IMG/VR virus record: IMGVR_UViG_3300045988_005956
Span: 1 to 43,327 of that record
DNA from: a virus
Reading direction: 5' to 3' (one strand)
Length of the DNA stretch: 43,327 bases
The position numbers were made by a program, and so were the translations under genes. Of this stretch, positions 1 to 43,327 are shown piece after piece; within the stretch, counting starts at the first letter, position 1, and the number at the start of each line of letters is the position of its first letter. The notes below the pieces were generated by a model, which searched no databases, had not been told where the DNA came from, and saw only the letters and a program-made list of their open reading frames with translations.

Positions 1-99
1 ATTTCTCCGTTGGAACCAACCGCCGCAGTGCCGGTGATTCTCTCGCCGCCCGGCGTTACCGTAAGCGGCATACCTACGAAGCCGCCGCCTTCGCCGCCA
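1..99. repeat. Terminal direct repeat. Bases 1-99 are identical to 43229-43327 (overlap of a circularly closed contig).
   Basis: Direct comparison of the first and last 99 nt. The open reading frame continues seamlessly across the junction. Confidence 0.95.
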
Positions 100-509
100 A
101 GACCTGTCGCCTCGATTGCAGCGCCCTTGTATCTCTCTGCAAAAACAGCCGTTTTCTTCGTGCCTGCGTAATGATGCACGATAAGAATGTCCTGATTCGC
201 CAGAGCCGCCGCGTTCTGTTCCTTAACGGCGAGGTTCCAGATATGCGTAAGCGCAACATCTCCGGCATCGAGTTCGCACGGTTCAAAGTCCTGCGTAATG
301 ATGGGCTTTTTCATCGTGGTTCTGGTCGTGCCGATGATGTCCTTTTTGGAATCCTTCTGCCAGTCGTATTCCATGCTGGAATCCGTTACGCGCGTCCCAA
401 GCGGCGACCATACGGCGGCGGGATCAGTACCCGTATTCACACAAAGAATCAAAAGTTCTCTGTCTACAGGCTGCCCAGCAACGGTGTTAAAGGTCATATT
501 TTCTGCCAT
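1..509 (-). CDS. Major tail protein, N-terminal 169 codons. The gene crosses the window junction and its C-terminus lies at 43204-43327.
   Basis: ATG at 509-507 is preceded by GAGGTG. Translation MAENMTFNTVAGQPVDRELLILCVNTGTDPAAVWSPLG... stays open to base 1 and continues in frame at the other window end to TAA at 43206-43204. It sits between the tail-terminator-like gene and the tail chaperone genes. Confidence 0.75.
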   Translation of the reverse strand, partial: MAENMTFNTVAGQPVDRELLILCVNTGTDPAAVWSPLGTRVTDSSMEYDWQKDSKKDIIGTTRTTMKKPIITQDFEPCELDAGDVALTHIWNLAVKEQNAAALANQDILIVHHYAGTKKTAVFAERYKGAAIEATGLGGEGGGFVGMPLTVTPGGERITGTAAVGSNGE

Positions 510-511
510 AG

Positions 512-967
512 TTAAATCACCTCATATTTCATCTTCATTAAGATTTGATGGTCTTCCGAACCGTCCTTGTATGGGTAAAGTAACGCCGCGCGGCTGGATA
601 CATCCATGCGCCGGACGCGGATTCCATCGCCCAAAGACGGATAATTCTGCATCGCCCAGTCTCCGAATCGATTCAGCACTGCGTCCGCTTTCAGGCGCTT
701 GTCGTTGCTGCTGCCTGGGAAGATACGGGCGATAATTTTGAACTGGTATTCTGCTTCATGCCCGCCCAAGATGTATTTCTGTGTGATGTATGTGCCTGGA
801 ATCACGGACAGAGCCACGCTTGCAGAATCAGCGGCGAGGAACTCATAATTGATGGTTGCAGCCGGGAGATCGTCATCCGAAAACGAGTTTACCCAGACCA
901 TCATTTTTCTGGATATGTCCTGTTCTTCCTCGGAAGAAACAAGCTTTTTTTCTTTTTCAGAGCCCAT
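512..967 (-). CDS. Head-tail joining / tail terminator-like protein (minor capsid family by position)
   Basis: 151-aa ORF immediately upstream of the major tail gene in the siphovirus gene order. It is translationally packed with its neighbours. Confidence 0.5.
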   Translation of the reverse strand: MGSEKEKKLVSSEEEQDISRKMMVWVNSFSDDDLPAATINYEFLAADSASVALSVIPGTYITQKYILGGHEAEYQFKIIARIFPGSSNDKRLKADAVLNRFGDWAMQNYPSLGDGIRVRRMDVSSRAALLYPYKDGSEDHQILMKMKYEVI

Positions 968-1367
968 TTTTCACCGCCTTATCTGCAACTCGAATCCATT
1001 TGTCAAGGTTCTCAGCCTTTGAAGCCTCGAACCAGTGTGATTGTGCCTGCGCGTGTCCGGATGTCGTGAACACAAGGTTTTTGTCTGTCAGAACCTTCGT
1101 CCCGCCCTTTGGCGCGTATGTGCTTCCAGTCTCCGGGTCAACCATAACTTTCCCGTAATACAGAAACCGTGCATATGGCCCCGGATAGATGATCGCATTA
1201 CCGTCCACAAGTGTTCTCTGGTCGAGAGAGCCCGTCAGAAACGGCACATACGGGCTTGTGTCCTTTTTTACCTGTACAGCAACAATGTGTTCGGCTTTTG
1301 TGCAAGCCCGTGCTATAGCCTCCTGAAGCTCGTCAAAGCCATCGGTTTTCACACTGAATTTCAGCAT
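957..1367 (-). CDS. Head-tail joining protein (HK97 gp10-like / minor-capsid-2-like)
   Basis: 136-aa ORF MLKFSVKTDGFDELQEAIARA...GPYARFLYYG, which resembles the gp10-type tail attachment family. Synteny agrees. Confidence 0.55.
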   Translation of the reverse strand: MLKFSVKTDGFDELQEAIARACTKAEHIVAVQVKKDTSPYVPFLTGSLDQRTLVDGNAIIYPGPYARFLYYGKVMVDPETGSTYAPKGGTKVLTDKNLVFTTSGHAQAQSHWFEASKAENLDKWIRVADKAVKNGL

Positions 1368-1831
1368 TACGTGCCTCCGACCTGCCAGTGCTGCATAGAA
1401 GGACTGCCGAAGTCCTTCATGTCCACCTTTGTCACTTTGTACACATCGTCGTAAAACATCTCAATCTGTTCTTCCGTCTTGTCCGGCTCGACTACTTCAC
1501 CTTTCACAAAGAAGGTAGTGCCGCCGTTACCGTCCGTGGATAGCGTCCAGATTTTGCTTTTATCAGTTGCTCGCCAGAACTCTTGCGGTCCGACATAGCG
1601 CTTCTCCGCTCCTGTCACGCCGTCTACGGCTGGCGAGGAAAACGGAATGTACAGATTCACCGCGTCCGCTCCTTCAAGCCCGCTCGCGCGGACGTTGGCA
1701 GCTTTCGACGCTTGGAGCATTACGCCACGAATCACTGTGATATAGCGTTTCTGCGTGTCATTGAAATCCTGGTCTTGCTCCTGCGTGACGTTGTAGATTG
1801 TTACGGTGTGGGGGGCGTACATGCAAAACAC
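1367..1831 (-). CDS. Head closure-like protein
   Basis: 154-aa ORF between the connector/adaptor and the gp10-like gene. An alternative start lies at 1822. The call rests on synteny only. Confidence 0.5.
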   Translation of the reverse strand: MFCMYAPHTVTIYNVTQEQDQDFNDTQKRYITVIRGVMLQASKAANVRASGLEGADAVNLYIPFSSPAVDGVTGAEKRYVGPQEFWRATDKSKIWTLSTDGNGGTTFFVKGEVVEPDKTEEQIEMFYDDVYKVTKVDMKDFGSPSMQHWQVGGT

Positions 1832-2241
1832 CTGCCTCTGTAAAGAAGCCCGGTATGGGCTAGATATTCACGCGCTACGCTTGCAAGAGCCTTCTTCGCC
1901 TCCGAAGCCGCTTTCAATGCAGACACGGAAGAATCACCGCCGCTGCGAAGCGTCCGGGAATAGCCGCCTACAGTCTCGCTCTGCAATTCTCCTTCGTCAG
2001 ATGCAAGCCCGGCGGACACATTTTTTCTGGCAAGCTCCTGTGCCGTGTCGATCAGCATATACTGGTCGGCTAAGGCACAGCAGCACATTTTTACAGCATC
2101 CAGCTCTGCAAAATCCTTTGCTCGGTTTTGCGTGTAGTAGTCAAGGAAGGAACTGGCGCGTGTCGCCAATCTGCAAAAACTATCCGCGTCTACAGTTCCC
2201 ATGTAAGTATCGCAGTAGTATTCATAATCAGCGTAGATCAT
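1801..2241 (-). CDS. Head-tail connector/adaptor protein (gp6/gp15-like)
   Basis: The ATG at 2241 overlaps the TGA of the upstream 35-aa ORF (TGATG). The N-terminus MIYADYEYYCDTYMG... is typical of head-tail adaptor proteins, and the gene lies after the capsid gene. Confidence 0.55.
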   Translation of the reverse strand: MIYADYEYYCDTYMGTVDADSFCRLATRASSFLDYYTQNRAKDFAELDAVKMCCCALADQYMLIDTAQELARKNVSAGLASDEGELQSETVGGYSRTLRSGGDSSVSALKAASEAKKALASVAREYLAHTGLLYRGRCFACTPPTP

Positions 2242-2348
2242 CACTCCACCCCTTCCAGAACAGCCAGAATTTCAGCCTTTTTCATGGAACTGTTGACCCC
2301 TTCCACCCCGTTTTCCTCAGCATAATCGAGAAGCTGTGCTTTCGTCAT
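2241..2348 (-). CDS. Small HeH/Rho-N-terminal-like protein (35 aa), below the ORF-track cutoff
   Basis: The manual translation is MTKAQLLDYAEENGVEGVNSSMKKAEILAVLEGVE. This motif is common in small phage proteins that follow the capsid gene. The stop is coupled to the next start. Confidence 0.55.
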   Translation of the reverse strand: MTKAQLLDYAEENGVEGVNSSMKKAEILAVLEGVE

Positions 2349-2395
2349 GCCGGAAAACGTGGGCGGTTCAGAGGCAGGCGCTCTCAACAGTTCAT

Positions 2396-3262
2396 TTAAC
2401 CCCCCGCCGAGATCGTGCCGACTACGATGCCGTCCATGCGCTCTGCGAACAGCGCCATACCGTTGATAACGGTATCGGAGGCGGTCATGTTGGTGTAGTC
2501 CGGCTCCTCATGGATGCCGATATAGCCGGTTGCGTCGGTGGTGAAGTCAAACACTTCGCCAAGATCTGCGCCGTTCACGGGGATGTAATACAGAACAATG
2601 TTGTCCTTCGCCGTAGCGTAGATCTTACCCTTCGGAACACTGGAATTGAAGATTACAGTGCCAAGGCCGAGGAAGTTCTCCACGTAGGTCATTCCGAAAG
2701 CGGTCTGCAAGGTAATGTTCGCCGTTGCGAGGTAGTCTGCCACATCCAGAGGGTTCATGAAATAAACCGCACCGATCTCGTCGTCCTCGAACAGAACCTG
2801 CAACTGCCCCCACGCCTGCGCAAGGGTAGCCTGGAATGTCGTGCCCGTCGCCGTTCCTGTGCCGGTGGCGAGGAACGCAAAGAAGTCCTTCCGGATGCCC
2901 TTCTGCACGTCCTTGAGCATCTCGTCTGTGGTCATTTCCACCGCCTGATCGTAGCCACGGTCGGTGATAGCCTCAGCAGACGTTGCCTTTCTCCACTTCT
3001 TGAGCGTGATCTCCTGATAGTTCACGGCTTCCGTTTTGTACTTGCTCAGGGGAATGGTTTCACCTTCCGCCACGGCACCATCTTCCAGCGTGCCGGTAGC
3101 CTTGTAGCTCTTGAGCACGGTGCCAGCCTGCTTTGCGATTTTGCGGGTAACGCCAAGAGCCTCCATCAGCTTCTTGATGGAATAGCCGAACATTTCGGTA
3201 AATTCGATCTCGCGAACTCGCGCAAGATCAGCTTTTTTAATCAGCTTAGGATCAACAGCCAT
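2396..3262 (-). CDS. Major capsid protein
   Basis: 288-aa ORF directly downstream of the scaffold gene. Size and position are typical. Confidence 0.8.
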   Translation of the reverse strand: MAVDPKLIKKADLARVREIEFTEMFGYSIKKLMEALGVTRKIAKQAGTVLKSYKATGTLEDGAVAEGETIPLSKYKTEAVNYQEITLKKWRKATSAEAITDRGYDQAVEMTTDEMLKDVQKGIRKDFFAFLATGTGTATGTTFQATLAQAWGQLQVLFEDDEIGAVYFMNPLDVADYLATANITLQTAFGMTYVENFLGLGTVIFNSSVPKGKIYATAKDNIVLYYIPVNGADLGEVFDFTTDATGYIGIHEEPDYTNMTASDTVINGMALFAERMDGIVVGTISAGG

Positions 3263-3264
3263 AA

Positions 3265-3858
3265 TTAATCTTCCTTTCTAAACAAATCCATATTTGCGGC
3301 GATTGCAGCGCGCCGCTCCGCTCTGTCAGTGATTTGCATGATATCGTCTTTCGTCATCGCCTTGCCGCCGTCGTTGAGACGTGCGCCCATGTCCACACGG
3401 ACAGAAGGCTTGGATACAAGTCCTTTATAAGTTCCTTCGATAAGTGCATCGAGGCTCTTTGTGTCCTTGATTTTCTCACCGTCCATCTCCAATGCGGTCA
3501 TTTCCTCGCCGCAGCCGCGCATGGCAAGATCGAGATTTGCGCCTGTGATATTTTTGCTTTCAAAGTAAGCCCGAACAGCCTTTTCCTTTGCCGCCTTGCT
3601 TTCCTTTGCTGTGATGCCGGATTTATATGCTTCGAAGTCCGAGTGTTCTTTTTCGTACTTCTCCTTATATCCGCCATCGCCCGCCGCCTTGAGGTCTTCC
3701 AACTGCTTTTGAACGCCGGGCAGTTTCTCCGCATCAGCCTTGTACTTGCTGACATCAGCCTTCAAGCCGTCTACGGTATCGGTATGTGCTTCAATGATGG
3801 TGTCCACCTGTTCGTCGGTGAGTCCCATGCCTTTCATTAATTTTCTGGTCAGTGCCAT
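3265..3858 (-). CDS. Scaffolding protein
   Basis: 197-aa charged, K/E/A-rich, helical-looking protein between the morphogenesis gene and the capsid gene. Confidence 0.7.
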   Translation of the reverse strand: MALTRKLMKGMGLTDEQVDTIIEAHTDTVDGLKADVSKYKADAEKLPGVQKQLEDLKAAGDGGYKEKYEKEHSDFEAYKSGITAKESKAAKEKAVRAYFESKNITGANLDLAMRGCGEEMTALEMDGEKIKDTKSLDALIEGTYKGLVSKPSVRVDMGARLNDGGKAMTKDDIMQITDRAERRAAIAANMDLFRKED

Positions 3859-3943
3859 TTCTATCTTCCTTTCCTTTGTCCGCAGTTCGTCGCGGCGATA
3901 GATTGTATAAAAACCGCAGTGCTTCGCGGGTTTTACCTGTAAA

Positions 3944-5134
3944 TTATTTGTAGAAAACTTTTGTCCTTTCTGGTTGCTCCGGCAATCCTGCCGCCTTGCT
4001 GAACCTGCTATATTCTGCGTTCAGCCGCCGAAGCTTTATGTTCGCGGCGGTCGCGTCCTCGGAAAGCCCAGCTTCTTTGTATGCGTTTCTAAGCTTTTTC
4101 TGCGCGCGGATTTGACGCTCTATGCGGCGCTGCATCTGCGTCGCTTCATAGGCTGTGTAAGTTTTTCCATCAAACGTGCAGCCAAGACCATCGTCGATAT
4201 GCTTGAGCTGTTCGTCTGTGTAAGTTCGCTCCGAAACGCCGGGAATAAATGGATATTTGTGATGGCGGCAGTTCGCGCCGGTCAGGCCATCAACATATCC
4301 ATAGCCGGTAGTCTCCACAAGGTCATCGTAAAGCCCCAGCGGGTCAGGTTCGCCGTTTTCGCTCTGGTAATAAACTTTGCCTTGCCACTCTTTGTGTGAA
4401 GACCACGGCGAAGCGCCCGGCTTGTCACGCGCCCCAGAGTGCGCAGACACTTCAAAGTATCTCGTATCAAGGTACTCTGCGCTTTGGTTCGTGTACTGGT
4501 CGCAGATCTGATTCACGCCGGTCATGACGGCTCTCCGAACAGCAACGTCGATGTGGTCAACGTGTCCGCTTTCGTAATTCACAACTTTCAGACCGCCTGC
4601 AAGCTGCTGAACAGCAGACTTGATCGCCTGATTGTAGCTGATTGCCCCACTCTGAATCTGCATGACAGCAGAATCTAACGCCCACTGATATGCACGCGCG
4701 GGTGGAAGCATCGTTCTGCCTTTGTCCACCAGAAACCCCATAGACTGTGTGATGTTATGAAATTCGTCAAGCGTCTGCGCTCTGATTGCTTCGATTGTCG
4801 CAGCGTTCACCAGAATATCAGGCTGTGTCAGCCCTGCCATGTCGATAACCGATGTGAAATACTTCTGGTTTCTGGCAACAACGTCACCGAAAAGCTCCTT
4901 GAGCTTCTTCTCGCTAATTCCAGAGGTCTTGCGGATTGCTTTTTCAATCTCCTTCGTGCCGATACCATGCGAACGAAGCGCTCTGATTGCCTGAACAGTC
5001 ACTTCGTTCAGCTGGTCTTTCAGCGCAAGCCTACTGCATATTTCATCGAGAAGCGTATCTTCCAATCCTCGGAACAGTTCTGCCAGTTCTTCCGGCAGCG
5101 CGTCAAGGACTTCCGGATGAAACGGATATTTCAT
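3944..5134 (-). CDS. Head morphogenesis protein (SPP1 gp7 / Mu F-like minor capsid protein)
   Basis: 396-aa ORF with ...EVSAHSGARDKPGASPWSSHKEWQGKVYY...GANCRHH..., which is typical of the Mu F/gp7 family. It lies downstream of the portal gene. Confidence 0.75.
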   Translation of the reverse strand: MKYPFHPEVLDALPEELAELFRGLEDTLLDEICSRLALKDQLNEVTVQAIRALRSHGIGTKEIEKAIRKTSGISEKKLKELFGDVVARNQKYFTSVIDMAGLTQPDILVNAATIEAIRAQTLDEFHNITQSMGFLVDKGRTMLPPARAYQWALDSAVMQIQSGAISYNQAIKSAVQQLAGGLKVVNYESGHVDHIDVAVRRAVMTGVNQICDQYTNQSAEYLDTRYFEVSAHSGARDKPGASPWSSHKEWQGKVYYQSENGEPDPLGLYDDLVETTGYGYVDGLTGANCRHHKYPFIPGVSERTYTDEQLKHIDDGLGCTFDGKTYTAYEATQMQRRIERQIRAQKKLRNAYKEAGLSEDATAANIKLRRLNAEYSRFSKAAGLPEQPERTKVFYK

Positions 5135-5501
5135 TTGCTTTCCTCCGTTTCACAATATCATCGTAATGCGGTTTTACCCGTATCACGTTCCAGTCGCATT
5201 CTTCCGGTACTCTGCCGTAAAATATCACCCATTCCGGAGATAGCCGCTTCATCATTTCCTCGTATCCGCGCAGGAACAGGCGTTTGCTATCCTTGTTTGC
5301 CTGCGTCCCAACCGAAGAAACCGCCACTATGCCGCCGACAGGCTCGCCATCGAAGCACCAATCATAGCTCCTCTCATCGCTCCATGAGATCGTCGGGTAA
5401 ACCGTCATCCCGTGCATCTGCCAGTATGCCGCTAACCAGTGCTTGCGGTAATGGTTGTATAATACCGGCTCCGCCGCCTCCAGCGCCTCCAGAACTTCCA
5501 C
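5103..5501 (-). CDS. DUF4417-like protein, N-terminally short, with a GTG start
   Basis: YRKHWLAAYWQMHGMTVYPTISWSDERSYDWCFDGEPVGGIVAVSSVG matches my recollection of the DUF4417 core. Only about 17 aa precede the core. It is wedged between the portal and morphogenesis genes. Confidence 0.5.
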   Translation of the reverse strand: MEVLEALEAAEPVLYNHYRKHWLAAYWQMHGMTVYPTISWSDERSYDWCFDGEPVGGIVAVSSVGTQANKDSKRLFLRGYEEMMKRLSPEWVIFYGRVPEECDWNVIRVKPHYDDIVKRRKANEISVSSGSP

Positions 5502-5510
5502 GGCCTCCCA

Positions 5511-6914
5511 TCACTCCACCTCCTGCTGCTGTTCAGTTACCATGTCCTGCGCCTTTGGGATTGCAGCCTTTGCGGTTGCCTCGTCCTCGTTCATCCAGCG
5601 CATACGGAACTCCCAGTCGTTCATAATCCCAGCGTCCAGCAGTTGCATATCTCGCAGGAAGTCCGTCTGCTTGTCCTCGATGATAGAATCGTCAAAGTCA
5701 ATAGAAATCTGTACTTCCTCATTCAGGCCAGCTTCCATGTACCTGTTCCCCATGCGGAGCAGCGTCCTGCAAAGATCTGTGATTGCCTGTTCAAGCAAAA
5801 TCTCATGCTTCTTGATCGTTCGGAACATGGTGCTGTTCTCGCTGATAACCTGCGTCGCTGTAGCAATACTTCCCTGATCGAATTTGTAATGATTCTCACC
5901 GAAGCCGCACTTGCTGGAAAGAATATTCAGCATATCCTGCATACCGGTGTTGAACTCCTCGGTACGAAGCGTCATGTCAACAGACTGCAAGATGTTCCCG
6001 TTGTTCGCCCTGTCTTCCGGCAAAACGTAATACACAGTCTCACGTTTATCAAAGACCGGTCTTCCGTTCACGTCCCGAGTTGCTTCCGGCTGCACTACAA
6101 TGCGCTTTTTGCCAAGAACAAACTCATTCACATAGCTGTCATACGTAATATCAACGCTCTTGAGCTGGTCAATGGCATATGCAAACACAGCCACACCAAG
6201 CGGATTATTTTCATCGGTGTTCGCGATATTCAGTCTGTCAATGACAAACTGAGGCTTGTCGCTCCCTGTATGTACAACAGGAGGGATTGTTTCAAAGCCC
6301 TTTACACTGGTCAGAGGGACTTCTTCGGAATCATACAAATGGTTCTCGATGTCGTACTCGCCGCCGTTCAGCCTGTGAACTTGAATGTATGTGTACTCTG
6401 TATCGTCCACCTTTTTTGTAGAGGCGAACGCACACTCTCTGATGATTCCATTGTCCCATGTCAGGGGATAAATGTTCGTCGCGCTGACATAGTTGATACG
6501 AATGCGCCCAGAATCAGCAATTTCGGAAGTGTCCGGATTGATGAACATTCCCTCAATGACCGGAACATACGCTATCGTTCCAAGCGCTGCCTTTCGCTCC
6601 TGCGATTCGTTCGCCTTGATCTCCCAGTTGTTTTCCGAGAGAATCGTGTCTACGAACTCCTGCTCCTTCTTCCCCTCGAGCGTGATGTTTACCCGCTCGT
6701 TCATCAGAAGGTTTGCCCAGTCCTCGCATACCTTTTTCGCCATGCTTACGGAATATCTGTGGCATTCCAATTCTTCAATGCCATTCCATACCGTGTAACT
6801 GTGGAAGTCCTCGACATTCCCTTTGTACCAGTCTCCCCACACTCCGATCAGCTTGTAGAAATCGAGATCAACGGTATCGAATCCCATCTCCTTTAATGCT
6901 CTGCGTATGTTCAC
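5511..6914 (-). CDS. Portal protein (SPP1 gp6-like)
   Basis: 467-aa ORF immediately after TerL. Size and position fit a portal protein. Confidence 0.85.
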   Translation of the reverse strand: MNIRRALKEMGFDTVDLDFYKLIGVWGDWYKGNVEDFHSYTVWNGIEELECHRYSVSMAKKVCEDWANLLMNERVNITLEGKKEQEFVDTILSENNWEIKANESQERKAALGTIAYVPVIEGMFINPDTSEIADSGRIRINYVSATNIYPLTWDNGIIRECAFASTKKVDDTEYTYIQVHRLNGGEYDIENHLYDSEEVPLTSVKGFETIPPVVHTGSDKPQFVIDRLNIANTDENNPLGVAVFAYAIDQLKSVDITYDSYVNEFVLGKKRIVVQPEATRDVNGRPVFDKRETVYYVLPEDRANNGNILQSVDMTLRTEEFNTGMQDMLNILSSKCGFGENHYKFDQGSIATATQVISENSTMFRTIKKHEILLEQAITDLCRTLLRMGNRYMEAGLNEEVQISIDFDDSIIEDKQTDFLRDMQLLDAGIMNDWEFRMRWMNEDEATAKAAIPKAQDMVTEQQQEVE

Positions 6915-6918
6915 TCTT

Positions 6919-8199
6919 TCACCGTCCTATCGTATGCCCGGCGCGTTCCAGGTCTTTGTAATATGGCTCTATGCTGTACTCAAACGCATCGAGGCTGTCA
7001 ATATCGGATGTCCCATCGTCAAGTCGCTCGTCCTCGAACTTATCCGGGTCATAAATTGCTGATTGGAACGCATCGATCAAATGCGGGCAGTTCCGCGAAA
7101 CCTTGAGCCTGCCTTGCTTCATCAGCAGCACAACCAGTCTGATTCTGTCTGTGATCTGCATTTTCAGCGCGTTCTTGACCTGTGTCCCAAGATTCTGCTT
7201 CTGTGCCGTATGATCTAGCCCACGAATCAAAACCGTTTCCGCGCTGTCTGCCCGCGTCTGGCTGTATCCGTATTTCGATGTTATCAGCTTGCAAAACGTA
7301 GCAAACCGCCTGTTCAGCGCGTCAGGGTCGATCTCTTCGTTCTTGATGTATTCCTCTTCCAGTGCGACCACGCGATAGTCTTTTGTGATTCCAGTCGCTT
7401 GAAACTTCGTTGCAGACTTCGTGCCGCCGAAGTCAACGCCGATGGAAATAACGGAAAACTTTGTATCGTTTTCTTCCACCCATTTGATAGGGTCGTCAAT
7501 CAGATACTTTTCCGTGTCGTTGGCAAAGTCCTTGTAAACAATTCCCTCCGCAGCTACCCACAGCCCACGCACATAGCGGTCGTAGAATATCCCGGCGTAC
7601 ATGTTCTCATAGCGCTCAAGCGTCCTTTCGCTCAAGCCGGGGTTATCCCGCATTTCGAAATGTAGGTAAAGCGTGTTCCGTTCTCTATGCCGCTTTATCC
7701 ATTCCTGATAGAACCAGTGGTGAGGGCTTCCGGGGTTGCAAGAGAACCACAGCTTTGCACCGTCCACAGAGCAACGCGCAAGTGCCTGCTCCACAAAAGA
7801 GCGGGGCATAAGTACAACTTCGTCCAGCAGCACGCCAGCTAACGTTCTGCCTTGAATCAGCGTATAGCTTGCCTCATCCTTGCCGCCGAAAACTTCAAAA
7901 TAGTTCGTCACAGCACCGCGTCGCACTTCCATGACCTTATCGCCGCGCCGCCATCGGACGATATAGCGCTCCTTCGCAAGGCTCATCGCCGTAAACGGTA
8001 CAATGATGTTCTTTGTGCAGCTATCAACCGTGCGGCCACACACACCAAAGCGCTGCCCGCTGAAATTCTCCATCGCCCAGCGTACAAATGCCCACATCAT
8101 GATGGAGGTCTTACCGGAACGCACAGCGCCGTCGCAGATCAGCGCGTCATACTTGGAATAGGGGAATGCAAGGATTTTCTGCTGTTTTGGGCTAATCAT
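6919..8199 (-). CDS. terL: Terminase large subunit (PBSX/Terminase_3-like, headful type)
   Basis: It has the Walker A motif CDGAVRSGKTS near the N-terminus and is about 426 aa long. The ATG at 8199 has a GGGGAG RBS, and the track also offers 8226. Confidence 0.9.
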   Translation of the reverse strand: MISPKQQKILAFPYSKYDALICDGAVRSGKTSIMMWAFVRWAMENFSGQRFGVCGRTVDSCTKNIIVPFTAMSLAKERYIVRWRRGDKVMEVRRGAVTNYFEVFGGKDEASYTLIQGRTLAGVLLDEVVLMPRSFVEQALARCSVDGAKLWFSCNPGSPHHWFYQEWIKRHRERNTLYLHFEMRDNPGLSERTLERYENMYAGIFYDRYVRGLWVAAEGIVYKDFANDTEKYLIDDPIKWVEENDTKFSVISIGVDFGGTKSATKFQATGITKDYRVVALEEEYIKNEEIDPDALNRRFATFCKLITSKYGYSQTRADSAETVLIRGLDHTAQKQNLGTQVKNALKMQITDRIRLVVLLMKQGRLKVSRNCPHLIDAFQSAIYDPDKFEDERLDDGTSDIDSLDAFEYSIEPYYKDLERAGHTIGR

Positions 8200-8614
8200 C
8201 GCTCCCCAACCCTTCTGCCATTTCACGCAAGCTCTGACTCAGAGCGTCTTCCTTAATCGTATCTGATGGATTTCCCCCAATCATCGCCCATTTGTCGATC
8301 AGCGTCCCCATCGCCGTTGTAATCTGGCTGAGGTTTGCAGCCGCGAGTTTATCAGGGTCATTTAGCATCTCAAGCCCTTTCCCAATGAAAGAACATACAA
8401 GCTCTTTTCGGGAGTCCATGTACGCGAGAATATCTGCTGTGTTTTCTTCTTTTTTTCGTCTGCACATCTCTGCAATATCTGCATTATTGTGCACAATCTT
8501 CTTTACGGTGTTCGGGGAGCAGCCGTTAAGCTTTGCCACAGCGTTACAGCTTCCGAGCTGGGCATAGTCGGCAACTATTTTCTTTTTTTGCCGATCTGTC
8601 AACCTCGCAGCCAT
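8192..8614 (-). CDS. terS: Terminase small subunit
   Basis: The N-terminus is HTH-like: MAARLTDRQKKKIVADYAQLGSCNAVAKLNGCSPNTVKKIV. It overlaps the terL start, and its own RBS is GAGGTGG. Confidence 0.7.
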   Translation of the reverse strand: MAARLTDRQKKKIVADYAQLGSCNAVAKLNGCSPNTVKKIVHNNADIAEMCRRKKEENTADILAYMDSRKELVCSFIGKGLEMLNDPDKLAAANLSQITTAMGTLIDKWAMIGGNPSDTIKEDALSQSLREMAEGLGSDD

Positions 8615-8646
8615 AATCACCACCTCGAAATAGTTATCCTTTTCAC

Positions 8647-8676
8647 GCTCCACCGGATTGCGGTTTCCGGTGGAGC
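8647..8676 (-). promoter_or_regulatory. 10-bp-stem hairpin (GCTCCACCGG ... CCGGTGGAGC) in the 156-nt leader upstream of terS
   Basis: The inverted repeat is seen directly, and no T-tract follows it on either strand. Its role (late leader, pac-related or regulator target) is unknown. Confidence 0.35.
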
Positions 8677-8770
8677 TAAGAAAAAGGAGGTTCCGCAGTA
8701 CGCTGCGTAGCCGTTGAAAAGGATGAGAACGCAGAGGATACACCTCTACGCTCTCAACGATACACTATGT

Positions 8771-9085
8771 TTAAGGCTCTCTTACGCAAACTTTTGAATA
8801 TAAACCACGTTTTTCTGCCACCAAGTAGATAAACTGCCTATGCCATTCCTGAGCGGTACGCTCCGAAACATATACCACCATCGCAGCGCCCTGTAAGGTG
8901 TGTGTACGCTTCCAAAGAACCAAATCTATGAGCCGGAGGCGTTCCGCCCCGTCGGGAAGCTGCTTTGTTTCCTCGACGGCAGCATCTACCGCGTCGATTT
9001 CCTCGCGCGTCATAAGCGTACCGCTTTTGTAACTTCGTATCATCCACTTCGCATACCCCCACCACCCATAGCGCGGTTTGCTCAC
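8771..9085 (-). CDS. Late-gene transcriptional activator-like protein (RinA/ArpU/sigma region 4-like HTH)
   Basis: The C-terminal HTH is VSERTAQEWHRQFIYLVAEKRGL. It occupies the classical position immediately upstream of terS. Confidence 0.5.
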   Translation of the reverse strand: MSKPRYGWWGYAKWMIRSYKSGTLMTREEIDAVDAAVEETKQLPDGAERLRLIDLVLWKRTHTLQGAAMVVYVSERTAQEWHRQFIYLVAEKRGLYSKVCVREP

Positions 9086-9089
9086 CGTA

Positions 9090-9407
9090 TCACCCCCCTT
9101 GTTTCATTTTCTCGTCCAAGACATCCTTCAAACACGCACACAAGAACGCCCCGTTTGTCATCACGTGCCAAATAGACGGAAGCCCGGATTCTTCGTCAAT
9201 GTGCGTCGGGTCTTCCCAGATTGCTAAGACATGACGTAACAGCGCCTCGTGCCATCTCTCCGGCTCAATGCTGCGCCAGTCCTCCGCGTCTTTGTACTTC
9301 GCCAAGCCATATCCCCGCGTCGCCATGATCGCCTCTATCGCCTCCACGGGGACGGTGGACGGTCTGGGCTTTCCGCCGTCAAACTTCGCGCCCTTCAACT
9401 GCTCCAT
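9090..9407 (-). CDS. DUF5664-like protein (N-terminal domain type of dATP/dGTP pyrophosphohydrolases)
   Basis: The motif is KFDGGKPRPSTVPVEAIEAIMATRGYGLAKYKDAEDW...RHVLA. The family assignment is from memory only. Confidence 0.45.
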   Translation of the reverse strand: MEQLKGAKFDGGKPRPSTVPVEAIEAIMATRGYGLAKYKDAEDWRSIEPERWHEALLRHVLAIWEDPTHIDEESGLPSIWHVMTNGAFLCACLKDVLDEKMKQGG

Positions 9408-9585
9408 GCGTTACCTCCTTTAGTCTTTGCGCTGAAAGCGCGCTGTATGTTTCCTTTAGGATCTCCACCGTGTAGCGCACCTCGCCACAGCTTTCGCATA
9501 AATATCTTCGTGTTTTTATGATTCTGTCACTGGTAGGCCTGCTGTCTTTGCACCGCATCTTTTTGTTGCATCCCGGGCAAATCAT
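9379..9585 (-). CDS. NrdR-like zinc-ribbon protein
   Basis: CPGC...DSRP...RRYLCESCGEVRYTVE resembles the NrdR N-terminal zinc ribbon. Confidence 0.5.
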   Translation of the reverse strand: MICPGCNKKMRCKDSRPTSDRIIKTRRYLCESCGEVRYTVEILKETYSALSAQRLKEVTHGAVEGREV

Positions 9586-10082
9586 AGCTGTATCCCCCTT
9601 ATGTACTTATCAAAATACGTCACAGCCACCGCCATAGCCGCCCACATATCCGCCGAGAAGCCGTAAAAGAAACCGGGGTTCTTCTTTGTTCCCTTGCCGT
9701 AGTTCGGCTGACCTGGCGCGTAGCGGTCGACGAGGGCTTGTCGGATGTTCGCATCCTTCGCCGTCGCTCTGCCGCAAAGGTAAAGCTTTTCCTCCCGGCG
9801 GAAGATCTTCTGTATCTGGTATCCCTGCCGGTAAATCTCGGCATATTCCCAGAACCGCCCAATCCAGAAGCAGGTGTCAAACACCTCTTGGCCTACCGGC
9901 ATTCCCATTCCCGCCACCATCTCAATCGCTAAATGTTCATATGGCCAGCAGAGCACTTTATATATCTCCTCGTTCGGAATCTTCCCAACGTCCAGCACCT
10001 TCCGGATTTCCTTCCCGTCGTGCTCTACGATAACATAGCCGGATTTCTCGTTGCCGGGGTCAATCGCAAGGATCACGCCCAT
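9582..10082 (-). CDS. RuvC-like Holliday junction resolvase
   Basis: The N-terminus MGVILAIDPGNEKSGYVIV is followed by later acidic residues. Size is 166 aa. Confidence 0.8.
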   Translation of the reverse strand: MGVILAIDPGNEKSGYVIVEHDGKEIRKVLDVGKIPNEEIYKVLCWPYEHLAIEMVAGMGMPVGQEVFDTCFWIGRFWEYAEIYRQGYQIQKIFRREEKLYLCGRATAKDANIRQALVDRYAPGQPNYGKGTKKNPGFFYGFSADMWAAMAVAVTYFDKYIRGIQL

Positions 10083-10168
10083 CGAATACCTCCGCTCAAA
10101 TCATGAAGCGGGATCTTCTTCAACCATTCCCTCAGACCATCGGCAGAAACCAGTTTTTCACTCTCCAT
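10073..10168 (-). CDS. Small hypothetical protein (31 aa)
   Basis: An AAGGAGG RBS precedes the ATG at 10168. Translation is MESEKLVSADGLREWLKKIPLHDLSGGIRWA. It bridges two overlapping genes. Confidence 0.35.
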   Translation of the reverse strand: MESEKLVSADGLREWLKKIPLHDLSGGIRWA

Positions 10169-10448
10169 TGTCTGCGTCCTCCTTCCAGCCGTCCATACGC
10201 GCCCCGCAGTGCGGGCAGTAATCCATTCGCGCGTCAAATCCGATGTCGCACGCCGAGCAATACTGGATATCTCCTGCCGCTTCGCTATGGAACGGAATCC
10301 ACTTCGCATGCACCACCTCCGCAACGTCGGCGGCGGGCTGACGCAGCAGGAGCGTTTTCACCCGCGTAGGCGTCCAGTTCGGATTTTCCGCGTTGCAGGA
10401 TTCAAAGTCTTCCAGCGCCGCTTCGCGGCTGATGTATCCGTCAGGCAT
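10158..10448 (-). CDS. Hypothetical protein with a C-terminal zinc ribbon
   Basis: The ATG at 10448 follows an AAGGAG RBS. The Cys motif is YCSACD...YCPHCG. Confidence 0.55.
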   Translation of the reverse strand: MPDGYISREAALEDFESCNAENPNWTPTRVKTLLLRQPAADVAEVVHAKWIPFHSEAAGDIQYCSACDIGFDARMDYCPHCGARMDGWKEDADNGE

Positions 10449-10449
10449 T

Positions 10450-10680
10450 TCAATCACTCCTTCCGCGCCAGCTGAAGCACGATCCGCCCATTGTAAGCTC
10501 CTTCGGCGCTGTGCAGCTTCCATTGTGGCTATATTTGCAGATCTCGCAGGCATCCAGTTTCTCCATATCGCGCATGGCCTGCAAAAGCGTCACCCCAAGC
10601 TTTTGATTCTGCTCTTTCAAAAAGCAGATCGTTTCAACCAGTTTTTTGACGTTCATTTTCTCATACTCGGATTTGTCCAT
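10450..10680 (-). CDS. Hypothetical early protein
   Basis: 76-aa ORF in the tightly packed early operon. Confidence 0.5.
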   Translation of the reverse strand: MDKSEYEKMNVKKLVETICFLKEQNQKLGVTLLQAMRDMEKLDACEICKYSHNGSCTAPKELTMGGSCFSWRGRSD

Positions 10681-10864
10681 ACTTCCGGCTCCTTTCCTGC
10701 CGCTGCCATGCGTTTTCCTTATCTGCGCAGGCCTGGCACCTTGTTTTTCCGGGCCGAGGCGGGTTCAGCCCGCATCTGACGCAAAGGCCGATTTCCCGGA
10801 AAAACGTGTAAGATTCGCGTTTGTACTCCCGGATGTAGCGCCGCATGTACTCTTTACTGCTCAC
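10661..10864 (-). CDS. Hypothetical zinc-ribbon protein (GTG start)
   Basis: The Cys motif is CVRCG...CQAC. A GGAGGG RBS lies 9 nt upstream of the GTG. Confidence 0.5.
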   Translation of the reverse strand: MSSKEYMRRYIREYKRESYTFFREIGLCVRCGLNPPRPGKTRCQACADKENAWQRQERSRKYGQIRV

Positions 10865-10915
10865 CTTTGCCTGCCCTCCGTCGCCCGCTCGGCCTCCTCG
10901 CAGCTGATGTATTCG

Positions 10916-11215
10916 TCAGGCATGGTCTGCCTCCAATTTTCCTTTGTGTTTCTTCACGAGCTCCTTCGCTAAGTTCAAGCCGACTGCAGTATAGTCAAAT
11001 TCGGAGTCCCCGATAGCCGGTTCAACGCATCCTTCCGTCCCGCCATATGTGCCATGATGCTGTGCGAAGTCACTTCCGTCCGGGAAACGCACTGCATAGC
11101 CGTCGTGCAGGCGCTCTATCGTGCATTTGATTCCAAGATCGACGCAAAAATGGTACAACGCCCATATTTCAGTGTATTTTACTGGAAAATCTGTGTGCTT
11201 GATGTAATCAGTCAT
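10916..11215 (-). CDS. Hypothetical early protein
   Basis: An internal ATG at 11215 (MTDYIKHTDF...) has a purine-rich RBS. Confidence 0.5.
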   Translation of the reverse strand: MTDYIKHTDFPVKYTEIWALYHFCVDLGIKCTIERLHDGYAVRFPDGSDFAQHHGTYGGTEGCVEPAIGDSEFDYTAVGLNLAKELVKKHKGKLEADHA

Positions 11216-11408
11216 AAGACATATACTCCCTTCCGATTCTGTTTTGCATTTCATACGGCAGTGCAAGCAGCGGCGTGCATCTACTCAGGATCTCTGCTTT
11301 CAAAAGCCGCTCCGCCTGCCGCTTGGTCAGCCGCCGCTCCCGCTTCTTCGGCGGCAGCTCGCCTTTTGCCGCCGCAATAGCGGTCGGGTTGTGCTTATGT
11401 TGCCCCAT
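11208..11408 (-). CDS. Hypothetical basic protein
   Basis: The ATG at 11408 follows GGAGGTG. Translation begins MGQHKHNPTAIAAAKGELPPKKRERRLTKRQ... Confidence 0.45.
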   Translation of the reverse strand: MGQHKHNPTAIAAAKGELPPKKRERRLTKRQAERLLKAEILSRCTPLLALPYEMQNRIGREYMSYD

Positions 11409-11628
11409 CGTCCCGCACCTCCACGCCTGCCTCGTCCAGCAGGTCAGAAAGATCGGTGTCCACGCTGCTACCAATAAACTCGCCATTTTCGTCGAAGTGG
11501 TTGTACTCCGTGGTCGGTCGGGATTCTATCCCTGCAAACTCTTTTAAAAGTCTCAGATATTCGTCGTTATCGAAGAGCTGAGCCTGATAGAGTTGTCTCA
11601 ACTGCGCTTTGGTTATGTGCTTAGCCAT
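11395..11628 (-). CDS. Hypothetical acidic protein
   Basis: 77-aa ORF with an RBS, overlapping both of its neighbours. Confidence 0.5.
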   Translation of the reverse strand: MAKHITKAQLRQLYQAQLFDNDEYLRLLKEFAGIESRPTTEYNHFDENGEFIGSSVDTDLSDLLDEAGVEVRDDGAT

Positions 11629-11974
11629 CCTTCTTGCCCTCCATTTCCTGCAAAGCCTTTCTGGCGGCTTCCTCTGTCAAAAACACCGTTCGTCCGATTG
11701 CTTCCTCGCAGAATCTCTTCCGCCCGGTTATGTACGTTGTGCCGTTGACGTCAATGCGGATTGCGTCTACCGTGACCGGCACGGGCTTTTTGGGGCGCGT
11801 GTAAAACATCTTAGACAGCCAAACCGTATCGCCCGGTCTGAGCCGCTTACTGTCCATATCCTCATACGCTGCGAGACGTTCCGCCATCTGGACGAGTTCG
11901 CCGATCGTCGCATAACCCAGCGCGTGACCGTTTACCAGCACGCAATCCTCATCTCGGCTTGTCATCCGTTCCAT
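11621..11974 (-). CDS. Hypothetical early protein, paralog of 11988-12476
   Basis: The AGGAGG RBS is followed by the ATG at 11974. It shares RL.AYED, GDTVW and VFL(T/S)E.EA with the upstream gene. Confidence 0.5.
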   Translation of the reverse strand: MERMTSRDEDCVLVNGHALGYATIGELVQMAERLAAYEDMDSKRLRPGDTVWLSKMFYTRPKKPVPVTVDAIRIDVNGTTYITGRKRFCEEAIGRTVFLTEEAARKALQEMEGKKDG

Positions 11975-11987
11975 CCTGCTTCGCCTC

Positions 11988-12476
11988 CTAAACTTCCAAA
12001 ATGGAATTTCCAGCCGGAGGTTTCGCGTCAGCCGCAACCGCTTCGGTCTCGCTCAAAAATACTCTCACACCGATCTGGTCCACAGGGATACCGATATCCA
12101 CAATTTCCCCCGGAACAATGATGCTTGCTGATATTCTTGTAACCTCATGTGGTTGCACGCCAATGCAATCTCGCGCGTTATTTTTGTATGTCTTAAACCA
12201 CACCGTATCGCCCACCTTGCACGGCAGAATCACGACGCGCCCGTCCTTGTCGGCTTTCATCAGCTCCACCATTCGTGAGATGGAGTAATCACAGCCGGAA
12301 AGTGTTTCCTCTATCTCTCGCGCCTCGGCGCACGCCTGCGGGGATAATCCCGCATCTTCGTAAGCCTTGAGCCGTTCCCATACCTCCTTCTGCGTGCAGT
12401 TGCCGCTCTGCTGGCACGCCAGGTCTCGGCACTGTGCAATATCACAAAAGTTTCCTTCAAACGTTAGTCTTTCCAT
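11988..12476 (-). CDS. Hypothetical Cys-rich early protein, paralog of 11621-11974
   Basis: The start at 12476 lies 6 nt after AAGGAGG. The motifs are listed under 11621-11974. Confidence 0.55.
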   Translation of the reverse strand: MERLTFEGNFCDIAQCRDLACQQSGNCTQKEVWERLKAYEDAGLSPQACAEAREIEETLSGCDYSISRMVELMKADKDGRVVILPCKVGDTVWFKTYKNNARDCIGVQPHEVTRISASIIVPGEIVDIGIPVDQIGVRVFLSETEAVAADAKPPAGNSILEV

Positions 12477-12804
12477 CGGCATCCTCCTTGTCCTCGAACT
12501 GCTTCAAATGTTCGCGCAGCTCCGCGCATACCCACGCTGCCTGATAGAGCAGAGCCAAAATGTGCTCGAACGATTCAACATCTTCCCAGAGCCATTCGGC
12601 CATCATCGTCGAGAAGGAATCATCCGAGATATCCAAGTCCACATACGGGCAGTTCCATCTGGTCAGATCCCGCGACAGGTCGAACAGGCTGATGTCTGCG
12701 CCGTTCTTCCCGTATCCGCGCACCCATACCTCTTTGTCCTTGACGTAGAACAGGTTCAGCGCCATTTCAAGATTGTTTTTCGGGGTATCCGTTGTGAGCC
12801 TCAT
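12457..12804 (-). CDS. Hypothetical early protein
   Basis: 115-aa ORF whose start forms an ATGA overlap with the upstream gene. Confidence 0.55.
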   Translation of the reverse strand: MRLTTDTPKNNLEMALNLFYVKDKEVWVRGYGKNGADISLFDLSRDLTRWNCPYVDLDISDDSFSTMMAEWLWEDVESFEHILALLYQAAWVCAELREHLKQFEDKEDADGKTNV

Positions 12805-13421
12805 TTTTCGTCCTCCTCAATTTTTGGCGTATGTGCAAGCGTCTTGTACGCCGCAAACACCACATTCCCCGCTTTGGTCAATGCTTTTGTGCCGCACACC
12901 GCGCATTCGATGAGGTACAATCTTTCCTCGCAGTAGTACACGTGGAGCTTGTGTCCACATCTTCCGCAGCATATGTCTGTCTCCCACGCAAGGTAATTCG
13001 TACCGTCGTTTTTGCCATCAAAAACCTGATGGCACAGCTTGTCGAAGTTCGATGCACCTTTCATCATTCCACCTTCCGGCAAGCCGCGCCATTCCCAGCG
13101 GCTGGAATCGATGCACCCGGCGCATGGACACCCTTCCTGCACGCAGTTCATGCAATCAAAGACAATCGCACCGTCATATTCGCAAAAATCGTTATGCTTG
13201 CAGTCCAGGCAGTCATGCCGCTCTTTTATCTGCTCGATTATAGCGTCCCTCTCGGCTTCTGCCTTCGCATTCTCGGCGGTCAGGCGCTCGATCAGGTCAG
13301 CGGCTGCCTCGCCTAAATGCACGATACAATCCGCGTCGCTAAAAAGCGGGCATAAACCACCGTCTGCACAAACCTCTTTTTCGCAGCACCGCAGCGCCCG
13401 TATAGTTTCCTTGTCTGTCAT
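12801..13421 (-). CDS. Cys-rich hypothetical protein (about 24 Cys, several CxxC pairs)
   Basis: 206-aa ORF containing CCEKEVC, CLDCKHNDFC, CMNCVQEGCPCAGC, CCGRCG and CAVCG. Confidence 0.6.
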   Translation of the reverse strand: MTDKETIRALRCCEKEVCADGGLCPLFSDADCIVHLGEAAADLIERLTAENAKAEAERDAIIEQIKERHDCLDCKHNDFCEYDGAIVFDCMNCVQEGCPCAGCIDSSRWEWRGLPEGGMMKGASNFDKLCHQVFDGKNDGTNYLAWETDICCGRCGHKLHVYYCEERLYLIECAVCGTKALTKAGNVVFAAYKTLAHTPKIEEDEK

Positions 13422-13425
13422 AGCG

Positions 13426-13638
13426 TCACATTTCCCCTCCTATTTTCCGTTTCCCTCTTGCTGCTCGCCTGCAGTTTTTTGCCCCGCCATCGGTCATCTG
13501 GCTTATGTCGATGATCTCGGCGCGTTTGTCGTAGCTTTTCAGCCGTTCTCCCTTCACGGCGCTCCAAGCCTCGCAGGACGCGCTGCAACCGGCTTTCCGG
13601 TTGGGGCAGTCCTTCGCGCATGGTCCAAAGTTACTCAT
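13426..13638 (-). CDS. Small Cys-rich hypothetical protein
   Basis: 70-aa ORF, translationally coupled (ATGA) to the methyltransferase gene stop. Confidence 0.5.
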   Translation of the reverse strand: MSNFGPCAKDCPNRKAGCSASCEAWSAVKGERLKSYDKRAEIIDISQMTDGGAKNCRRAARGKRKIGGEM

Positions 13639-14432
13639 GCCAGTTCCTCCAACTTTATTTGCCCGTCCGGCTCAAAGCTGAGCATTTTCTCCTTCGCCGC
13701 TTTATAAAACCGCTTGTCGATTTCGAACCCGTAACTATTCCGTCCAAGTTCTGCCGCTGCGCGAAGCGTTGACCCAGAACCAGCGCAAGGGTCTATCACG
13801 ACGTCGCCCGGGTCTGTAAAAATCTCAATAAGCTGTTTCAGCAATCTCACTGGTTTTTGCGTCGGGTGGATTTTCGGGTATAACTTTGCGTTATCTCTCT
13901 CCCACGAAAACCAGTTAAAAACCATGTGCCTCTGTCCGTATACGTCTACGTTGCGAAATTTCGGTAGCTTATTTCGGTAAAGAACAACCGCGAATTCTAC
14001 TGCTCCGACCGGACGCATATTAGCTTTGAGCACCTGCGCGGAATAGTTTTTGCAAAAAAACAGCGGGTAAAACTTCTGAAACCCGTATCGCTTTCCGTAA
14101 TCTATAACCGTCTGTATCTGCTCGAACGCGCAAAACACAATCATCGCCGGGGCTTGGTTTTTCTCCTTTGGCTCTTTTTTAAGCAGACGCGAGCAGAAAT
14201 GCATATACTCTGCGATTTTGAAACTCCCATCGGAATTAAAAAACGCTTTCTTCGCAAGTTTGCTTTCCCCGTTTTTGTTATCTCCCCCTTTGTACCACAT
14301 TGGATTTGATGCATACGCATTCCCAGCGATGTTATACGGGATATCCGCGATCACAAGTTGTGCTTTTGGAATTCCGTATTTTTTATAATTCTGGAAATTA
14401 TCATGAAACAACTCCGTTTTCACACTGTTCAT
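13635..14432 (-). CDS. Orphan DNA methyltransferase (N6-adenine/N4-cytosine type, beta-class motif order)
   Basis: The DIPY (DPPY-like) motif lies N-terminal of the AdoMet motif DPCAGSGST. No adjacent restriction gene is present. The start at 14432 follows AGGAGG. Confidence 0.85.
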   Translation of the reverse strand: MNSVKTELFHDNFQNYKKYGIPKAQLVIADIPYNIAGNAYASNPMWYKGGDNKNGESKLAKKAFFNSDGSFKIAEYMHFCSRLLKKEPKEKNQAPAMIVFCAFEQIQTVIDYGKRYGFQKFYPLFFCKNYSAQVLKANMRPVGAVEFAVVLYRNKLPKFRNVDVYGQRHMVFNWFSWERDNAKLYPKIHPTQKPVRLLKQLIEIFTDPGDVVIDPCAGSGSTLRAAAELGRNSYGFEIDKRFYKAAKEKMLSFEPDGQIKLEELA

Positions 14433-14671
14433 TCTTTCCTCCTGACCTGCACCGTCACTTCCGCCTCCCAGCATTCCGGTTCCCGGACGGTGATAATCTT
14501 CCGCCGCCCGTCCTCCGGGTCCTTAACGCTGACGAGGTAAAACGCCTTGTTCTGCATCTTCTGCGGATACTTCCGCGCCCTTAAAGGCGTTCTGAGCTTT
14601 GGCATGAGCCGAGGGTAAATCGGCAGCGGCTCCGGAATGACAATCCAGACCTTGATTCCCTGCTTCATCAT
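14429..14671 (-). CDS. Hypothetical protein (80 aa)
   Basis: It starts MMKQGIKVW... after GGGAGGAAG and forms ATGA-type overlaps at both ends. Confidence 0.5.
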   Translation of the reverse strand: MMKQGIKVWIVIPEPLPIYPRLMPKLRTPLRARKYPQKMQNKAFYLVSVKDPEDGRRKIITVREPECWEAEVTVQVRRKE

Positions 14672-15384
14672 GCTTCCTCCCCCAACATCCGCTGAATCGC
14701 CGCCCTCTGGAAATCGGACAGCTCGTCTCCGTGATGCTGCACGTTGTAGCCCGGCTTCTTCCCCGGCTGTGACGGCGCGCCCTTCTCGCGTTCTTTCGAT
14801 TCCCACGTCAAAAACTTCTGCTTCCAGTTCCGTACGGGATCGCCCTTCCCGTCGGCCCAATTTCCGGCAGAATAATAGTCGAAAAATTTCTGTGCCAGAT
14901 TCGGAACTCCACGCTCCTTCGCGTATGCGGAAACCTCTTCCAACGTAGGTGGTATAAATTTCTTACGTTTCTTCTCAGAAATAGAACTACTCTCTTTTCT
15001 ATTTCCATTTCCATTTCCTAAAGGTAATACCGTGGTATTACCGCAAGCACTACCATCAGCCATACCAGAGTTATCATTTTCTTTGTTCCAACGCTTGCTG
15101 ATGTTCTCCCTTTGACGCTGGCAATGCTTGTCCCGTTTTTCGATTTCAAGCTCCATCCGGCGGTTGAAGTACTTGCCGTCCTCATCCTTCTGAAACTTGC
15201 TCATAACCTCGTCTGACGGCTTTTTGACAGCCCGTATGATTTCCTGCATCGTCATATGCCCGCGCTCTCTTTGGAGACACAGGAGCGTGATATACTGCCC
15301 ACGCTCCCGCATATCCATCAAGGCACAGCCGGATAGGAAATCCGACGTGTAAAACAAGACGGCAGGGTCTTTGTTGTTTGCCAT
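14668..15384 (-). CDS. DUF1376 (YdaU-like) replication-associated protein
   Basis: The N-terminus PAVLFYTSDFLSGCALMDMRERGQYITLLC fits the family. The C-terminal PTLEEVSAYAKERG...NWKQKFLTW motif is typical of phage replisome-organiser-type proteins. Confidence 0.6.
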   Translation of the reverse strand: MANNKDPAVLFYTSDFLSGCALMDMRERGQYITLLCLQRERGHMTMQEIIRAVKKPSDEVMSKFQKDEDGKYFNRRMELEIEKRDKHCQRQRENISKRWNKENDNSGMADGSACGNTTVLPLGNGNGNRKESSSISEKKRKKFIPPTLEEVSAYAKERGVPNLAQKFFDYYSAGNWADGKGDPVRNWKQKFLTWESKEREKGAPSQPGKKPGYNVQHHGDELSDFQRAAIQRMLGEEA

Positions 15385-15396
15385 CCCGCCACCGCC

Positions 15397-15798
15397 TTAG
15401 AACGGCAGTTCTTCGCCGTCATCTTCGTCCATCATCGTAAACCCGCCGGGGTTTTCCGGGTCCTTCGGCTCCGAAGATTTCTTTCCTTCGCCGAAGTAAA
15501 CACGGTTTGCCACGATCTCAGCAGACCGGCGCTTGTTGCCGTCCTTATCCTTCCAGTCGCGCAGCTGCAACCGACCGTCTACGACGGCCATGCTACCCTT
15601 AAAAAAGTAGCCGCTTACAAAATCAGCGGTTCCCGCCCACGCGACGCAATCAATGAAATCCGTCTCTTTCTCTCCGCCCTTCGGCGTAAGATCGCGGTCA
15701 ACCGCCAGCGTGAAGGATGCAACGGACGTTCCGTTCGGCGTCTTTCTCAACTCCGGGTCTCGAGTCATTCTGCCCATAATAACAATGCGGTTCAGCAT
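15397..15798 (-). CDS. ssb: Single-stranded DNA-binding protein
   Basis: It has an OB-fold N-terminus, MLNRIVIMGRMTRDPELRKTPNGTSVASFTLAV. It also has the acidic C-terminal tail DDGEELPF. Confidence 0.9.
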   Translation of the reverse strand: MLNRIVIMGRMTRDPELRKTPNGTSVASFTLAVDRDLTPKGGEKETDFIDCVAWAGTADFVSGYFFKGSMAVVDGRLQLRDWKDKDGNKRRSAEIVANRVYFGEGKKSSEPKDPENPGGFTMMDEDDGEELPF

Positions 15799-15974
15799 TC
15801 GCCGTCCTCCGTATCCGCCGCATTCTCTTCCGGAGCGCCAAAAATGACTTTCAAAACATCGTCGAAACGATACGAGGGCATCTTCTTATACGATTCAGCG
15901 AGCATGTCGAGCGTCAGGCACTTCTTCGCCAATTCCTCATACTTTTCCGTACTCAGTTTTACATAGGATTCCAT
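15792..15974 (-). CDS. Hypothetical protein (60 aa)
   Basis: The ORF has an AAAGGA RBS and overlaps the ssb start. Confidence 0.45.
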   Translation of the reverse strand: MESYVKLSTEKYEELAKKCLTLDMLAESYKKMPSYRFDDVLKVIFGAPEENAADTEDGEC

Positions 15975-16018
15975 AATTACGTTCCTTTCTTATAAATGTG
16001 GTTCAGCATGCTTCCTCC

Positions 16019-16756
16019 TTACAGCATGACTGTTACGCGCCCAGCTTCGATCTCGTCGGCAAGATGTTCCTCGAGGTATTCCTTGATCGTCTTCCGCGCT
16101 TCCAGCTTCCACATACCGCCGTCTGCCTCAACGAACGAAATGCCTCTTTCGTCAATTCGGATAAGGAACAGTCCAAGCGGCTGCTCAATTTCCTGGAAGG
16201 TTCTGTACGGGCGAAGTTTTACCAGCGGGCGAATCGTCGCGTTGGCCTGTAAGCTCACACCCTTCTGCGTGACAATCGTCGTAGCGACGCCAATATCGTT
16301 ATAGGTGATCTTTGCGCCGGTCGTGATCTGCGAAAGCAGCTGAAGCGTATACGCGCGATCTTCCGAGTCTTGAAATCTGGTTTGCAGCGCGACTGCCGCC
16401 CGTTCGAACGTGAGTTTTGTTTCCGCATCCCAGCCGGGAACGTCCGTCGCACGAACAAAATACGGCGTTAACCGCTCAAACGGAGTATCCATATCCGGGG
16501 TTCTGAAAGCCTCAACGCAAAGATGCGATGGAATCTTGATAAACAGCTGGCCGTCTTCGGCATTAGCTGTTCCCTCCCGTAGGATCATCTTGCACAGCGC
16601 GTCGAGACTGTTCAGTTCAAGCGTTTTCGCGCCGTAAACATCCTCGTGGATTTCCTTGTAGTTTCCATTCGGCAGGACAGCAAACGTGTGGTCTCCAATT
16701 TCCAAAACCTGCGGCTTCGCCATAGCCTCAATTTTCTCGATAGCTTCCTTAATCAT
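16019..16756 (-). CDS. Conserved early phage protein, function unknown
   Basis: The ATG at 16756 lies 8 nt after AAGGAGG, giving about 245 aa. It is possibly DUF2303/YfdQ-like, but I cannot verify that. Confidence 0.6.
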   Translation of the reverse strand: MIKEAIEKIEAMAKPQVLEIGDHTFAVLPNGNYKEIHEDVYGAKTLELNSLDALCKMILREGTANAEDGQLFIKIPSHLCVEAFRTPDMDTPFERLTPYFVRATDVPGWDAETKLTFERAAVALQTRFQDSEDRAYTLQLLSQITTGAKITYNDIGVATTIVTQKGVSLQANATIRPLVKLRPYRTFQEIEQPLGLFLIRIDERGISFVEADGGMWKLEARKTIKEYLEEHLADEIEAGRVTVML

Positions 16757-16769
16757 TTCATTTTCCTCC

Positions 16770-17135
16770 TTACGCATTTCTAACCAAATTCAAGACGGGT
16801 GCTACTTCCTGTTCTTCGCCCATCATATCCAGCTGGCCGGGCACGTTCGGTACCATTTCCACCGCCGTGACCTCGCCAAATTCATTTCCGGTGATATAAA
16901 GTGATGTCGCAACCGGATTTGTCGGGCAAAGAGCGCTTTTCACGCCGCAGGCAACCGATACGGTCTGCCGGTTGGAGTCTGGGCGGAACTCAATGGTAAG
17001 CTGCACTTTCCGCTTTGCTGTAGCCTCTGTGTTCGGGTCAAGGATGTTGTCCACGACCTTTGTCATTTCGTAGTCGATTCTCTCCATAATCGCTCCACGA
17101 GCCATTTGGAGAATGCTTGTCCTTGTGTCTTCCAT
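16770..17135 (-). CDS. Hypothetical early protein
   Basis: 121-aa ORF in the operon. Confidence 0.5.
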   Translation of the reverse strand: MEDTRTSILQMARGAIMERIDYEMTKVVDNILDPNTEATAKRKVQLTIEFRPDSNRQTVSVACGVKSALCPTNPVATSLYITGNEFGEVTAVEMVPNVPGQLDMMGEEQEVAPVLNLVRNA

Positions 17136-17138
17136 GAT

Positions 17139-17438
17139 CTACATTCCTTTCTTGTAAATAAGCTTTTCTTCATCCCACCCGGGATATTTCATTTTTAAGT
17201 AGCGTCTGATATACGCTTTCATGTGCTCGCGCTTCGCCGACTGGTCGAACTGCTTGTGGCAGCCATCGCACAACGTCACAATGTTCTCTTCGATCCCAAG
17301 CCCACCCTGCGAGCGTGGGATGAAATGACACCACGGATTGCCGGGGCGGAGGCAGACGATGCAGCGCCCGCCGTCGCGCGCCCAGACGGCCTTCTTGACC
17401 TTCTCAGGTATCTTTGTCGCCTTCGTTTCTTTCCTCAT
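17139..17438 (-). CDS. HNH endonuclease
   Basis: 99 aa with RDGGRCIVC...HFIPRSQGG...NIVTLCDGCH. The GGAGG RBS precedes the ATG at 17438. It overlaps the 3' end of ninB by 35 nt in another frame. Confidence 0.8.
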   Translation of the reverse strand: MRKETKATKIPEKVKKAVWARDGGRCIVCLRPGNPWCHFIPRSQGGLGIEENIVTLCDGCHKQFDQSAKREHMKAYIRRYLKMKYPGWDEEKLIYKKGM

Positions 17439-17937
17439 CCTGCCTCCATTCCAGCGCCATACGCTCGAGTTCTTCCGGCGGGAGCGTCTCAATGCCCTGC
17501 TGTTTGCAGTCCTCAACGACCAGATCAATGAGCCGCGCCATCTGCTTTGTGTCGTAGGTACTTGAGCCGTAGTAGCAAATGACGTTCGTGCAGCCAGGAA
17601 TTTTTGACGCCATGACCTCCGTGCAGCGCCCGAGTCCGTGCGATTCCCAGTCCTCCCGAAATCGCTTGACCGCTGCGTCCGGAATGCAGATCGTATCGGA
17701 GTTATCGCCAACATCCGGGATATAGTGCCGGTAGATTTCTTCCGGCGGCGCACCCACCTTGACCGAAAGCTTATTGCAAAGCACCCATAGATATCGGTTT
17801 GCATCCAAGCTCCGCTTCTGGCGAAATTCCTTGATCGTGACCGTGTACTTCTTCTGCGGTTCAATCTCCCCGGCTACCATCTGGGCTTGTCCTGGCAGCT
17901 CCGGCCGGAGTCTCAGCCAGCTTCCCGCCGCGTCCAT
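17404..17937 (-). CDS. ninB: NinB/Orf-family recombination mediator
   Basis: KRSLDANRYLWVLC parallels lambda NinB RSLDQNRKLWACL. The start is at 17937. Confidence 0.65.
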   Translation of the reverse strand: MDAAGSWLRLRPELPGQAQMVAGEIEPQKKYTVTIKEFRQKRSLDANRYLWVLCNKLSVKVGAPPEEIYRHYIPDVGDNSDTICIPDAAVKRFREDWESHGLGRCTEVMASKIPGCTNVICYYGSSTYDTKQMARLIDLVVEDCKQQGIETLPPEELERMALEWRQDEERNEGDKDT

Positions 17938-17950
17938 GCTCCACGAAGCT

Positions 17951-18511
17951 TCAACTATGTTCAGCTCCCTCAACCGGAATGACCCCCTTTCTGAGACACT
18001 TCGCAAGATACCGAAGCCGTGGCAGATACTCGCCTTCTATCCAATCCCGATCATACGGTATCGGATGATATGACAACCTATCGTCCTCAATCTCCCGAAA
18101 CCAGTTTCTGTAGTCTTCCGGTTCCAGATGGTACGCAACGATACGCAGATTCTTTTTCGCCGCGAACATTTCAACCTGTGCTTGCATCCAGTACGCACGG
18201 GGCACCTTGAAGGATTCTCCCTTGTGCGTCTTTACCTCTGATATTTCCTGCGCGTCCTCGCCATCCAGGTTCACCCGAAGCCGAAGCCGCCGAATCTTAA
18301 TCTGCCTGTCCATCTTTCGGATGCCGATATGTTCCAGAATCCTGTGTTCGTAAGCACTTCCGGTATCCATTTCCAGTGTCGAAAAGTGGTCGCGGTTCAC
18401 GCCGAGCTTTTGCAGCCAAAAGCTGCGGAACGTCTTTGTGTCCCATCTGCCCATGATCGCCGCCGTATCCGACGCGCCGAACCACCCGCTTCTGTCGTGG
18501 TCGTGTATCAT
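17951..18511 (-). CDS. YqaJ-like (lambda Exo-type, PD-(D/E)xK) recombination exonuclease
   Basis: The N-terminus is RSGWFGASDTAAIMG, followed by the later D...E.K motif (NLDGEDAQEISEVK). Confidence 0.8.
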   Translation of the reverse strand: MIHDHDRSGWFGASDTAAIMGRWDTKTFRSFWLQKLGVNRDHFSTLEMDTGSAYEHRILEHIGIRKMDRQIKIRRLRLRVNLDGEDAQEISEVKTHKGESFKVPRAYWMQAQVEMFAAKKNLRIVAYHLEPEDYRNWFREIEDDRLSYHPIPYDRDWIEGEYLPRLRYLAKCLRKGVIPVEGAEHS

Positions 18512-19152
18512 AAGCGTTTCAGCGTATTTTCCAGATACTGAATGTTACCGAACGACGCCATCAGCTGATCGAATTTCTTCTGATTCAGCCCAAGCCCCGA
18601 GAGGATATAGCTCATATCCGCCCCGTTTTGCAGCTTCAAAGTAATCAGCTGCTCGATTCTCTGCTTGATCGCCATAATGCTGTGCTGGGATAGGTCATCG
18701 TCTGCGCGTTCCGTGTCCTTGTCGTTTAGCCAGAGCTTGAAGCCAAGCCCCGTGTGAATGGCCACGCCCTTCACAAACGCTCTCGCATGAGCATTGGAAA
18801 TCCGAAGCTGATTCAACGTGTCATCGTAAACCACTAAGGAACCGTTCATCAGCGGCATATCCATTCGGAACGTCTTATCGTCGATGTGGATTTCGACGGA
18901 AACGAAATAGCACCCCGTCGTTCTGCCATTCTTGTCATGGACTTCCTTTGACTGGAATAAGTACCCGCCAGTCTCATTTTTCAGCGGCACAAAGTAGACC
19001 TCGCTCGCCCCGTTTTCGTGGAGCAGCATTTTACATTTCGCCCACGGAAGATACGGAACTTCGATCGGCTTCCCATTGTCATCCTTCGCTTTCCGCTTGT
19101 CACAGAACGGCAAAACGTCGATCTGTACAAGCTCGTTAAATCCTTTCAGCAT
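18508..19152 (-). CDS. Single-strand annealing protein (Sak/Rad52-like, DUF1071-type)
   Basis: The motifs are PYLPWAKC... and ARAFVKGVAIHTGLGFKLW. It is adjacent to, and translationally coupled with, the exonuclease gene. Confidence 0.7.
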   Translation of the reverse strand: MLKGFNELVQIDVLPFCDKRKAKDDNGKPIEVPYLPWAKCKMLLHENGASEVYFVPLKNETGGYLFQSKEVHDKNGRTTGCYFVSVEIHIDDKTFRMDMPLMNGSLVVYDDTLNQLRISNAHARAFVKGVAIHTGLGFKLWLNDKDTERADDDLSQHSIMAIKQRIEQLITLKLQNGADMSYILSGLGLNQKKFDQLMASFGNIQYLENTLKRL

Positions 19153-19165
19153 ATTACCCTCCTTC

Positions 19166-19390
19166 TCAGCCGGGGCAGAACGTCTTCTTCTGATACCCCA
19201 GCTGTTCTAATATCCACTTTGTTCCCATCGTCTCTACCAGATCGCAAACGATATGATTGCCCGGGTCAAAGTTCTCAGAATCGCACACGAAGATATCTCC
19301 ATCGTTTCCGGCGAAGTATTCTTCGCCTTCGTAAATCTCAGCGCCGAACCGGTCAAACATACATTGCGCTTGCTGTTTATCCTTCATCAT
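19166..19390 (-). CDS. Hypothetical acidic protein
   Basis: The start MMKDKQQAQ... at 19390 overlaps the stop of the upstream gene. Confidence 0.5.
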   Translation of the reverse strand: MMKDKQQAQCMFDRFGAEIYEGEEYFAGNDGDIFVCDSENFDPGNHIVCDLVETMGTKWILEQLGYQKKTFCPG

Positions 19391-19595
19391 CCACCAACCT
19401 GTATCTGGCATAGCTCGTGTCCTCACCATACCGGTTCTTGCTCGTTTCCGTTTCCTTCTTGATCGCGTAACCCTCACGCTTGAGATCAAAAATCCTCGCT
19501 CCCAGACGCATACAGCTGATGTCCCGAATCGCTTCCAGCTGCGTAATGCTTCCGAAGTCGCGCATATATTGCAGGATTCTCTCCGTCTGCTTCAT
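19377..19595 (-). CDS. Winged-helix DNA-binding protein
   Basis: Translation is MKQTERILQYMRDFGSITQLEAIRDISCMRLGARIFDLKREGYAI... The start follows GTGGAGGTGAAC. Confidence 0.6.
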   Translation of the reverse strand: MKQTERILQYMRDFGSITQLEAIRDISCMRLGARIFDLKREGYAIKKETETSKNRYGEDTSYARYRLVDDEG

Positions 19596-19597
19596 GT

Positions 19598-19771
19598 TCA
19601 CCTCCACGCTTCTGTAAACACCGTCCAGAACACGATATCGCGGTACGTGACCTTCTGCTCCTGAGTCGATTCGGGCGGATTCGCGCATGTGTAGCGGAAC
19701 CACTCCCGCCATCTGTTGCACATGCAATTCTCCCCGCGCCCCTTCGTGCAGCTCTCACAAGGGTGCTCCAT
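19598..19771 (-). CDS. Small Cys/Trp-rich protein (57 aa), below the ORF-track cutoff
   Basis: The manual translation is MEHPCESCTKGRGENCMCNRWREWFRYTCANPPESTQEQKVTYRDIVFWTVFTEAWR. A GGGGG RBS lies 6 nt upstream. The ORF fills the otherwise empty gap exactly. Confidence 0.5.
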   Translation of the reverse strand: MEHPCESCTKGRGENCMCNRWREWFRYTCANPPESTQEQKVTYRDIVFWTVFTEAWR

Positions 19772-19772
19772 A

Positions 19773-20015
19773 TCATGCCCCCGTAAGCACCGCGCCGACG
19801 AAGAAGCACGCCGCCGCCCGGAACAGGCCGAAGCCCAGCATAACCGCCGTACCGCCCAGCAGCATACACGCCACAGAGAAGCAGGCCGTTTCCGCGATCT
19901 TCATCAGGCTCTTTTGCCGCTTGCGAAGCCGCACGATCTCATCCCACCTTTCGCCAAGCTCGCGCTCCCGCGCCGCCCGGTGGTTTAACTCCGTGATAAT
20001 TTCAACGTCACTCAT
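19773..20015 (-). CDS. Small membrane protein
   Basis: The start MSDVEII... follows GGAGGC. The C-terminal half is hydrophobic (FSVACMLLGGTAVMLGFGLF..FFVGAVL). Confidence 0.5.
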   Translation of the reverse strand: MSDVEIITELNHRAARERELGERWDEIVRLRKRQKSLMKIAETACFSVACMLLGGTAVMLGFGLFRAAACFFVGAVLTGA

Positions 20016-20820
20016 TCTCTGCCTCCACAAATTCGCCGCACATGATATTCTCCGGCTTGGTCTTCGCGATAATTTTTCTGTATTCGCTTGTGATTCTCAC
20101 GCGGAGGCCTGCGTAAATGCCAAACTCACAGCCTGCCTCGATGCCATAGCCTGCCTCGATGCCATAGCCTGCCTTGATGCCATAGCCTGCCTCGATGCCA
20201 TAGCCTGCCTTGATGCCATAGCCTGCCTTGATGCCATAGCCTGCCTTGATGCCCCAGCCTGCCTTGATGCCCCAGCCTGCCTCGATGCCCCAGCCTGCCT
20301 CGATGCCACAGCCTGCCTCGATGCCATAGCCTGCCTTGATGCCATAGCCTGCCTTGATGCCATAGCCTGCCTCGATGCCTTCGCCTGCCTCGATGCCACA
20401 GCCTGCCTTGATGCCATAGCCTGCCTTGATGCCATAGCCTGCCTTGATGACATAGCCTGCCTCGATGCCACAGCCTGCCTCGATGCCACAGCCTGCCTCG
20501 ATGCCACGGCCTGCCTTGATGCCCCAGCCTGCCTCGATGCCCCAGCTTGCCTTGATGCTTCCGGAAACTTCTAGCCGTCCAGCAAAAATGATTGATTTTT
20601 CGGTGATCAGATCGCCGTCGACCTTCCGGACATCATCCGTCCTGCCGAATTCTGAAAGCAGCCATAATCCGTAACTGAAATTCTTCTCCGCGCAGCAGTC
20701 CAGCAAATCCTGATACTCTACGCCATCCGGATACTTTTCTTGCGGGAATTCTTTCAGAAAATCCATGTATCCAGCTGCACATGCGCCTTTCTCCCGCAGG
20801 AGCTCCTTTGTAATTTTCAT
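20008..20820 (-). CDS. Hexad-repeat protein: a 90-aa unique N-terminal domain followed by about 25 x G-I-(E/K)-A-G-(Y/W/C)
   Basis: The AAGGAGG RBS precedes the ATG at 20820 (MKITKELLREKGACAAGYMDFLKEFP...). The reading frame was chosen by continuity with the non-repetitive N- and C-termini. Confidence 0.75.
   Translation of the reverse strand: MKITKELLREKGACAAGYMDFLKEFPQEKYPDGVEYQDLLDCCAEKNFSYGLWLLSEFGRTDDVRKVDGDLITEKSIIFAGRLEVSGSIKASWGIEAGWGIKAGRGIEAGCGIEAGCGIEAGYVIKAGYGIKAGYGIKAGCGIEAGEGIEAGYGIKAGYGIKAGYGIEAGCGIEAGWGIEAGWGIKAGWGIKAGYGIKAGYGIKAGYGIEAGYGIKAGYGIEAGYGIEAGCEFGIYAGLRVRITSEYRKIIAKTKPENIMCGEFVEAENE
20107..20562. repeat. Tandem 18-bp repeat array (about 25 units, consensus GCCTGCCT(C/T)GATGCC(A/C)(T/C/A)A on the plus strand)
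   Basis: The array is read directly. Units differ at essentially three nucleotide positions, and there are no spacers. Confidence 0.95.
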
Positions 20821-20876
20821 TTCATCCTCCTTAAATAATCTTCCTTGCCGAGTGGGGCTTTTCTGTTTGCTGCATA

Positions 20877-21274
20877 GCCTTTGCGTCTCTGAGCCCTTCG
20901 CAGCCCTGCCGCCGCTACGCATTGCTGAGCTTTACATTGCCTTTGCCATGCCGATCAATGCCCATCTCTGCCCTTGCCTGTCGAAGCAAAGCGCGCGTTA
21001 CTACGCCGTTGCCAATCCTTGCTTTACTTCGCCCTTGCCACGCGATCTTTGCTTTACTTTGCCTTTGCCGCGCCAGTCCAGGCCTCGCCGCGCGGCTCAT
21101 AGCCCTCGCGTCGCTTATCCTAGCCTTTCCATCGCAAAACATAGCATCCCATGCCGCCGCGAAGCCAGACTATTCTTTGCCTTTGCGAGGCACATCAAAT
21201 CTCTACAGTGCCGTTGCCACGAATTGCATAGCAAAGCCTTTGCGTACCCAGCATTGCAATACCAAGCCTTTGCT
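20877..21274. repeat. Iteron-like array: at least 10 copies of GCC(T/C/G)TTGC(C/G/T), including three about-25-bp units GCTTTAC(A/T)T(T/C)GCC(T/C)TTGCC
   Basis: Copies start at 20877, 20939, 20970, 21005, 21031, 21061, 21179, 21210, 21236 and 21266. The long units are at 20929-20953, 21021-21045 and 21051-21075, and the last two form a 30-bp tandem. Confidence 0.8.
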
Positions 21275-21381
21275 TCGCTAGAAGCGTCCGGCGCTTTCGA
21301 CGCGATGAAATCCCGCGCCACGTTCTCATTGCTCGGCCACGTGCCAAGCACAGGCTCCAAAAATGTTAATCTGACTTTCAT
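21115..21381 (-). pseudogene. Probable remnant of a conserved early phage gene. The N-terminal about 33 aa are intact, then the ORF runs into the repeat array.
   Basis: An RBS (GGAAGGA) precedes MKVRLTFLEPVLGTWPSNENVARDFIASKAPDA, which resembles the N-terminus of a larger Firmicutes phage protein family. The remaining 55 aa are encoded by repeat DNA and look non-protein-like. Confidence 0.35.
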
Positions 21382-21439
21382 TTGCGTTTCCTTCCTTTTC
21401 GTTTGTTCTTAGATTTTTGCAAGCGCCAAAACCGGATAC

Positions 21440-21682
21440 TTAGTAATCAAAGGAGTCCAAAAACTCCTCCCGCGTGATTCCAAGCCGCTTGCAAATTGCG
21501 ATTGTCCCTTTCATCTGCTCACCCAATGGCTCGCGCATTCGCTTTGTCAGCGTCGTTTTGCTTGATACCCCGGCAAGTTTAAGCAGGTCATCTAGTTTTA
21601 CGTTTCTCTCCTTTACCCTCCCATAAATCAGGCGGGACAGGTTCTTCGACGTATTGTCCCGGCTGAACTTTACCGCTGGCAT
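21440..21682 (-). CDS. Small HTH regulatory protein (DUF739-like; Xis-like role possible)
   Basis: 80 aa with LDDLLKLAGVSSKTTLTKRM. An AAAGGAGGG RBS precedes it. It is the second gene of the early leftward operon. Confidence 0.6.
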   Translation of the reverse strand: MPAVKFSRDNTSKNLSRLIYGRVKERNVKLDDLLKLAGVSSKTTLTKRMREPLGEQMKGTIAICKRLGITREEFLDSFDY

Positions 21683-21683
21683 G

Positions 21684-21878
21684 TTATCCCTCCTTTTTCG
21701 GCTTCAAAAGCTCGTCCACTGTGCAGCCGTACAGCTCTGCGATTTCGTGCAGTCGCGCCGTCTTCGGGTACATCTGCCCGGTTTCCCATAGATAAACAGA
21801 TGCGTCCGAAACCTTTAGCGCCTTGACTACCTGTTGAACGGTCAATCCAGCGGCAAGCCTCGCTTCCTTAAACCCCAT
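21684..21878 (-). CDS. Cro-like XRE-family HTH repressor
   Basis: 64 aa with LTVQQVVKALKVSDASVYLWETG. It is divergent from the CI-like gene. Confidence 0.8.
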   Translation of the reverse strand: MGFKEARLAAGLTVQQVVKALKVSDASVYLWETGQMYPKTARLHEIAELYGCTVDELLKPKKEG

Positions 21879-21905
21879 GTCTTTACATACCTCCTGTCTG
21901 TGAAT

Positions 21906-21930
21906 ACTAAGTTTTTCTTGACAACTTAGT
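21906..21930. promoter_or_regulatory. Operator-like inverted repeat ACTAAGTT-N9-AACTTAGT overlapping the -35 box
   Basis: The repeat is seen directly. Related half-sites (CTTAGT/ACTAAG) recur at 21437-21443 and around 22391-22435. Confidence 0.45.
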
Positions 21931-21945
21931 GAATTGTGCTATTAT
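21918..21945 (+). promoter_or_regulatory. Sigma-A type promoter TTGACA-N16-TATTAT with an extended -10 TGc
   Basis: TTGACA lies at 21918-21923, TG at 21937-21938 and TATTAT at 21940-21945. It points toward the lysogeny genes. Confidence 0.6.
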
Positions 21946-22030
21946 GAAAGTACCACCTATCATTATCCACAATCCGTTAAGTTGTCCGGGGCGTTGTTCT
22001 TTTCACGCCTCATAAGCCGAGGCATGAATC

Positions 22031-22252
22031 ATGTGCAAGTCGTTCAGAGAAAGAATCAGGTTGTTCCTCAATCGGAATAAGCGTTACAAGTCCATAGAAG
22101 AAAACGGTCTAAATGTGCTTGTCGAAACCGAAGGCTCGAAAGCACGCACGGAGAAAAGGCGGTTTCTTATCAACATGTTTTTCACCGTCGTATCTGCCGT
22201 CGCCGCAGTCGCTGCCGCGATATTTGCCGCCCTTACTTACATCAACTCGTAA
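22031..22252 (+). CDS. Small basic protein with a C-terminal transmembrane helix
   Basis: 73 aa ending FLINMFFTVVSAVAAVAAAIFAALTYINS. It lies downstream of the promoter at 21918. It overlaps an antisense ORF (22109-22354), so it is uncertain. Confidence 0.4.
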   Translation: MCKSFRERIRLFLNRNKRYKSIEENGLNVLVETEGSKARTEKRRFLINMFFTVVSAVAAVAAAIFAALTYINS

Positions 22253-22478
22253 CGGAAGGCAATGACCGCACGCGCAATGGAACGTACCGAACTCGTCATA
22301 TCCGCAGTCTGAACCAACAATCTGAAATCCCCATATATACTTGTCTTTCTTCACGCCATCACCTCACTTGTAAGTTTTGCCCCTCACAACTCTTAGTATA
22401 GTTAAGTATATACTAAAAGTCAATAAAAACTTAGGATTGTTAAGGGTGCTTTTTTGCCAAATTTATGAGGGATTTTTT

Positions 22479-23069
22479 ATGCAATTTGACGTACAGTCCG
22501 TTATAAGAAGAATAGAAATAAGGCTTGCTGAAATTGGAATGACAAAGCAAGAGTTTTACGAAAAAAGCGGAATATCGTCTGGTTCTTTCTCTCAGTGGAA
22601 CACGGGGAAACACGCGCCAAGTATAAAGAAAGTTCAACGTGCAGCCAGTGTAATTGGGGTAACGACAGAATATCTCTTATATGGCGTAGACCCAATGCCG
22701 GACTTTGCGGTTAAATCGCCCATAGTCGCACGAATCAACTCCCTGCTTGCTGCAAAAGGTATACCGAAACAGCAGTTTTATAAGGATTGCAGTATTACGT
22801 CTGCATCGTACTCTCTATGGAACACAGGGAAAACAAACCCTTCTATGAAAAATCTTAAAATTATCGCAGAATATCTCGGTGTATCCGTGGCAGACCTGCT
22901 GCCGGACGAGGACCTCGTTCCGCAGGAGGGCATAAAAAAAGAGCGCCCCGCCGATGGCGAAGCGCCCGATCAAGACATGCTTCTTGAAATCGTAAGAGAT
23001 AGTCAAGATATGTCTTTCCTGCTGAAAGTAATGGATGAAGTAAATAAGAGTATACAAAAATTGCAGTAA
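22479..23069 (+). CDS. CI-like repressor with two tandem XRE HTH domains
   Basis: The ATG at 22479 follows GAGGGA. HTH 1 is MTKQEFYEKSGISSGSFSQWNTGKHAPS. HTH 2 is IPKQQFYKDCSITSASYSLWNTGKTNPS. Confidence 0.8.
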   Translation: MQFDVQSVIRRIEIRLAEIGMTKQEFYEKSGISSGSFSQWNTGKHAPSIKKVQRAASVIGVTTEYLLYGVDPMPDFAVKSPIVARINSLLAAKGIPKQQFYKDCSITSASYSLWNTGKTNPSMKNLKIIAEYLGVSVADLLPDEDLVPQEGIKKERPADGEAPDQDMLLEIVRDSQDMSFLLKVMDEVNKSIQKLQ

Positions 23070-23078
23070 GGAGGAGCT

Positions 23079-23303
23079 ATGTGCAGTTTACCGCCGTTTG
23101 CAGACTTCTTGTCTCAGATCAATATGGATTCCTTTTCTTATGATGTCGCGCGGTTTTCTACGGAGGATTTGAAGAAATCTTCCGATCTGTTTACAAAGGA
23201 ACAGTACGCATTCCTGATGAAGTCATACAATGCTATGGCTCTTGCCCTTCTCCAAAGCTACCATTCATGGCTGAACGAGCAGCTTCAACAATTACATCAA
23301 TAG
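23079..23303 (+). CDS. Hypothetical protein (74 aa)
   Basis: A strong RBS (AAGGAGG) lies 9 nt after the CI-like stop. Confidence 0.55.
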   Translation: MCSLPPFADFLSQINMDSFSYDVARFSTEDLKKSSDLFTKEQYAFLMKSYNAMALALLQSYHSWLNEQLQQLHQ

Positions 23304-23469
23304 GCATACGTACTGGATTTCGCTTTGCACTGTCTCTTATGGAAATCGTCTCCTCTAGAAGTTCGCCCAAAAGCTTATCGCGCATTTTCTCCGCTCTTAA
23401 CAACTGCGCGAGGCAGTAAACGAAAGCCACGAGCACAGCGAGTATAAGTGCAATCATAATAATTTTCAT
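23233..23469 (-). CDS. Small membrane protein
   Basis: The start MKIIMIALILAVLVAFVYCLAQLL follows GGAGGT. Its 3' end overlaps the convergent gene 23079-23303 by 71 nt. Confidence 0.5.
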   Translation of the reverse strand: MKIIMIALILAVLVAFVYCLAQLLRAEKMRDKLLGELLEETISIRDSAKRNPVRMPIDVIVEAARSAMNGSFGEGQEP

Positions 23470-23473
23470 TTCG

Positions 23474-23632
23474 TCAGTACCTCCAACTTTCAACATTGAC
23501 AATGCTTAGGATTCTTTTACATTCTTCGTTCGGAAGCTGTTTGATTTTTTCAATCAGTTCCGTTCTAAGTTCTTCAATGGGCGCAATTTCTTCACCCTTA
23601 TTATAGCACATATCGTCCTGAATACAAACCAT
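23474..23632 (-). CDS. Small hypothetical protein (52 aa), below the ORF-track cutoff as an independent ORF
   Basis: A GGAGGG RBS lies 7 nt upstream of the ATG at 23632. Translation begins MVCIQDDMCYNKGEEIAPIEELRTELIEKIKQLPNEECKRIL... Confidence 0.45.
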   Translation of the reverse strand: MVCIQDDMCYNKGEEIAPIEELRTELIEKIKQLPNEECKRILSIVNVESWRY

Positions 23633-23692
23633 TTTGCGCCCTCCCTCTTCAATCTTCCAAATTTTATCGTTTCTTTTTGTATAATTTTGACC

Positions 23693-23721
23693 TTGAGACT
23701 GTAAAACTCTGGTGGTAAAAT
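23693..23721 (+). promoter_or_regulatory. Candidate promoter TTGAGA-N17-TAAAAT upstream of 23754
   Basis: The hexamers are read directly, and the promoter lies about 30 nt upstream of the RBS. Confidence 0.35.
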
Positions 23722-23753
23722 TGTTGTATCTTACAAAACCGGGGGTTCGTATC

Positions 23754-24587
23754 ATGCCAAAGGATGTATATTCCGTCAAATGTCCTCGTTGTGGGGAAGC
23801 GTTTGACGAAAGACTGAAAGAGTGCCCGAACTGCGGGACTTGGAACCGAAAAGTTATCTGCCGCTCTTGTGGCGCGCAGATTAACGCCAGTGAGAAGAAG
23901 TGTCCGGCCTGTGGTGCGCGCCGAGCGAAGAAGCAAAACCCGCTCGGAAAAGCGCTTATTGTGGCAATCCCAATCGCCATTATCATTATGGTTGCCGTCC
24001 TTCTGATTCCCCAAAAAGCGCCGAGCAGCACGCAGACCTCTCCGGCAAGCGCTTCGGTATCCTCACCGACAAGCACGGCAACGGATACGCAAGAAGGAAC
24101 TTCCACCACATCGATTTCCGCCGAAAAAACGCCCGGTCGCACGATCGAGCTTACCGTTCCCGCTGATTTCCTCGACGAAGGAACGACGCAGGAATCACTT
24201 GACGCAGAAGTCAGCAAAGCGGACGGATTTATCTCCGCCAAAATTAACGCCGACGGCTCTGCCACATATGTCATGACGGAATCCAAGCACAACGACCTTA
24301 TGCAAGAGCTGCGGCAAAACATCGATACCGAGCTTGCAAAAATGGCTGATTCTTCCGACTATCCAAATATCGTTTCTGTCTCCGCTTCCAACGACTACAC
24401 AGCGTTTACAGTGACGCTTTCCACGGATACTGTTGGCTTACAAGAGTCCATCATGGTTATGGCCTTTTATATGTACGGCGGTATGTACAACGCATTTAAC
24501 GGAACTCCGGCGGATAACGTATCTGTACAGTTTGTAAATCAGTCTGGAACCGTTCTGGAATCGGCCAATTCCCGCGATATGCAATAA
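23754..24587 (+). CDS. Double zinc-ribbon / single-pass membrane / S,T-rich linker / extracytoplasmic-domain protein
   Basis: The ATG at 23754 follows GGGGGT. The zinc ribbons are CPRCG..CPNCG and CRSCG..CPACG. The TM segment is LIVAIPIAIIIMVAVLLI, followed by SSTQTSPASASVSSPTSTATDTQEGTSTTS. Confidence 0.7.
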   Translation: MPKDVYSVKCPRCGEAFDERLKECPNCGTWNRKVICRSCGAQINASEKKCPACGARRAKKQNPLGKALIVAIPIAIIIMVAVLLIPQKAPSSTQTSPASASVSSPTSTATDTQEGTSTTSISAEKTPGRTIELTVPADFLDEGTTQESLDAEVSKADGFISAKINADGSATYVMTESKHNDLMQELRQNIDTELAKMADSSDYPNIVSVSASNDYTAFTVTLSTDTVGLQESIMVMAFYMYGGMYNAFNGTPADNVSVQFVNQSGTVLESANSRDMQ

Positions 24588-24591
24588 GCGT

Positions 24592-24774
24592 TCAGTTCGG
24601 CAGCGGGCATTGGTTCCACTTCTCCCGTGTCTCGCCTACATCTGAGACGCAAGCAAAGAGCATGGGTGCTCCCTTGATGTAGTCCAGGCTTAGACTGTGG
24701 ACGTCCTTGAAAAGTGCCCCGTCTACGATGATGTTTACTTTCCCGTTTTCAAAGCGAATATTGATGCTCTGCAT
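24592..24774 (-). CDS. Small hypothetical protein (60 aa)
   Basis: A GGAGGT RBS lies 8 nt upstream of the ATG at 24774. The gene is convergent with 23754-24587. Confidence 0.4.
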   Translation of the reverse strand: MQSINIRFENGKVNIIVDGALFKDVHSLSLDYIKGAPMLFACVSDVGETREKWNQCPLPN

Positions 24775-24922
24775 TTGGTGTACCTCCATATTTTAGAACG
24801 TTCGTTCAGTAATTTCAATTTGGAATCTTCCACAAAGAACACCTTGCATTTTCTTCGTCCGGTAACCCTCGTAAGCGGCAATTATGGGACAGACTATTTT
24901 GTATAATGGAATGTTTAAGATC

Positions 24923-24957
24923 GCCCCACCGTCGCTCCCCCGGCGGTGGGGCTTTCT
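24923..24957 (+). terminator. Intrinsic terminator-like hairpin (9-bp GC stem GCCCCACCG/CGGTGGGGC followed by TTTCT)
   Basis: The hairpin is seen directly. The T-rich tail is present only on the plus strand. Confidence 0.5.
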
Positions 24958-25070
24958 CACGCGCCTGTAACCAGCATAGCAAAACTGGCAGAAATGTCCA
25001 CCCTCAAATTGGTAAAACCATACCCATAGCAGAAGAATCAGCGAAATATATGTGAAAATGGAGGTATATC

Positions 25071-25652
25071 ATGTCGGCAATTCAGGAACTCGCCCCATAT
25101 TTTTCTACATATCAGAGGAACATAAAGCGGGCGAAGGAAGATCAGCATTACACCATCGACAGACTTGTCGAAGAATCCGGCGTTTCCAGATCGGCTGTGA
25201 CGAAACTCTGCGCAGGAACACAGCAAGACCCGAAACTGTACAATTCTGCCGCGCTATGCCTCGTTCTCGGTCTGTCGCTGGATGAGCTGTGCGGGCTAAA
25301 ACCGCCTACTGACAGTCCAAGCGAACTACAGGAGCGGAACCACAGGCTTGAACTCGAGAACGTCAGAGCGGCCGCCGCAAACGAAATGCAGCGGGCGCAG
25401 ATCAAAGCCACACACGCTATCTGCTACCTGCTGGCCTTTTTCTGCGCCATACTTGCGTTTTCGCTGATCGTGTACCTTGTTATCGACTCGCAGATTACAG
25501 ACGCTGGTATTATCCGGGGCGGAAGGCTATCTGTAATGGCGTGGATATTTATTGCCTTGATTGTCGCGTCCATACTGGCCGTAGGCTTCACCATTCTTCG
25601 TATCGTCAAAAAGGAGATCCGAAATGAAAAAACTGAAAGTCCCAGAGGCTGA
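25071..25652 (+). CDS. Membrane-anchored XRE-family HTH protein (HTH, coiled coil, then 2 TM helices)
   Basis: The RBS is GGAGGT. The HTH is YTIDRLVEESGVSRSAVTKLCAG. The TM segments are ICYLLAFFCAILAFSLIVYLVI and VMAWIFIALIVASILAVGFTIL. The 3' end overlaps the int start by 29 nt. Confidence 0.7.
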   Translation: MSAIQELAPYFSTYQRNIKRAKEDQHYTIDRLVEESGVSRSAVTKLCAGTQQDPKLYNSAALCLVLGLSLDELCGLKPPTDSPSELQERNHRLELENVRAAAANEMQRAQIKATHAICYLLAFFCAILAFSLIVYLVIDSQITDAGIIRGGRLSVMAWIFIALIVASILAVGFTILRIVKKEIRNEKTESPRG

Positions 25653-26634
25653 AAAACTGCCGTCCGGCTCTTACCGATGCCGAGTGATGGTAAATGGGGA
25701 AGCGAGGTCGTTCACTGCCGGAACGAAGCGAGAAGCAGAGCAGGCAGCTTTAGAATACAAAATCGGTATCCTTTCTGCCGAGGAGGCCAAGCCGGAAATA
25801 ACAATCCGCAAAGCCATAGACGAATACCTGGAATTCAAGAGCGGCACTCTTTCCCCAGCGTCTATTCGCGGACACAGAATCAAGCAACGGTGTTACCTTC
25901 AACCTATTATGGATGTCCCCTTATCCAAACTCTCCGTGAGTGCTATACAGCAGGCGATCAACGCCGAAAAATGCAGCCCGAAGACCATCCGCGAAACATG
26001 GGCGCTGATACGTCCGGCGCTTAAGCGATATGGTGTATCATACGAAGTGGCGCTTCCCACCGTCCAATCTGACGAGCACGCTTTTTTGTCTGCGGAAGAA
26101 ATTCCTGTGTTTTTGAAAGCGGCAGAAGGGAGTAAGTATGAAATCGCGTTTCTTCTTGCACTGCACTCTCTGCGTGTGTCAGAAATTCTTGGTTTGCGTT
26201 GGGAGAACGTTGATCTAAAAAAGCAGTCTATCACGGTTCGAGGAGCTACATTGTTCGACGAAAACAACAAACTGGTAAACAAAGTGTCTAACAAAAACCG
26301 CTCTTCACGGCGGACTATCCCAATCATGGTACCGAGGCTGTCGCAGCTGCTTTCAGAAGCAGAAAGATCGAGTGATTTTGTCATCGTTGCAAATCCGAAC
26401 AGCATTCGCGCTGCATCAAATAAAATATGCAAGGAAGCGAATTTGCCAGAAGTCGGGACACACGGTCTGCGGCATTCCTTCTGCTCCCTTGCATATAAGC
26501 TTGGTATATCGGAAAAAGTCACGATGCAGCTGGGCGGATGGTCAGACTACGGAACAATGCGTAAAATCTATACACACATCGCACAAGCAGACATTTCCGA
26601 GTCTGTGCAGGAAATGAAAAAGTTCTTCTCTTAA
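25624..26634 (+). CDS. int: Tyrosine recombinase / phage integrase
   Basis: 336 aa with LALHSLRVSEILGLRWENV...HGLRHSFCSLAY...GGWSDYGTMRKIYTH, which is the R..HxxR..Y pattern. Confidence 0.9.
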   Translation: MKKLKVPEAEKLPSGSYRCRVMVNGEARSFTAGTKREAEQAALEYKIGILSAEEAKPEITIRKAIDEYLEFKSGTLSPASIRGHRIKQRCYLQPIMDVPLSKLSVSAIQQAINAEKCSPKTIRETWALIRPALKRYGVSYEVALPTVQSDEHAFLSAEEIPVFLKAAEGSKYEIAFLLALHSLRVSEILGLRWENVDLKKQSITVRGATLFDENNKLVNKVSNKNRSSRRTIPIMVPRLSQLLSEAERSSDFVIVANPNSIRAASNKICKEANLPEVGTHGLRHSFCSLAYKLGISEKVTMQLGGWSDYGTMRKIYTHIAQADISESVQEMKKFFS

Positions 26635-26656
26635 TTTTGCCACGATATTTGCCATG
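26635..26656 (+). repeat. Two arm-type direct repeats (TTTTGCCACG, ATATTTGCCATG) immediately after the int stop
   Basis: The repeats are seen directly and belong to the same family as the six copies at 26811-26897. Confidence 0.6.
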
Positions 26657-26700
26657 AAAATAAAAAGCGCAGTGTTTTCAACTGGTTTAAAGCTCAATTC

Positions 26701-26728
26701 GAGAGTTCGAATCTCTCCTTCCGCGCCA
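26701..26728 (+). other. attP core candidate: a tRNA 3'-end fragment (T-arm GAGAG-TTCGAAT-CTCTC, acceptor 3' strand CTTCCGC, discriminator G, CCA)
   Basis: The canonical T-loop and CCA are read directly. No matching 5' acceptor strand (GCGGAAG) or D-arm lies upstream, so this is not a complete tRNA. Confidence 0.7.
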
Positions 26729-26734
26729 AAGAAG

Positions 26735-26772
26735 AAACCCTGTAATCTCAAGTGATTACAGGGTTTTCCTTT
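26735..26772. terminator. Bidirectional intrinsic terminator (13-bp stem AAACCCTGTAATC/GATTACAGGGTTT with T-rich flanks on both strands)
   Basis: The hairpin is seen directly and follows the tRNA-like 3' end, as in host tRNA loci. Confidence 0.75.
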
Positions 26773-26800
26773 GTATATCAAGGCTTTCAGGCATTTCGAG

Positions 26801-26897
26801 CGTATCATTTATTTGCGATGCGTATCAATTATTTGACACGCAAAACACAATTTTGACACGCATTTTTGCCACGGAATTTGCCACGCTTTTTGCCTCG
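26801..26897 (+). repeat. Arm-type repeat cluster: a 20-bp tandem (CGTATCATTTATTTGCGATG / CGTATCAATTATTTGACACG) and six copies of (A/T)TTTG(C/A)C(A/T/G)(C/T)G
   Basis: Copies end at 26820, 26840, 26860, 26873, 26885 and 26897. All are in the same orientation. Confidence 0.65.
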
Positions 26898-27245
26898 TCA
26901 TAGGGACTTTATTTTTCTTAAAACAGAATCATATACCCTTCGGTTTACAAGTGAAAGCGTGTCCATGAGTTCGTCAACGACCGTCCAAGCCTTCGCCGGG
27001 TCTTTCCCGGCTACCGCAAGCAAAAACTCACTGTCCCCGTAATCGCCCACGGTAGCCGGTTGCGCGGTAACAGGAGCGGGAGCGCCGGAGTAGTAACCCA
27101 CATACCTACCGCCGTCGCCCCGTTCCTCTTCCTGCATCTTGTCGCGTATCACATATAGGTTCGCCAGTTTGGCATAATTGGGATAGCTGGATTCTTCGTA
27201 TTCCAGCCGTGCTATTTCCTTTCGGATTTCGGCTTCATCCAGCAT
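26898..27245 (-). CDS. Hypothetical cargo protein (115 aa)
   Basis: The RBS is AAGGAGGG. It is the last gene before attP. Confidence 0.6.
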   Translation of the reverse strand: MLDEAEIRKEIARLEYEESSYPNYAKLANLYVIRDKMQEEERGDGGRYVGYYSGAPAPVTAQPATVGDYGDSEFLLAVAGKDPAKAWTVVDELMDTLSLVNRRVYDSVLRKIKSL

Positions 27246-27257
27246 GTCTTTCCCTCC

Positions 27258-27629
27258 TTATGCTCTGTCAATCTGCTCCATGCAGCGGCGGATAGCCTCG
27301 CGCGTCTTATCATCGTCCGCGTCGCGCATCATGTCTTCCAGCGTCGAGCGCATATGCTCCCGAGCATCGGTCCGGCTGTATCGCCCCATAGAATCGCGAC
27401 GCCTGCCACGGTAGGAGCTTCCGCGCCCATACGTGCCGCGCATGTCCGCCTCCCACTCTCCGTCACGCGAATACCCGCCATCCTCGAGCATTTCGATTTT
27501 ATAAGTGTTCTTGATGGAACTGGTAAGCTTCTGGATGGCATCCAGATCGCCAGCGGACATTTCGCGCTTGTCGGCGATTTCGTCCAGCTCTTTGCAGAGC
27601 ATTTCCCGAAGGTTTCTCAAATCGTACAT
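27258..27629 (-). CDS. Hypothetical charged protein with an R/S/Y/G-rich centre
   Basis: The ATG at 27629 (MYDLRNLREML...) lies 7 nt after GGAGG. The low-complexity stretch is GTYGRGSSYRGRRRDSMGRYSR. Confidence 0.6.
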   Translation of the reverse strand: MYDLRNLREMLCKELDEIADKREMSAGDLDAIQKLTSSIKNTYKIEMLEDGGYSRDGEWEADMRGTYGRGSSYRGRRRDSMGRYSRTDAREHMRSTLEDMMRDADDDKTREAIRRCMEQIDRA

Positions 27630-27643
27630 ATTCCTTCCTCCCT

Positions 27644-28066
27644 TCACGATACGCGCTCGACGATCATATTGCTATTTGCGAAACTGATCGCCTGTGCGCT
27701 GGTGTTCTTTGCTGCTACAGTCAGGCAGCAGCCGCGCGGAACTTCCACGAATGCAGAAACGTAGATGTTGAAATAGTTCTCAACAGCCGCAGGGGTTACG
27801 GTCGCTGTGGCGCTGTTCAAAGCCTCCCCGTTAATGGCGAGCGCAGCGGTGATAGCTCCGACTGTTCCGCCTGTAGGAATGGCGATATTCGCGCCAAAGG
27901 ATACACGGAACTTCGCCTTGCACTGCTGCGTCAGACCACGCAGCGTAACAAGTCCGCTTCCGTCACGGTGGACGATACACGGTTTGCCACAAGCCGACGT
28001 GGAAATTAGAGGGACGTTCTGCCCAGCGGCAACAGTTTGAATTCCGGATGATGTAAATTCAGCCAT
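27644..28066 (-). CDS. BclA C-terminal-domain-like (C1q/TNF jelly-roll-like) protein
   Basis: 140 aa with an all-beta-looking sequence. The end NSNMIVERVS parallels BclA ...SASIIIEKVA. The assignment is from memory of BclA and is unverified. Confidence 0.45.
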   Translation of the reverse strand: MAEFTSSGIQTVAAGQNVPLISTSACGKPCIVHRDGSGLVTLRGLTQQCKAKFRVSFGANIAIPTGGTVGAITAALAINGEALNSATATVTPAAVENYFNIYVSAFVEVPRGCCLTVAAKNTSAQAISFANSNMIVERVS

Positions 28067-28098
28067 AAAATCATTCCTTTCTGCCTCGAATTAGAGGC

Positions 28099-28132
28099 AA
28101 TTAAAATAGCGGCGGGACGATTGCCCCGCCGC
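28099..28132 (-). terminator. Intrinsic terminator (GCGGCGGG-loop-CCCGCCGC followed by TATTTTAATT on the minus strand)
   Basis: The hairpin is seen directly. It lies between the 262-aa gene and the BclA-like gene. Confidence 0.55.
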
Positions 28133-28199
28133 GTTGATCGAGTATCGGCAAGGAACCGATCATTTTCGTGACCTCACGAAAAAGCTCTACGTTATGGAG

Positions 28200-28988
28200 T
28201 TAAGCGCAGTTGCCGCAGCCGTAGTTATAGCCGCTATTGCAGCCTGCAAACTGGTACGGAGCCGGCACCGCGAACGACGGGACCGGACGCGGGTTATAAT
28301 ACGCCAGCTGTCCACTTACGTAGGACTTGAGCGTGTCGTTCTGCGCCGCCTGAGAAGCCGCCAGCTGCGCCGCAAAGAGCTGCTGGTTCTGCTCGGCAAT
28401 CTTCGCGTCCTTTGCAGCCAGTTCCTGCGCCGTCAATCTCTGGTCGATGCTGCGGAAGCCGCAGTTCATCGCGTCGATGATGTCGCGAGTGCTGTTCTGC
28501 ATCTGGTTGCGAGTGTCACAAGCCTGCGTCGCGAGGTTATAATTGATACCCTGAATCGCCTCTCTGGTCTCGCAGCAGCAGTTTGCAGCCTGCATCGCCA
28601 TGTTGTTCAGCTGCTGCATAAGCGCGGCCTGCTGATTGCAGCGGGAAAGCTCCGCCTGAGAGAAGCCGGAAGTCACAGCCTGCGTTACACCGGCAAAGCC
28701 GTTAAGCATCCCCGTGTTCATCGCATAGAAGCCGTCGCAGACACCATTGTTCACGCTGTCAATCTTTCTTTCGATGTTCGAGAAGTCAGAGGCCAGAACA
28801 TAGCCGTCAACAACGCCGCCGTTCCCTCCACGGTTGCCAAAGCCGTTTCCGTTACCCCAGCCGCAGAAAATCGCGAGGAACAGGATAATGATCCACCAGC
28901 CATTACCGCCGCCCCATCCGTTTCCGCCGTCCGAGTTTGCCGGAACTACAGGCATGTTCATAGGAATACCATCGCCATTCAAACTCAT
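28200..28988 (-). CDS. G/N/W-rich membrane protein with a Q/N/A-rich coiled-coil-like centre and Cys clusters
   Basis: The RBS is AAAGGAGA. The sequence contains GGNGWGGGNGWWIIILFLAIFCGWGNGNGFGNRGGNGG, ANCCCETREA and the C-terminal GCNSGYNYGCGNCA. Confidence 0.65.
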   Translation of the reverse strand: MSLNGDGIPMNMPVVPANSDGGNGWGGGNGWWIIILFLAIFCGWGNGNGFGNRGGNGGVVDGYVLASDFSNIERKIDSVNNGVCDGFYAMNTGMLNGFAGVTQAVTSGFSQAELSRCNQQAALMQQLNNMAMQAANCCCETREAIQGINYNLATQACDTRNQMQNSTRDIIDAMNCGFRSIDQRLTAQELAAKDAKIAEQNQQLFAAQLAASQAAQNDTLKSYVSGQLAYYNPRPVPSFAVPAPYQFAGCNSGYNYGCGNCA

Positions 28989-29069
28989 AGTTTTCTCCTT
29001 TCGTAGATTTTGAAATTTATCTCAATCGTGGCCACGATTTTGACCGTTCAGCTGTTCGGAATTTCTGAA

Positions 29070-29285
29070 CTACTGCATCAACTGCTGAAACTGTCCAGCC
29101 ATCTGCTGTAGCTGGTTCAACTGCTGCTGCGAGATTTTCCCAGACTGTACCAGCTTCTCAACCTCCGCCCTCGGGTCTCCCTGAAAGCTCTGCTTGAACT
29201 GCTGAAACTGCCGCATCATATTTTGAAACTGCCCAATAGCCCCGGGCATTTGCCCGCCGCCGAGTGCATTAAACAGTGGGTTCAT
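29070..29285 (-). CDS. Small Q-rich protein (71 aa)
   Basis: The RBS is AAGGAGG. The sequence contains QFQNMMRQFQQFKQSFQG...QQQLNQLQQMAGQFQQLMQ. Confidence 0.6.
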   Translation of the reverse strand: MNPLFNALGGGQMPGAIGQFQNMMRQFQQFKQSFQGDPRAEVEKLVQSGKISQQQLNQLQQMAGQFQQLMQ

Positions 29286-29739
29286 TGTCTGCCTCCTTCG
29301 CCTTTCTAACGGGCTTGACGCTCAGAGCCGCCACCTTTGCCGCCAGTTCGTCAAAGTCCTTGCGGGTCACGTACTCCACCGTGGGCGCTGTTTGCGGCGC
29401 TGTGGGGCTCACGGGGGCTGTAGAGCGCTCTACGAGGTCATACGTTGTCATTGCTGGTTTACCGCTTGCGTCGGCTTTCTTCACATACACAACCGGTGCA
29501 TTCATATCCCAAAGCGTGACAGCGTTATTCGGCGCGACGATAAATTCGTTTGCCGCCTTTTCGTTCGGAACCCAGATGATAGACTGTCCCCCGCTCGGTT
29601 GCTGTGGCTGTGGTTGCGGAGCAGGATACTGCATCGACGGCGCAGGCTGATACTGTGGACGCATCATTGGGTCCTGCATCATGGGCGGTTGATTGTAAAT
29701 CGGCTGCTGATACACATAAGGCTGTTGTCCGAACATCAT
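29269..29739 (-). CDS. Protein with a P/Q/M/Y-rich N-terminus and a small globular domain
   Basis: The RBS AAGGAGG lies inside the upstream gene's end. The N-terminus is MMFGQQPYVYQQPIYNQPPMMQDPMMRPQYQPAPSMQYPAPQPQPQQP. Confidence 0.6.
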   Translation of the reverse strand: MMFGQQPYVYQQPIYNQPPMMQDPMMRPQYQPAPSMQYPAPQPQPQQPSGGQSIIWVPNEKAANEFIVAPNNAVTLWDMNAPVVYVKKADASGKPAMTTYDLVERSTAPVSPTAPQTAPTVEYVTRKDFDELAAKVAALSVKPVRKAKEADNEPTV

Positions 29740-30119
29740 TTATCCTCCTTTTCCCAGTAGAACAGCGGGATTTCGTTCCCGGAATCCCAGCTATCAAAAT
29801 ACTTTCCGTCCTCTACGCACACGACGTGGCTTGATAGAGCTAGTACATACACACCGCGCGGATGGTCTCTCGCGAATTCCTCGACCGTATAGCAGTCCGG
29901 GCATGTGTTCGGCACAACATTCCGGGTAAATCCATGCTGCCGGAGGTACGCGCCCCAGACACTGTTTGCCGACGGCATGTCCCCCATTTTCAAACCCTGT
30001 AGGCAAAGCCCAACATATGTTTCATCCCAGCTCTTTCCCGTCGCCTTCGCAATCGCCCGAACGGTACAGTCTCCGACTTGTTTTCCTTCCGGGTTTGGAT
30101 TGAAATAAGAAAAGCCCAT
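29736..30119 (-). CDS. Papain-fold-like (Cys...His) hypothetical protein
   Basis: The ATG at 30119 lies 8 nt after AAAGGAG. The candidate catalytic Cys is in VGDCTVRAIA. The candidate His is in LSSHVVCVEDGKYFDSWD. Confidence 0.5.
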   Translation of the reverse strand: MGFSYFNPNPEGKQVGDCTVRAIAKATGKSWDETYVGLCLQGLKMGDMPSANSVWGAYLRQHGFTRNVVPNTCPDCYTVEEFARDHPRGVYVLALSSHVVCVEDGKYFDSWDSGNEIPLFYWEKEDK

Positions 30120-30184
30120 ACCGAACACTCCTTTGATGTGTCCAGTATGGGCTTTTTACTATTTTCCTGTGCCTCAGTTATGCA

Positions 30185-30367
30185 TCAGTTTTGCTCAAAT
30201 AAATATGTGGCAATCCAGCCGCGTATCAGTTCGTTTGGCGTCGTGCCGTTGGCCCTCGCTGCGGTCTTAAAGTTTTCCGCGATCTCCCGCTTGAGTTTGC
30301 AGGAGATCACGGACATGTTTTCTGCATCCCACTTGTCGCGGGTGCGCTTCTGCGCTTCCGTCGGCAT
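30185..30367 (-). CDS. Ribbon-helix-helix (CopG/Arc-like) DNA-binding protein
   Basis: 60 aa with a beta strand MSVISCKL followed by two helices. The ATG shares one nucleotide with the upstream TGA. Confidence 0.55.
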   Translation of the reverse strand: MPTEAQKRTRDKWDAENMSVISCKLKREIAENFKTAARANGTTPNELIRGWIATYLFEQN

Positions 30368-30567
30368 CAGTAGCAGGGGTTCTCTTTGCTGAGCTCCCAC
30401 TCTTCGCCATACTTGGCTTCGTGACGGGCCTCATACGCAGTAAAAAACTCCTGATCGGTGCATGGCGCAAGTTCCACGTGGAGATCTTCACGGATGTCAT
30501 CATCCATCAGTGCAACCGCCGCGTCAAAGTTGATTTCTGTACCGTTTTTGTTGATTACCATAGCCAT
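30367..30567 (-). CDS. Small acidic hypothetical protein (66 aa), the first gene of the cargo operon
   Basis: The RBS is GGAGGG. Translation begins MAMVINKNGTEINFDAAVALMDDDIREDLHVELAPCTDQEFF... Confidence 0.6.
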   Translation of the reverse strand: MAMVINKNGTEINFDAAVALMDDDIREDLHVELAPCTDQEFFTAYEARHEAKYGEEWELSKENPCY

Positions 30568-30612
30568 TTTTAAACCCTCCGTAATTTGTATTTGGTTTAT
30601 CTCTATGGTCTC

Positions 30613-30641
30613 ATTATATACGGTATTACCGTATATGTCAA
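30613..30641 (-). promoter_or_regulatory. Perfect consensus sigma-A promoter TTGACA-N17-TATAAT
   Basis: The -35 box lies at 30641-30636 and the -10 box at 30618-30613 (minus strand). It is about 45 nt upstream of the ATG at 30567. Confidence 0.8.
30616..30636. promoter_or_regulatory. Operator-like perfect palindrome ATATACGGTA-T-TACCGTATAT filling the promoter spacer
   Basis: The 10-bp arms are read directly. The palindrome overlaps the -10 box and touches the -35 box. Confidence 0.7.
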
Positions 30642-30660
30642 GGGCTTTTCAAAAATTTTT

Positions 30661-30694
30661 ATAAAAAAATAAGCGCCGAGAAACCGGCGCTTAT
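30661..30694 (-). terminator. Intrinsic terminator (ATAAGCGCCG-loop-CGGCGCTTAT followed by TTTTTTAT on the minus strand)
   Basis: The hairpin is seen directly, 2 nt after the stop of 30696-30944. Confidence 0.8.
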
Positions 30695-30695
30695 C

Positions 30696-30944
30696 TCAGT
30701 TATACAGTTTGTTGGATGTCCGCTGCATCTCCCGCACGATACCGGGAAGCCGCCTCTGTACCGTAGCGCGGCCAATATACAGCTCTGTCGCAACGTCAAC
30801 CTGTGGGAGCTTATCCACAAAGTAGAGCTGCGCGATCTTTGCGTCTTCGCGGCCGAGATTCGATTGGTAAATAACCGTCTCCATATCCCGGCGCATCAGT
30901 CCGCCAAGCTCCGGCGGGAGTTTTGCCCGCGCCTGCGGTGCCAT
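30696..30944 (-). CDS. Sigma-70 region-4-like HTH protein (82 aa)
   Basis: The sequence is EDAKIAQLYFVDKLPQVDVATELYIGRATVQRRL. The RBS AAGGTGG lies 12 nt after the endolysin stop. Confidence 0.55.
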   Translation of the reverse strand: MAPQARAKLPPELGGLMRRDMETVIYQSNLGREDAKIAQLYFVDKLPQVDVATELYIGRATVQRRLPGIVREMQRTSNKLYN

Positions 30945-30956
30945 AATAACACCACC

Positions 30957-31649
30957 TTACTTCATCGCAGCTGCGAGTTTTTTGAGAAGATCGTCGCCGT
31001 ATTTATACGCGGCGAGGTAATCGATCGTGCTGTCTGTAAGACCAGCCTTCTGCTTGATGGTCTTCTTTGCTTCCTCGACGGCCTCGTCGACCTTCACGGT
31101 GTCGTACTCGACCCAAGGGAGCTTTCCGTGCTTCCGCCAATTGCGGGCGTGGTAGCCTGCTTTCGTGCCGATGTTCTGGACGGCGGTGATCTGTGCGCCG
31201 TTGTCCCAGATCGGGGTGCATTCGACCGCCAGACCATCACCGATGTACATGCCCCAGTGACCGGGCATCCAGAGACCTTCGCCTGGAATCAGCTTGTCCC
31301 AGCCGATGCCGGACACGGCGTAGCACTTGGCGATCATGCCGTCGGCGGAGACATCCGGCACGCTGTTCGAGGCGTACCTTGCACCGCCGTAGTAAGCGTT
31401 TTTGTTGCCGTTCCAGCCCCAGAGAATGCCCTTCGTGAGGTTCACGCAGTCAAAGCCATAGACAACTTTTCCGATGAGGCTGCGCAGATATGTGACTCTG
31501 CCGCTGGTGTACCAGTCCGGGTACTGGGCGGATTTCTCGTCAATGATCGTTTCGCTCACGGGAGAGCCGAAGCAGCCCCACATGTAGACGGTCTTGTAGT
31601 TCTTCGCAACGTCAATGTGCCTGCGCACAAGCTCAGATGCTTTCATCAT
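30957..31649 (-). CDS. Endolysin, NlpC/P60 (C40 peptidase)-like
   Basis: The motifs are YMWGCFG, FDCVNLTKG (Cys) and GHWGMYIGDG (His). It lies immediately after the holin-like genes. Confidence 0.7.
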   Translation of the reverse strand: MMKASELVRRHIDVAKNYKTVYMWGCFGSPVSETIIDEKSAQYPDWYTSGRVTYLRSLIGKVVYGFDCVNLTKGILWGWNGNKNAYYGGARYASNSVPDVSADGMIAKCYAVSGIGWDKLIPGEGLWMPGHWGMYIGDGLAVECTPIWDNGAQITAVQNIGTKAGYHARNWRKHGKLPWVEYDTVKVDEAVEEAKKTIKQKAGLTDSTIDYLAAYKYGDDLLKKLAAAMK

Positions 31650-31885
31650 TTCTTTTCGACCTCCTGCGGCGTACTCGCACTGTCAAGCACATCCTGCGTC
31701 TTCTGGGACTGGGTCCCGAAATAAAACGCGATAATGACGGCGTAGATCGTCATAAAGTCCTGCGAGATCTTACCGGCTACAGACATGTACGCAAACACGC
31801 CCGTCAGGACCAGCGTAACCAGAGACTTGACGCTGAGCAAATTGCCCAGCCGCTTTTTAATGTTATCCATATGTACCCCTTTCAT
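31646..31885 (-). CDS. Holin (2 TM)
   Basis: 79 aa with hydrophobic segments LVTLVLTGVFAYMSV and IYAVIIAFYFG. An alternative start lies at 31870. Confidence 0.6.
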   Translation of the reverse strand: MKGVHMDNIKKRLGNLLSVKSLVTLVLTGVFAYMSVAGKISQDFMTIYAVIIAFYFGTQSQKTQDVLDSASTPQEVEKK

Positions 31886-32145
31886 TCTACCGGTTCATTT
31901 TTCTTTGCGAATACTCGTTTAAATGCCAGCAGGCCCAGCTCTGTTACTGCCGCGCCCCCGGCGTAGCCGAGCACGTCGGACAGGTCGACCGACGTACCAA
32001 GCTCCGGGTTGCTTCCGACTGCGATAAGGACAGCGATGGTTTTAAGCGCGCACGCCCAGATCAGCACCATCGTCAGGAGTCTGAGCAGATAGATGACGAT
32101 GGTGCGCGCCATCTCGCCTTTGCTCCACTTGCCTTTTACCCGCAT
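31882..32145 (-). CDS. Holin-like membrane protein
   Basis: 87 aa with an RBS (GGGAGG) and 2-3 hydrophobic helices. Confidence 0.55.
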   Translation of the reverse strand: MRVKGKWSKGEMARTIVIYLLRLLTMVLIWACALKTIAVLIAVGSNPELGTSVDLSDVLGYAGGAAVTELGLLAFKRVFAKKNEPVE

Positions 32146-32159
32146 ATCCGCCTCCCGTT

Positions 32160-32504
32160 TTATTGCGCGATGCTATGCTCGCACTGCGCCTCCAGCTGAT
32201 GCAAAAACTTTTTTACATCGCCGTTTCCGCCCAGCTTGACGTATTTCTGCCCGGCAATCAGGCGCTCTGCCATCGGCATCTCCTCGGACATGATCGTCAA
32301 CCGCAGGATTGCAAGATACTGCTCGTCCTGATGCTCCTGCATTTTGCCGAGCTTTTTGTCGATCTCTGCAAGGTGCGTATCCTGCGTCGTGGTCTTCCCG
32401 CGCTTTTTCTGTATCGCGCTGACGACGGCATTGACGACCGCCGTCAGCGCGGACGAGCCGAGCACGGCGCAGACGAGGGTAACGATGATGGTCTTGGTGT
32501 CCAT
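32160..32504 (-). CDS. N-terminally anchored membrane protein (lysis-cassette associated)
   Basis: The RBS is AAAGGAGA. The TM segment is IIVTLVCAVLGSSALTAVVNAVV, followed by a charged helical tail. Confidence 0.5.
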   Translation of the reverse strand: MDTKTIIVTLVCAVLGSSALTAVVNAVVSAIQKKRGKTTTQDTHLAEIDKKLGKMQEHQDEQYLAILRLTIMSEEMPMAERLIAGQKYVKLGGNGDVKKFLHQLEAQCEHSIAQ

Positions 32505-32534
32505 GTGTTCTCCTTTCTCGCCCTCGGGCGGCTG

Positions 32535-33200
32535 TTATCCTTCTACATCCCATGCCTGCGGATACTCCGCGAGACTATATGCTGTGTCCTGGTTAGCTTT
32601 GGTGAACTTTCCGCCCTGCACTGCCCATTCTCCCGCCTTGTAAATATCGTGCGCGCCCGTCGGATGGACAAACTGCCGTGCCGTCTCGCGCGATGTCCCG
32701 TGATATGGCTTGTTGAACGTGTACCAGGCAGTCTTCCCCGGCGCGATATCCGGATAGACCGCGTTGTCATACGCCTGAAAACAAGTCCACGGCTCTCCAT
32801 CAACAAGGAACGTTTCACCCACTGTGTGCTTTCCCGCCGTCCATTCCGGGTACAGTGCGGAACACCGGATGATCTCGTCTGCTGTTTCCAGCTTCACATC
32901 CTTCATCAAAAACTGCACCGCGTATGCTATAGACGCATCCAAGTCGTATTCTACCGGCTCCTGCGCCATCGGCTGCGGCAGTGGAATATTGGTAAGCACC
33001 CAGAGCCCATCTGTAATTTCCTGCCGGAGATAATCTGCCGTGTCGAATGTCTGCATCTGGAAGCCATTGTTCGTGTAGACCGCAATAGACCCGGACAGAG
33101 CAGAAACGCCAGCCAAGCTTGCACCCTCAAACCGTACCGTCCCATCTGTGCGCGTCACGCGGATATTCGGGTACTGTATAGACTGATTTGTAATGTACAT
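32535..33200 (-). CDS. Tail-associated protein with a C-terminal carbohydrate-binding-like (CBM5/12-like) region
   Basis: The RBS is AGGAGA. The aromatic-rich C-terminus is YPEWTAGKHTVGETFLVDGEPWTCFQAY...AWYTFNKPYHG. Confidence 0.45.
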   Translation of the reverse strand: MYITNQSIQYPNIRVTRTDGTVRFEGASLAGVSALSGSIAVYTNNGFQMQTFDTADYLRQEITDGLWVLTNIPLPQPMAQEPVEYDLDASIAYAVQFLMKDVKLETADEIIRCSALYPEWTAGKHTVGETFLVDGEPWTCFQAYDNAVYPDIAPGKTAWYTFNKPYHGTSRETARQFVHPTGAHDIYKAGEWAVQGGKFTKANQDTAYSLAEYPQAWDVEG

Positions 33201-33209
33201 TCTGATCTC

Positions 33210-33536
33210 CTATCCCATCGTGATATCGCAAATATAGTATGAGCCGCTGTTATTGGTTTTTCTATCGAATGCAATGGCTGCGTTCCCGGTCACCTTCAGT
33301 GCGTACGTTCCGATCCCGGCCATCACCAGTTCCCCATTGAGAGTTATCTTGCAGCGGGTCTCATTACCGCCTACATAGACGTCAACTGTCGCGTCCGGCT
33401 TCACTTCTACCGTTGCCGTCGCCGTATATTTCGTTTCTCCAATTGTCGCATATGCGTTTTGGGGACTAAGATCGCCGGATATATCCACTGTGAAGTGTTC
33501 CGGGGTCGGAAGACCTCTTCTCAAAAACATTCCCAT
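33210..33536 (-). CDS. Small beta-rich tail-module protein
   Basis: 108 aa with an AGGAGG RBS. Confidence 0.5.
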   Translation of the reverse strand: MGMFLRRGLPTPEHFTVDISGDLSPQNAYATIGETKYTATATVEVKPDATVDVYVGGNETRCKITLNGELVMAGIGTYALKVTGNAAIAFDRKTNNSGSYYICDITMG

Positions 33537-33545
33537 AACGGCCTC

Positions 33546-34208
33546 CTAAAAGCAAAAGCAAAACGCCGTTCTAGTCGCCTCGGAGGTTATGCCTTTGCTG
33601 GATGGGGTACCCAAAATGCTAATCGCATAGACATTACTTCCGCCGGCGCGTGTCCGTGTCCACCATGCTACTTCTCCCCCCGCCATTTGCTTTACGCTAT
33701 AAAGCTGATGGGAATAGTACGCATACTGCATACCTTCGGCAGCGTCTACGCCGGAATTACCAGGTTGTCCGACCTCCACTACCGACGGGAGAAACAATTT
33801 ATCTGCTGTTGTATCGATACTTGAACCGTGTTTCGTCAGCTTGGTTACCTCTCGAATCCCGCTTTGTACCTCTGCCGGCATAAGCGCAAGGATCGCCGGA
33901 AGCGTTTCCGTCCGCATAATGCTATCGATCCACGCAGAGCCGCCGGTGATTCCGTATCGTCCCGCCGCATAACAGTCGTGCAGCTGGAGTGTCAGCGGTG
34001 CCTTGCCCGAGCCATCCGCGTAATCATCATGGTTCATGCCGATAATGTCGATTCGGTATTCTGCGCCGTTAATCGTCATGTTCTTCCAGTCATGCACCTT
34101 CCACTCTTGCGGGATTTGCTTACTCTGGCAGGCCGCTATGATCTGCGCCCACGACCACCCGGCAAACCCTACCGGCTTTTCGATCCATCTAGGGCTTCTT
34201 CCGCTCAT
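33546..34208 (-). CDS. DUF6273-like tail-module protein
   Basis: The sequence is ...DKLFLPSVVEVG...VAWWTRT..., which fits the pattern of the FLLS..E...YWWLRS family. This is from memory. Confidence 0.45.
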   Translation of the reverse strand: MSGRSPRWIEKPVGFAGWSWAQIIAACQSKQIPQEWKVHDWKNMTINGAEYRIDIIGMNHDDYADGSGKAPLTLQLHDCYAAGRYGITGGSAWIDSIMRTETLPAILALMPAEVQSGIREVTKLTKHGSSIDTTADKLFLPSVVEVGQPGNSGVDAAEGMQYAYYSHQLYSVKQMAGGEVAWWTRTRAGGSNVYAISILGTPSSKGITSEATRTAFCFCF

Positions 34209-34630
34209 CCAAATACCACCACCTTAATTGGAATGTTGATCTCCGGTGGCGCGCCGATGCACTGCGCGGTCAGACTGTTCGCACCTGTCGTAAAGTTACT
34301 GACGCGGGAGAACCCCGTCAGAAGTGCGCTGTCTGCGTCCTTGTCCATCCCGGAAAGTGCAACGTCCCACTGCGGGTCAACATCGTAGGATGCCTTTAGC
34401 CCATCTATCGTGATCGTCTGCGCCTGGTAGCCGTGCGAATCCGCAGCCCAGCCCGAGGCGAGAAGCGTGCCGGTGTACTGTTTTATGTTCATAGGCTCAT
34501 ACACTCCTGTAATCAGCTCGCCCGCCGCGTTGTGCGCCGTCGCGCCCTTGAGAAGTGTCTCCGGCGTTACGGTGTCGGCGGTCAGGTCAAGCTTGATTTC
34601 GCCGTTCAGGGCGACTTTGTTGACTGCCAT
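34205..34630 (-). CDS. Tail fibre-associated protein, N-terminal paralog of 34632-35219
   Basis: The shared motif is NK(V/L)..G.E(I/V)KLDL(T/S).DT(V/I)....L.KG.TAH...G..ITG. Confidence 0.55.
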   Translation of the reverse strand: MAVNKVALNGEIKLDLTADTVTPETLLKGATAHNAAGELITGVYEPMNIKQYTGTLLASGWAADSHGYQAQTITIDGLKASYDVDPQWDVALSGMDKDADSALLTGFSRVSNFTTGANSLTAQCIGAPPEINIPIKVVVFG

Positions 34631-34631
34631 C

Positions 34632-35219
34632 TCAGCCTCCGATCTGGAGCGTCTGCCCTCCTGCGGCGTTGTCGGTGTAGGTGACGGGAATCGCCGCGAC
34701 AGTCACCTGCGACAGATAGTCATACGTCTCATCCGGCGTCACGACCTGCTCGGCAAAGCTCGGCGTGACGTTCTTGTTCGCCTGTGCCTTGACCGCCTCG
34801 CCGCCGTAGCTGCCCACCACGCCGAGAATGGTAATGCCGGACTTGATATTGCCGGGAATGATTTTTGCTTTTTCTGTCGCCTTGATGCGCGCTTTGCCGG
34901 AGCCGTCGTGGAAGCCCATTGCAATTGTCGGCTCGTCTTCCGCATCGGCAATCTCGAGCGTCTTTGCGCCGTTGTCCGGCATGGTGCCGGTCAGCTTCGA
35001 GCCGCGCGCGTAGAATGTCTTGCCCTTCAGAACCTCCGCAACCGCAGCGTCCGCGTCCTGCGAGTTTACGTCAAATTCGTTCGTGCCGGTGATCGGCGCG
35101 CCGGACTTGTCGTGCGCGGTGACGCCCTTTTTGAGATCACTCGCGACAATGGTGTCGCCCGACAGGTCGAGCTTTACCTCCGTTCCGACGATCAGTTTGT
35201 TTACATACTTGTTTGCCAT
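34632..35219 (-). CDS. Tail fibre-associated protein
   Basis: The RBS is AGGAGTG. The shared N-terminal motif is described under 34205-34630. The C-terminal IPVTYTDNAAGGQTLQIG is shared with 35230-35484. Confidence 0.55.
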   Translation of the reverse strand: MANKYVNKLIVGTEVKLDLSGDTIVASDLKKGVTAHDKSGAPITGTNEFDVNSQDADAAVAEVLKGKTFYARGSKLTGTMPDNGAKTLEIADAEDEPTIAMGFHDGSGKARIKATEKAKIIPGNIKSGITILGVVGSYGGEAVKAQANKNVTPSFAEQVVTPDETYDYLSQVTVAAIPVTYTDNAAGGQTLQIGG

Positions 35220-35229
35220 ATGCTCACTC

Positions 35230-35484
35230 CTAACTGTTCATATACTCGTCGCCCATGATGAGCGTCAGCCCACCGGCGGCGTTGGATACTTCGTACTGTG
35301 GAATCTTTGCAACGTTCACGTCGCGGGACAAAAGCCGGTTTCTGGTCGGCAAGACCACCGGCTCGTAAGTCTTCGGCGTTACGTCGTATACGCCCTCATA
35401 GGGCTTGCTATCTCCAGTGTAAACCACCTTCGCCGGGGCGATCTTCATCTTGATCTCCGGCTGGGAAAGCGTCATTTTAATCAT
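35230..35484 (-). CDS. Small tail-module protein
   Basis: The RBS is AAGGAGG. The C-terminus is IPQYEVSNAAGGLTLIMG. Confidence 0.5.
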   Translation of the reverse strand: MIKMTLSQPEIKMKIAPAKVVYTGDSKPYEGVYDVTPKTYEPVVLPTRNRLLSRDVNVAKIPQYEVSNAAGGLTLIMGDEYMNS

Positions 35485-35770
35485 ATCCCGCCTCCTTCAA
35501 GAACTTTTTCGCGTCCGTCTGCACGATTTCAGCCGCCATCGGGTTTCCGTCGCCATCTGTTAAGGCAAGCTGTAGCCTTACGGTGCTTGCTTGCAGCCGC
35601 ATCGCGTCTGCATACGGGATTTTTACAAGCAGGTGCGTTTCGTCGACTACTGTAGGTTCATACTGGAAGAAGGAACATCCCTGCCTCACGTAAAACTCAA
35701 TCTTCGTCGCTTTCGTCAGGTCAGTTCCCTCTACTTCCACCGATAAAGCGTTCGCGATTTTCTGAAACAC
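35477..35770 (-). CDS. Small tail-module protein (GTG start)
   Basis: A GGGGGTG RBS lies 5 nt upstream of the GTG at 35770. Confidence 0.45.
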   Translation of the reverse strand: MFQKIANALSVEVEGTDLTKATKIEFYVRQGCSFFQYEPTVVDETHLLVKIPYADAMRLQASTVRLQLALTDGDGNPMAAEIVQTDAKKFLKEAGYD

Positions 35771-35774
35771 TTAA

Positions 35775-37289
35775 TCACCCCCCGCTCTGCTGTGATTCAA
35801 ATACATCCAGTTCGTTCTTTGCCTTGATGAACGTCGTCGTGTCGTCCGAAAGCGAGATGGTAGGCAAGAGGCGCGAATCATATGTGTAATCGTGATACGC
35901 CACACCGCCTTTGTAAGATGCCGTCGCCGTCATTCCCTGCAATGCCACTGCGGTAATCGCAGTAGTTGGTACAGTAGCTTGGTTGAACCCATCGTTTGGG
36001 CTGGACGTTGTCCAAACTTCTGTTTGCGTTGCAACCAGTAATGTTGATTCCGATGCAGATGCGTAACTTACGCAGGTAGTTGCCTGTTTGTTCTCTCCGG
36101 TAACAATAGAAGAACCCCAGTTTGTGAGATTTTCGGAAGAATAAACAGTCGACACTGGTCTATAAAATATTCCCGAACTGCTGTTGTACTGCGAATAGTA
36201 AGTCCCCAAAAAATAATACTTTCCAGATAGGAACACAACTTCTGACGCTGAATAACGTTTCATGACTACTGATTTGACAGGAGTTTTTATTTTCGTGAAG
36301 CTGGTTTCACTCCCATTTGCAACGTGCAGCTCTACATCACCGCTAAAAGAACTTCCAGTCTCCTGTCGGATTGCCGAAAGGAACCATTTTCCATTTGCGC
36401 TCGAGAACTTATATCCGAAAAATTTATTCCCGCTGATATCGTTAGTTTTCGTAATCATCGAATACTGCCAGCTACCAGAATCCAAAGGCGCATCCGAAAG
36501 AACCACATATGTTTTATCGGAATATTCGTCCGTGGAGCTTCCGTATCTTTCTATTGCAAATCCAAATTTCCCGTTACATTCAGCGATTCCGAAGAATCCG
36601 GTACCGTCTTTGCTATCTGATGGGAGTGTAACGCCCACCTGCGTCCAGCTTGTGTTCCCTTTTTCTCGAACCGCAATCTTGACGTTTATTCCGACACGGT
36701 ATGCGCACACGCAATAATCGTCAGATACTGCGAGCGAGCACATTATGCCTTCGTATGTAGTTTCGCTTCCTGTAAACGTCGCCTCTTCGGAAAACGTTCC
36801 ACCAACCGCGCTGGATTTCAAAATCTTGAAATTGCTACCAACCTGCGCACAAACAAACCACATCCCATCAAAATACACTGTATTTGAAACACTTTTTGCA
36901 TTGTAAGATGCCGGAAACGCATTCGTATCCCACGTTACCGCACCGCCCGTATTTCTCAGCACAGAACACAACTGCGGGTAGTTCTCAAACGTCACTGTGC
37001 TCCCGTCGCACTTCAACCACGCATCCCCCAAACTCTGCGCGGGGCTCGTCCGGATGGTGCCGATGGGTACGATGCGGTCGACCATGTGCCGGAATGCGTC
37101 GTCGACAAGCGGGTTCGCATACGGCAATCTGAGAAAGCGCCCCGTGGAATCTTGGAGCATTGTGCGCGTATTAAATGGCGTGCCGGTATCGTCCGGGTCG
37201 TCTGCACGCGTCATGTCGTAAGTATCTGTCTGTCCGGCAACGGGCTTGAGCTTTACCCGCCCCGGGTGCTTACTTGTTCGGTCTTTCAT
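35775..37289 (-). CDS. Tail fibre / receptor-binding protein with a phage tail-collar-like domain
   Basis: The ATG at 37289 follows GGGGGG. IVPIGTIRTSPAQSLGDAWLKCDGSTVTFENYPQLCSVL matches the tail collar pattern (G.I......GWL.CDG..L....Y..L). The beta-rich C-terminal region is about 380 aa. Confidence 0.65.
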   Translation of the reverse strand: MKDRTSKHPGRVKLKPVAGQTDTYDMTRADDPDDTGTPFNTRTMLQDSTGRFLRLPYANPLVDDAFRHMVDRIVPIGTIRTSPAQSLGDAWLKCDGSTVTFENYPQLCSVLRNTGGAVTWDTNAFPASYNAKSVSNTVYFDGMWFVCAQVGSNFKILKSSAVGGTFSEEATFTGSETTYEGIMCSLAVSDDYCVCAYRVGINVKIAVREKGNTSWTQVGVTLPSDSKDGTGFFGIAECNGKFGFAIERYGSSTDEYSDKTYVVLSDAPLDSGSWQYSMITKTNDISGNKFFGYKFSSANGKWFLSAIRQETGSSFSGDVELHVANGSETSFTKIKTPVKSVVMKRYSASEVVFLSGKYYFLGTYYSQYNSSSGIFYRPVSTVYSSENLTNWGSSIVTGENKQATTCVSYASASESTLLVATQTEVWTTSSPNDGFNQATVPTTAITAVALQGMTATASYKGGVAYHDYTYDSRLLPTISLSDDTTTFIKAKNELDVFESQQSGG

Positions 37290-37290
37290 G

Positions 37291-37770
37291 TTATCCCCCC
37301 ATGTCTCCTGCGTATAGTTCCTCGTCCGCGTAAACCCAGCCGACCTCCCGACTCTCCAACACGTCATCTACGGCGATGATCGTCTTTTCGATGTTGTTCG
37401 CGCCTTCCCAGTCTAGGTCGTTGATTTTTGCCGGAGGGCGCGGGGCAGGATTGACAACTGCGTCGTATACGGCGTTCGCGGATTCGATATAAGCGTCCAT
37501 AACGTCTTTGTCGAGCACTTCGTCAGAACCATAATCTTCCCGCACTTCTGCCGGAACATCGATACTGTGCGTTCTCAGCCTGTCGCGGATGGTGATAAGT
37601 GCCGTGCCGACGCGGTTCAGGTCAGACGCTTTGTAAGAGCCTTTCAAGCCAGCTTCAAAGTCTGCCTTTTCCTGCTCCGTGAAGTCGCTCCACAGCTTCT
37701 TGTAAAGCTTCTCAGCATAGGAAGCGTCAGCCTGCGTCCGGTCGGTGATTAAGGTTTTCATAATTCTCAT
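37291..37770 (-). CDS. Tail fibre-associated protein
   Basis: The start MRIMKTLITDRTQADASY...YKASDLNRVGTAL is an N-terminal motif common in Firmicutes phage fibre genes. Confidence 0.5.
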   Translation of the reverse strand: MRIMKTLITDRTQADASYAEKLYKKLWSDFTEQEKADFEAGLKGSYKASDLNRVGTALITIRDRLRTHSIDVPAEVREDYGSDEVLDKDVMDAYIESANAVYDAVVNPAPRPPAKINDLDWEGANNIEKTIIAVDDVLESREVGWVYADEELYAGDMGG

Positions 37771-39248
37771 GCAGAAGCCCCCGTTCCGACGATGTCGCAC
37801 TCAGCCGCCGCGATGCCGCTCAGTTTGATGGTCATGCTCGTTATCGTCCCGGTAATGTGATCATCCCACGGAGTTGTGGTGTCTACATAGTCACCGGGAA
37901 GCTCCTTGTCCATGACGATCTGAACGCTGTGCGTCTGCCGCCGCATATAATAGTCAAAGACGTGCTGCGTTACCGCTGCAACATTCGTCGAGTTGACAAG
38001 CGTCGCGTCCTTGACCTCGATGACATTTGGCTTTGTGGATGCCGTAATGTTCGGGTTCTGTTTTACCGTGACCGCCGTCGTATGGAAATACTTTTTCCCG
38101 CCAACTTCAACCGTATCGCTTCCGCTTCCGGACGTGCTGTACGTGTGCGCGGTAACTCTTACCTCGGTCACGATGGCGGACTGGCTGACCTCTCCGCCGA
38201 CGTAGAGACGGTTCATAGGAATCTCCGTCGGTGTTTCCTCAGACAGCCTCCATACCTTCACGTTTCCTGTTCCGCTGGTGTCCACAACAGCCCGAAGCGC
38301 AAACGCCACCTGCTGCAAAGCTTCCCTTCGCGTGCAATCAGGAATGTATCCTGTCAGCTTCTCTGTCTGTAGTTCCTCCGAAAGCTCCAAGACGAAATAC
38401 CCGCCGAGGATGCTTTCTAAAACCGTTTTCGCGTTGGCGTTGGAATAAACAACAGCTGGGAATGGGTCTTCGTCCAGAATCCCCAAAGCGTCGATGCAGG
38501 AAACGTTGTATACATTTTTGCTTACGCGGGTAGATTCGTCGATGTAAAACGTGCCGATTTTCGTCTTTCCGTTGTACGCATAAACGGGCTGCTTCTCTTG
38601 GAAAATAAAATCAATATCTTCCATGCTGTCCAACGTGAAGTCCAGCGTGTTAATCGCCAGCTCGTCGGATATGATGTTCAATTCCTCGGTCGCCTCAACG
38701 CTCCGAAGCTCCTGCCGCTCGAACTCTCGAACAATGCCGAAAAGGATAAGGGATATCTTGATTGGTCGGTTTGGCAGATTCGTTTTGTTGAACTGAATCT
38801 TGATTTTGTTATACAGTTCCACAGTTTTCTCGCAGAAGTAATTTCCGCTGTTCGGGAAGAACTGCTGTGTGGCCAGCTGCGTTGTTCCGTTGTACCACGT
38901 GATATTCAGGTCGCTGCAATAGTCCCCGGTTTCCCCGTCAAATTTGAAGTAGATTCCGAGAGACGTAAACTGCCCGTCAAGCGAAATCTCAATAGTAGGC
39001 GGCGTATCGAACGTGCAATCCGCCTTGCTTCTCGGCGTAGACCAGAAGCCAACCGGCTCAGAAGCAGGCTTTACTTTTCGTGTGCCGTTCAGCACCCATT
39101 GATTCTGCTCCGTCGTTGCAATTGGTCCCTCGAATGCCCCGAAGGGCAGAAGCGAGGTTTTTGAAATACCCATAGCCTCGCTTGCTGTCACACTCGCAGC
39201 CGCCGCAGAACCGACCGCAACGTCTTCATACACAACTTTTACACTCAT
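37767..39248 (-). CDS. Tail-associated (Tal-position) baseplate/tip protein
   Basis: 493 aa. It is translationally coupled (ATGA) behind the Dit-position gene after the TMP. Confidence 0.6.
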   Translation of the reverse strand: MSVKVVYEDVAVGSAAAASVTASEAMGISKTSLLPFGAFEGPIATTEQNQWVLNGTRKVKPASEPVGFWSTPRSKADCTFDTPPTIEISLDGQFTSLGIYFKFDGETGDYCSDLNITWYNGTTQLATQQFFPNSGNYFCEKTVELYNKIKIQFNKTNLPNRPIKISLILFGIVREFERQELRSVEATEELNIISDELAINTLDFTLDSMEDIDFIFQEKQPVYAYNGKTKIGTFYIDESTRVSKNVYNVSCIDALGILDEDPFPAVVYSNANAKTVLESILGGYFVLELSEELQTEKLTGYIPDCTRREALQQVAFALRAVVDTSGTGNVKVWRLSEETPTEIPMNRLYVGGEVSQSAIVTEVRVTAHTYSTSGSGSDTVEVGGKKYFHTTAVTVKQNPNITASTKPNVIEVKDATLVNSTNVAAVTQHVFDYYMRRQTHSVQIVMDKELPGDYVDTTTPWDDHITGTITSMTIKLSGIAAAECDIVGTGASA

Positions 39249-39637
39249 AGCGGCGTCCTCTTCGGCTTCATCGCAACAAAATTAAATGTAAGGTTTCCCC
39301 ATTCGTTCTTCTGCCCGTAAGCTGTCAAAAGTTCATCGTCTCCGTTTGCAACATACGCATCAAAGGTCAATGTACCTTGTGCATACGGAACGGTGAGGGA
39401 ATGGCTGTCGACCGGAGCAGAAATTGCTTCGTAGAACCTGTCGTATTCCGCCGGGTCAGTTCCAACCGGGTCAAGCTCCACGCTGTAGTTGTAAAACGTG
39501 CCGATGATGTCGCGCACCATCGCGCCGGTCATCACGCGCCCCGCATTATCGCCGTCCAGAACCGCAAAAGAGCGTTTCAGACTGGTTACATGCAGGTTCG
39601 GATACGCCGTGCCGTCGAGGGTCAAAACACTTGTCAT
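39245..39637 (-). CDS. Distal tail protein (Dit-position)
   Basis: 130 aa, with an ATGA overlap to the TMP stop. Confidence 0.55.
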   Translation of the reverse strand: MTSVLTLDGTAYPNLHVTSLKRSFAVLDGDNAGRVMTGAMVRDIIGTFYNYSVELDPVGTDPAEYDRFYEAISAPVDSHSLTVPYAQGTLTFDAYVANGDDELLTAYGQKNEWGNLTFNFVAMKPKRTPL

Positions 39638-42204
39638 GCCTTCACCCCCGCCAGCCTTACGCCTACGCGCTGCGTTTCTTCGTTGTTCGCCTTATAGACA
39701 GCCCGTGCAAACTCTCTGCCGTTGAGCTGCAAGATGATCGTCTGCGACCGTCCACCGGATTCGTTCATAGCCTGTTTGAATGCCTGCACCATTGTCTCAA
39801 GCGGCGTTTCGATGTTCGTTCCGCTCTTCTGGTCACCGAGGACTGCCATAAACTCCCGGTTCGGCGGGATGACCGCGCCTTCTGCCAGCCTCGGGAGTGC
39901 TACTTTGCTCACCGGTGGGATATTAAAGCCAAACGATTTGCCACCGATAACCGGCACCCAATCCGGAATATCAATGTGAATTTTATTCAAGCAGGAAATA
40001 AGGAAATTAATTCCATCAATGATTCCGTTAATTGCCGCTTCAAACACGCCGATAAAACCGTTTAAGGCATTCTTTGCAAGGTTTGCCCACCATTCCGCCG
40101 TAAACACGGGCGCAATGTTTTTATCCCAGAAGCTTTTTACCGCTGCCCAACAGGATTTGATTTTGTCTATAATGAAATTCCAATTTGGGGCAATCGCCGC
40201 TGCAAGACTTGCACCGCCTGCCGCCAGCAACCCAAGACCAAGAGGAATTCCGGCACCTGTAAACAGGAGAACCGCGCCAAGCACAAGCAAAGATACGCCA
40301 AGTAAAGCAGTTATTACGCCGAGCGGACCGCGCAGTTTGCCTTGAATCGTGTCCCAGTTTGCTGTGATTGCTGCCCTCAATCCAACTGCACCCGCTGCCA
40401 TTAGAGCAATACCGAGTGGAATATTTGCGCCGGAAAACGCTAACACAGCGCCCAATGCAAGCAATGCCGCGCTTACAAGCGCTGTTACAACTCCTATTGG
40501 TCCTTGCAATGCCTGTTTAATGCTGCCCCAGTTAATTGCTACAACAGCTGCAAGTCCAACAGCACCCGCCGCCATTAGTGCGATGCCAAGCGGTAAATTT
40601 GCACCGGAAAACGTGAGAATCGCGCCAATGACGAGCAGCGCCGCACTCACAACTGCCATGATTTCGTAAACATTTTCCTGAACAAACTTTTTAACAGCGC
40701 CCCAGTTGATCGCAGCGGCTGCGGCAAGCCCAGCTACGCCCGCTATCATAAGCCCTATGCCAAGAGGCACATTTGCCCCGGTAAACGTCAAAATTGCGCC
40801 AATTACCAGCAGTGCACCGCTTACGATTAGCGTCAGTTCCGTGATAACCGCCTTAAGTTCTGCGACTGGTCCTTCCCAATTAGCGGCTGCTACAGCTGCA
40901 AGCCCAATAGCGCCCGCGATAATCAGTCCTAAACCGAGAGGAACGTTTGCACCGCTGAATAGCAAAATGGCGCCAAGTGCCAAAAGCGCCGCGCTCACAA
41001 TGGCTGTGATTTTACCGATCTGCCCTTGCAACAGTTCAGCGATTCCGCCCCAATTTTCCGTCACAGCATCGTAGATTGCCAACGCTCCAATTGCCATCAA
41101 CGCAAGCCCGAGCGGAATGTTCGCGCCGGAGAATGTCAAGATTGCACCAAGCGCCAAAAGCCCTGCGCCAAGAAACAGTTCCGTAATCGCGGTGATCTGG
41201 TCTTTGATTTTAGATGCGAAATTCGGTGCAATCTCACCAGACGCGCCAGCACCTCCGATGCCGCCCGCGCTTTCGTCCGAATTGCTCGACAGCTGATTGA
41301 TTTCGTCAAAGCTTGCCATCGACTTCCCAGCTTTTTTCGCCGCGCTCCCGACGCCTTCTAACGCCTCTTGCTCGTCATATAGAGACTTTGCAGCCGCTGC
41401 CGACTTTTCGTAAGTCGTTCCAAAAATCTTAGACACGATCCTAGCCAGCAATGTTATAATGCGAGTCAGTACGTTAGCGAGCGTTATAAACGCCGGAATT
41501 ACGACTTGAAGAATCGGTTGCGCCAGCGTCAGCAACGCGCCTTTCAGTCTTGCGACCGCAGCCCGTGCCTCCTCATTTTTCATGATTGTTTTCCCGAGCC
41601 AAGTCCGTAAACTTTGCAGTGCCCGAGTAATCAGGCTGAAAACAAGAACGCGCTTAAAAAGCCCGGAAACACGCTTACTGAACGCGTTCATGCTGTCGGA
41701 AACCTTCTTCGCGGCGGTCTCCATTCGCTCTGTCGCGCCGCTTGCGTTTGTGATTTGCTCCGTGAGTTCTCCGGCTTTTTGCTTCGCAGCGTCCAAAGCA
41801 GAAGTCTGCGCGATCACTTTGTCCGTGATTTTTGCATATTTCCCGTCCAAACTCTCAACGATCTTGTCTTGATCTTTTAAGATTGATTCCTGCTCTTTGA
41901 TTTGCGCCGCGACTTCCGTCTGCCGTCCGTATGCTGTGATATAAGCCTCCGGAGACGCAGACACCTCACCGGACGTGATCTGCCGAAGCCGCGCGGATTC
42001 AGCCCGCAACGATTTCAGCGCATTTTCTGCCTGTTTTGCAGATTCTTTCGCTGCGTCAAGCTGAGATTTCAAGCCACTCTGCTCTCCGGTGCTTTTTTTC
42101 AGCTCGGCTTCCATTTTGTCGATTTTCGCCGTCAGTTTATCAAGATCCTTCTGCGCGTTTTTTGCGTCGACCTCCGCTTGAACAACGATTCTTCCATCTG
42201 CCAT
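39634..42204 (-). CDS. Tape measure protein
   Basis: 856 aa with a coiled-coil N-terminus and hydrophobic Gly/Ala-rich repeats. It lies after the chaperone genes. Confidence 0.9.
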   Translation of the reverse strand: MADGRIVVQAEVDAKNAQKDLDKLTAKIDKMEAELKKSTGEQSGLKSQLDAAKESAKQAENALKSLRAESARLRQITSGEVSASPEAYITAYGRQTEVAAQIKEQESILKDQDKIVESLDGKYAKITDKVIAQTSALDAAKQKAGELTEQITNASGATERMETAAKKVSDSMNAFSKRVSGLFKRVLVFSLITRALQSLRTWLGKTIMKNEEARAAVARLKGALLTLAQPILQVVIPAFITLANVLTRIITLLARIVSKIFGTTYEKSAAAAKSLYDEQEALEGVGSAAKKAGKSMASFDEINQLSSNSDESAGGIGGAGASGEIAPNFASKIKDQITAITELFLGAGLLALGAILTFSGANIPLGLALMAIGALAIYDAVTENWGGIAELLQGQIGKITAIVSAALLALGAILLFSGANVPLGLGLIIAGAIGLAAVAAANWEGPVAELKAVITELTLIVSGALLVIGAILTFTGANVPLGIGLMIAGVAGLAAAAAINWGAVKKFVQENVYEIMAVVSAALLVIGAILTFSGANLPLGIALMAAGAVGLAAVVAINWGSIKQALQGPIGVVTALVSAALLALGAVLAFSGANIPLGIALMAAGAVGLRAAITANWDTIQGKLRGPLGVITALLGVSLLVLGAVLLFTGAGIPLGLGLLAAGGASLAAAIAPNWNFIIDKIKSCWAAVKSFWDKNIAPVFTAEWWANLAKNALNGFIGVFEAAINGIIDGINFLISCLNKIHIDIPDWVPVIGGKSFGFNIPPVSKVALPRLAEGAVIPPNREFMAVLGDQKSGTNIETPLETMVQAFKQAMNESGGRSQTIILQLNGREFARAVYKANNEETQRVGVRLAGVKA
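40177..41196 (-). repeat. Six in-frame 174-nt (58-aa) tandem repeats inside the tape measure gene
   Basis: The F(S/T)GA(N/G) motif recurs at residues 358, 416, 474, 532, 590 and 648, an exact 58-aa period. Confidence 0.85.
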
Positions 42205-42216
42205 TTTCTCACCACC

Positions 42217-42783
42217 TTATTTTGAAATGCCCCATGCGGCTAGAACGTCCTTTTCGGACTCTGTATACGTCGTTTTCAGATCGATAATATCCCTGTTTTT
42301 CCGGTAGAATTCCCTGTCCTGTTTATCCAGAGACTTCCCGTGCGCTTTTTTATCGCGTATGCGGACGACTTGAGCAAAGAGACAGTCACCGATCTCCTGA
42401 TAGAAGCTCAGAAACGAGTACCAGTGTAGATATTCCAGCGCCCGCACCTCACACCCGGCAATCCGGTTGATCGGAGCAATAATGATGTCAAAATCCTGTT
42501 CCCACGACATCAATGCAGGTTCGTGTTTCTTCTCTTTCCGATCTTGCCCCCGGTCAATAAACCGGAAGCATTGATTTAGGGCCTCCTGATAGTCTCCTGG
42601 AGGCATTTCGTCGAAACCGGGATAAAAAATCTCTAGTGCCGCCTCGGTCTTGAGATGGTCATCCAACTCGTTATCGGTAAGAGCGGTGAGGATATCCAAC
42701 ACCGCTCTATAGTCCGACCGAATTCCGTATTCTGTTCCGTTTACATCAACCGAGGTCGGCAGCGACCAGATTACTTTTTCCAT
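42217..42783 (-). CDS. Gp15-family / tail assembly chaperone 'T'-position protein
   Basis: 188 aa, MEKVIWSLPTSVDVNGTEYGIRSDYRAVLDILTAL... It lies in the -1 frame relative to the upstream chaperone and overlaps it by 13 nt. Confidence 0.6.
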   Translation of the reverse strand: MEKVIWSLPTSVDVNGTEYGIRSDYRAVLDILTALTDNELDDHLKTEAALEIFYPGFDEMPPGDYQEALNQCFRFIDRGQDRKEKKHEPALMSWEQDFDIIIAPINRIAGCEVRALEYLHWYSFLSFYQEIGDCLFAQVVRIRDKKAHGKSLDKQDREFYRKNRDIIDLKTTYTESEKDVLAAWGISK

Positions 42784-43190
42784 CGCTCCGTATACTTCTT
42801 GATTCTCGGGTCAGTAAGTTTCTTCTGGCGGGAGAACGTCGTATCGATCTGATCAATGACGGCAAGCATCAGATTGCACCAGACAGGAAGACCGTCGGCC
42901 ATTGCATAGACGTTCATCGTGCCAAACAGGGGCGCGCAGATCGGCTTCCCGAAGAGTCCATCCAGCATGTCGCGCATTTCTTGGTCTCTACGGCGCGCAA
43001 TCTCAAAAATTTCCTTTTTGTCTGCGCAGCGCTCAACTTCTGCCTTGTACGCATCCTGCTTTTTGTCCAGTTCTTCAAACGTGTTGTAGATTTTCTCTAC
43101 AACTTCGCTGTCCGTAGGGTTGAATTCAATCGTCACAGCGTCGTTGATGTTAAACGCCACTATGCCGGTGTCAAATCTGATTTCTGCCAT
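42771..43190 (-). CDS. Tail assembly chaperone ('G'-position)
   Basis: 139 aa. The RBS AAGGAGGG lies right after the major tail stop. Confidence 0.6.
   Translation of the reverse strand: MAEIRFDTGIVAFNINDAVTIEFNPTDSEVVEKIYNTFEELDKKQDAYKAEVERCADKKEIFEIARRRDQEMRDMLDGLFGKPICAPLFGTMNVYAMADGLPVWCNLMLAVIDQIDTTFSRQKKLTDPRIKKYTERWKK
42774..42780 (-). promoter_or_regulatory. Candidate -1 programmed frameshift site G_AAA_AAG
   Basis: The zero frame reads ...CGA TGG AAA AAG TAA. A -1 slip at AAA AAG continues GTA ATC TGG, which is the frame of 42217-42783. Confidence 0.45.
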
Positions 43191-43203
43191 CTATCGTCCC
43201 TCC

Positions 43204-43327
43204 TTATGCCGCTTCCGGCGTAAACGTGATTTCTCCGTTGGAACCAACCGCCGCAGTGCCGGTGATTCTCTCGCCGCCCGGCGTTACCGTAAGCGGCATA
43301 CCTACGAAGCCGCCGCCTTCGCCGCCA
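43204..43327 (-). CDS. Major tail protein, C-terminal end (continuation of 1-509 across the circular junction)
   Basis: The in-frame reading is ...GSNGEITFTPEAA with TAA at 43206-43204. Confidence 0.75.
   Translation of the reverse strand, partial: GGEGGGFVGMPLTVTPGGERITGTAAVGSNGEITFTPEAA
43229..43327. repeat. Second copy of the 99-bp terminal repeat (identical to 1-99)
   Basis: Direct comparison of the two ends. Confidence 0.95.

Follow-up and report, generated by a model that had tools for sequence, protein, structure and literature searches.

The window analysed here, meaning the whole 43,327-nt stretch of viral DNA that makes up IMG/VR record IMGVR_UViG_3300045988_005956, contains a minus-strand gene with an internal array of near-identical 18-bp units, situated within a leftward transcription unit whose features are as follows.

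19773 to 20015, minus strand: downstream 80-aa gene for a small protein with a hydrophobic tail (open reading frame list; ATG at 20013-20015)
20008 to 20820, minus strand: coding sequence of the solenoid protein, 270 aa by translation (ATG at 20818-20820; stop at 20008-20010)
20011 to 20130, minus strand: C-terminal cap, aa 231-270, C-EF-GIYAGL...KIIAKTKPENIMCGEF (two alignments and model)
20131 to 20562, minus strand: hexad array of 24 head-to-tail 18-bp units, aa 87-230, x-G-I-(E/K)-A-G (in-frame parse, Tandem Repeats Finder and one model strand per hexad)
20563 to 20640, minus strand: irregular first solenoid sides joining the cap to the array, aa 61-86 (model strands)
20641 to 20820, minus strand: N-terminal helical cap, aa 1-60, four helices (DSSP of the model), YdhT_N (PF27195)
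20826 to 20832, minus strand: ribosome-binding site AAGGAGG, 5 nt upstream of the ATG at 20818-20820 (sequence reading)
20838 to 21289, minus strand: conserved non-coding leader of about 450 nt, upstream of the solenoid gene (repeat search)
21684 to 21878, minus strand: Cro-like HTH gene that heads this leftward early transcription unit (PHROG transcription-regulator matches)
21969 to 21941, minus strand: promoter-like site (promoter scan)

Translated from the ATG at 20818-20820, the solenoid protein begins MKITKELLREKGACAAGYMDFLKEFPQEKYPDG. The open reading frame list extends the frame further, to 20922, but the start was placed at 20820 because every homologue of the protein begins at MKIT. 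The well-initiated N-terminus with an AAGGAGG site described by an earlier, sequence-only reading of this DNA was confirmed, on the minus strand. Tandem Repeats Finder reported a repeat at 20130-20558 with period 18, 23.8 copies, 93% matches, 0% indels and a score of 634, which together with the in-frame parse bears out the head-to-tail array of the same reading and its exact residue inventory (Y/W/C, one R and one E), while its estimate of about 25 units ending at 20107 is revised to 24 hexads running from 20562 to 20131. The x residues, in array order, are S W W R C C Y Y Y C E Y Y Y C W W W Y Y Y Y Y Y. Hexad 1 is degenerate (GSIKAS), and the would-be unit 25 is interrupted by a two-residue insertion (C-EF-GIYAG). 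Units 2-24 follow NNN GGC ATC RAG GCA GGC, with the frequent variable bases being the second and third of the x codon (TAT/TGT/TGG) and the first of the E/K codon (GAG/AAG); outside this pattern are single instances of CGT (Arg), GAA (Glu) and GGC>GTC (Gly>Val), and there are zero synonymous differences among these units.

The downstream 80-aa gene shares its first 8 nt with the end of the solenoid gene, stop codon included, an arrangement that suggests translational coupling, and the same overlapping gene was found at related loci L002, L003 and L005; its product has no PHROG match. The leader carries about seven degenerate copies of a motif of ~29 nt recovered by the repeat search (TTTACTTTGCCTTTGCC on the plus strand) and is conserved in L002 and L003, and neither the solenoid gene nor this 450-nt leader has an Rfam match. 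Upstream of the solenoid gene are the cro-like HTH gene and the promoter-like site, and downstream are Sak, RecE-like and SSB genes. An early-operon position directly after cro had been proposed from the sequence, of which the location downstream of the cro-like gene stands, but the solenoid gene is the third or fourth gene of the unit. At related IMG/VR loci the gene most often has recombination genes and a transcriptional regulator for neighbours, and clustering of neighbouring open reading frames across 80 such loci revealed no widely conserved partner, with the biggest cluster present at 16 of the 80. The closest relatives of the phage in genome collections lie in Oscillospiraceae gut MAGs. 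The hexad-array gene is a genuine early gene of a temperate gut phage.

An AlphaFold2 model of the window protein (pLDDT 91.2, pTM 0.86) agrees with a second AlphaFold2 model, of a relative with 8 hexads (pLDDT 88.5), and DSSP assigns one strand of 3-4 residues (G-I-E/K-A) to each hexad, with G-x as the turn. The models support the beta-solenoid suggested earlier. The accompanying proposal of three hexads per turn is supported by two separate sets of sequences, in each of which opposite E/K charges show an enrichment specific to lag 3 (z 4.3 and z 3.0). The ladders of stacked aromatic or Cys residues that had been envisaged do not appear to exist, as x residues at lag 3 are neither more identical nor more aromatic and the order of x along the arrays is close to random. 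With this near-random order, a bulk-property role for the array fits as well as specific recognition. The model places strands at residues 64-67, 71-73, 77-79 and 82-85 of the region linking cap to array, in which G81 is invariant among 65 diverse family members, and at 234-237, 249-252, 259-261 and 263-266 of the C-terminal cap. Conserved residues are G12, C14, G17, F21, Y36, Q37 and L40 in the N-terminal cap (invariant alignment columns) and P256, N258 and G262 in the C-terminal cap. Neither model matched the PDB at E<=1e-3 with Foldseek, the top hits all being non-superposable LbH enzymes, and Foldseek against BFVD returned only two phage homologues, both uncharacterised.

The N-terminal domain, previously left in no family, can be placed as YdhT_N. 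The assignment rests on sequence comparison: the Pfam label PF27195.1, named YdhT_N, is precomputed on 118 of the best 120 homologues, hhalign aligns the family profile with the N-terminal part of E. coli YdhT at a probability of 95.9% (E 5e-9, 66 columns), and BLASTP aligns residues 1-27 of the window protein to YdhT at 44% identity. The window protein has no Pfam, PHROG or NCBIfam match at cut-off, the local Pfam being one without the PF27195 model, and no PADLOC model matches. There are 965 homologues among the candidates scored in a 5.8-billion-protein database, 307 clusters at 50% identity, 281 matches in IMG/VR and only 6 genome loci in a search with one of the family alignments, with family members occurring in gut, soil and plant-pathogen phages; Ralstonia phages Gerry and Bakoly carry members among blocks of small unannotated genes. 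Because chromosomal, non-phage members also exist (Bordetella bronchiseptica, L009, and E. coli YdhT), the combination of YdhT_N and solenoid is not intrinsically a conflict device. No paper on the PF27195/YdhT hexad-repeat family was found in the literature.

Among 65 diverse members, the FapA solenoid model (PF03961) matched 26 at E<0.01 (best E 1.1e-9), with P0222 the sole member among those checked individually to exceed the gathering score (34.4 bits against 31). Bactofilin (PF04519) weakly matched four of the 65 (best E 3.6e-4, below the gathering score), and MinC_C (PF03775) matched two, the best being the Bordetella member at 27.4 bits against a gathering score of 33.2. The window protein matched neither FapA/DUF342 (PF03961) nor MinC_C, and did not match Bactofilin even at E<=10. 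Sequence matches in the PDB to 5vj4 (E 1.4e-8, a GVGPEA repeat) and 9e5c (E 6e-17, an E/A/T-rich repeat) were set aside as low-complexity artefacts, and those to designer PPR proteins reflect a single helical hairpin in the N-terminal cap.

Across related phages the array ranges from 4 to 35 hexads. At L002, L025 and L026 the flanks are identical to those of the window gene (258/258 and 123/123 nt), and the next 407 nt downstream match at 407/407 in L025 and L026 and at 396/407 in L002, with these loci having 4 or 9 hexads vs 24 in the window. L014 has 22 hexads between flanks matching at 255/258, 123/123 and 407/407 nt, independent contigs from other phages have 30-35 units, and proteins with 100% identical flanks were found with 4, 5, 6 or 8. 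The copy-number polymorphism expected of relatives is thus strongly confirmed, at 4-24 units between identical flanks, as is the concerted evolution expected of near-identical units.

Family-wide, the fixed positions of the hexad are occupied by G in 74%, I in 98%, E/K in 90%, A in 100% and G in 96% of cases, with Lys at 43% and Glu at 47% of the E/K position, while no residue exceeds 19% at x, which is mostly Trp, Glu, Ser, Cys or Leu. Variation is confined to the x and E/K codons in both the window and the family, and most arrays lack synonymous differences (0/131 for one of 33 units, 0/140 for one of 35). The excess of non-synonymous over synonymous differences in the arrays is a qualitative one. 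Selection need not be the whole reason for the zero synonymous variation, which could stem in part from assembly collapse or very recent amplification. In these respects the array fits the class of repeats with high internal conservation and hypervariable sites, an evolutionary and not a homology class, as exemplified by the sensor surfaces of fungal NLRs, in which near-identical repeats have a few sites under diversifying selection (PMC4986451, PMC1805685, PMC12222747). All three bases of the x codons vary, with no restriction to adenines, and DGR-type mutagenesis was dropped as a source of the variation on these grounds.

It is somewhat unlikely, though a reading to be taken seriously, that the gene and its repeat are real but the length of 24 units is an assembly artefact, with a different true copy number. 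The number of identical units in a row is beyond what De Bruijn assemblers can count, and x is identical at lag 1 in 57% of cases in the window array vs 11% in the family. Further, 11 of the 80 related IMG/VR contigs terminate inside the array, the exact 270-aa protein has no identical record in a 15-billion-protein collection, and short-read assemblies of near-identical repeats are unreliable (PMC12222747). However, comparable or longer arrays are present in independent contigs, namely the 22 units of L014 and the 30-35 units of other phages, and L014, L025 and L026 share the W-W-W-Y-Y-Y... unit style of the window.

The best explanation of these observations, held tentatively at a little short of an even chance, is that the gene encodes a soluble, non-enzymatic, capped beta-solenoid rod that is made early and binds a macromolecule via a fast-diversifying surface. 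The models place a cap at either end, the four-helix YdhT_N domain at the N-terminus and a conserved beta cap at the C-terminus, with each hexad predicted to form one side of a triangular coil and three hexads (18 residues) one turn. Judging from the strand register, the core would be filled by Ile and Ala, leaving Glu and Lys on the faces, where they would tend to pair with an opposite charge one turn away, and the x residue (here Trp, Tyr or Cys) in the G-x turn at the coil corners. The rod would be expressed from the leftward early operon of the temperate phage and would bind a host or competitor macromolecule via its repetitive surface. Slippage or unequal recombination of 18-bp units may then alter its length and shuffle the x and E/K residues, a process by which surface diversification would far outpace point mutation in the rest of the gene. 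Recognition surfaces in genetic conflicts typically evolve in this way, and the rod may have a conflict role.

A more specific form of the explanation, which is unlikely as a whole, is that the array is a programmable recognition surface in which each hexad contributes one specificity residue (x) and one charge switch (E/K), continually rebuilt by slippage of the 18-bp units. The array would in that case be a minimal beta-solenoid counterpart of the TALE RVD or of NLR HIC repeats, used in phage conflict with hosts or rivals, and its cellular relatives would constitute an undescribed AAA+ ATPase/solenoid/FtsZ-like system in defence-island-like neighbourhoods.

Those cellular relatives also raise an alternative of low probability, in which the rod targets FtsZ/tubulin-type polymers or the host division machinery, as an early division inhibitor resembling lambda Kil or MinC in role. 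A distant cellular branch has a conserved operon in which a double-AAA ATPase gene is followed by a YdhT_N solenoid gene and then an FtsZ/tubulin gene (L094 and L095), and at L013 solenoid and FtsZ are fused in one 829-aa open reading frame (P0212), followed by a second FtsZ. In lambda, kil is located just upstream of the recombination genes, and the solenoid gene occupies such a position here; some family members also weakly match MinC_C and Bactofilin. However, the link to FtsZ is found only in one sub-branch, whose N-terminal cap is about 35-40% identical and whose repeats are irregular, whereas the phage loci have no FtsZ or AAA neighbour and other family members lie in unrelated contexts. 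The MinC_C and Bactofilin matches, moreover, are below gathering scores, and the window protein matches none of these models.

A prophage-encoded sensor or exclusion factor that would shield the lysogen from other phages, and use the surface of the variable array for recognition, is less probable still. In its favour, the AAA-partnered cellular relatives adjoin WYL regulators, a SIR2 gene, a NERD-UvrD helicase and the candidate defence gene PDC-S08, and near-identical repeats with hypervariable sites are typical of immune sensors (PMC4986451). However, the gene belongs to the lytic early operon that follows cro and lies apart from the repressor-side genes that a lysogen expresses, no effector domain or partner was found across the 80 IMG/VR loci, there is no PADLOC match, and the gene is also present amid the small unannotated genes of Gerry and Bakoly.

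The sequence-only reading had raised two further roles, neither of which fared well, and its broader idea of an anti-defence role is speculative. A self-polymerising cytoskeletal filament of the bactofilin type is very unlikely: four of the 65 family members weakly match the Bactofilin model and a Bacillus-phage 'polymer-forming cytoskeletal protein' is a weak Foldseek match (rank 32, E 0.23), but bactofilins polymerise through exposed solenoid ends, and end-to-end stacking looks unlikely here because conserved caps cover both ends of the solenoid in the models. Variable length is also not a known bactofilin trait, and the window protein itself lacks the match. A DNA-mimicking or anti-restriction protein like those with pentapeptide repeats would account for an early gene and for what is modelled as a rod-like solenoid with regularly spaced charges, but it is strongly disfavoured because the net charge of the array is about 0 (13 acidic and 13 basic residues, pI 6.5); the charge of the whole protein is only -6.5, the period is 6 and not 5 with no pentapeptide Pfam match, and Lys is about as frequent as Glu family-wide. 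Least credible is a function of the array as DNA, in the form of iterons or a set of protein-binding sites inside the gene, to which the zero synonymous variation within arrays, the dominance of the GGC ATC ... GGC unit even in Ralstonia phages and the proximity to replication and recombination genes could point, but the DNA word is not conserved because lineages use different synonymous codons (GCT/GCA/GCC/GCG, GGC/GGT/GGA and ATC/ATT/ATA), the protein pattern persists without a DNA repeat in divergent members, the Bordetella copy among them, and frame, caps and predicted fold are all conserved.

The hexad family is widespread, with no experiment or annotated homologue that gives a function, and to our knowledge the hexad is among the shortest and most regular of protein repeats. 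Genomes with no other difference in the gene and its surroundings differ in the number of repeats. Should the array be a diversifying binding surface, it would represent both a very compact natural scaffold for evolving specificity and, within the early operon of temperate gut phages, a new class of gene for phage-host conflict, and the operon and fusion with AAA ATPase and FtsZ-paralogue genes in bacteria suggest FtsZ as a concrete, testable partner. Hexad arrays also break or distort short-read phage assemblies, and catalogues probably misreport the gene.

Among the closest known proteins is E. coli YdhT (b1669), which has the N-terminal helical cap in common with the window protein (the hhalign match above), followed by a repetitive Gly-rich beta region within about 270 aa. 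However, the YdhT repeat is irregular, with a period of about 9 (…ARIATAGYA / AQIASMGYS…), YdhT lacks the Cys of the G-A-C-x-x-G motif, and it is encoded by the last gene of the chromosomal ydhYVWXUT oxidoreductase cluster rather than by a phage. FapA/DUF342 (PF03961) gives the best sequence-profile match to the solenoids of divergent members, but FapA proteins, which serve in the assembly of polar flagella, have neither the YdhT_N cap nor a near-perfect hexad array. Bactofilin and the C-terminal domain of MinC are likewise small triangular beta-helices with G-x-[IV]-x-A-like sides, and the FtsZ link of one cellular branch echoes the target of MinC; the hexad protein differs from both in lacking a membrane-targeting peptide, and we know of no variation in repeat number in either. 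Bactofilins polymerise via free ends, whereas the hexad protein is capped at both ends in its models; bactofilins themselves are described in bioRxiv 10.1101/617639 as small beta-helical proteins forming non-polar filaments. Pentapeptide-repeat proteins such as Qnr and MfpA are also repetitive beta-solenoid rods, but with a period of 5, a quadrilateral coil and the strongly acidic character of DNA mimics, in contrast to the neutral array here, and no pentapeptide-repeat model matches the hexad protein by profile.

The LbH acyltransferases (LpxA, LpxD and GlmU; PF00132) share a six-residue period, an aliphatic residue at i and three repeats per turn, and are the top Foldseek matches by local similarity. 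Their motif, [LIV]-[GAED]-X2-[STAV]-X, calls for a small residue at i+4, where the window instead has W/Y/C/R/E and the family W/G/E/C/R/D/L/Y. No Hexapep model (PF00132/PF14602) matches the window protein at E<=10, Hexapep-type models gave one weak match only among the 65 diverse members (LbH_EIF2B), and the NCBIfam LpxD match to the window protein scores 19.9 bits vs a cut-off of 207. The LpxD, LpxA and GlmU structures are not superposable (TM 0.1-0.25, rmsd 12-14 A), the best LbH matches as a group having E >= 1.4e-3, TM 0.10-0.27 and rmsd 11-15 A, and no catalytic loop or His was identified in the hexad protein. Identity as a hexapeptide acyltransferase was rejected on the lack of a Hexapep match, the residue at i+4 and the lack of superposition, in agreement with the original view that this is not a classical member of that group, the LbH structures giving a TM of about 0.2.

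In mode of evolution, the closest counterparts of the hexad array are the HIC repeats of fungal NLRs (the WD40 repeats of HET-E/HET-D, ANK and TPR), which likewise consist of near-identical DNA repeats showing concerted evolution, repeat-number polymorphism and a few hypervariable sites per repeat, and for which, as here, short-read assemblies are unreliable (PMC4986451, PMC1805685, PMC12222747). The two differ in fold, with beta-propellers or alpha-solenoids in the HIC repeats and a predicted beta-solenoid here, in unit length (34-42 aa vs 6 aa), and in that the hexad protein is a phage early protein without an NTPase or effector domain. TALE repeats, like the fungal HIC repeats, follow the same evolutionary logic as the hexad array.

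The hexad-array gene that the sequence-only reading had placed at 20008-20820 is real, borne out by its open reading frame, ribosome-binding site, homologues and Tandem Repeats Finder, and the protein quoted there is the 270-aa minus-strand translation from the ATG at 20818-20820. An alternative, longer in-frame ORF begins at 20922; because all homologues begin M-K-I-T, 20820 is taken as the start.

20008-20820, minus: solenoid gene, ATG 20818-20820, 270 aa (translation)
20826-20832, minus: ribosome-binding site AAGGAGG, 5 nt upstream of the ATG (sequence read)
20130-20558: tandem array, period 18, 23.8 copies, 93% matches, no indels, score 634 (Tandem Repeats Finder)
20562..20131, minus: 24 hexads x-G-I-(E/K)-A-G, residues 87-230 (in-frame parse)

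Tandem Repeats Finder returned no other repeat scoring above 90 in the window. Array units 2-24 read NNN GGC ATC RAG GCA GGC, in which the x codon is TAT, TGT or TGG (CGT and GAA once each), the E/K codon is GAG or AAG, and GGC has become GTC in one unit; the in-frame parse found no synonymous difference in any unit. Two long ORFs over the array in other frames or on the other strand, at 19687-20574 (+; 295 aa) and 20097-20507 (-; 136 aa), are mechanical by-products of the repeat; their translations consist of ACLDAI- and MASRQA-type repeats, and gene callers could mistake them for genes.

The solenoid gene is a conserved member of a large, uncharacterised family, known just from a Pfam domain to which no function is assigned. 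There were 965 homologue matches at E<=1e-3 among the candidates scored from a 5.8-billion-protein database, 307 clusters in a library clustered at 50% identity, and 281 confirmed loci on IMG/VR viral contigs. Homologues also occur in GenBank phages, among them the Ralstonia phages Gerry, Bakoly, Eline and Jenny, where each is annotated 'hypothetical protein'; genome-collection matches come from gut MAGs, Oscillospiraceae among them, and from one Bordetella bronchiseptica chromosome. The window protein has no at-threshold match in the local Pfam, PHROGs, NCBIfam and PADLOC libraries. Its N-terminal domain, earlier considered unplaceable, has a family, YdhT_N, though not a function, since PF27195 (named YdhT_N in contig look-ups) is the precomputed label on nearly every homologue, and hhalign matches a profile built from 65 diverse members to the N-terminus of E. 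coli YdhT at 95.9% probability. The E. coli protein (L004:6748-7560, K-12) has this N-cap in common, but beyond it carries a different repeat of about nine residues, in about 13 irregular copies of x-x-[IV]-x-x-x-G-x-x, and to judge from these sequences is probably a different solenoid type beneath the same cap. The B. bronchiseptica member (L009:6001-6885), with irregular hexads, lies among ordinary metabolic genes, its neighbours being an aminotransferase, RraA-like and AhpD-like genes and an ECF sigma factor; no phage genes are nearby, so the YdhT_N-solenoid module is not restricted to phages.

The solenoid proposed earlier proved largely correct in prediction, the AlphaFold2 model from a 59-sequence alignment having a mean pLDDT of 91.2 and a pTM of 0.86. 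The predicted N-cap comprises four helices across residues 5-58, the array an unbroken series of 3-4-residue strands, exactly one per hexad, with G-I-(E/K)-A as strand and G-x as turn, and the C-cap four strands around a conserved FG[IV]YAGL...KP.N motif. A relative with eight hexads and identical flanks (P0011) has the same predicted plan (pLDDT 88.5). From the strand register, Ile and Ala would face inward and x would lie at the corners. Coil size was tested from sequence by comparing opposite charges at the E/K position with shuffled arrays, lag by lag. At lag 3, opposite charges were enriched in 73 arrays from protein searches (60.0% against 51.5% shuffled, z 4.3) and in 54 separately parsed IMG/VR arrays (52.0% against 47.6%, z 3.0), effects that are modest and drawn from related sequences; no other lag was significant in the 54 IMG/VR arrays. 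This lag-specific enrichment agrees with the suggested three hexads per turn and is consistent with 18 residues per turn and Glu-Lys pairs between stacked turns. With the usual solenoid rise of ~4.8 A per turn, 24 hexads would lengthen the rod by about 3.8 nm and 4 hexads by about 0.6 nm.

The remarkable part of this gene family is the extreme change in array length between near-identical flanks (4-24 hexads), a copy-number polymorphism stronger than had been guessed from the window. Hexad counts of 4, 5, 6 or 8 occur in proteins that match the window protein at 100% in both the 86-aa N-flank and the 40-aa C-flank, and up to 30-35 hexads occur in other phages.

DNA flanks of the solenoid gene in related loci compared with the window (N-flank; C-flank; downstream; hexads)
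L002: 258/258 nt; 123/123; 396/407; 4
L025 and L026, two different metagenomes: 258/258 nt; 123/123; 407/407; 9
L014: 255/258 nt; 123/123; 407/407; 22
Window: reference; 24 as assembled

Synonymous differences in the four constant codons are absent from most arrays (0/131 across 33 units, 0/140 across 35 units), that of phage Gerry included. Synonymous codon choice differs by lineage (GCT, GCA, GCC, GCG; GGC, GGT, GGA), so the homogeneity is within arrays, and it points to concerted evolution or recent amplification. Variation is restricted to the x and E/K codons; the commonest x codons across the family are TGG, GAG, TCG, TGT and TTG, no single residue makes up more than 19% of x positions in the whole family, and the order of x along arrays is approximately random. 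A DNA-level function such as that of iterons is argued against by the lack of a conserved DNA word across lineages. In one of the Serratia symbiotica evolution lines, a gene annotated ydhT_1 acquired an in-frame 54-bp deletion (PMC12505973), which would fit repeat-mediated length change in a YdhT-like gene.

The 24 hexads are a count as assembled, runs of identical units being uncountable by short reads, and the exact 270-aa protein is on record nowhere in a 15-billion-protein collection. The array interior is the contig end in 11 of 80 related IMG/VR contigs, and because many contigs end there, the array is a frequent break point of short-read phage assemblies, often setting arbitrary contig ends. 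Contigs ending in the array at the locus 3' end are L018, L029, L035, L042, L048, L051, L054, L057, L062, L065, L067 and L081; many such IMG/VR contigs are ~40 kb. The window array is unusual in being Tyr-rich and in its runs of same-unit neighbours (identical x at lag 1 in 57%, against 11% in the family set), a pattern left by recent duplication of single units or by guesswork of the assembler.

As a temperate phage, the window has the following features around the gene.

25624-26634: integrase; the equivalent gene in the related loci L002 and L003 carries Phage_integrase
22377-23069, plus: two-HTH repressor-like gene
near 21918-21969: divergent promoter-like sites (promoter scan)
21684-21878, minus: cro-like HTH gene, first of the leftward early unit
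21440-21682, minus: 80-aa gene, second in that unit, after the cro-like gene
20838-21289, minus: conserved ~450-nt non-coding leader upstream of the solenoid gene
19773-20015, minus: 80-aa hydrophobic-tailed protein gene, its ATG overlapping the solenoid stop by 8 nt
leftward beyond 19773-20015: small genes, then Sak-like annealing protein, RecE-like exonuclease, HNH-like ORF and SSB

The early position claimed for the gene stands, but it does not immediately follow cro: the second gene and ~600 nt without a long minus-strand ORF intervene. One part of this stretch is what remains of a 194-aa gene: L002 and L003 have it intact, whereas ~680 bp are missing from the window and nothing but the gene's N-terminal codons is left. 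The gap lies at ~21279-21289, inside remnant ORF 21115-21381 (-); the switch regions of L002 and L003 are otherwise ~99% identical to the window. The other part is the leader, in which a ~29-nt motif (TTTACTTTGCCTTTGCC on the + strand) recurs about seven times in degenerate form, alongside a single 15-nt inverted repeat; the leader has no Rfam match and could hold regulatory protein-binding sites or an origin. The product of the overlapping downstream gene, charged in its N-terminal half and hydrophobic in its C-terminal half, has no PHROG match; the gene is kept in gut-phage relatives L002, L003 and L005 and absent from the Ralstonia phages. None of the neighbouring genes recurs widely across the 80 IMG/VR loci (the largest cluster covers 16/80), the commonest being recombination genes and regulators. 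Gerry (L001:6001-7732) and Bakoly (L012:5001-6768), phages of different genera, carry the solenoid gene followed by the same string of four small genes, an arrangement suggestive of a mobile cassette of early genes.

The function proposed, tentatively and with slightly more doubt than belief, is that of a non-enzymatic rod made early in infection and acting by binding. Three corner lines of x residues, together with the Glu/Lys faces, would make up its binding surface, whose diversity would be maintained because the target varies. An attractive and testable version of this binding rod would have it bind FtsZ or the division machinery, which is unlikely and rests on a distant operon occupied by one cellular branch with long irregular arrays.

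L094:3860-8075 and L095:2-3296: double-AAA ATPase (~700 aa), YdhT_N solenoid, FtsZ/tubulin gene, in that order
L013:3959-10112: solenoid and FtsZ as one 829-aa ORF (P0212), with a second FtsZ next
L096:1807-6610: WYL regulator, solenoid and AAA ATPase adjacent

Neighbours in this branch include WYL regulators, SIR2, a NERD-UvrD helicase and the candidate defence gene PDC-S08. The fusion and the gene neighbourhood together suggest that solenoids of this kind are physically linked to FtsZ-type proteins in a defence-island-like setting, and the AAA/solenoid/FtsZ set may be an undescribed conflict system. The FtsZ link is confined to one sub-branch, other members lying in unrelated places, and no FtsZ or AAA partner was found at the 80 IMG/VR phage loci. 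The DNA-mimic role raised earlier is disfavoured, because acidic and basic residues number 13 each in the array, and family-wide the frequency of Lys falls little short of that of Glu.

Among known solenoids, the FapA/bactofilin/MinC group is the one that this solenoid most resembles, at the limit of what can be detected, since among the 65 diverse relatives 26 match the FapA (DUF342) solenoid model, four Bactofilin and two MinC_C, mostly below gathering scores; of members individually checked, P0222 alone exceeds the FapA cut-off, and the window protein is filed as a member of none of the three. Unlike in bactofilins, both solenoid ends are capped in the models of the window protein and P0011, which argues against end-to-end polymerisation and hence against the filament role once suggested. 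In line with the earlier view, and to the extent that comparisons of sequence and fold can decide, the protein is not an acyltransferase: the Hexapep profile has no match in the window protein or the 65 relatives, position i+4 of the left-handed hexapeptide (LbH) motif is here x, a bulky or charged residue, the NCBIfam LpxD model gives 19.9 bits where its cut-off is 207, and the Foldseek matches in the PDB, solely to LbH enzymes (LpxD, LpxA, GlmU; best E 1.4e-3), with TM 0.1-0.27 and rmsd 11-15 A across >200 columns, amount to local similarity without global superposition. In mode of evolution, the array resembles the sensor repeats of fungal NLRs, which combine near-identical units, repeat-number polymorphism and few hypervariable sites per repeat, are unreliable in short-read assemblies, and have their variable sites on the binding surface under diversifying selection (PMC4986451, PMC1805685, PMC12222747). 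The likeness is to that mode alone, and the window protein is thus a repeat protein, predicted to fold as a capped beta-solenoid, whose units evolve in an NLR/TALE-like manner.

Follow-up and report, generated by a model that had tools for sequence, protein, structure and literature searches.

A late-gene cassette conserved in gut viruses with diverse hosts encodes a hydrophobic-helix protein and a predicted BclA/ExsF-type jelly roll

The closest described structural counterparts of one protein of this locus belong to the Bacillus exosporium and to F-ENA, namely the C-terminal domains (CTDs) of BclA and F-BclA and the protein ExsF (BxpB, ExsFA) (PF18573; 1wck, 9h38, 8d02, 9h3d and 7r1m). ExsF/BxpB is a stand-alone domain whose trimers capture terminal peptides of partner proteins, and BclA, which adds a collagen-like region and an N-terminal targeting motif, ends in ...IIIEKVA. 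In phages, a coiled-coil-like shaft followed by a trimeric TNF/C1q-like jelly-roll knob is a common fibre or spike design, expressed late and subject to allele swapping. Lysis cassettes of Firmicutes prophages also encode oligomeric beta-rich accessory proteins, such as XepA of PBSX and YomS of SPbeta, found with XhlA, XhlB and XlyA; their genes close the late operon, beside those for holin, XhlA-like protein and lysin. Morons, or lysogenic-conversion genes, occupy the lysin-attR end of Firmicutes prophages. Here we compare with these systems a locus of the IMG/VR virus record IMGVR_UViG_3300045988_005956, of which positions 1 to 43,327 (43,327 nucleotides, referred to as the window) were analysed.

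An earlier note had described a six-gene cluster near attP, made up of proteins of odd composition, and read it as a possible spore- or cell-surface remodelling module, carried as cargo for lysogenic conversion. All six open reading frames (ORFs) are present on the minus strand, and each ATG is preceded by a Shine-Dalgarno sequence (GGAGG, AGGAG or AAGGAG in five, and a weaker AAAGGA for the ORF at 27,644–28,066). The unit is larger than six genes, as a peptidase-like gene (29,736–30,119) and a small helix-turn-helix (HTH) gene (30,696–30,944) also belong to it, making an eight-gene cassette. The gene order g130-g156-g71-g262-g140-g123-g115 is kept down to about 50% identity, and a generalised slot structure could be followed through 51 genome loci. 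The proteins belong to widespread families, with more than 7,800 clusters at 90% identity for each of the two families searched.

The 140-aa product of g140 (27,644–28,066, minus strand; PHROG 20016, E = 6e-58) is predicted to be a stand-alone TNF-like jelly roll of the BclA_C/ExsF kind. Its AF2 model (pLDDT 93.1, pTM 0.85) supports a BclA/ExsF-type fold, as the earlier note had proposed from the sequence: in a Foldseek search of the PDB the best matches were the F-BclA CTD (9h38, TM 0.75–0.77), the BclA CTD and ExsF/BxpB/ExsFA, and the exosporium and F-ENA structures as a group ranked at the top with TM 0.67–0.77 and rmsd 2.7–3.9 Å. Like these proteins, g140 is of about 135–150 residues and is made without a signal peptide, like ExsF/BxpB it stands alone without collagen repeats, and its C-terminal end reads ...NSNMIVERVS. 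In contrast to BclA and ExsF, with which it shares 9–14% identity, it lacks a collagen-like region and the BclA N-terminal targeting motif, and it is a phage-encoded late gene within a cassette that also occurs in viruses of non-sporulating hosts. A search against Pfam gave no BclA_C match for g140 itself and only one below the cut-off (E = 0.004) for its sister type B, to which hhalign aligns g140 with 97% probability; the profile link to BclA_C passes via the sister type. Stand-alone phage proteins were matched in BFVD (TM 0.81–0.89), and further Foldseek matches included the phi812 central spike knob, cyanophage tail proteins, "fibritin neck whiskers" and collagen-C1q proteins. A CC motif (C113 and C114) is conserved. 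The jelly-roll slot is filled by at least four protein types across the loci, and in viruses of non-sporulating hosts by a different beta-rich protein.

The hallmark protein of the cassette is g262 (28,200–28,988, minus strand; 262 aa; PHROG 16490, E = 3e-48), the only one with a hydrophobic helix. Its layout comprises a short N-tail, a single hydrophobic segment (WWIIILFLAIFCGW) set between G/N/W-rich linkers, 11-residue repeats, a CCC motif, a coiled-coil-like segment, a P-x-P-A-Y motif and a Cys-rich C-terminal tail; with CCC the cysteines number 11. The membrane-type helix is the most conserved part, and GW, CDGFY and CCC are invariant in the family (alignment A6). Homologues at E <= 1e-3 form 1,379 cluster representatives at 50% identity, all of 220–340 aa and none fused to another domain. 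They extend to crAss-like phages, a cultured Bacteroides uniformis phage and a virus assigned to Methanomassiliicoccales (methanogenic archaea), with analogous neighbours. GenBank labels the crAss-like homologues 'outer capsid protein/viral fiber' or 'spike protein/glycoprotein', names of computational, not experimental, origin. A likeness to influenza HA2 (E about 0.07) disappeared when the family profile was used.

The N-terminal membrane helix, the long helical or coiled-coil domain, the conserved cysteines and the nearby lysis genes of g262 recall an i-spanin (Rz-type) or a class III holin, but an o-spanin partner is missing and Pfam gave no holin or spanin match. Monoderm hosts need no spanin, and the phages bearing g262 include those of monoderm hosts. 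At least seven allele classes of g262 exist (63–100% identity) on a backbone that is otherwise 93–99% identical, with the variation concentrated in the N-tail, hydrophobic helix and juxtamembrane linkers. Most of the allelic diversity in the cassette falls on g262 and g140, whose alleles reassort independently of each other; the 81–83% allele of g262 co-occurs with a 71% allele of g71.

Of the remaining genes, all on the minus strand, sig82 (30,696–30,944) starts 12 nt past the lysin stop codon and encodes an 82-aa sigma-70 region-4/GerE-like HTH protein (NCBIfam sigma70-ECF region 4, E = 7e-4; a homologue in locus L051 matches Pfam Sigma70_r4_2 at 2e-4). It is present in 57/57 close relatives, lies directly upstream of the cassette in about 25/51 loci and heads it in many. 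The 127-aa product of g130 (29,736–30,119; PHROG 3754, E = 2e-33) is a putative papain-like (Cys-His-Asp) peptidase, in which D17, C18, H98 and D109 are conserved in at least 90% of 27 sequences; the likely start is the ATG at 30,119, with AGGAG 8 nt before it, in place of the GTG at 30,128 of the ORF listing. In other lineages an SprT-like HExxH protein or a g130-like protein occupies the far end of the cassette. The two peptidase-like families that take turns in the cassette are unrelated, and both keep their catalytic residues.

The odd compositions were borne out by the translations of g156, g71, g262 and g123. In g156 (29,269–29,739; PHROG 21718, E = 1e-30), residues 1–48 are 79% P/Q/M/Y and form a disordered N-terminus, followed by a conserved beta-rich domain of ~55 aa (alignment A5) and a C-terminal helix; the family is present in 44/51 loci and matched nothing in Pfam or the PDB. 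The 71-aa helical protein g71 (29,070–29,285; PHROG 22984, E = 2e-21) is rich in Gln (27%), Met and Phe and always lies between g156 and g262. With 15% Arg and 13% Asp, g123 (27,258–27,629; 123 aa; PHROG 28802, E = 2e-9) has helical ends around a disordered R/G/S/Y/D-rich centre (GYSRDG...RGSSYRGRRRD) and is 97–100% identical among close relatives; elsewhere its slot holds related or DUF7841 proteins with an RDY/RGY-rich region, including gp15 of the crAss-like cr4_1. The last gene in this lineage, g115 (26,898–27,245), encodes a mostly helical 115-aa protein with synteny conserved in 19/51 loci and no match in family searches.

The terminator, the palindrome and the nearby attP of the earlier note were all found in the window. 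Between g262 and g140 lies an intrinsic terminator-like, GC-rich hairpin (28,109–28,132, minus strand; GCGGCGGGGCAATCGTCCCGCCGC, then TATTTT, read from 28,132 to 28,109), and a GC-rich hairpin, usually with a T-run 3′ of it, follows g262 in most related loci. Upstream of g262 is a perfect 16-bp palindrome, AATCGTGGCCACGATT (29,024–29,039), followed by GAGATAAAT. Its 14-bp core is unique in the window, and no fewer than 12 related loci have the core TCGTGGCCACGA or a close variant conserved ahead of g262; the palindrome is a candidate operator, promoter element or weak hairpin. A further hairpin, the inverted repeat I1 with 19-bp arms (30,110–30,156, minus strand), encloses the ribosome-binding site and start codon of g130, and its sequence is conserved in all relatives, with or without an insert upstream. 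The candidate attP core (26,700–26,731) resembles on the plus strand a tRNA 3′ end (...GTTCGAATCTCTCCTTCCGCGCCA) and matches, with 97% identity across 32 nt, the prophage end–host junction of the integrated relative L052; no complete tRNA was found in the window. The cassette converges on the integrase in circular relatives and abuts host genes in integrated ones.

As for morons, the cassette lies between lysin and attP, with g262 between a promoter-like element and a terminator. Unlike morons, it is near-universal in its lineage and contiguous with the late operon. Some version is carried by 56/57 close relatives (defined by a lysin at least 91% identical), of which 48–49 have this version and eight a divergent one; the remaining genome has a deletion. 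The genuine moron hot spot is upstream, between the HTH gene and g130, where each insert brings, besides cargo such as acr-aca (here an anti-CRISPR operon), a terminator and a sigma-70 promoter of its own. In insert-free relatives the lysin and HTH genes are followed by a gap of 71–74 nt to g130 without a terminator, and the cassette is continuous with the lysis operon.

Neighbouring genes elsewhere recall the PBSX and SPbeta arrangement, with XhlA-like and holin genes flanking the cassette in L038, L051 and L033, although no sequence relation was detected beyond a weak Pfam XhlA match in a neighbouring gene, and the cassette has seven to eight genes with their own regulator and peptidase. In L038 its neighbours are an XhlA-like gene on one side and an amidase gene on the other; it comes after a holin_LLH-like gene in L043, L046 and L059, after lysin, holin and HTH genes in L033, and after the holin in cr4_1. 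In L029, L031, L059 and vir335 it directly follows tail-fibre or baseplate genes. The hosts include Clostridia, Bacilli and Bacteroidota, and one carrier is probably a virus of methanogenic archaea; to our knowledge, none of the crAss-like, Bacteroides uniformis or Methanomassiliicoccales hosts forms spores. The cassette also occurs on sipho-, podo- and myo-type contigs, in phages with genome-wide TGA-to-Trp recoding, and in phages with DnaE, NrdD and dUTPase, which show no integrase in the stretches seen. No homologue was found in the 50 kb examined of crAss001, a phage with detailed virion and lysis data.

A pointer to the timing of expression comes from phages in which TAG is recoded to Gln. 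Per 1000 codons, the cassette has 9.5 in-frame TAG codons, against 9.6 for structural genes and 1.1 for replication genes (Fisher p = 5e-9). Such recoded stops are the hallmark of late genes for structure and lysis (PMC10879173), and in these phages the cassette can be translated only once the late code switch has taken place. The cassette is late-class and sits at the far end of the late operon, behind the holin, the lysin and the small sigma-like HTH gene. Taken together, it is a self-contained late-gene cassette, conserved among gut viruses with many types of host.

We tentatively favour, as a possible function, a late membrane-anchored stalk with a trimeric knob, provided with helpers and a maturation peptidase and under diversifying selection. 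Late in lytic growth, g262 would enter the cytoplasmic membrane via its single hydrophobic helix and oligomerise through the 11-residue repeats and coiled coil, and its Pro- and Cys-rich C-tail would be capped by a jelly-roll trimer, here of g140. The disordered or helical proteins g156, g71, g123 and g115 could serve as assembly helpers, and the dedicated peptidase (papain-like g130 here, SprT-like or PolyVal HExxH elsewhere) could process one component. The many conserved cysteines may form cross-links within the assembly after a breach of the reducing cytoplasm. The assembly would do its work at the membrane at about the time of lysis and egress, or else leave with the progeny. Because g262 and g140 occur as many reassorting alleles on a near-identical backbone, the assembly would meet a strain-variable target. 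In this scheme the contact of g262 with g140, the way in which g262 sits in the membrane and the substrate of the peptidase are inferred.

Several observations sit less easily with this stalk-and-knob arrangement. The independent reassortment of g262 and g140 is unlike that of a tightly co-evolving pair, and the palindrome or promoter-like element and terminator of g262 are also the anatomy of an autonomous moron. In the Bacteroides uniformis phage C3_41T2LP, the cassette adjoins recombination genes and not lysis genes. A role in lysis is hard to square with hosts whose envelopes differ so much, except if it is the cytoplasmic membrane that is targeted.

An unlikely alternative is a non-essential virion accessory, fibre or decoration, in which g262 minus its N-terminal hydrophobic part would be a coiled-coil shaft and the jelly-roll trimer the knob at its tip, which would bind glycans of the host, the spore or mucus, with the downstream helical proteins as chaperones and the peptidase in fibre maturation. 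The late recoding equal to that of structural genes, the tail-fibre or baseplate neighbours in four loci, the frequency of TNF/C1q-like knobs on phage fibres (with the phi812 match) and a slot of at least four types with alleles that swap like receptor-binding genes all fit this arrangement, as do the fibre and spike labels in GenBank. These labels are computational, however, and the HA2-like match did not survive the profile. The shaft and knob are here separate polypeptides, and the shaft would retain, as its most conserved part, a membrane-type helix. Both here and in the relatives, the cassette is placed behind the holin and lysin, outside the tail module; the phage already has a hypervariable tail-fibre block, and the cassette is common to contigs of all three tail types.

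More doubtful is superinfection exclusion or (anti-)defence, by which g262, as a membrane protein with an exposed variable N-tail, and its partners would block entry of competing phages, or sense superinfection and delay lysis like T4 rI/rIII. Such a role fits the position of the g262 variation and its free reassortment on a conserved backbone, the anti-CRISPR hot spot next door, and a dedicated regulator with a palindromic element. PADLOC, however, gave no match of note, the exclusion genes of temperate phages are usually in the lysogeny module and expressed from the prophage, not late-class, and seven to eight genes, with a TNF-like trimer and a peptidase, far exceed the needs of known systems.

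The cargo reading of the earlier note, in which lysogens or sporulating mother cells would supply the exosporium with BclA/ExsF-like and coat-like proteins, is not supported and is highly improbable, although the genes and the BclA-type fold on which it was built stand. In its favour are the exosporium proteins as best matches of g140, a Cys-, Gly/Asn/Tyr- and RSY-rich make-up that, with no signal peptides, suits assembly in the mother-cell cytoplasm, the small GerE/sigma-r4-like regulator, the signals around g262, the location at the prophage end by attP, and the presence of spoIIE in the host of at least one close relative. Against it, the cassette is backbone in 56/57 relatives with the insertion hot spot upstream, its recoded stops are late-class, and it is found in TGA-to-Trp phages and in DnaE/NrdD phages with no integrase in the stretches seen; g262, DUF7841 and the jelly-roll theme recur in Crassvirales, the Bacteroides phage and the virus assigned to Methanomassiliicoccales. 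Neither Pfam nor NCBIfam matched a spore family in the cassette, which has no collagen repeats and no ExsY/CotY-like partner, and the YjcZ resemblance was of composition only, with no match in NCBIfam. Self-assembly during infection, which the earlier note gave as its other option, is nearer to the evidence than the spore reading.

The condensate form of that option, in which P/Q-, Q/M- and R/G/Y-rich proteins would phase-separate at the membrane as an intracellular scaffold that concentrates assembly or packaging factors, draws on the extreme low-complexity segments of g156, g71 and g123 and on the RGY/RDY-rich region kept in equivalents of Firmicutes, crAss-like and Bacteroides phages, but is just as improbable, as these regions differ in length, with some lineages lacking them, and the peptidase and the structured, hypervariable g262 and jelly-roll pair are left unexplained. 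By local sequence entropy, g156, g123 and g140 rank third, seventh and eighth lowest among the 70 ORFs of the window.

The six-gene cluster at 26898–29739 is very probably part of a conserved late-gene cassette of gut viruses, neither cargo nor specific to spores. The window itself looks like a complete, circularly permuted temperate siphophage genome of ~43 kb, with PHROGs for terminase, portal, minor and major head proteins, tape measure and tail collar fibre; a 43,267-nt IMG/VR contig carries a lysin 100% identical to that of the window. Downstream of a hypervariable tail-fibre block, the minus strand encodes two small membrane proteins (31646–32145), taken as holins by size and position, one of which matches a PHROG annotated 'membrane protein'. 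They are directly followed by the lysin (30957–31649) and by an 82-residue helix-turn-helix (HTH) protein resembling sigma-70 region 4 (30696–30944), for which AATCGTGGCCACGATT is a candidate DNA target. After an anti-CRISPR-type insert come the minus-strand cassette genes, in the order g130 (29736–30119), g156 (29269–29739), g71 (29070–29285), g262 (28200–28988), g140 (27644–28066), g123 (27258–27629) and g115 (26898–27245), then a 263-nt gap and the convergent integrase.

The last six of these genes are as the earlier note described them, with Shine–Dalgarno motifs and the unusual compositions it reported. The terminator and palindrome it placed inside the cluster are real (28132–28109 and 29039–29024) and are kept in relatives. 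The proximity to attP that it proposed is likewise supported: 26700–26731 resembles a tRNA 3′ end and is 97% identical over 32 nt to the prophage–host junction of an integrated relative (L052), in which the cassette abuts host cobW, SLH-protein and spoIIE genes. Beside this tRNA-like core, a perfect 13-bp inverted repeat between integrase and g115 (26735–26766) forms a bidirectional terminator-like hairpin. A scan of window positions 26400–32300 against Rfam gave no match.

The protein g140, which had been likened to BclA from its sequence, was modelled alone, as a monomer. An initial model, for which only a shallow alignment was used, reached pLDDT 60 and gave no more than generic TNF-like matches; it was replaced once a profile search yielded homologues 51–69% identical to g140, and the AF2 model from a 71-sequence alignment including them reached pLDDT 93.1 and pTM 0.85. 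As modelled, g140 is a TNF-like (C1q-like) jelly roll, a fold of ~130–150 residues. Its best Foldseek matches in the PDB (9h38, 3tyj, 9h3d, 8d02, 7r1m and 1wck; E = 3e-7 to 3e-6, TM 0.67–0.77) are headed by the C-terminal domain of F-BclA (9h38, TM 0.75–0.77). Among the leading matches are the BclA C-terminal domains 3tyj, 3twi, 1wck and 2z5w, and ExsF, BxpB and ExsFA (9h3d, 8d02 and 7r1m; TM 0.68–0.75), with EDA, 4-1BBL, C1q-like proteins and phage spike knobs ranking below this group. Among viral models, the highest-ranking matches are proteins of 130–145 residues that stand alone, from uncultured gut phages of sipho, podo and myo type (TM 0.81–0.89); two of these proteins already bear the name 'BclA protein'. 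The BclA-like fold is thus borne out by the model and its best matches, and the call is right because the Foldseek ranking is joined by profile links through sister types.

These sister types occupy the slot after g262, which holds at least four protein types (A to D, g140 being type A). By hhalign, the link between types A and B has 97% probability and that between B and C 92%; type D proteins, considered as g140 homologues, are unrelated to it in sequence. Pfam BclA_C (PF18573) is not matched by g140 at E ≤ 1 and is matched by type B (L039) below threshold (17.5 bits, cut-off 38). BclA chains make up five of the eight weak PDB matches of type B; a combined B and C profile reaches them only at E = 2–6, and a profile of A, B and C found no BclA chain in the PDB. 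Neither g140 nor the type B, C and D proteins match Pfam DUF3992 (Ena) or DUF4183 (F-ENA). The N-terminal exosporium-targeting motif and the collagen-like GXX repeats are absent from g140, which has 140 residues and no repeats (listed family members have 129–188). ExsF/BxpB, which stand alone without collagen, are closer analogues than BclA.

The family of g262 comprises 1,379 representatives at 50% identity, all of 220–340 residues and without domain fusions; searches with g262 and with g140 each gave over 7,800 clusters at 90% identity, and most members come from complete gut phage genomes of ~43 kb. A single hydrophobic helix is followed by GW, which is invariant in the family together with G-x-CDGFY, CCC, ASQ..Q, P-x-P-A-Y and a Cys-rich tail. 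The resemblance to YjcZ-like proteins suggested earlier is confined to the composition around this helix: g262 has 262 residues against ~30–50 in that family, and it gave no match at E ≤ 1 in NCBIfam, including YjcZ (TIGR01732). A fusion protein like influenza HA2 was rejected, since the HA2 matches, the only ones among PDB sequences (E = 0.07–1.6), were lost entirely with family profile A6. A holin was also set aside for g262, two small membrane proteins being already present directly upstream of the lysin. For the six proteins, searches of Pfam, NCBIfam, PADLOC and PDB sequences returned nothing above threshold; the Pfam matches of g71 to TMP_2 and of g156 to YppG are compositional.

A g262 scan of species-representative genomes yielded 51 loci, and the order g130-g156-g71-g262-g140-g123-g115 is kept down to ~50% identity. 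Iterated searches define a generalised series of slots: an optional small HTH gene, an optional g130, g156-like, g71-like and g262-like genes, the jelly-roll slot, a g123-like or DUF7841 protein that is helical and has a disordered region rich in RDY/RGY, and an end slot filled by g115, by one or two SprT-like HExxH proteins, or by a g130-like protein. From its residue pattern, g130 is a putative papain-like cysteine peptidase, with the order Cys…His…Asp/Asn (C18, H98 and D109, at least 90% conserved in 27 sequences) and no match in Pfam or among PDB sequences. The SprT-like/PolyVal proteins of other lineages conserve H58, E59 and H62 in 11 sequences, and an end-slot protein matches Pfam SprT-like at E = 5.5e-5 (23.4 bits, cut-off 25.6). 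Two unrelated peptidase-like families, in both of which the catalytic residues are conserved, thus alternate within the cassette. No paper mentioning DUF7841 or the cultured Bacteroides uniformis phage C3_41T2LP was found in the literature.

Some loci depart from this layout. In six (L002, L010, L012, L019, L022 and L052), an extra ORF of 74–109 residues (MATYKDIKQKFIDHL...) lies between the terminator and g140, and in L038 a 62-residue protein, with a hydrophobic helix resembling that of g262, lies between g262 and g140. In one ~43-kb phage type (L063–L065, positions 1–8100), the cassette lies directly after a polyvalent protein of 3,760 residues, in which LPD23 and LPD3 domains occur, and ahead of the integrase; no lysin was recognised between them.

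The cluster had been proposed to be lysogenic-conversion cargo, which its distribution does not bear out. Lysins 91–100% identical to that of the window occur in 80 IMG/VR loci, 57 of which reach at least 5.2 kb past the lysin. The window's cassette version is found in 48–49 of these 57 and a divergent version in eight; in a single relative, the stretch between the HTH gene and g140 is deleted together with them. In L118 the divergent version is complete, with g156-like and g71-like genes, a 187-residue g262-like protein (CCC, CGCGG tail), a 150-residue jelly-roll candidate and a DUF7841 protein. A moron would be variably present as an autonomous promoter–gene–terminator unit; 56 of the 57 relatives carry some version of the cassette, such units insert upstream of g130, and within the cassette only g262 has flanking signals of its own. 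Where the HTH gene meets g130, three relatives have a junction of just 71–74 nt, without a terminator. In most others this junction holds inserts of 0.6–2.5 kb, which all begin with a terminator common to them and a consensus sigma-70 promoter with an inverted-repeat operator and carry an acr-aca pair or other genes. This junction is a moron hot spot, and the cassette is backbone that continues the lysis operon. After a 97% identical lysin, L075 (10433–12008) has a reduced alternative without a jelly-roll gene, made up of a 231-residue protein (N-terminus Gly-rich and hydrophobic, middle coiled-coil-like, ending CGCCKN), a 112-residue protein and a DUF7841 protein.

In the window, the insert spans 30185–30694 and comprises a terminator (30669–30694; ATAAGCGCCG...CGGCGCTTAT followed by T7), a perfect TTGACA-17-TATAAT promoter (30641–30613) with an inverted repeat between its hexamers (30616–30636), an AcrIC5-like gene (30367–30567; Pfam, 2e-25) and an RHH Aca-like gene (30185–30400). 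This acr is present in only eight of the 57 close relatives; others have different inserts of 0.6–2.5 kb there, and the acr-aca pair of L075 is inverted. A hairpin with 19-bp arms (30110–30156) encloses the ribosome-binding site and ATG of g130; it is conserved in every relative, irrespective of any insert upstream, and may either act in translational control or terminate the inserted operon.

Identity among close relatives is 97–100% for g123 and ~95% for g130 and g156; g140 falls into two classes (~94–100% and 73–76%) and g262 into at least seven allele classes (63–100%). The holins (47–100%) and tail-fibre genes (medians 33–86%) also vary widely. Variation in g262 is concentrated in three regions, namely the N-tail, hydrophobic helix and Gly-rich linkers, residues 70–110, where an indel of 11 residues corresponds to one repeat, and the surroundings of CCC; residues 165–225 are invariant. 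Alleles reassort: the correlation of g262 with g71 is weak, and its alleles show no correlation with those of the holins, so holin–antiholin co-evolution involving g262 was rejected.

The DUF7841 partner, used as a query, pointed to crAss-like phages. In cr4_1, endolysin and holin come first, then gp15, gp16 and gp17, and then structural genes; gp15 combines DUF7841 with a tail rich in RGY, gp16 is unmistakably homologous to g262 (GGNGGWWWIWIILIWFCWGGNGFGG, CCC and a GYGCGCNNYWG tail) and gp17 is type D-like. By tblastn, gp16 found many Crassvirales, C3_41T2LP and viruses assigned to Methanomassiliicoccales; most host assignments in this analysis come from metagenome bins or record annotations. 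Analogous neighbours accompany the g262 homologues of C3_41T2LP (L147, OR296439.1 33454–34371; g262 family HMM, E = 1e-32), of many crAss-like phages (among them L146, NC_055893.1 14828–16871) and of a Methanomassiliicoccales-assigned virus (L149, BK063680.1 24565–25488); a gene in a virus so assigned is annotated phrog_16490, the PHROG of g262. In C3_41T2LP, the genes after the homologue encode a beta-rich protein containing CC, a protein with a coiled coil, an RDY-rich peptide, a helical protein resembling DUF7841 by eye but not matched by its HMM, and an HExxH peptidase annotated as PolyVal metallopeptidase. No homologue is found in the first 50 kb of crAss001. The cassette is therefore not restricted to endospore formers, and a role specific to spores cannot be its general function.

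Late timing is indicated by three distant carriers (L043, L046 and L059), which are phages with TAG recoded to Gln and TAG concentrated in late genes; their g140 homologues have TAG exactly at the conserved Gln of TANALQTV. In-frame TAG is about as dense in the cassette (9.5 per 1000 codons) as in structural genes (9.6) and rarer in replication genes (1.1; Fisher p = 5e-9 against the cassette). A passage of PMC10879173 that cites Borges et al. describes recoded stops as over-represented in structural and lysis genes, gating late translation. In these three phages, therefore, the cassette cannot be a conversion factor expressed from a prophage. Together with L029, L031 and L040, they encode DnaE, NrdD and dUTPase on the opposite strand, and the stretches seen of all six contain no integrase. 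In L034 and L040, TGA is a sense codon across the locus, apparently for Trp, for example at the conserved WW of g262.

A link to lysis is given by the putative holins and lysin directly upstream and by the single hydrophobic helix of g262, and the same adjacency recurs in L033, L038, L043, L046, L059 and cr4_1; no cassette protein matches a lysis family in Pfam, NCBIfam or PHROG. Our tentative picture, which falls somewhat short of probable, is that a g262 oligomer anchored in the membrane would be capped by a jelly-roll trimer, that disordered helper proteins would aid assembly and that the peptidase would mature one component, the assembly working at the membrane around lysis and egress or departing with the progeny. 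The main rival, a non-essential virion fibre, is unlikely; it would suit the labels 'outer capsid protein/viral fiber' and 'spike protein/glycoprotein' on crAss-like g262 homologues, and the membrane-type helix and lysis neighbours speak against it. A spore-surface function could apply in the Clostridia lineage only and is very improbable.

A more far-reaching reading, and an unlikely one, is that of an undescribed late membrane apparatus common to tailed viruses whose hosts span two or more bacterial phyla and probably methanogenic archaea as well. It would consist of a Cys-rich membrane-anchored g262 stalk, an exchangeable trimeric jelly-roll cap (BclA/ExsF-type in Firmicutes phages), RGY-rich partners, a peptidase dedicated to maturation and, in many cases, a small sigma-like regulator of its own, and would serve a host-independent egress step or form an adhesive, disulfide-cross-linked coat on progeny or released membrane. 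If so, such a coat could possibly serve in sticking to host spores or gut surfaces, and the exosporium BclA/ExsF fold and the phage knob would be of shared ancestry. The presence of this fold in a phage late-gene context bears on the origin of the spore-surface nap proteins. No function has been described for any part of the cassette, which, being common, conserved in order and variable in alleles, is likely to be important when gut viruses exit from or locate a host; one carrier, C3_41T2LP, is cultured, which makes the question directly testable.

We note that a 120-kb bacterial contig (L062, 9339–10818) holds a prophage remnant in which a g262-like ORF, here truncated, lies with an intact g140 and with g123 beside an ISL3 transposase fragment, near cobW genes as at the L052 attachment site. 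Elsewhere in the window, a minus-strand ORF of 304 residues (20008–20922) contains a long tandem hexapeptide repeat, GI(K/E)AGY, which is the lowest-entropy segment of the window.

Follow-up and report, generated by a model that had tools for sequence, protein, structure and literature searches.

Operons of the acr-aca type place a small anti-CRISPR (Acr) gene first and the gene of a small DNA-binding autorepressor last behind a strong promoter. Well known examples are acrIF1-aca1 from the Pseudomonas phage JBD30 and acrIF8-aca2 from the Pectobacterium phage ZF40. In operons of this kind two or three separate inverted repeats lie over promoter elements, the regulator is conserved and the Acr genes are reshuffled from one mobile element to another. 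The regulators are helix-turn-helix (HTH) proteins, which serve as the standard guilt-by-association anchors for anti-CRISPRs, and AcaFinder and similar tools search for HTH proteins only.

The only Aca of the ribbon-helix-helix (RHH) type reported so far is Aca14 from Pasteurella multocida, which binds an inverted repeat overlapping the -10 element (Feussner et al. 2026 preprint, 10.64898/2026.07.27.740549). A further Aca without an HTH fold is known from Firmicutes. This protein, Aca13, is the C-terminal domain of AcrIIA32 from Streptococcus, and its inverted repeats are located between -35 and -10 (PMC12282945). AcrIC5 was described from Pseudomonas (PDB 7YHR; Leon et al. 2021, PMC7913775), where it is paired with the HTH protein Aca1. 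For the Pseudomonas protein, inhibition of a heterologous type I-C system was reported along with orthologues in Firmicutes (PMC7913775), and a homologue from a Bifidobacterium prophage is functional as well (PMC10651486).

The window analysed here, the whole stretch of 43,327 nucleotides of viral DNA, contains on its minus strand a two-gene unit (30185-30641) which is very probably an acr-aca anti-CRISPR operon of a temperate phage whose hosts are gut Clostridia (Oscillospiraceae or Acutalibacteraceae). The acr gene lies directly upstream of the gene for a small putative DNA-binding protein, both genes are read in the same direction from one promoter and overlap by one base, and a 21-bp palindrome overlaps both hexamers of that promoter. 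The strong promoter, the order of the genes with the putative autorepressor last, the inverted repeat over promoter elements and the conserved regulator with shuffled Acr genes are thus common to this locus and to acr-aca operons in general. In contrast to these, the putative regulator is most probably an RHH protein, the hosts are gut Clostridia, one palindrome fills the whole spacer, and no RNA-level control is evident from an Rfam search. The original prediction had found this gene combination not assignable to any named system. It can be named because the first gene is that of an AcrIC5 homologue, the partners of the RHH gene are swapped between loci, the third gene is not linked to it, and PADLOC gave no match. 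The feature would represent an ordinary, well-understood kind of system rather than an unknown toxin module.

Promoter, palindrome and flanking elements

The acr promoter (30613-30641, minus strand) consists of the -35 hexamer TTGACA (30641-30636), a spacer of 17 nt (30635-30619) and the -10 hexamer TATAAT (30618-30613), and an A/T-rich stretch lies upstream of the -35. In a promoter scan it matches the consensus at 12 of 12 positions. No other such site is present in the window, for which about 0.01 are expected by chance according to first-order Markov simulations of the window. The putative Aca operator (30616-30636), ATATACGGTA-N-TACCGTATAT, is a palindrome of 21 bp with perfect arms of 10 bp. 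It covers the spacer, enters the -35 hexamer by 1 nt and the -10 hexamer by 3 nt, and comprises two 7-bp sub-palindromes, TACGGTA and TACCGTA, which are 8 bp apart from centre to centre. Perfect palindromes whose arms measure 10 bp or more and whose loop does not exceed 3 nt are expected about 0.125 times in the window, and this is the only one, so that the only site of either kind falls on the same position; promoter and palindrome are beyond chance. Control of several operons within the window was considered and rejected, as no second copy of the operator was found when up to 2 mismatches were allowed in its 15-bp core.

The preceding unit is composed of the lysis cassette and, after the endolysin gene, a gene for an 82-aa protein resembling region 4 of sigma-70. 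Just past the stop codon of the latter lies an intrinsic terminator (30660-30694, minus strand) with a perfect 10-bp stem, a 6-nt loop and a T-run. Its arms (30669-30678 and 30685-30694), ATAAGCGCCG and CGGCGCTTAT, are 100% complementary and are followed by TTTTTTTAT. This terminator is absent from the list of the automatic terminator scan and was assigned by reading the sequence. As the tyrosine integrase gene (25624-26634) is located on the opposite strand, the acr unit points toward the integrase end. The consensus promoter, the palindrome with its 10-bp arms, the terminator directly before them and an orientation of the unit toward attP had all been part of the original prediction; the first three were found as described, and for the orientation it is the integrase end which the unit faces.

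The 5' leader (30568-30606, minus strand) comprises about 39 nt and includes the Shine-Dalgarno sequence GGAGGG (30580-30575). The predicted start of transcription is the A in the conserved CCATAG, a leader start which is kept, as CCATA(G/A), across the cargo classes described below.

An AcrIC5 homologue and its probable ribbon-helix-helix partner

Gene 1 (30367-30567, minus strand) encodes a protein of 66 aa with a pI of 4.2, which contains 16 D+E and 5 K+R residues and so has the small size and strong acidity of the AcrIC5 family, for which DNA mimicry is proposed. The profile search which had been proposed for this protein revealed a match to the Pfam family PF22147 (AcrIC5) with 88.9 bits (cut-off 27) and an E-value of 2.2e-25, covering profile positions 1-53 of 53. 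With phmmer, chain A of PDB 7YHR, 'Anti-CRISPR protein Type I-C5', was matched with an E-value of 1.2e-10; residues 5-59 of gene 1 align to residues 4-59 of 7YHR, and about 27 of the 55 residues (~49%) are identical. By these matches gene 1 is a full-length homologue of the anti-CRISPR AcrIC5. Like its Pseudomonas counterpart, the protein is small, acidic and encoded first in an operon together with a repressor, putative in the present case, although this repressor is Aca1 there and an RHH protein here. By analogy to the described AcrIC5 proteins it would be active against the CRISPR system of the host (type I-C). The exact protein was found on 451 contigs, and the names given to genes 1 and 2 in public records are 'hypothetical protein' and 'alginate and motility regulator'.

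Two further observations concern gene 1. The 90%-identity cluster to which it is assigned also contains members of the 128-aa acidic family which forms the commonest cargo described below. Since a direct comparison revealed no similarity (E 1.1), the shared cluster is taken as a clustering artefact. An RNA anti-CRISPR in the form of a solitary CRISPR repeat beside the AcrIC5 gene, as in Bifidobacterium, was also considered and discarded. Rfam gave no match over 26500-31200, neither at the gathering threshold nor at E-values up to 1, and the 19-bp stem of the hairpin after gene 2 far exceeds a repeat.

Gene 2 (30185-30367, minus strand) encodes the putative autorepressor of 60 aa. Its ATG and the TGA of gene 1 share base 30367 (ATGA). 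Several weak but concordant matches assign the protein to the RHH proteins, namely PHROG 7325, a CopG-like repressor (E 2.2e-5), Pfam RHH_10 (E 0.012; 16.3 bits, which is under the cut-off), and the RHH proteins AvtR and PutA in a profile search of the PDB with the gene 2 family. With Foldseek, too, the best-ranking structures are without exception RHH proteins (PutA, Arc, AvtR, AmrZ and the RHH domain of AcrIF25), with about 1 A rmsd across the helix-turn-helix part and E-values that are not significant. The RHH fold is an obligate dimer in which each chain has a beta-strand before two helices connected by a G-x-T/S turn. In the AF2 monomer the expected beta-strand is drawn into one long helix, as is common for obligate dimers, and the model was therefore left out as fold evidence. 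The size and acidity of the first protein, the RHH assignment of the second and the base shared by their genes agree with the original prediction, and so does the logic of a strong promoter, a dyad operator and an RHH autorepressor joined in one unit. Gene 2 most likely silences the promoter by way of the palindrome, both DNA binding and repression being what we infer from this arrangement.

A comparable arrangement is known for Arc from the Salmonella phage P22, whose operator lies in Pant. Arc, too, is a small RHH protein that represses the very operon to which its gene belongs, and the negative feedback against harmful over-expression would be common to both, with repression and feedback inferred for the present locus. 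In contrast, Arc controls the antirepressor Ant and not an anti-CRISPR, and the sequences are unrelated, as Arc reaches 10 bits against the profile of the window RHH family.

Gene 2 was also compared with Aca14. Both proteins are about 60-66 aa long, combine the RHH fold, predicted in the case of gene 2, with an N-terminal helical extension and have the motif [WY]-[DN]-x-E-N-[MY] before the strand in common. In both systems the inverted repeat overlaps the -10 element and several different Acr families are associated. The operators differ (TGTATATGTAAGCATATACA for Aca14, ATATACGGTAATACCGTATAT here), a further operon next to its own is also under Aca14 control whereas this window contains no second operator, and the hosts are Proteobacteria in the one case and Clostridia in the other. 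BLASTP gave no alignment between gene 2 and Aca14, and the hhalign probability between the RHH family and Aca14 was 37% with a narrow and 88% with a broad alignment. The HMM of the RHH family scored Aca14 with 26.6 bits, barely above the 22.5 bits of the RHH domain of PutA, which served as an unrelated control, so that the similarity is mostly at the level of the fold. Aca14 is recognized by Pfam RHH_1 (CopG, PF01402) with 23.3 bits (cut-off 20.5), the window protein is not. Membership in the Aca14 family was rejected on the BLASTP result and the PutA control, and by its sequence the window RHH protein is not demonstrably of the same family. Aca13 shares with gene 2 the position of the inverted repeats between -35 and -10 and is also a non-HTH Aca of Firmicutes, but it is fused to its Acr. 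A relation to Aca13 or AcrIIA32 was rejected, as the profile of the RHH family returned no chain named AcrIIA32 from the PDB sequences.

From these parts the following course can be proposed. Upon entry of the DNA the consensus sigma-A promoter would fire at full strength, and a bicistronic mRNA would be made which ends at the hairpin at 30156-30100. Its first product, the small acidic AcrIC5 homologue, would block the binding of target DNA by the type I-C Cascade of the host, in analogy to Pseudomonas AcrIC5. The second product would be the 60-aa RHH protein, whose translation is coupled to gene 1. With its accumulation, dimers would bind the palindrome over the spacer and both hexamers, exclude RNA polymerase and turn the operon down. 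The expected outcome is a short burst followed by low steady expression, also in the lysogen.

A constant frame with exchangeable cargo

For comparison, 86 related RHH loci from phages of gut Clostridia were collected. In 81 of them promoter-palindrome and RHH gene are constant, whatever gene lies downstream of the promoter, and the distance from the promoter-operator to the RHH start takes values of about 75, 275, 450, 510, 680, 1020 and 1960 bp. In between, 13 loci carry AcrIC5-like cargo, 53 encode an acidic protein of 128 aa and 14 contain a set of 77, 266 and 260 aa, and three loci have no cargo at all. In other phages cargo genes are found downstream of the RHH gene too, with overlapping stop and start codons. 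At least five cargo sets can be distinguished, with two known Acr families, AcrIC5 and AcrVA2-like, among them. The AcrVA2-like label belongs to the 260-aa protein of the 14-locus set and is due to a precomputed Pfam match (PF26125), which our own Pfam scan did not return, possibly because the model is missing from the Pfam copy scanned. For this protein a PDB sequence search and PHROGs gave nothing informative, and the homologues found by tblastn were all distant, without annotation and from phages of Leptospira and Lactobacillus.

The operator core TACGGTA-N-TAC(C/A)GTA is kept in the related loci, with variation at the central base and in the centre of the right box. One locus, L084, has an RHH protein of 61% identity with the ribbon sequence MTNVAARV in place of MSVISCKL, and at the same spacer position a different palindrome, ATATAGTGTT-T-AATACTATAT. 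At the level of sequence, operator and regulator co-vary in this locus, which lends indirect support to the predicted binding of the palindrome by the RHH protein. To judge from the loci compared, the fixed frame of promoter, operator and RHH gene with its exchangeable cargo is the hallmark of acr-aca loci.

Most of the cargo has no assigned function, so that the name 'anti-CRISPR' may not cover the cassette as a whole. The RHH protein could repress a hyper-variable early 'moron' slot for accessory or anti-defence genes in general, and the AcrIC5-like protein would then not act on CRISPR-Cas here. This would fit the missing annotation of most cargo as well as the zinc-ribbon proteins and proteins of 260-290 aa among it, which are unlike typical small Acrs. 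Furthermore, a preprint reported that Aca proteins also control anti-defence genes other than acr. We consider this quite unlikely, because two independent cargo families match known Acrs (AcrVA2-like by the precomputed matches) and because AcrIC5 homologues of distant hosts were shown to be active against type I-C (PMC7913775, PMC10651486). In addition, the commonest cargo, the 128-aa protein, is small and very acidic. The same properties characterize Acrs that mimic DNA.

If the locus is read as an acr-aca operon, the window RHH protein may represent a second, unnamed family of RHH-type Aca specific to phages of gut Clostridia, and its promoter-operator may mark a hyper-variable slot of new anti-CRISPR or anti-defence cargo, a proposal to which we give slightly less than an even chance. 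It would be an independent Gram-positive example beside Aca14 as the single reported one. Candidate inhibitors would then be the 128-aa acidic protein (53/86 loci), the acidic proteins of 90 and 122 aa and the genes translationally coupled downstream of the RHH gene, so that the cassette points to several candidate new inhibitors. The 29-nt promoter-operator could be used directly as a search key for inhibitors where very few Acrs are known. Recognized together with the RHH gene, it offers simple and specific access to a hot-spot of anti-defence genes in the abundant Clostridia phages of the human gut. Cassettes like the acr-RHH unit are invisible to tools of the AcaFinder type, since these look for HTH proteins alone.

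The hairpin after gene 2 and the papain-like neighbour

The acr-aca unit is closed by a terminator-like hairpin (30100-30156, minus strand), a 19-bp stem-loop at 30156-30110 followed by UUUUCUUAUUU. The 111-nt stretch containing it has a folding energy of -37.4 kcal/mol (z = -5.6 in comparison to shuffles). The hairpin fills the 65 nt from the stop of gene 2 to the start of gene 3, and gene 3 has both its Shine-Dalgarno sequence and its AUG buried in the loop and 3' arm. In most of the genomic contexts that were inspected, the stop codon of the RHH gene is followed by a strong hairpin. It is conserved in the gene-3-bearing loci examined, and in the related locus L011 the substitutions in the 5' arm preserve the pairing. 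The shape of the hairpin suggests that transcription ends here, after the RHH gene. The hairpin may in addition gate expression of the papain-like module next to it, whose ribosome-binding site it conceals. Tight coupling had been stated for the first three genes; this holds for genes 1 and 2 with their shared base, but not for gene 3 behind its 65-nt gap and stem-loop.

Gene 3 (29736-30119, minus strand) lies outside the cassette and encodes a predicted papain-like Cys-His-Asp protein of 127 aa. The original prediction had noticed a Cys...His arrangement reminiscent of a papain fold. Cys18, His98 and Asp109 are indeed invariant in 38 homologues, and the fold remains weakly supported. For it speaks the AF2 model (mean pLDDT 93.7), in which C18 starts helix 18-27, H98 stands just before strand 99-103 and D109 ends strand 106-109, so that the three residues are predicted in the canonical papain-like order and secondary-structure positions. 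The best structural matches in the PDB, Josephin deubiquitinases, reach only an E-value of 0.098 with a probability of 0.77 and a TM of 0.50. In a viral structure library many phage proteins look alike; the strong matches are all uncharacterised, and a few weaker ones are named Peptidase C39, Josephin and NlpC/P60. The protein is assigned to PHROG 3754, whose function is unannotated, and no match was found in Pfam, NCBIfam or PADLOC.

Gene 3 is followed by genes of 156, 71, 262, 140 and 129 aa (27258-29739, minus strand), which belong to PHROGs without assigned function; its stop codon overlaps the start of the 156-aa gene (ATGA). The same series follows the gene 3 homologues in phages without an acr-aca cassette, where a terminator precedes them too and an RHH gene is missing. 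Among the related loci gene 3 stands behind the RHH gene in 38 of 86 and is absent from 48, and it is lacking in 7 of the 13 AcrIC5-RHH loci. By this distribution gene 3 is the head of an adjacent, independently distributed module of six genes and not the partner of the RHH protein.

This placement bears on the idea, put forward in the original prediction, that the cassette follows the logic of toxin-antitoxin or abortive-infection modules, with the RHH protein as autorepressing antitoxin and the Cys/His protein as toxin. Autorepression through palindromes is common among RHH antitoxins, gene 3 has a predicted catalytic arrangement, and the cassette occupies a moron position. Nevertheless the idea is hardly tenable and was rejected, as gene 1 is an AcrIC5 homologue, the RHH gene and gene 3 are unlinked, and the PADLOC defence models gave no match for any of genes 1-3. 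The adjacency of RHH protein and toxin expected for a type II system is not conserved, since the upstream partners of the RHH gene vary and gene 3 occurs in 38/86 loci only, and its searches in Pfam, NCBIfam and PADLOC place it in no known toxin or defence family. Gene 3 also recurs as the first gene of its own module where the RHH gene is missing, the two genes are set apart in the window by a terminator-like hairpin, and the 60-aa RHH protein has no C-terminal extension such as antitoxins use for toxin binding. Because gene 3 belongs to a separate neighbouring module, the cassette is better understood as a new example of a known design.

Less improbable, but still unlikely, is an operon of three or more genes, in which partial read-through of the hairpin would make the papain-like protein and its module co-regulated cargo, perhaps with an enzymatic anti-defence function, and gene 3 would be tuned by the hairpin as an attenuator or RNase III site. 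A consensus scan between the RHH stop and gene 3 found no convincing promoter, and the cargo genes coupled downstream of the RHH gene in other phages would provide a precedent. Moreover, the Shine-Dalgarno sequence and AUG embedded in the conserved hairpin suggest a regulatory link to gene 3. However, from a hairpin which is shaped like an intrinsic terminator and sequesters the ribosome-binding site, poor expression of gene 3 from the acr transcript is predicted, and both the terminator before the gene 3 homologues of phages without RHH gene and the distribution of gene 3, which is independent of the cassette, speak against a common operon. The two-gene acr-aca unit ending at the hairpin is therefore preferred.

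As a minor observation on the discarded RNA anti-CRISPR, the 10-mer GGATTGAAAT occurs on the plus strand at 30097-30106. It falls on codons that are conserved in gene 3, and its presence is probably a coincidence.

The operon and its inhibitor gene

The unit between the lysis genes and the integrase is an anti-CRISPR (acr) operon, which combines a member of a known anti-CRISPR (Acr) family with a ribbon-helix-helix (RHH) regulator, a type of regulator reported once before. Its first gene (30567-30367, minus strand; 66 aa, pI 4.2) encodes a homologue of AcrIC5. The protein covers the whole Pfam profile PF22147 'AcrIC5' with 88.9 bits (cut-off 27) and, with E 1.2e-10 and about 49% identity, can be aligned directly to AcrIC5 as solved in 7YHR. 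AcrIC5 was found beside aca1 in Pseudomonas. It blocks CRISPRi by the type I-C complex, which is thus kept from binding its target DNA; the type I-C system of Eggerthella lenta is likewise inhibited, and orthologues are recorded in Firmicutes and Actinobacteria (PMC7913775). A homologue from a Bifidobacterium prophage is also active (PMC10651486). Exactly this protein is encoded on 451 public contigs and exactly this RHH protein on 460; the only labels given to them in public annotation are 'hypothetical protein' and 'Alginate and motility regulator'. The 90%-identity cluster of the AcrIC5 homologue also contains members of a 128-aa family to which it is not related, apparently through an artefact of the clustering.

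The promoter, read from the minus strand, consists of TTGACA (30641-30636), a 17-nt spacer and TATAAT (30618-30613). It is the single 12-of-12 match found by a consensus scan of 21000-33000, and the whole window contains exactly one perfect consensus promoter versus about 0.01 expected when the window is simulated with a first-order Markov model. The palindrome ATATACGGTA-N-TACCGTATAT (30616-30636) has perfect arms of 10 bp; it is the single palindrome of the window that combines perfect arms of 10 bp or more with a loop of up to 3 nt, versus about 0.125 expected. By these counts the promoter and the palindrome are real, statistically striking and not due to chance, and the perfect TTGACA-N17-TATAAT with a palindromic spacer described in the original prediction is confirmed.

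Just upstream of the promoter a hairpin with a 10-bp GC-rich stem and a following T run (30694-30660) lies directly after the stop codon of a gene for an 82-aa protein (30696-30944, minus strand). This protein shows weak similarity to sigma-70 region 4 and ECF sigma factors, and its gene is located after an endolysin-like gene and before the acr promoter. The opposite strand encodes a tyrosine integrase at 25624-26634, and therefore the unit has the lysis genes on one side and the integrase on the other, in agreement with the position first proposed for it. The integrase gene end and the last gene of the minus strand are separated by a bidirectional hairpin with a 14-bp stem (26734-26767), which is likely to terminate transcription from both sides; attP should be in its vicinity.

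Regulator, operator and cargo in related loci

The comparison set comprises 86 loci encoding RHH relatives, 80 viral and six genomic, the latter from MAGs of Oscillospiraceae, Acutalibacteraceae and other Clostridia. One public record names Hominenteromicrobium as the source of a homologue. Upstream of the RHH gene the promoter-operator TTGACATATACGGTA-N-TAC(C/A)GTATATAAT is recognisable in 81 of the 86 loci. Two of the remaining five are truncated by contig ends, two encode RHH proteins which are just 39-44% identical, and the fifth (L023) has no recognisable promoter-operator.

The distance from the promoter to the RHH start changes stepwise (about 75, 275, 450, 510, 680, 1020 and 1960 bp) and the genes in between, here called cargo, differ. 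An AcrIC5 homologue is found in 13 loci, a very acidic 128-aa protein without database match in 53, a set of 77-aa, 266-aa and 260-aa proteins in 14, a 90-aa acidic protein together with a zinc-ribbon protein in two to three, and a set of 122-aa, 131-aa and 194-aa proteins in a single locus (L084), and in three loci nothing lies between promoter and RHH gene. The 128-aa protein (L013:2125-2511 in one of the related loci) has a pI of 4.05, with 18 acidic (D+E) versus two basic (K+R) residues, and matches nothing in Pfam, PHROG, NCBIfam, PADLOC or PDB, which makes this commonest cargo a good new anti-CRISPR candidate. The three-gene cargo is located, in related loci, at L046:618-2477 and L087-L090:4136-5977. 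A precomputed Pfam match assigns its 260-aa protein to PF26125 'AcrVA2-like', a match which was not reproduced in a local Pfam scan; distant unannotated homologues were detected by tblastn in Lactobacillus phage JCL1032 and in LE1-like phages of Leptospira.

A fixed promoter-operator and RHH gene around swappable small genes, two of them from known Acr families, is the pattern by which acr-aca units are defined (aca, anti-CRISPR-associated regulator gene). Operons of this kind, in which a strong promoter is combined with an inverted-repeat operator, are well established. With the AcrIC5 homologue and the constant RHH frame with its interchangeable cargo, the unit is not the unknown toxin module that had originally been suspected. 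The conserved promoter-operator together with the RHH gene can serve as an anchor to find new inhibitors in phages of gut Clostridia.

The cassette is found in both orientations relative to the lysis genes, and therefore as a whole acts like a mobile module. In the phages with the inverted cassette a relative of the 82-aa protein (42-48% identical) is encoded convergently to the RHH gene. In some phages additional, translationally coupled genes begin with an ATGA that overlaps the RHH stop codon (L008:2092-2625, 177 aa; L051:2692-3075, 127 aa, acidic), so cargo is also possible downstream of the regulator. The leader (30568-30612) and its equivalent in L001-L084 open with a conserved CCATA(G/A). 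The leader sequences form three classes, which are common to operons with different first genes; this suggests either recombination at gene boundaries or a function of the leader itself.

The RHH protein as a putative Aca

The second gene (30367-30185, minus strand; 60 aa, pI 9) shares base 30367 between its start and the stop codon of the AcrIC5 homologue. Several weak but concordant results assign its product to the RHH proteins. It matches PHROG 7325 'CopG-like transcriptional repressor' (E 2.2e-5) and Pfam RHH_10 (E 0.012), the profile of its family matches the RHH proteins AvtR and PutA in the PDB, and the top Foldseek matches are all RHH (PutA, Arc, AvtR, AmrZ and the RHH domain of AcrIF25). 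The AF2 monomer model draws the expected strand as a helix and was not counted as support.

The best indirect evidence that this protein would read the palindrome comes from L084. The RHH protein of this locus (L084:2501-2992) is 61% identical, with a predicted ribbon MTNVAARV versus MSVISCKL in the window; its promoter keeps both consensus hexamers and has a different spacer palindrome, ATATAGTGTT-T-AATACTATAT, so that ribbon and palindrome co-vary. The L084 protein also has a C-terminal extension of about 100 aa. Among the close relatives the operator varies at the central base and in the middle of the right 7-bp box, and its TAC and GTA triplets are unchanged. The putative operator contains two 7-bp sub-palindromes, 8 bp apart, a layout that would suit two RHH dimers bound side by side, as in MetJ and Arc.

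To our knowledge, the Aca proteins known so far are nearly all helix-turn-helix (HTH) proteins. The Aca search of AcaFinder is limited to HTH proteins, and it reports AcrIC5 beside ten different HTH families. The first RHH-type Aca described is Aca14 (66 aa) from Pasteurella multocida, whose inverted repeat overlaps the -10 (July 2026 preprint, 10.64898/2026.07.27.740549). With the Aca14 sequence from Supplementary Table S2 of that preprint, BLASTP found nothing between the two proteins, and hhalign gave a probability of 37% with a narrow and 88% with a broad alignment. A search of 1.84 billion representatives with the RHH family gave 459 hits at E <=0.001, and the family profile, built from 120 diverse members, scores Aca14 with 26.6 bits versus 22.5 for the unrelated RHH domain of PutA, 13.3 for Mnt and 10.3 for Arc. 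Aca14 matches Pfam RHH_1, which the window RHH does not. The fold and a short pre-strand motif are common to both proteins, and judged by the PutA control their similarity would be mostly at the level of the fold. The window RHH is therefore filed as a protein which may work like Aca14, outside its sequence family. Another non-HTH Aca, Aca13 from Streptococcus, has inverted repeats between -35 and -10; it differs in being fused to its Acr, and a PDB profile search detected no similarity between it and the window RHH.

After entry of the DNA the consensus promoter would give a burst of transcription, and the AcrIC5 homologue, by analogy with the characterised protein, would neutralise type I-C interference in this host. 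The translationally coupled RHH protein would build up, bind the palindrome, which overlaps both hexamers, and exclude RNA polymerase, whereby the operon would be turned down. The original prediction read this logic of a strong promoter, an operator and an RHH protein correctly. What the genes encode, the sequence features and the pattern across the loci are observed directly, and the binding and repression by the RHH protein, the inhibition of CRISPR in this host and the end of the transcript are steps that we infer.

The hairpin behind the regulator and the adjoining module

Transcripts of the operon would end at a hairpin after the RHH stop codon (30156-30110), whose 19-bp stem is followed by UUUUCUUAUUU. 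The 111-nt stretch containing it folds with -37.4 kcal/mol (z = -5.6 versus shuffles), and in other phage backbones a strong GC-rich hairpin is likewise found within a few bases of the RHH gene end. Because of its shape and these equivalents it is read as the probable terminator of the acr-aca unit. In the lineage of the window the Shine-Dalgarno sequence and AUG of the adjoining gene lie inside the hairpin (30100-30156), and two substitutions in its non-coding 5' arm in the related locus L011 keep the pairing. No promoter is evident between the two genes; translation from behind the hairpin could possibly depend on cleavage by RNase III, on read-through or on leakiness of the structure. The sequence GGATTGAAAT (30097-30106, plus strand) resembles the 3' handle of CRISPR repeats of type I-C. 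This is probably a coincidence, as it lies within the conserved FNPNP codons of the adjoining gene and is not preceded by a repeat-like stem.

The adjoining gene (30119-29736, minus strand; 127 aa) belongs to PHROG 3754 (function unknown), has more than 2000 relatives and matches nothing in Pfam, NCBIfam or PADLOC. C18, H98 and D109 are invariant in 38 of 38 aligned relatives. In the AF2 model, which is confident (mean pLDDT 93.7), the Cys is placed at a helix N-terminus, the His directly ahead of a strand and the Asp where the following strand ends, an arrangement known from papain-like enzymes. The best PDB matches are Josephin deubiquitinases and are weak (E 0.1, TM 0.50), and the viral structure library returns many uncharacterised phage proteins and a few named Peptidase C39, Josephin or NlpC/P60. 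The papain fold guessed originally is thus a reasonable, tentative reading of the protein.

This gene had also been counted as a member of the RHH unit. It follows the RHH gene in only 38 of the 86 loci and is absent from seven of the 13 loci with AcrIC5 and RHH. In phages without the acr-aca cassette, homologues with about 65% identity, also preceded by a terminator, head the same series of genes (about 150, 70, 260, 140 and 140 aa). Owing to this independent distribution it is assigned to the neighbouring module and not to the acr-aca unit. The module (27258-30119, minus strand) contains six genes for proteins of 127, 156, 71, 262, 140 and 129 aa, all in PHROGs of unknown function, and recurs between the lysis genes and a recombinase in other Clostridia phages without the cassette (L091-L094). 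The 156-aa protein has an N-terminus rich in Q and P, and the 262-aa protein comprises a Gly/Asn/Trp-rich N-terminal region, the hydrophobic stretch WWIIILFLAIFCGW and a Cys-rich end.
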